Shown here in pieces: positions 1 through 17,570 of a DNA stretch of 17,570 nucleotides (positions are counted from its first letter, which is position 1; every line of letters begins with the position of its first letter). The DNA is from Armatimonadota bacterium (GTDB lineage Bacteria; Sysuimicrobiota; Sysuimicrobiia; Sysuimicrobiales; Humicultoraceae): NCBI GenBank assembly GCA_037443365.1, contig JBBIOM010000037.1, positions 1-17,570 of the forward strand, in the 5' to 3' direction. The position numbers and the translations under genes are program-made. Under the pieces are notes generated by a model. That model searched no databases. It was given only the letters and a program-made list of their open reading frames with translations, and was not told the DNA's origin.

Positions 1-82
1 CCACGAACCGCCCAAAGGTGTTGCCGCCCAACCCCAGCACGGAGACCTTGAGCCCTGAGCTCCCAAGCCGACGGTAGATCAT
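1..82 (-). CDS. Aldo/keto reductase, 5' fragment (runs off the left edge of the window)
   Basis: Manual translation from ATG at 82 gives MIYRRLGSSGLKVSVLGLGGNTFGRFV, the typical AKR N-terminus (YRxLGxSGLKVSxLGLG). AGGAGGAG Shine-Dalgarno at 91-98. Confidence 0.9.
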   Translation of the reverse strand, partial: MIYRRLGSSGLKVSVLGLGGNTFGRFV

Positions 83-112
83 CGATGCTTCTCCTCCTGG
101 CCTCTCCGGCCG

Positions 113-525
113 CTACATTGCCTCGTTGAACTCATCCCGGTACTTCACCAACGCCGGATGCGCCCTCCATACGGGCCCGGTTGAGCAGAATGACCATGAA
201 CGCCTCGTCCGGAACGCCATCCCACCGCGACGGCAGGCCGTGTTGCGAGGCGGGCTTGAATCCGAAGCGCGGGTATCACTCGGGGTCGCCGATCACGATC
301 ACGAGCGTGCATGACTCCCCCTTAGGATGTCAATCCCTTACCAGGGCCGATCCGATCCCCTTGCGCCGAGACTCCGGCATGACGATCATCGGCGCGAGCA
401 CCATGCCGGTAAGGGGCCATGAGCCCGCCTTCGATGCCGGCTTCGTCGGGGTGTTCGAAGACGCTCTCGTTGACCGCCCTCATGGCCAACATGCTTTCGG
501 GTCGCTCCTTGCGCACGGTGACTAC
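113..525 (-). pseudogene. YhbS-like GNAT N-acetyltransferase pseudogene
   Basis: Fragments in different frames: VTVRKERPESMLAMRAVNESVFEHPDEA; GMVLAPMIVMPESRRKGIGSALVR (acetyl-CoA motif A); VIVIGDPE*YPRFGFKPAS...VPDEAFMV; VKYRDEFNEAM*. TGA stops at 330-332 and 276-278, several frameshifts, a probable internal deletion, and GTA where the start codon should follow a GGAGG SD. Confidence 0.85.
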
Positions 526-1336
526 GGCCGCCCTCCAGGCCGTACACCAGCAGCTCACCGCATGAGATCGTGACCGCCTGGCCCCCCATCAAGATGCGCT
601 CCCCTCTCAGGTGGATGTGGGGCACGCCGCCGCGCTCCGAAGCCTGGAAAGCCACCAGGCGGCCCTTCTCGAGCCGCTTCCCCCAGAACGGCCCGGGGGC
701 GCAGTGCGCCGACCCCGTGACGGGGGCCTCATCTATGCCCACCCAGGGCGCAAAGTAGCGGGAGACGAAGTCGTGCCGCGGCGAGGCCGAGGCGCTAGTG
801 ACGGCCACCCCTCTCCCTGGCATCGCCCGCAGCGAGGCGAAGTCAGGGCAGAGGCAGCGCACAGTCTCCTCGGAGTCAACCTCTATGAGGTGCTTGCTCC
901 CAAACATGCCGACATACCTGGGCATCACGCCCAGGGCTGCGAGCAGCCCCTCGGGGGCATCAGATGGCTCCGCCGGGGTGGCGGGAAAGACGATCTCGAT
1001 CAGACCGTCCCCCTTGCGTTCGGCCGTGAGCAACCCGCTGCGCGTGTGGAAACGGGCCAGCTGTCCGGGCCCGAGCAGATCCTCCTGCCAGGGCACTTGC
1101 GCGCCCGCCAGCGTGGCGTGGCCGCAGAGGTCTACCTCGACCTTCGGGGTAAACCGGCGCAGGGAGTAGCCGTCGTACTGCTCGAGGAGGAAGGCTGTCT
1201 CCGACAGGTTCATCTCGCACGCCACTTGCTGCATCCAGATGTCCGCACGCGGCTCGGGCAGAAGACAGACGGGCGCAGGGTTTCCCGCGAACGGCTCACT
1301 GGTAAACGCATCAACCTGAAACAGCCTGATTGCCAA
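386..1336 (-). CDS. PhzF-family isomerase/epimerase, probably decaying (expected end near 542; the frame reads through to 386)
   Basis: TTG at 1336 after an AGGAGG SD. Motifs QVDAFT..FAGNPA, EMNLSETAF, FTPKVEVDLCGHATLA, SRYFAP..GIDEAPVTGSAHC. Family similarity ends at GELLV, followed by TAC (542-544) instead of a stop. Confidence 0.88.
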   Translation of the reverse strand: MAIRLFQVDAFTSEPFAGNPAPVCLLPEPRADIWMQQVACEMNLSETAFLLEQYDGYSLRRFTPKVEVDLCGHATLAGAQVPWQEDLLGPGQLARFHTRSGLLTAERKGDGLIEIVFPATPAEPSDAPEGLLAALGVMPRYVGMFGSKHLIEVDSEETVRCLCPDFASLRAMPGRGVAVTSASASPRHDFVSRYFAPWVGIDEAPVTGSAHCAPGPFWGKRLEKGRLVAFQASERGGVPHIHLRGERILMGGQAVTISCGELLVYGLEGGRSHRAQGATRKHVGHEGGQRERLRTPRRSRHRRRAHGPLPAWCSRR

Positions 1337-1379
1337 GGTGTCCTCCTTCCGGGGGCTTCTTCGGTTCTTGCTCCCGCCC

Positions 1380-1762
1380 GCGCCATCAGCCCTGCCCAAC
1401 GGACAAAGCCAGCACCGTCCGACATCATTGCCACCAAGTTCTTCCGCATGCCGTGGAGATCTCCCCTTGCGGTATCCCGCAGCCACGGTGGCAGTCGGCT
1501 TGACCTATCTCGCGGCGAGGCGGGGGCGCAGGAGGACCGGGCCTCCCTGCATGGCGCATGCAGAGATCAGCGGCTTGGGCACGAAGTACTCCTGGCGCTC
1601 GAAGCGGGCTCCGATCTCTGTCATGGTCGGGGTCATCCATCGAGAGATGATCTCTTCTGGGGGAATGCCCTCGGCAAGCGCAGCAGCCACCAGCTCTTTC
1701 CTCCTCTCGAGATCTCCCTCCACGATGGCGTCAAGGATGTCGTCGAGATCTGGTAGAGATAT
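1380..1762 (-). pseudogene. Corrinoid (cobalamin-binding) protein pseudogene, MtaC/MttC- or MetH-B12-domain-like
   Basis: Cap domain DILDAIVEGD...ALAEGIPPEEII...MTEIGARFERQEYFVP..LISACAMQ, then TAG at 1505-1507, a frameshift, and RGDLHGMRKNLVAMMSDGAGF (degenerate GDxHDIGKNLVxMMLEGAGF). Most of the Rossmann domain is missing. ATA stands in place of ATG at 1762 after GGAGG. Confidence 0.85.
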
Positions 1763-1955
1763 CTGTTGGGGCCCTCCGGTCTATTTGGAGTACGGGAAGT
1801 CAGTGCACGGGGCCGCGTCGCCGAGCTGTCTCCCTGGCACTCCTCGGCCAGGCACCCGGAGTGGTTCTTCGCAGCCGGTGCTCCCGATTCCTCAACTGCG
1901 GGCTCGCGGGAGACGTGAGCCGATGCTCGATCCTGATGGTTCTTTGGTCGCGGCC

Positions 1956-2891
1956 CTATGCGGGGCGGGATGCCTCCATCCCGCGAGTCATGGGCTCCAG
2001 CACAGAGCGCAGATCCCTCATCTCAGCCTCTGGAAGTGGGCGCAGCGGCGGGCGGACGTGCGGCTCGATGACCCCGCGCAGGCCTAACGCCGCTTTGATG
2101 TGGGGAACCGAAGCGCCGTTCTGCAGCATGCAGCATACCGCGGATACGTGTCGGTACGCCTCTCTTACGTCCAGCCAAGACCCGCGCTCGGCCGCCCGCC
2201 ACAGCGCCACATAGGGCTCCGGCACTGCGGCCGCAGGCCCTGATATCGTACCGGCCCAACCCATTGCGGCTACCGAAGGAAGGAGCAGATCGGCGCCTAC
2301 CAGGATTCGGAAGCCCGGGCCGCCGGCTTCGGACAGCAATCGTATACCATACAGGTCCCCGGTGCTGTCCTTCATGCCGACCAGGTTGGGGTGGCCGAGC
2401 AGCGCCCGGACCACAGAGGGAGTCAAATGGTTGCCCGTGTGCTGCGGGATGTTGTAGAGCAGCACTGGGTGATCGGGCACCGTGCTGGCCACCGCGGAGA
2501 AGTGAGCAATCAACCCTTCTTCGCTATGTCGGAAGTAGGAGGGCGTGATGATCGCCAGCGCGTCGGCGCCGGCCTCCGCTGCCAGCCGGGCGGTGGCGAT
2601 GGTCCCAGCGGTCGTTATCCCGCCGACCTGCGCGACAACAGGTACACGGCCCGCGGATGCTGTCACCGCCGCACGCAGCACGCCCATCCGATCCCCATCA
2701 TCGAGCAGTGGCCCCTCGCCGGTCGTCCCGCAGGCGAAGATCCCGTCCACACCCCGGTCCACCAGCCATTGGACGAGACGGCGCGCCCTCGGGGCGTCCA
2801 CGCTGCCGTCGGAAGACATTGGGGTCGGGAGGGCAACGATCACCCCTCTCAGATTCTCAACGACCTCGCGCCGAATACCCATCGCTGTCAA
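1956..2891 (-). CDS. DapA/NAL-superfamily class I pyruvate aldolase (probably not a true DHDPS)
   Basis: 311 aa. ACGTTGEG motif, LLYNIP catalytic Tyr, GMKDS Schiff-base Lys. TTG start after GGAGGA (alternative ATG at 2882). Confidence 0.92.
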   Translation of the reverse strand: MTAMGIRREVVENLRGVIVALPTPMSSDGSVDAPRARRLVQWLVDRGVDGIFACGTTGEGPLLDDGDRMGVLRAAVTASAGRVPVVAQVGGITTAGTIATARLAAEAGADALAIITPSYFRHSEEGLIAHFSAVASTVPDHPVLLYNIPQHTGNHLTPSVVRALLGHPNLVGMKDSTGDLYGIRLLSEAGGPGFRILVGADLLLPSVAAMGWAGTISGPAAAVPEPYVALWRAAERGSWLDVREAYRHVSAVCCMLQNGASVPHIKAALGLRGVIEPHVRPPLRPLPEAEMRDLRSVLEPMTRGMEASRPA

Positions 2892-2918
2892 GCATCCTCC
2901 CAGCGGCCGGCATGGCCC

Positions 2919-3551
2919 CTACATGTCACTTACGTGGCTGTAGAGCCCTCTCACAATCAGCACCCCCACGGTAGCGCCCGGGTCCTGCATGTCCCGGGAT
3001 CGCTCTCCGTAGTAGGCAGGCCTCCCGTGTCTTGCGACCATCTGCTTCGTGGACTCCAGCCCTGCCTCCGCGGCTTCCAGGGCCCGCGCAAGGGCCAGCT
3101 CCATCTCCACGTCTCCGGCGGCGGCCAAGGCATCCGCGGCCGGCTTCAGGGAATCGACGATCGTCTTCTCGCCTGCCTGCGCCTTGCCCCTCTCCATGAT
3201 TCCGTTGACGAATGCCTGGAAGAACGCCGCCAATTCGCCGGTGGCAAGTTCCTCCGAGCCGGCAATCGCTCTTCCACCTCGCATGAACCCTGTAGCAACG
3301 AGGGTACCCATCGTGGATGGCGCGGCTTTGGCCATGGCCATCCCGGCCCTGGTCAGGATCTTGCCAATGTCCGTCTCCTTGGCCCCCGCGACCTCTTCGT
3401 AGGCGGCGCTGAATGCCCTGGGCATTGTGAGGCCGAGATCTCCATCGCCAAGAGCAGCGTCCAGATCTGTTAGGTGTTGCTTATGCTCCTCCATGAGGGC
3501 GGCGAGGCGCCCCAGGGCTGCAACCACGTCATCCTTGCGCAACGGCCTCAT
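2919..3551 (-). CDS. dhaL: Dihydroxyacetone kinase-family nucleotide-binding subunit (DAK2)
   Basis: 210 aa. LTDLDAALGDGDLG, RGKAQAGEKTIVD, ARHGRPAYYGERS..QDPGAT motifs. Confidence 0.93.
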   Translation of the reverse strand: MRPLRKDDVVAALGRLAALMEEHKQHLTDLDAALGDGDLGLTMPRAFSAAYEEVAGAKETDIGKILTRAGMAMAKAAPSTMGTLVATGFMRGGRAIAGSEELATGELAAFFQAFVNGIMERGKAQAGEKTIVDSLKPAADALAAAGDVEMELALARALEAAEAGLESTKQMVARHGRPAYYGERSRDMQDPGATVGVLIVRGLYSHVSDM

Positions 3552-3561
3552 CGCCGGCGAC

Positions 3562-4575
3562 CTAGGTGGGCAGTTGCGGCTGCACGAAGAACGGCGTGCT
3601 GGCCGGTCGAGCCAGGAGTTCTCTCATCTCGTCGTCCAGCCTCATCAGGGAGATTGAGAAGCCCGCCATCTCCATCGATGTGGCGAACTCCCCAACATAG
3701 ATGTGATAGGCACGGATTCCACGCTCTGCCAGGACAGCATGTGCCTTCCGATAGATGATGTACAGCTCTTCCCTCGCCGTACCTCCGAGGCCGTTGACTA
3801 GCACTGAGACCTCATCGCCCGCCCGGAACGGAAGATCTTCGAGAACCGCTATCATCATCTCGTCCACCACATCGTCGGCTGGCCGCAGCTTCCCTCGCCT
3901 GATCCCGGGCTCGCCGTGGATACCCATGCCGATCTCCATCTCGTCTTCGCCGATGGTAAAAGTGGGTCTGCCGACCTCGGGGATGATGCAAGGCGTGAGT
4001 GCTACGCCGATTGTGCGCACATTCGCGGCGGCTTTGTCGGCGACCCGTTTGACCTCATCCAGGCCGGCTAGTTCGTCCGCCTTCGCTCCGGCCACTTTGT
4101 AGACATAGAAGATCCCGGCCACCCCTCGGCGCCGGCGCTCCTCGTCCTTGGGAGCGGAGGCAACGTCGTCGGTGGCCACCAGCGACTCCACACGGATGCC
4201 GTCGGCGGCCGCCATCTCGGCCGCGAAGTCGAAGTTCAGCACATCTCCGCCGTAGTTGCCGTAGATGTACAACACACCCGCGCCCGCATCGATCGCCTTC
4301 GTGACCTTCAACATCTGCTCTGCGCTCGGTGATTGAAACACACCTCCCACCGAGCACCCATCGAGGAGCCCGTCGCCGACGTACCCTAGGAAGAGAGGAA
4401 GATGACCTGAGCCCCCGCCGGTGGCAAGGCCTACTTTCCCTTCCCTCCTGGGGCCGGCCTTCACTATGCAGCGCAGATCGTCGGCCACATACGCGAGCTG
4501 GCCCGGATGGGCGCTTACAATGCCCTGTATCATCTCGTCGACGAATCCATCGGGGTTGTTGAGGAACTTCCTCAT
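3562..4575 (-). CDS. dhaK: Dihydroxyacetone kinase-family substrate-binding subunit (DAK1)
   Basis: [16 protein letters not shown]-terminus. [29 protein letters not shown] and TSMEMAG motifs. ATG at 4575 fits the AGGAG spacing; an alternative ATG at 4581 overlaps the tctA stop. Confidence 0.93.
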
Positions 4576-4577
4576 CG

Positions 4578-6068
4578 TCATCGCTCCTTGTCTTGCCTGG
4601 AACGCTGCCATGCGGCAAGCCCCAGGGCCACGACGCTGGCACCGAGCAGTGTAGCGGCGATCGGCTCCCCCACAAGAATCCCCCAATCTCCCGCCGACAT
4701 CGCCAGCGACCGCCGGAGGTTGGACTCCGCGATCGGGCCGAGAATCAGCCCCAGCACCAGCGGCCCCGGCGGGAACCCCTGCCGCCGGAGCGCCACGCCA
4801 AGTACACCCGCAATCAGCATGAGCCACACGTCGTGCGCCGAGTTGTTTAGCGCGTAGGTGCCGACGGCGCACGAGGCCAGCACGATGGCCCACAGACGCC
4901 CGCGGTTCAGCCCAACGATCCACCTCACGATGCCCCGGGCGCGCACTACGCTAAGCAGGCCGCTGATGATGGTGGCGGCAATGCAGATCCCGACGATTTC
5001 GTAGAAGAGAGGCAGGTGATCCCGAAAGAACAGCGGCCCGGGCTTCAGACCCCAGATCAGCAGAATCCCGATCAACACAGCCGTGACCGTGTCGCCGGGC
5101 ACACCCAGCGCAAGCGTGGTGGCCAGCGCGCCGCCGACAATCGAGTTGTTGGCGGTCTGCGCCGCCACCAGGCCCTCCAGACTGCCTTTTCCGAACTCCT
5201 CCGGCCGCTTGGAGATACGCTTCGCCTGATCCCATGACAGGATGCTGGCGATGTCCCCACCGGCCCCGGGAATCGCGCCGACCACGGTGCCGATTGCTGA
5301 GGAAAGGAAGAAGGCCGGCGCCACTTGTCGCACCTCGGCGCGCTTTGGCATCAGTCGTCCCAGGACGCCTGTTACCGCCGAGAGTCCGGCGACCAGAGTC
5401 CGCCGCTGCAACACCTGGTCGAGTACCTCCGCTACGCCGAAGATGCCGATCATGATTGGGATAAACGAAAGACCGCTCAGCAGTTCGGGCTTGCCAAAGG
5501 CGAAGCGAGGGTAGCCGACGATTGGGTCAAACCCTACGGTGGCCAGCAACATGCCCAACAGACCCACCAACAGACCCTTGACCACCGACATACCGGAGAC
5601 GCTAACCATCATTGATAGCCCGAACAACGCCAACGCGAAGTACTCCGGCGGTCCAAACCGTAGCGCGAAGTTCGCCAGCGGGATAGCCACGAGCGCCAGT
5701 GTGATCAAGCCGAACAGGCTGCCGCCTGCGGAGGCGAGCGCATTGATCCCCAGCGCCAGGCCGGCCCTTCCCTGCTTCATCATGGCGTAGCCGTCGAAGG
5801 TCACGGCAATGCTGGCGGGCGTGCCGGGCATGTTTATCAGAATCGCGGTGATGTCCCCTCCGAACATTGCCGCGATGTAGACGCCCAAGATGATCGCCAG
5901 CCCCTGCGCGGGTGGGAATCGAAACGCGAGCGGGGTCAGCAGCGCCACACCCATAGTGGCGGTGAGACCCGGAACGATGCCGAAGAACATCCCCAGCGCC
6001 ACACCCAGGAGCAGATAGGGCAACAGCGACGGCGAGAAGGCGGCCAGGAACCCGTCCAGGGGAGACAT
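4578..6068 (-). CDS. tctA: Tripartite tricarboxylate transporter large membrane subunit
   Basis: 496 aa, highly hydrophobic. GIVPGLTATM, ILINMPGTPAS, TFDGY, FGPPEYF, GAIPGAGG, LALGVPGD signatures. Confidence 0.95.
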   Translation of the reverse strand: MSPLDGFLAAFSPSLLPYLLLGVALGMFFGIVPGLTATMGVALLTPLAFRFPPAQGLAIILGVYIAAMFGGDITAILINMPGTPASIAVTFDGYAMMKQGRAGLALGINALASAGGSLFGLITLALVAIPLANFALRFGPPEYFALALFGLSMMVSVSGMSVVKGLLVGLLGMLLATVGFDPIVGYPRFAFGKPELLSGLSFIPIMIGIFGVAEVLDQVLQRRTLVAGLSAVTGVLGRLMPKRAEVRQVAPAFFLSSAIGTVVGAIPGAGGDIASILSWDQAKRISKRPEEFGKGSLEGLVAAQTANNSIVGGALATTLALGVPGDTVTAVLIGILLIWGLKPGPLFFRDHLPLFYEIVGICIAATIISGLLSVVRARGIVRWIVGLNRGRLWAIVLASCAVGTYALNNSAHDVWLMLIAGVLGVALRRQGFPPGPLVLGLILGPIAESNLRRSLAMSAGDWGILVGEPIAATLLGASVVALGLAAWQRSRQDKER

Positions 6069-6074
6069 GAGGCG

Positions 6075-6500
6075 CTATATCCCGTCCAAGGGAACCCGTA
6101 GCACGTATCCAAACGCCACGGACAAGAACGCGGTCACGAGCGCGGCGAAGAGGAGCGCCGATCCCCAGCGGCCGGGGCCAGACAGACGTGAGAGTGCCGC
6201 TACATACAGCACGGTAGGCACGTCGAAGCGCCATCGGTGCCACGCCACGAGGTAGACCGCGGTTAGGCCCACAACGCCGACCGCGGCAGCGACATCTGTT
6301 CGCTCAGCAGCCGATATTGCCTTGCGTCTACGCCCCTCTACTATCAGCAAGCCGGTCAGCAGGGCAAGCGATGCTGCTAGCAGCCGTGGGTAGGACGCCG
6401 GGCTGAGAGAGCCCTCCGCGCCCGGAGGAAAAGGCACCGTCAATACGAAGACCGCAGCGGCGAGCAGCGTGAATGCCGCGGCCGCAAGCAGATCCTTCAT
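6075..6500 (-). CDS. tctB: Tripartite tricarboxylate transporter small membrane subunit
   Basis: 141 aa with about four hydrophobic segments, an SPASYP motif and C-terminal FGYVLRVPL. Lies between tctC and tctA. Confidence 0.88.
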   Translation of the reverse strand: MKDLLAAAAFTLLAAAVFVLTVPFPPGAEGSLSPASYPRLLAASLALLTGLLIVEGRRRKAISAAERTDVAAAVGVVGLTAVYLVAWHRWRFDVPTVLYVAALSRLSGPGRWGSALLFAALVTAFLSVAFGYVLRVPLDGI

Positions 6501-6519
6501 CTCCTGCTACCGATGCGAA

Positions 6520-7482
6520 CTAGCGCGCCAGCCCTAGGTCCCTCATCAGGCGACCAAACATCTCGTACTGAGCCAGGGCGAACTTCTTGAACTCGGCCGG
6601 CGGCAGGTAGCCCGGCTCAATCCCCCTGGCCACCAGGCCTCGCTGAACCTCCGAAGTCGTGTATGCCCGCCGGAACGCGCGGTGGAGGATATCGAGAACC
6701 TCTGCCGGCGTACCCTTGGGCAGCGCGAAGCCGCCCCAGGCCATGACGACCACGTCGTGCCCTGCCTCCCGAATCGTGGGCACATCCAGCATGAGCCCGA
6801 AGCGCTGCTCGCCCATCACGCCCAGGGTGCGGAGCCGTCCCGCCTCCACATGGGGCAGGACCTCGCTGGGGCTCACGGTCACCGCTGCCAGACGCCCTCC
6901 CAACAGCGCGGTGATAGCCGGGGCCGCACCATCGAAGGGCACATGCCTGAGGCGAGTCCCGGTAGCCCGCTCCAGTGATGCCGCAGCCACGTGCCAGATG
7001 GATCCAGGCCCCGAATTCCCAACGGTCAGCTCGCCCGGCCTGGCGCGGGCAGCGGCCACGAAGTCGGCCACCGTCCGGTATGGCGAGTCGACATGGACGG
7101 TAAGCCCGGCCGGCAGCACGTTTGCCCTCATCAGCAGGTCGAAGTCGTCGGGGTGAAGATCAGCCAGGCCCAGGTGCTTCAGCATGGACAACTCCACCGG
7201 AACGTACCCGATCGTGTAGCCGTCAGGACGGCTCGCCTTGACCGATCCCATTCCCACGGCGCCGCCGCCGCCCACGCGGTTGACGACGTTGATGCGCGCC
7301 CCCAAGATCGGCGCAGCCTGAGTTGCCACCAGCCGCGAGACGTAATCGGACGCTCCTCCTGGCGCGGCCTGCACCACCAACGTAATGTCCCGTACCGGAT
7401 AGGTGACCTGGGCGCCGCTGGGGACGGCAAATAGCACGGCCACCAACAACGCCAGTAACGAGATGCCAGTCAGTCTCTTCAT
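6520..7482 (-). CDS. tctC: Tripartite tricarboxylate transporter substrate-binding protein (Bug/TctC family)
   Basis: 320 aa. Signal peptide, YPVRDITLVV.AAPGGASD, VVNRVGGGGAVG, PDGYT, GNSGPGSIWH, HVPFDG. GAGGAGG SD at 7491-7497. Confidence 0.95.
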   Translation of the reverse strand: MKRLTGISLLALLVAVLFAVPSGAQVTYPVRDITLVVQAAPGGASDYVSRLVATQAAPILGARINVVNRVGGGGAVGMGSVKASRPDGYTIGYVPVELSMLKHLGLADLHPDDFDLLMRANVLPAGLTVHVDSPYRTVADFVAAARARPGELTVGNSGPGSIWHVAAASLERATGTRLRHVPFDGAAPAITALLGGRLAAVTVSPSEVLPHVEAGRLRTLGVMGEQRFGLMLDVPTIREAGHDVVVMAWGGFALPKGTPAEVLDILHRAFRRAYTTSEVQRGLVARGIEPGYLPPAEFKKFALAQYEMFGRLMRDLGLAR

Positions 7483-7565
7483 ACCAACGCCCTCCTCGCT
7501 CCTTGAATGTCCCTACAATGGCGAACCCCGATTGAGTCAACTGATCGTTCAGGCGTGCCGTAGGT

Positions 7566-7582
7566 CTGAGAACGTTATCATA
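7566..7582. promoter_or_regulatory. Putative LacI-family operator upstream of tctC
   Basis: CTGAGAACGTTATCATA, an imperfect palindrome with central CG. Its reverse complement matches 11838-11854 at 15 of 17 positions. Confidence 0.75.
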
Positions 7583-7604
7583 CCCCAATACACTTCAGCG
7601 ACAA
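7577..7604 (-). promoter_or_regulatory. Putative sigma70-type promoter for the tct-dha-aldolase operon
   Basis: Minus strand: TTGTCG (7604-7599), 16-bp spacer, TATGAT (7582-7577). The -10 overlaps the operator. Confidence 0.55.
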
Positions 7605-7793
7605 CATCGTCTTCCTCGATGGTGTGTTGCATTCTCACCGAGCGGGCAGGAATCCTCCCACCGGTCCAGGCGGGTCGCCGCTTCCACGTGCGGGTTCCAA
7701 GCGATCTGACAGGAACGGGGAGAACGCGGATGGAAGCTGGAGAACACTGGCGTACCGCTACTATCACATGCGGCAAGGAACCGAGGGGGCGGC

Positions 7794-8708
7794 GTGATCT
7801 CAGTCGCAGTAGTAGGTAGTCTAAACATGGACTTGGTTGTCCAAGTTCCACGTCTCCCTGCTGTCGGAGAGACGGTCGGTGGTGGTGTGCTCGGGCGCTT
7901 CCGTGGCGGAAAGGGTGCCAACCAGGCTGTGGCAGCTGCGCGCCTGGGGAGCCGCGTGGCCATGGTCGGCCGCGTGGGCGACGACGCCTTCGGCCGCGAG
8001 ATTCTGGATGGACTGCGGGACGAGGGGGTTGACCTGTCGCATACGCCCGCGCAGCCAGGGGCTGCGACCGGCGTAGCCCTCATCGGCGTGGATCGCCAGG
8101 GGCAGAACATAATACTGGTAGCCCCTGGTGCCAACGCGGAGTTGACCACGCGCGATGTGCAAGAGGCCCGTCACGCGATCCTTGCTGCCGACGTACTCCT
8201 GCTTCAGCTTGAGATCCCCATGGAACCGATCCTGACCGCCGCGCACATAGCCCGCGGTGCGGGTGTTCTGGTCTGCCTGGACCCGGCTCCTGCGCTGGCA
8301 CTGCCTGATGACCTCTACCGGATGGTCGATGTCCTGAACCCCAACGAGGTGGAAGCCGCAGCACTTGCCCGGCTGCCGGCGGGAACCATCGAAGAGGTGC
8401 GCAGTGCTGCAAGGTCCTTGAGTAACCTCGGGCCGCGAACTGTCGTTGTGACGATGGGAAGGCACGGCGCGTTCTACCTCTCCAGCGATGAAGAAGGCCA
8501 CATGCCCGCGCATCCGGTGACCGCAGTGGATGCCACCGCTGCTGGCGACGCCTTTGCCGCGGCTCTGGGCGTCGGCCTGGCCGAAGGGAAGCCGCTGCCC
8601 GAGGCCGTGCGGTTCGCTAACTTGACAGCAGGCCTCAAGGTTGCCCGCATGGGTGCCCAGTCCATGCCCACACGTGCTCAAGTAGATGCCCTCCTGCGAG
8701 GGGCCTAG
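7794..8708 (+). CDS. rbsK: Ribokinase (PfkB family)
   Basis: 304 aa. VVGSLNMDLV, GGKGANQAVAAARLG, GRVGDDAFG, LQLEIP, NPNEVEA, DATAAGDAF. Confidence 0.93.
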   Translation: MISVAVVGSLNMDLVVQVPRLPAVGETVGGGVLGRFRGGKGANQAVAAARLGSRVAMVGRVGDDAFGREILDGLRDEGVDLSHTPAQPGAATGVALIGVDRQGQNIILVAPGANAELTTRDVQEARHAILAADVLLLQLEIPMEPILTAAHIARGAGVLVCLDPAPALALPDDLYRMVDVLNPNEVEAAALARLPAGTIEEVRSAARSLSNLGPRTVVVTMGRHGAFYLSSDEEGHMPAHPVTAVDATAAGDAFAAALGVGLAEGKPLPEAVRFANLTAGLKVARMGAQSMPTRAQVDALLRGA

Positions 8709-10360
8709 CGCGGCGGCCATGGGTTGAGAGGCGCGCGCCCCGCGCGCAACCGCTTCATGACCCCGGTCCCGCTTTCGCCGAAGTGTCGCGCCAGGTCCAG
8801 GTAATCCCGGTACAGTGCCTCGTAGGCATGCTGCTCTGCGGGCCGCGGCCTGTAGGCAACCCTCACCCGGCTGCCCATGCGCCTGACGGCTTCCTCCATC
8901 GTGGCGTACCCGCCGTGCCCCTCCCCGGCGGCGGCCGCGGCGTAGATCGCCGCGCCGAACGCGGAGGCGTGCGGCACGCGCGCGGCGAGCACCTCCCGGC
9001 CCGTGACATCGGCGGTAATCTGCAGCAGGAGCGGGCTGCGCTCGGCCAGGCCCCCGCACGCGTGCACCTCGCCGACCCCCACCCCCCCGGCCTCAAAGAT
9101 GTCAATCACCCTGCGCGTGCCGAAGACCGCCGCCTCGAGCAGCGCGCGGTAGATCTCGTGCTGCCCGGTGGCGATCGTGAGCCCGACCATCACGCCGGAG
9201 AGGTCGGCGTCCACAAGTGGGGTCCGGCAGCCGTTCCACCAGTCCAGCGCCAGCAGGCCCGACGCCCCTGCCCCCAGACGCGCGGCCTCGCCTTCCAGCC
9301 GCGCGAACGCCGCGGCCTCGCCCTCGGGGTCGGCGGCGTGAGTGCGCACATACCAGCCGAAGATGTCGCCGAACGATGTCTGCCCGGCCTCGTATCCGAA
9401 CAGCCCCGGGAGGATCCCGTCCTCCACGACGCCGCAGATGCCCTGCACGCTGCGCCGGTGCGTGTCAACCAGCAGGTGGCAGGCGGAGGTACCCATGATG
9501 GTAACGAGCTTCCCGGGGCCACCAACACCCACGGCGGGCAGCGCGGCGTGCGCGTCTATCACGGCTACGGCCACCGGTGTGCCCGCGCGCAGCCCGGTGC
9601 GCCCGGCCCAGGCCTCCAGCAGACCCCCGGCCCTGGAGGCCACGGGCCGGGGAGGTGGGCCAAGTTTCTCCAGGAATGACGGCAGGTCGGGATGCAGCGA
9701 CGCCCAGTACGAGGCCGGTGGATGGCCGACATCCTTCTGCCAGTGCGCCTTGTACCCGGCCTGGCAGGCGCTGCGCGCCTCGACGCCGGTAAGCTGCCAG
9801 ATGACCCAGTCCCCGCCCTCTATCCATCTGTCCGCGGCGCGGGCGATCCCTGGCGCCTCGTCCAGCACCTGCCAGCCCTTCGCCCACAGCCACTCGGAGG
9901 AGGTCTTCCCGCCGTAGTGCGCCAGGAACCCGCCCCCGGGCCGGTCCGCGGCGGCGTTGATGCGGTCGGCATAGGGCTGCGCGGCATGGTGCTTCCAGAG
10001 CATGGGCCAGGCATGGGGCAGGCCCCGGTAGTCCTCCAGCAGGCACAGCGGCGTGCCGTCCGCGAGTGTCGGGAGCACGGTGCACGATGTGAAGTCAATG
10101 CCGATGCCGGCAATCGCATCGGGTGGCGCGGCGGTCGCCATCGCCCGCAGGAGGGTCTCCAGCGCCAGCACCCAGTCGCCGGGATGCTGCAGCGCCCAGT
10201 CGGGCGGCAGCCGCGCTCCGGCGTCCGGCAGCGCGCGGTCTATCACGCCGTGGGGATACGCGAACGTGGCCGTGGCGGCCAGGCGGCCGTCGGAGATCCC
10301 GACCAGCACCGCGCGCGCCGATTCGGTTCCAAAGTCAAGGCCGATGGCGTACCGATCCAT
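8705..10360 (-). CDS. araB: Ribulokinase (FGGY family, AraB-like)
   Basis: ATG at 10360, 551 aa. YAIGLDFGTESARA, WALQHP.DW, GIGIDFTSCT, WKHHAAQ, YGGKTSSEW, IDAH, IMGTSACH, EAGQ, LDWWNGCRTPL. Confidence 0.92.
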   Translation of the reverse strand: MDRYAIGLDFGTESARAVLVGISDGRLAATATFAYPHGVIDRALPDAGARLPPDWALQHPGDWVLALETLLRAMATAAPPDAIAGIGIDFTSCTVLPTLADGTPLCLLEDYRGLPHAWPMLWKHHAAQPYADRINAAADRPGGGFLAHYGGKTSSEWLWAKGWQVLDEAPGIARAADRWIEGGDWVIWQLTGVEARSACQAGYKAHWQKDVGHPPASYWASLHPDLPSFLEKLGPPPRPVASRAGGLLEAWAGRTGLRAGTPVAVAVIDAHAALPAVGVGGPGKLVTIMGTSACHLLVDTHRRSVQGICGVVEDGILPGLFGYEAGQTSFGDIFGWYVRTHAADPEGEAAAFARLEGEAARLGAGASGLLALDWWNGCRTPLVDADLSGVMVGLTIATGQHEIYRALLEAAVFGTRRVIDIFEAGGVGVGEVHACGGLAERSPLLLQITADVTGREVLAARVPHASAFGAAIYAAAAAGEGHGGYATMEEAVRRMGSRVRVAYRPRPAEQHAYEALYRDYLDLARHFGESGTGVMKRLRAGRAPLNPWPPR

Positions 10361-10389
10361 GCGCCTCGCCCCGTTCTCCCGCCGGAGGA

Positions 10390-11805
10390 CTACGCGAACA
10401 CGCGGCAGTCCATCCCCAGGATCTTGCTGATCCAGACGAGTTCCTGGACGTAGTCCCCGTACACGCCGTGTATGTGGTTGCTGTCGTACTCGCCGATGAA
10501 CTCGTCTGGCGGCACGCGAAGCCGCGCGAACGCGTGCGGCCACTCGGGTGTGGTCGCGGCCGCCTTGCCCCAGGCCACCTCCTCCGGGAACTCGACGAAC
10601 TCGGCAGGGATGATCGCCATCCAGTAGCGTCCCTGGCGGCGGGCCAGGCGGGCCAGCGTCACCTGGCCGGGGGCGGCGATGTGCGCCACCGAAGCGCCTC
10701 CGGCCGGGAAGTAGATGATCTCAGGGTAGAAGCGCACCCTGGGCAGGTTCACGGCCGGGTCGAACGAACGGCCGGCGAAGTAGGTGGCGTGCTGTCCGGA
10801 GTTGCACAGGTCCCAGACGTCATCCGCGGCATCGTAGTGGCGCACGTCGGCGAACAGCACGGGCGTGCCTGCGATGTGCTTGAGCAACTCCATGGTGAGC
10901 GCGCCGTCCATGTCGGCCTCGGTCGCGCAGACGATGGGATCGTGGGGCCCTTCCCAGTCGTAGGGGTCGTTCAGGAACGCCTCGGCCACGTCCATGGTGG
11001 CGAAGTGATCGGTCATCTCGGGCTGGCCCTTGATGCCGCAGAAGTCCAGGCGCCACTCGTCAACCAGGTCGCGCACCGCGTGGTAGGAGCGGATCTGGCG
11101 CTTCAGCAACTCGGGCGTCAGCTTCTTGCCGTCGTAGTGGATCTGTCCCACGTGCTTCTCGAGCCAGCGGAAGCCGGCCTCCACGCGGTCCGCCGCCACC
11201 AGCTCCGACCTGCGCACGATCTCGAACTGGTCTATGTGCTCGACGTCAATGCCAAACTGCCGCTGCCACTGGTCGAGCGGGCTCGCCGCGGTGTACATGC
11301 CCATGGAGCGGCCGCCGATGAGCCCGTAGGTCTCTCCGCGCAGCCAGCGGGTCGCCGCGGCCGCGCGCAGGAACTGCAGCACGCGCGTGAAGACCGCGTC
11401 GTCACCCGCGTCGCCCGAGACGCGGGCGCAGAATGTTCCCAGCTGGTCGAGCGTCCCGGCGCTGGCCAGCATGCTCACCAGGCCCGGGTACTGCGGGTTC
11501 ACGTTGCTGAACATCAGGAAGGGCCCGGGCGCGAACTGGCTCGCGATCGCCGTCAGGTGCGGGAAGCTCCAGATGGCGAAGTTGAAGATCGTGGCGTCCA
11601 CGCGCTCGGAGGCCAGGTACTGCGCCTCGCTCTTGGCCAGGTCGGTGGTCCAGACGATGTCGCGGCCGGTAACGACCTCCCATCCGGCCTCGCGCAGCCG
11701 CCGCGCCAGACGGCCTTCGAACTCGCGGGTCATCGGCAGCAGCTCCGAGTGCACGTGGCGCCGGCCGTCGGAGAACGTCAGAATGCCGACCTTAGGGGTG
11801 CGCAT
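10390..11805 (-). CDS. L-fucose/D-arabinose isomerase-family protein (short FucI-like form)
   Basis: 471 aa. DGRRHVH, GGRSMGM, GIKGQPEMTDH, AEAFLNDPYDW, ATEADMDGALTM, FADVRHY, LCNSGQH, VTLARL, WPHAF, SNHIHGVYGD. GGAGG SD. Confidence 0.9.
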   Translation of the reverse strand: MRTPKVGILTFSDGRRHVHSELLPMTREFEGRLARRLREAGWEVVTGRDIVWTTDLAKSEAQYLASERVDATIFNFAIWSFPHLTAIASQFAPGPFLMFSNVNPQYPGLVSMLASAGTLDQLGTFCARVSGDAGDDAVFTRVLQFLRAAAATRWLRGETYGLIGGRSMGMYTAASPLDQWQRQFGIDVEHIDQFEIVRRSELVAADRVEAGFRWLEKHVGQIHYDGKKLTPELLKRQIRSYHAVRDLVDEWRLDFCGIKGQPEMTDHFATMDVAEAFLNDPYDWEGPHDPIVCATEADMDGALTMELLKHIAGTPVLFADVRHYDAADDVWDLCNSGQHATYFAGRSFDPAVNLPRVRFYPEIIYFPAGGASVAHIAAPGQVTLARLARRQGRYWMAIIPAEFVEFPEEVAWGKAAATTPEWPHAFARLRVPPDEFIGEYDSNHIHGVYGDYVQELVWISKILGMDCRVFA

Positions 11806-11837
11806 TTCCTGCCTCCCTCCACACGTGGCCAGCCGAT

Positions 11838-11854
11838 TGTGATAACGCTCTCAG
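11838..11854. promoter_or_regulatory. Putative LacI-family operator between the isomerase operon and the divergent repressor gene
   Basis: TGTGATAACGCTCTCAG, resembling the TGnnAnCGnTnnCA LacI-family pattern. Second copy of the 7566-7582 site. Confidence 0.75.
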
Positions 11855-11996
11855 TAATCAGCGTTCGGCGGGCAGAGCGGAAATCCTGCCCACGGGCGCG
11901 TTCGTGCCCCGGGCCGCTCATGCCCCGGGCCCGGAAGGCCCTGGGGTCGCCCTTGCTCACCAGGAGGGACGTTCGCATGGGTCGAAGCCAGGGAGC

Positions 11997-13007
11997 GTGG
12001 TTACGATCCGCGACGTGGCCCGGCTTGCCGGCGTCTCCATGGCCACCGCCGCCCGCGCGCTGGGCGGCTACGGCTATGCGAGCGAGAGCGCGCGCGAGAG
12101 GGTCGCGCGTGCAGCCAGCGCGCTGGACTACCACCCCAACGCCATCGCGCGCAGCATGATCAAGGGGCGCACCAACACCCTTGGGGTGATCGTCTCCGAC
12201 AACGCCAACCCGTTCTTCGCAGCCGTTGTGCGCGGGATCGAGGACGTGGTGCTGGCGCAGGGCTACGCCATCATCCTGTGCAACGCCGACGAGGACCCGA
12301 CCAAGGAGGCGATGTACGTAAGGACCATCCGGCAGAAGCGGGTGGATGGCCTGATCATCTCGCCCTCCGGCGGGGGGGTCGAGCTGCTGCGCGGGCTGCT
12401 CTCCGGCGGCATCCCGGTCGTCCAGGTGGACCGGCACCACGGCGGCCTGAAGGCCGACGCGGCCCTGATCGACAACCGTGCAGGCGTGCGCGCGGCGGTG
12501 GAGCACCTGATCCGCCTCGGGCATCGCCGCATCGGCATCATCAGCGGCCCCCGGCGCCTCTTCACCGGCCGAGAGCGCCTCGAAGCGTTTCTCGACGCGC
12601 TGCGGCGCGCGCGCATCAGGCCCAACGAGCGCTGGATCCTGGAGGGGACGTTCAAGGCACACAGCGGATACGAGATGGCCGGCCAGATCCTGCGGCTCCG
12701 CCGGCGTCCCTCCGCCCTGTTCGTGGCCAACAACCTGATGACAATCGGCGCACTGCTGCGCCTCAAGGAGGAGGGCATCGCCATCCCAAAGGAGATGGCC
12801 GTCGTGGGATTCGACGACATGGACTGGGCACCGGTGCTCACACCCCCGCTGACCGCGGTCGCTCAGCCGGGGTACGCGCTGGGCACGGTCGCGGCGCAGT
12901 TGCTCCTGCGCCGGCTGGCGGCGCAGCGCGGGGGGCCTCCACAAACCGTGGTCCTGCAGCCGCAACTCGTCGTGCGGGAATCCTGCGGCGCGGGGGCCCG
13001 CGCCTGA
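11997..13007 (+). CDS. LacI-family transcriptional repressor (start uncertain)
   Basis: VTIRDVARLAGVSMATAARAL helix-turn-helix, YHPNAIARSM hinge, NPFF, LIRLGHRRIG, VVGFDD, PPLTAVAQP. The in-frame GTG at 11997 has a poorly spaced SD. Confidence 0.93.
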   Translation: MVTIRDVARLAGVSMATAARALGGYGYASESARERVARAASALDYHPNAIARSMIKGRTNTLGVIVSDNANPFFAAVVRGIEDVVLAQGYAIILCNADEDPTKEAMYVRTIRQKRVDGLIISPSGGGVELLRGLLSGGIPVVQVDRHHGGLKADAALIDNRAGVRAAVEHLIRLGHRRIGIISGPRRLFTGRERLEAFLDALRRARIRPNERWILEGTFKAHSGYEMAGQILRLRRRPSALFVANNLMTIGALLRLKEEGIAIPKEMAVVGFDDMDWAPVLTPPLTAVAQPGYALGTVAAQLLLRRLAAQRGGPPQTVVLQPQLVVRESCGAGARA

Positions 13008-13011
13008 CTCC

Positions 13012-14955
<1,944 letters not shown>

Positions 14956-15019
14956 CGCCTGCGGCCCGGACCCGCTCGTTCAAGCGAGAAGCACGCGGTC
15001 TCCGAAGGGAGAACCGGTC

Positions 15020-16105
15020 GTGTCCGAATCGCGCGAAGCCGAATACGCCTTCTTCCAGAAGGGCGTCGCCCTGATGGATGACGCCATGCGGGGCTCGGCC
15101 CGACGCGTGCCCGTCTATGCCCAGATGCACGAGTTTGTTGCCGAGCAGTGCGGGATTCCTCGCCGAGAGTTCTTCGGGCGGCCCGAACTCCTGGTGTCGG
15201 CCACGCTCGACGTCCAGGCAAGATTTGGTCTGGACGTTCCAGCCATCACCTACGATGTCTACAACATCGAGGCCGAGGCGCTGGGGCAAGAGATCCAGTG
15301 GGGCGAAGCCGGGATGCCGGACATTGACCGAACCGCGCCCCTGATCCGCGACCGGTCCGATCTCTCGCGCATCCGGACGCCCGACTTCGATTCACAGCCG
15401 GCCTGTCGGCGCGTCCTGGAGATGCACGCCCACTTCCGGAGACTCACGGGGATCGAGCACGGGTTGAGCTTCTGCGCCCCCTTCACGCTGGCCACGAACC
15501 TGCGCGGCATCGAGCCGTTTCTCCTGGACGTCCGCACGGAACCAGGGTTCGCCCGAGAGCTCCTCTCCCGAATCACGGAGGATGTGCTGGCGCCCTGGAT
15601 CGCCTACCTGCAGCGCCATTTCCCACGCACCACCAGCATCACGGGAGTGGATGCCACCGCTTCCCCGCCCATCGTCAACCTGACCTTGCTCCGAGAGTGG
15701 GTGGCTCCCTCGATTCTCCGGCTCCGCGAGCTGTGTGGCCCGAAGGTCTCCGTGGCGAACTGGGCAGGTGAGCGCTACCTGAAGCGGCCCGAGGAGATGC
15801 TGGACCTCAAGCTTCTTGTCGGCCCAGGAACCCTCCTGGGGCAGGACCCGGATGTGGAGGCGCTGGGCCCTGCCTTCTACAGGGCCTATGCCGACCTTCA
15901 CGATGTGCCGCTGATCCTGGGGGTCGGTGCCGGCTTCCTGGCCCAGGAGCGGCCGGCGGCCGTCGCCGAGCGCGTGCGACGCTACGCCGCCGTGGGGGCG
16001 CGGGGCGGCCGGTTTGCCCTGTACCTCTGCAACCTGGGGGCAAACACGCCGCCGGAGAACCTCCGCGCAGCGATCGATGCGGCCCACGAAGTCGCCGTTG
16101 CGTAA
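15020..16105 (+). CDS. Uroporphyrinogen decarboxylase/MtaA-CmuA fold protein, function unknown
   Basis: GTG at 15020 after AAGGGAG, 361 aa. RRVPV, DVYNIEAEALG...P, APFTLATNLRG.E.FLLD...EP, C-terminal CNL..NTPPENLRA. Confidence 0.82.
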   Translation: MSESREAEYAFFQKGVALMDDAMRGSARRVPVYAQMHEFVAEQCGIPRREFFGRPELLVSATLDVQARFGLDVPAITYDVYNIEAEALGQEIQWGEAGMPDIDRTAPLIRDRSDLSRIRTPDFDSQPACRRVLEMHAHFRRLTGIEHGLSFCAPFTLATNLRGIEPFLLDVRTEPGFARELLSRITEDVLAPWIAYLQRHFPRTTSITGVDATASPPIVNLTLLREWVAPSILRLRELCGPKVSVANWAGERYLKRPEEMLDLKLLVGPGTLLGQDPDVEALGPAFYRAYADLHDVPLILGVGAGFLAQERPAAVAERVRRYAAVGARGGRFALYLCNLGANTPPENLRAAIDAAHEVAVA

Positions 16106-16126
16106 GGCCGGCCAGGGGGCAGGCGA

Positions 16127-17425
16127 CTAGAAGCGGTCGGGCCGGAACGGCTCGAGCGGCACCGACGGCGGCTGCCCGTCGGCGATCTCGGCCACCAGTT
16201 TGCCCGTGATAGGCGCCTGCGTGAAGCCGAGCATGGCGTGTCCTGTGGCGACGATGAGCCCTTCGATTCCGGGCGCCGCGCCGATGACAGGCAGCCCATC
16301 AGGGGCCACAGGCCTGAAGCCGTACCATGCCTCGGCCTGATGCATGGGCGGCGGGCTCGCCAGCACCTCCTGCGCGGCCCTCAGCACTGCCCGGTACCGC
16401 ACCGGGTTGACACCGGGCGCGAGACCCGCCATCTCAAGGGTGCCGCCGAAGCGCAGCCGGTCACCCAGGGGTGTTACGACCACGCGCCGCTCCATCACGA
16501 GAAGCGGCACGCGGGGCGCACCTGAGTGTGCGGGGGCCTGGACGGTCGCAGGGCCTGTGGGAACCACGGGCACGGTGGCGCTGTAGCCCTTGGCCGGCTG
16601 CATCGGGATGCGCAGCCCCAGCGGCGCGGCCAGTGCCGGCGTCCATGCGCCGGCGGCGAGCACAACCAGGTCGGCGGGGATCTCCTCGCCGTGCGGCACG
16701 CCTCCCGGCGGCTCCAGCAGCACGCCGCGCACCCTTCCTCCATGCACCACTATCCGCGAAACGCCGCGTCCGGTGATCAGCCGAGCGCCGCGTGCCTCCA
16801 GTCCGGCTACAAGAGCCAGAACATATGCGTAGCAGTCGCCGTGCGCCTCGCCCTCGATGAACAACCCGCCGCGGATGCGCGGGCTGAGCGCGGGCTCGAA
16901 CTCCAGGGCCTCGGCAGGAGGCAGGAGCCGGGCCTGGAACCCGGCTTCCCGCAGCGCCGCGTGCTCATCGCGGGCCGCGCGAAACGCTGCATCCGAGAGA
17001 TAGACGTGCAGAAGGCCATCCCGCCGGTAGAAGAACTCTAGGCCCGTCTCGCGCGTCATATCCTCGAAGAGCGCCAGGCCGGCCCGGCTGAGTTCCAGCA
17101 AGGCGCGGAAGCCGCGCTCTGCTGCCAGGGGGCCGCAGGCGCGGCGGAACCGCCAGAACCATCCCAGCAGCCCAGGGACAGCGCTGGCTCGCACGTAGAA
17201 CGGGCTGTCCGGCGCAAGCATCCAGCGGGCCGCCTGCCCGACCACCCCTGGCCCTGGAATCGGATGCGAGTGGCTGGGCACGATCAGGCAGGCATTGGCG
17301 TAGGAGCAGCCGCATCCGGCCTCGTCGCGATCCACGAGCGTCACCTGCCAGCCGCTTTGGGCCAGGTAGTGCGCGCAGGCGGCGCCGATGACGCCGGCTC
17401 CTACCACGACAGCGCGGCCGCTCAT
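16127..17425 (-). CDS. FAD-dependent oxidoreductase, D-amino acid dehydrogenase (DadA/DAO) family
   Basis: 432 aa. VVGAGVIG FAD-binding motif, CSYANAC, VLAAGAW, PAKGYS, WYGFRP..PDGLPVIG, ATGHAMLG. GGAGG SD. Confidence 0.92.
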   Translation of the reverse strand: MSGRAVVVGAGVIGAACAHYLAQSGWQVTLVDRDEAGCGCSYANACLIVPSHSHPIPGPGVVGQAARWMLAPDSPFYVRASAVPGLLGWFWRFRRACGPLAAERGFRALLELSRAGLALFEDMTRETGLEFFYRRDGLLHVYLSDAAFRAARDEHAALREAGFQARLLPPAEALEFEPALSPRIRGGLFIEGEAHGDCYAYVLALVAGLEARGARLITGRGVSRIVVHGGRVRGVLLEPPGGVPHGEEIPADLVVLAAGAWTPALAAPLGLRIPMQPAKGYSATVPVVPTGPATVQAPAHSGAPRVPLLVMERRVVVTPLGDRLRFGGTLEMAGLAPGVNPVRYRAVLRAAQEVLASPPPMHQAEAWYGFRPVAPDGLPVIGAAPGIEGLIVATGHAMLGFTQAPITGKLVAEIADGQPPSVPLEPFRPDRF

Positions 17426-17570
17426 TCAGACCTCCCCGGATTCGCGCCGGCTGCTCCCGCAGACCGCCGGACGCCCGCCCCCTACTTCATCGAGTCGGAT
17501 CACGGCTCCTGTCGGGTCTTCCGCCGCCTCCGCTCGCCCATCGGAGCGAACCACGCACCACGCGCCCGCC

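What the first reader, a model, noticed from the sequence alone, without database searches (positions are those of the whole stretch)
1956..13007. Candidate regulon for uptake and aldol cleavage of a 3-deoxy-ulosonic acid (Kdo-type) feeding a D-arabinose to ribulose-5-P route
Seen: a TTT transporter, a DapA-family aldolase and DhaK/DhaL in one operon; a FucI-like isomerase plus ribulokinase in another; ribokinase and LacI adjacent; the same operator upstream of both operons; no dehydratase or dehydrogenase in the window. Established: TTTs import carboxylates; DapA/NAL-fold aldolases cleave 2-keto-3-deoxy acids to pyruvate plus an aldose; Kdo aldolase activity (EC 4.1.2.23) yields D-arabinose; FucI converts D-arabinose to D-ribulose; AraB-type kinases accept D-ribulose. 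Inference: the imported substrate is already a ulosonic acid, and Kdo (from LPS, capsule or pectin RG-II) explains why a carboxylate transporter is co-regulated with pentose enzymes. DhaKL could handle the triose or tetrulose products of C6/C7 homologues, and RbsK a ribose product. I cannot confirm whether this arrangement has been described before.
Basis: partly seen in the sequence, partly recalled or inferred. Interest (0 to 1): 0.8.

Follow-up and report, generated by a model that had tools for sequence, protein, structure and literature searches.

The report
Candidate Kdo-type sugar-acid catabolic regulon
A repressor-controlled gene set in an uncultured Sysuimicrobiota bacterium looks built to import a sialic-acid-like sugar acid, most likely the cell-wall sugar Kdo, split it into pyruvate plus a pentose and feed both into central metabolism, which would give genes to an enzyme activity known since 1966 without a gene.

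Summary
Pfam and NCBIfam confirm TctCBA-DhaK-DhaL-DapA-family aldolase (-), divergent ribokinase, FucI-like isomerase + AraB-type ribulokinase (-), divergent LacI. One 14-bp operator occurs only in the two divergent intergenic regions.

- Aldolase relatives sit beside GH33-fold sialidase-like genes or carboxylate transporters (TRAP, TTT) in 51 of 80 loci.
- In relatives and in loci labelled as at least four other phyla they share operons with FucI-family isomerases and pentulose kinases. One locus has a true FucI beside a true ribulokinase.
- The genome has no AraD, so D-ribulose-5-P is the logical product.
- The aldolase keeps the Schiff-base Lys and catalytic Tyr, but lacks DHDPS's Arg and NanA's Glu192/Ser208.

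Kdo (C8 = pyruvate + D-arabinose) is the best fit. No substrate was tested.

Points against or open:
- FucI-like/AraB is far commoner in the phylum (47 of 94 genomes) than this aldolase type (6 of 94).
- One relative with GH33-FucI-AraB has no spare DapA paralogue.
- A TTT-aldolase-DhaKL(-ribokinase-LacI) module recurs in metagenomes, with FucI and an FGGY kinase in only one locus, so a C6/C7 ulosonate such as KDG is a live rival.
- The DhaKL and RbsK roles are unresolved.

Verdict: new variant of the nan-type catabolon. Interest 0.65.

The parts
6520..7482 (-). TctC, periplasmic substrate-binding protein of the TTT transporter
   Evidence: PF03401 E 2e-50. The AF2 model has pLDDT 89.8. Nearest folds are TTT binding proteins, and the closest (4X9T) has no ligand.
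6075..6500 (-). TctB, small membrane subunit
   Evidence: PF07331 E 2.3e-11.
4578..6068 (-). TctA, large membrane subunit
   Evidence: PF01970 E 2.9e-138.
3562..4575 (-). DhaK, substrate-binding subunit of a two-subunit Dha-type kinase. The start was set where the family match begins.
   Evidence: PF02733 E 7.5e-121. TIGR02363 scores 370 against a cut-off of 406. No DhaM/EIIA-man was found in the genome.
2919..3551 (-). DhaL, nucleotide-binding subunit
   Evidence: PF02734. TIGR02365 scores 149.1 against a cut-off of 138.3.
1956..2891 (-). Class I (Schiff-base) pyruvate aldolase of the DHDPS/NAL family, the candidate ulosonate (Kdo) aldolase
   Evidence: PF00701 E 2.3e-63, below every NCBIfam equivalog cut-off. 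GTTGE, the catalytic Tyr and the Lys are conserved. His stands at the position of the DHDPS Arg, and Glu192/Ser208 of NanA are not conserved. A better DapA lies elsewhere in the genome.
7567..7580 (.). LacI-type operator 1 (TGAGAACGTTATCA), between tctC and rbsK
   Evidence: It overlaps by 4 bases the -10 hexamer of a promoter-like site on the minus strand (that scan is not above chance).
7794..8708 (+). PfkB-family ribokinase-like kinase
   Evidence: TIGR02152 scores 331.5 against a cut-off of 299.65, and NF008353 scores 292 against 341. It is the only close ribokinase homologue in the genome.
8705..10360 (-). AraB-type ribulokinase (FGGY)
   Evidence: NF003154 scores 607.9 against a cut-off of 428. 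TIGR01234 scores 581.4 against 583.25.
10390..11805 (-). Short (471 aa) FucI-family aldose-ketose isomerase, the candidate D-arabinose isomerase
   Evidence: Three Fucose_iso Pfam domains. The best solved relative is a D-arabinose isomerase, 3A9R, and the ATE...FADVR motifs are conserved. The FucI equivalog scores 93.5 against a cut-off of 775.
11840..11853 (.). LacI-type operator 2 (TGATAACGCTCTCA), between the isomerase gene and lacI
   Evidence: The same motif stands upstream of the orthologous isomerase gene in G030, G001, G092, G007 and G004.
11997..13007 (+). LacI-family repressor (closest models PurR and RbsR, below cut-offs)
   Evidence: LacI HTH plus Peripla_BP domains. NCBIfam results.
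386..1486 (-). PhzF-family isomerase-like gene downstream of the aldolase. Membership in the system is uncertain.
   Evidence: PF02567 E 3.5e-53. A 470-bp gap separates it from the aldolase gene.
14798..16105 (+). URO-D-like gene (start uncertain). It is a syntenic neighbour and possibly connected.
   Evidence: PF01208 E 7.7e-17. The order LacI-ABCF-UroD-DAO is conserved in G030. A different URO-D-like gene sits inside the isomerase-kinase-TRAP operon of G004 and L029.

Best explanation
This is a LacI-repressed regulon for scavenging a free 3-deoxy-2-ulosonic sugar acid, most likely Kdo. All steps below are inferred; none was tested.
1. TctCBA imports the acid.
2. The DHDPS/NAL-family enzyme forms a Schiff base through its conserved lysine and cleaves the acid to pyruvate plus an aldose. 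For Kdo the aldose is D-arabinose.
3. The FucI-like isomerase converts D-arabinose to D-ribulose.
4. The AraB-type kinase makes D-ribulose-5-phosphate, which enters the pentose-phosphate pathway without an epimerase.
5. One repressor, binding the same 14-bp operator in both divergent promoters, switches on transport and cleavage (plus rbsK) and the pentose branch (plus itself) together.

DhaKL is probably ATP-dependent, since no DhaM was found. DhaKL and the ribokinase are accessory. Likely roles are capturing short aldehyde or ketose products (glyceraldehyde, tetroses) of shorter ulosonates, and ribose or arabinose.

In sister genomes the same isomerase-kinase operon carries an ABC importer and a cytoplasmic GH33-fold glycosidase instead. 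That variant would take up and hydrolyse glycosides of the ulosonic acid.
For: Shown:
- Gene identities and tight operon spacing.
- The operator occurs only at the two promoters in the window. It is conserved before the isomerase operon in five relatives. In same-genus G030 a second exact copy lies between the GH33-like gene and a DapA-family aldolase.
- The aldolase keeps GTTGE, Tyr137 and Lys165 (NanA numbering). It has His where DHDPS has the aspartate-semialdehyde-binding Arg. A true DapA scoring 320.8 bits lies on another contig.

Context of aldolase relatives, out of 80 loci:
- 30 have a BNR_2 gene, 16 a TRAP system and 5 a TTT system; 51 have at least one of these.
- 8 have a FucI-family gene and 13 an FGGY gene.

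Operons that unite the parts:
- G007, G004, L029: LacI<>FucI-like-AraB-TRAP, with the aldolase orthologue nearby.
- G090: RbsK-GH33-ABC-AraB-FucI<>LacI-TRAP-TTT-aldolase.
- L088 (Clostridia-labelled), L094 (Acidimicrobiales), L103 (Trueperaceae, with TTT), L090 and L092.

Kinase and isomerase identities:
- L092 pairs a true FucI (1039 bits against a cut-off of 775) with a true ribulokinase (706 against 428).
- The L090 kinase passes the pentulose-kinase model (583 against 408.7).

The BNR_2 protein:
- It models at pLDDT 94.6.
- The 43 Foldseek PDB rows listed (ranks 1-50) are almost all GH33 sialidases or neuraminidases, one of them a pseudaminidase. Two rows are not so named, a designed metalloprotein and a protein of unknown function.
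- GH33 activities listed in PMC9120202 include Kdo hydrolase (passage).
- The Francisella Kdo hydrolase has a sialidase-like catalytic subunit (PMC3573668, passage).
- BNR_2 occurs in 21 of 94 phylum genomes, and 20 of those also have the isomerase. In 10 the two genes lie within 7 kb on one contig.

Absences in the genome:
- No AraD. The only Aldolase_II hit scores 48 bits and is MtnB-like.
- No Kdo transferase domain, so Kdo would be foreign.

Established knowledge, recalled: Kdo aldolase (EC 4.1.2.23) gives pyruvate plus D-arabinose, FucI isomerises D-arabinose, and AraB accepts D-ribulose.
Against: - No substrate was tested. Kdo is inferred from C8 = C3 + C5.
- The isomerase is found in 47 of 94 phylum genomes, but this aldolase type in 6 of 94. 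The pentose branch therefore often stands without it, although some genomes carry another DapA-family type next to the GH33 gene.
- G092 (96% complete) has FucI-AraB-ABC-GH33 but only one DHDPS-family gene.
- In G007, G004 and L029 the aldolase orthologue is near the isomerase operon, not in it, and has no operator within 2 mismatches.
- DhaKL has no role in a Kdo-to-Ru5P route. Yet it is linked to the aldolase in Victivallales (L039) and in metagenomic TTT modules that, apart from L160, lack FucI and an FGGY kinase.
- The ribokinase recurs in such modules and its role is unexplained.
- The GH33-like family has an invariant His where sialidases carry the first Arg of the triad. This rests on my reading of spacing and is not a structural superposition.
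- The isomerase shares only about 20-25% identity with characterised FucI, so its specificity could differ.
- Operator-like sites also occur at three or more unrelated loci in the genome.
Confidence: 0.5

Rival explanations
1. Two metabolically separate modules share one repressor. TctCBA-aldolase-DhaKL (with RbsK) handles a shorter ulosonate. The example is 2-keto-3-deoxygluconate, cleaved to pyruvate plus D-glyceraldehyde, which DhaKL phosphorylates to glyceraldehyde-3-P. A C7 homologue giving a tetrose is also possible. FucI-like/AraB handles a pentose that arrives by another route.
For: - The module LacI-RbsK-like-aldolase-TctCBA-DhaK-DhaL stands alone as an operon in L157 and L158.
- IclR-aldolase-HpcH aldolase-TctCBA-DhaKL-DUF386 occurs in L149, L150 and L155.
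- DhaK-DhaL-aldolase occurs in Victivallales.
- DhaKL gets a direct role here, which the Kdo route does not give it.
- The left half of the window has lower GC and GC3 than the right half, as expected for a separately acquired module.
- The closest TctC relatives carry Limnochordia/Bacillota names, the nearest being 66% identical.
- FucI/AraB occurs without this aldolase type in most of the 47 genomes that have it.
Against: - The closest aldolase orthologues (71-78%) sit beside FucI-AraB-TRAP, not beside DhaKL.
- The two modules recur together in G090, L103 and L160.
- L039 links DhaKL-aldolase to a BNR_2 domain, and KDG is not known as a glycoside (recalled).
- The PfkB gene scores as a ribokinase, not a KDG kinase (76 bits against a cut-off of 400).
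Confidence: 0.25
2. The substrate is another sialic-acid-like ulosonic acid (KDN, Neu5Ac, pseudaminic or legionaminic acid, or the RG-II diacid Dha), and the family is a divergent N-acetylneuraminate lyase.
For: - GH33-fold neighbours in 30 of 80 loci.
- A NanQ-like DUF386 gene in L155.
- TRAP and ABC importers, as in nan clusters.
- The catalytic core is shared with NanA.
Against: - No NanK, NanE or other ManNAc-processing domain was seen in the window or in the loci annotated.
- The partners are pentulose kinases and FucI-family isomerases. These cannot act on 2-acetamido sugars (established chemistry).
- NanA's Glu192 and Ser208 are replaced.
- NAL models score 138 against a cut-off of 281, and 115 against 382.
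Confidence: 0.1
3. The isomerase and kinase form an L-arabinose pathway, with the FucI-like protein standing in for AraA. The aldolase operon is unrelated.
For: - The kinase passes the AraB (L-ribulokinase) model.
- The FucI and AraA families are related (recalled).
Against: - No AraD-type epimerase in a 97.7%-complete genome, nor next to the pair in the relatives annotated. The small neighbouring gene there is TAL/FSA.
- Carboxylate transporters, GH33-like genes and the aldolase share operons with the pair.
Confidence: 0.05
4. The DHDPS-family gene is the biosynthetic DapA.
For: The top NCBIfam and PDB hits are DHDPS.
Against: - It scores below the DapA cut-off (187.6 against 206.15).
- The DHDPS Arg is replaced by His.
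- A 320.8-bit DapA exists on contig C4.
- It sits in a catabolic operon.
Confidence: 0.01

Closest known systems
Sialic-acid (nan) catabolic clusters: sialidase + SiaPQM/SAT/NanT importer + NanA lyase + NanK/NanE (+NanQ)
   Same: - Importer of an ulosonic acid.
- A class I NAL-fold lyase with the same Tyr/Lys/GxTGE core.
- GH33-fold glycosidase in sister loci.
- NanQ-like DUF386 in one related module.
- Repressor control.
   Different: - Downstream enzymes are a FucI-family isomerase and a ribulokinase, not NanK/NanE.
- NanA's Glu192 and Ser208 are not conserved.
- The importer here is a TTT system.
- DhaKL and a ribokinase are added.
Kdo aldolase, EC 4.1.2.23 (Ghalambor and Heath 1966; activity known, gene not assigned)
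   Same: The predicted reaction is Kdo to pyruvate plus D-arabinose, matching the pentose-handling partners.
   Different: There is no sequence to compare. A 2023 paper states that no Kdo aldolase is annotated in E. coli (PMC10619137, passage). Activity was not tested here.
D-arabinose catabolism through FucI (E. coli) with a ribulokinase giving D-ribulose-5-P
   Same: An isomerase of the FucI family is paired with a ribulokinase, and no epimerase or FucA is present. The related locus L092 has a bona fide FucI and AraB.
   Different: The window's isomerase is a short (471 aa), distant member scoring 93.5 bits against a cut-off of 775. Here the pentose is proposed to arise inside the cell from aldol cleavage.
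Archaeal KD(P)G aldolase / KDG kinase branch of the Entner-Doudoroff pathway
   Same: A DapA-family pyruvate aldolase occurs with a PfkB kinase, and glyceraldehyde as a product would suit DhaKL.
   Different: The PfkB gene is ribokinase-like, not KDG-kinase-like. The archaeal aldolase model scores 106.7 against a cut-off of 390. No gluconate dehydratase is present.
Kdo hydrolase KdhAB/KdoH of Francisella and Helicobacter (sialidase-like catalytic subunit)
   Same: It is a precedent for a sialidase-fold enzyme acting on Kdo glycosides (PMC3573668, passage).
   Different: That enzyme trims the cell's own LPS and has a membrane partner. The protein in relatives here is about 321 aa and lacks an evident signal peptide (my reading of its N-terminus; no predictor was run), so it is probably cytoplasmic. 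It sits in a catabolic operon and is absent from this window.

Membership tests
DHDPS (DapA, EC 4.3.3.7) | Score above the TIGR00674 equivalog cut-off | tested here: not met
   187.6 against 206.15. Another gene on contig C4 scores 320.8 bits to PF00701.
DHDPS (DapA, EC 4.3.3.7) | Arg (E. coli R138) that binds aspartate semialdehyde, five residues after the catalytic Tyr (residue number recalled) | tested here: not met
   YNIPQH in the window protein aligns to YNVPGR and YDIPGR of solved DHDPS. The family consensus has Leu at this position.
Class I pyruvate aldolases of the DHDPS/NAL fold | Schiff-base Lys, catalytic Tyr and GxTGE motif | tested here: met
   These are invariant in 28 family members and align to K165, Y137 and G46-E50 of E. 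coli NanA.
N-acetylneuraminate lyase (NanA) | Equivalog scores, and tail-binding Glu192/Ser208 (roles recalled) | tested here: not met
   NF003164 scores 138 against 281 and TIGR00683 scores 115 against 382. Glu192 is replaced by Leu or Gly, and Ser208 by Gly.
Kdo aldolase (EC 4.1.2.23) | Cleavage of Kdo to pyruvate plus D-arabinose | not testable with these tools
   No reference sequence exists. This needs an enzyme assay.
L-fucose/D-arabinose isomerase (FucI) | Three FucI Pfam domains and the catalytic Glu/Asp motifs (E337/D361, numbers recalled) | tested here: met
   PF07881, PF07882 and PF02952 all match. ATEAD...FADVR aligns to ATEND...FADVR of 3A9R.
L-fucose/D-arabinose isomerase (FucI) | Equivalog score and about 590-aa architecture | tested here: not met
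   93.5 against 775 and 77 against 850; the protein is 471 aa.
Ribulokinase (AraB) | Equivalog score | tested here: met
   NF003154 scores 607.9 against 428. TIGR01234 scores 581.4 against 583.25, just under.
L-arabinose araBAD pathway | L-ribulose-5-P 4-epimerase (AraD) present | tested here: not met
   There is one Aldolase_II hit of 48 bits. The AraD models score it at 16-17 bits against cut-offs of 251-257.
Ribokinase (RbsK) | Equivalog score | tested here: met
   TIGR02152 scores 331.5 against 299.65. NF008353 scores 292.4 against 341, which is not met.
PEP-dependent DhaKLM kinase | DhaM (EIIA-man domain) phosphoryl donor | tested here: not met
   No PF03610 match in the genome, which is 97.7% complete. 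DhaL passes TIGR02365, and DhaK is below the TIGR02363 cut-off.
Tripartite tricarboxylate transporter | TctA, TctB and TctC all present and adjacent | tested here: met
   The TctC fold is confirmed. The ligand is unknown.
LacI-family repressor with palindromic CG-centred operator | HTH plus sugar-binding domain, and a repeated operator at target promoters | tested here: met
   DNA binding and the effector were not tested.
nan-type ulosonic-acid catabolon | GH33 glycosidase in the locus | tested here: not met
   No BNR_2 in this genome. It is present in the syntenic operon of G030 and in 20 other genomes of the phylum.

The most novel reading that the evidence does not exclude
The DapA-family clade around this gene is the long-missing Kdo aldolase (EC 4.1.2.23). 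The locus would be one form of a widespread, undescribed Kdo catabolic system spread over Sysuimicrobiota and loci labelled Chloroflexota, Bacillota, Actinomycetota, Deinococcota and others. The system would consist of:
- a GH33-type Kdo hydrolase;
- an ABC, TRAP or TTT importer;
- the aldolase;
- a D-arabinose isomerase and a ribulokinase.
It would let bacteria feed on the conserved inner-core sugar of other cells' lipopolysaccharide.
Probability: 0.4. Interest if true: 0.8.

Novelty: new variant of a known kind. Interest (0 to 1): 0.65.

Why it matters
Kdo is found in nearly all Gram-negative lipopolysaccharides, many capsules and plant pectin, so large amounts must be turned over. Even so, I found no paper that assigns genes to its breakdown. 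The aldolase activity was purified in 1966, and papers from 2023 and 2025 still speak of an unannotated or merely potential endogenous enzyme.

If this reading is right:
- an orphan EC number gets a sequence;
- a second natural ulosonic-acid catabolon is defined beside the sialic-acid one;
- several large groups currently annotated as 'dihydrodipicolinate synthase family' and 'sialidase family' proteins get a function;
- a substrate class is assigned to one TTT, one TRAP and one ABC binding-protein group.

It would also show how members of an uncultured phylum could live on the necromass of their neighbours.

Tried and rejected
- **Earlier notes of this scan:** nothing near the place or under the words tried.
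- **Expression:** no RNA holder listed. Four DNA runs from one study hold the stretch or part of it. No reads were laid.
- **TctC ligand by homology:** the closest solved structure (4X9T) is unliganded, and the others bind unrelated carboxylates. No inference was possible beyond 'carboxylate'.
- **Unbiased test of DapA-family genes next to the isomerase across the phylum:** the match list was cut, with 230 matches not shown. Only individual adjacencies are reported.
- **Careful maximum-likelihood tree:** it did not finish within the time limit, so the quick tree was used. Two rows, L103 and G090, have very long branches that probably come from my N-terminal trimming, so their positions are not used. 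One locus of the 80 fell below my 230-aa length filter and was left out of the tree.
- **Operator at the aldolase gene of G007 and G004:** none within 2 mismatches.
- **Other genomic operator sites:** they lie at or inside unrelated genes (a ferredoxin/Hdr-like gene, an MFS gene and a peptide-type binding protein). They were not pursued, and the genome has five LacI paralogues.
- **GH93 arabinanase as the identity of the BNR_2 protein:** rejected. Nearly all of the 43 listed fold matches are GH33 sialidases or neuraminidases, and none is named an arabinanase.
- **AraD candidates next to the pair in relatives:** these turned out to be TAL/FSA.
- **The 387-aa protein in G004 and L029:** no Pfam or PDB match. 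It looks URO-D-like by language-model features only.
- **Sysuimicrobiota paper:** none of the six terms I tried on it (arabinose, sialic, sialidase, lipopolysaccharide, monoderm, tricarboxylate) occurs in its text.
- **Supplementary files of papers:** not available.

Full report
**What is in the window**

The window is a complete 17,570-bp contig of a 2.2-Mb genome in 69 contigs, 97.7% complete. Close relatives carry names of Candidatus Fervidifonticultor, phylum Candidatus Sysuimicrobiota. Some source labels say Armatimonadota.

Pfam and NCBIfam give the following map.
- Minus strand, with gaps of 2-27 bp: TctC (6520-7482), TctB (6075-6500), TctA (4578-6068), DhaK (3562-4575), DhaL (2919-3551), and a DHDPS-family protein (1956-2891).
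- Plus strand, divergent from tctC: a ribokinase (7794-8708).
- Minus strand: a 471-aa FucI-family isomerase (10390-11805) and an AraB-type ribulokinase (8705-10360).
- Plus strand, divergent from the isomerase gene: a LacI-family regulator (11997-13007), followed by an ABC-F gene, a URO-D-like gene and, on the opposite strand, a DAO oxidoreductase.

The 14-mer TGAGAACGTTATCA (7567-7580) and its near-identical inverse TGATAACGCTCTCA (11840-11853) are the only matches in the window at up to 3 mismatches. Two of 200 shuffles gave as many matches. Each lies in one of the two divergent promoter regions. The first overlaps the -10 hexamer of a promoter-like site, but that scan is not above chance.

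**What the enzymes are and are not**

The aldolase:
- It keeps the GTTGE motif, the catalytic Tyr and the Schiff-base Lys.
- It falls below every NCBIfam equivalog cut-off, for example DapA at 187.6 against 206.15 and NanA at 138 against 281.
- It has His where DHDPS has the Arg that binds aspartate semialdehyde. Its family mostly has Leu there, as NanA does.
- The genome has a better DapA on another contig (320.8 bits).
- Against E. coli NanA, Tyr137, Lys165, Gly189 and Asp191 are conserved. Glu192 and Ser208, which I recall as contacts of the sialic-acid tail, are replaced.

The other enzymes:
- The kinase passes the ribulokinase model NF003154 (607.9 against 428). The ribokinase passes TIGR02152.
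- The isomerase is a distant FucI relative. Its best solved match is a D-arabinose isomerase, and the ATE...FADVR catalytic motifs are intact.
- The genome has no AraD. Its single class II aldolase-fold gene is MtnB-like. L-ribulose-5-P would therefore be a dead end, whereas D-ribulose-5-P needs no further enzyme.
- There is no DhaM, so DhaKL probably uses ATP.
- There is no Kdo transferase domain, so Kdo would come from outside the cell.

**Relatives inside the phylum**

Counts over 94 genomes:
- The window-type aldolase (E <= 1e-60) is in 6 of 94 genomes.
- The isomerase is in 47 of 94. This tally includes the unpublished genome G017.
- A BNR_2 protein is in 21 of 94. Twenty of those also have the isomerase, and in 10 the two genes lie within 7 kb on one contig.

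The common arrangement is LacI<>FucI-like-AraB-ABC binding protein-two permeases-BNR_2, sometimes followed by a DapA-family aldolase or a ribokinase.

Individual genomes:
- G030 (same genus) shares the window's backbone DAO-UroD-ABCF-LacI<>FucI-AraB. It carries ABC-BNR_2-aldolase (another DapA-family type, 31% identical) where the window has rbsK and the TTT operon. It has exact operators before the isomerase gene and between BNR_2 and the aldolase.
- In G007, G004 and L029 the operon is FucI-like-AraB-(URO-D-like)-DctPQM. The aldolase orthologue (71-78% identity) lies 4-6 kb away beside a second DapA paralogue.
- In G090 two divergent operons hold RbsK-BNR_2-ABC-AraB-FucI and LacI-TRAP-TTT-aldolase.
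- Paralogous clusters in G004, G037 and G013 read (AraB)-ABC-BNR_2-aldolase.

The BNR_2 protein is about 321 aa, and its N-terminus shows no evident signal peptide (my reading; no predictor was run). It models at pLDDT 94.6. The 43 fold matches listed (ranks 1-50) are almost all GH33 sialidases or neuraminidases, including a pseudaminidase. Two are not so named, a designed metalloprotein and a protein of unknown function. GH33 is listed with Kdo hydrolase and KDNase activities (PMC9120202, table passage). The Francisella Kdo hydrolase has a sialidase-like catalytic subunit (PMC3573668, passage).

**Relatives outside the phylum**

Of 80 genome loci that encode relatives of the aldolase (33-100% identity), the counts are:
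- 30 have a BNR_2 gene, 16 a TRAP system and 5 a TTT system; 51 have at least one.
- 8 have a FucI-family gene and 13 an FGGY gene.

Single operons unite the parts in several lineages, named here by record label:
- L088 (Clostridia): FGGY-LacI-FucI-like (56%)-DctPQM-aldolase.
- L094 (Acidimicrobiales): LacI<>FGGY-FucI-like-BNR_2-aldolase-ABC.
- L103 (Trueperaceae): LacI<>FucI-family-FGGY-aldolase-TctC-TctA.
- L090 (Thermodesulfobacteriota).
- L092: LacI-ABC-PfkB-aldolase-DctPQM-AraB-FucI.

In L092 the kinase is a bona fide ribulokinase (706 against 428) and the isomerase a bona fide FucI (1039 against 775). In L090 the kinase passes the pentulose-kinase model. In L088, L094, L103 and L160 it is XylB-like and below the cut-off. 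A FucI paired with a ribulokinase, without FucK, FucA or AraD, is the signature of D-arabinose to D-ribulose-5-P.

In a quick tree the window's protein sits in a 9-member clade with 100% support. All members of that clade come from such contexts, and FucI-linked members are scattered over the tree.

**The DhaKL and ribokinase problem**

Relatives of the window's TctC (41-57% identity) in metagenome contigs show a recurring module:
- L157, L158: LacI-ribokinase-like-aldolase-TctCBA-DhaK-DhaL.
- L149, L150, L155: IclR-aldolase-HpcH-type aldolase-TctCBA-DhaKL-DUF386.
- L151: aldolase-LacI-TctCBA-RbsK.
- L160: TctCBA-LacI-DhaKL-FGGY-true FucI.

DUF386 is the family of NanQ, which RefSeq annotates as N-acetylneuraminate anomerase in the E. 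coli nan operon. In a Victivallales locus, DhaK (67% identity)-DhaL-aldolase follows a gene with a BNR_2 domain.

DhaKL and the ribokinase are therefore genuine recurrent partners of the TTT system and the aldolase, often without FucI or AraB. A Kdo-to-Ru5P route gives them no necessary role. A C6 ulosonate such as KDG would use DhaKL directly, since it yields pyruvate plus glyceraldehyde. The left half of the window also has lower GC and GC3 than the right half. The nearest named TctC relatives are Limnochordia- and Bacillota-type organisms. Both points fit later acquisition of this module.

**Weighing the readings**

The network of neighbours points to catabolism of a sialic-acid-like ulosonic acid whose aldose product is a pentose. 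That network comprises a GH33-fold glycosidase, three classes of importer (two of them carboxylate-specific), a NAL-fold aldolase, a FucI-family isomerase, pentulose kinases and a NanQ-like protein. Kdo is the only common natural acid that fits.

I put 0.5 on this reading for the window. I put 0.25 on two separate modules under one repressor, with KDG-type or C7 substrates for the TTT operon. Smaller weights go to other ulosonic acids, to L-arabinose, and to a biosynthetic DapA.

Three findings argue against the main reading:
- the 47-against-6 genome count;
- G092, which has GH33-FucI-AraB but a single DHDPS-family gene (that call's tallies include the unpublished genomes G017 and G025);
- the unexplained kinases.

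**Novelty**

[quoted passage not shown] I saw listings and abstracts only, apart from the passages cited. Passages from 2023 and 2025 refer to the 1966 enzyme and say that no Kdo aldolase is annotated in E. coli. Subscription-journal papers and supplements were not searchable, so prior description cannot be excluded.

I class the finding as a new variant of a known kind, the nan-type catabolon. The locus would also be a candidate sequence for an orphan enzyme.

Noticed in passing
window 14798-16105; L019:15174-16337; L029:1843-2982: URO-D-family genes keep turning up around this system. One is syntenic downstream of lacI in the window and in G030. A different 380-aa URO-D-like protein sits inside the FucI-AraB-TRAP operon of G004 and L029, and near aldolase relatives in 8 of 80 loci. 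It has no Pfam hit and looks URO-D-like by language-model features only. In G004 a B12-binding protein lies next to the aldolase.
   Followed up: partly
window 1-8000 versus 8000-17570: There is a composition step. GC is 0.63-0.66 and GC3 0.76-0.81 in the PhzF-aldolase-DhaKL-TTT part. GC is 0.68-0.72 and GC3 0.84-0.93 in AraB-FucI-LacI and beyond. This suggests the left module was acquired separately.
   Followed up: partly
L026 (9096-bp contig of another assembly): A 97-100% identical copy of the RbsK-TTT-DhaKL-aldolase-PhzF stretch sits in a MAG labelled Anaerolineae. L029 is likewise labelled Anaerolineaceae, but its genes are 71-88% identical to those of Sysuimicrobiota. Either the taxonomic labels or the binning are probably wrong, or there has been recent transfer.
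   Followed up: no
G000 contigs C2:71690, C29:7378, C62:4174, plus three one-mismatch sites: The operator pattern has 5 exact and 3 one-mismatch sites genome-wide, against 1 for the reversed control. The extra sites lie at or inside a ferredoxin/Hdr-like gene next to FolD/FTCD genes, near the 5' end of an MFS gene, and inside a peptide-type binding protein gene. The genome has five LacI paralogues.
   Followed up: partly
A2 alignment of BNR_2 proteins (relatives; not in the window): This cytoplasmic GH33-fold family keeps two Arg, a Glu-x-Ser-Tyr motif and Asp-boxes. It has an invariant His at the place where, by spacing, sialidases carry the first Arg of the arginine triad (FCHG in place of FRIP). 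It may mark a distinct substrate class.
   Followed up: partly
L078 and similar Chloroflexota-labelled loci: A recurrent operon reads IclR-BNR_2-aldolase-ABC-second DapA paralogue-short-chain dehydrogenase, with no isomerase or kinase. This suggests an oxidative fate for the aldose product in that lineage.
   Followed up: no
L122:2501-4113 and L124:7531-9122: In two relatives the FucI-like-AraB operon is flanked by a divergent PfkB kinase plus a TAL/FSA-type aldolase and a different ABC system, without a GH33 gene or a DapA paralogue. The isomerase-kinase pair is therefore reused in other sugar contexts.
   Followed up: no
window 8705-8708: The rbsK and araB genes converge, and their stop codons overlap by 4 bases.
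   Followed up: no
G028:C39:1980-3392: The orthologous isomerase gene of a same-genus genome has one in-frame TAG. This is either a sequencing error or a pseudogene.
   Followed up: no
window 386-1486: A PhzF-family isomerase-like gene lies 470 bp downstream of the aldolase on the same strand, and it is also kept in the identical copy L026. Whether it belongs to the pathway is unknown.
   Followed up: no
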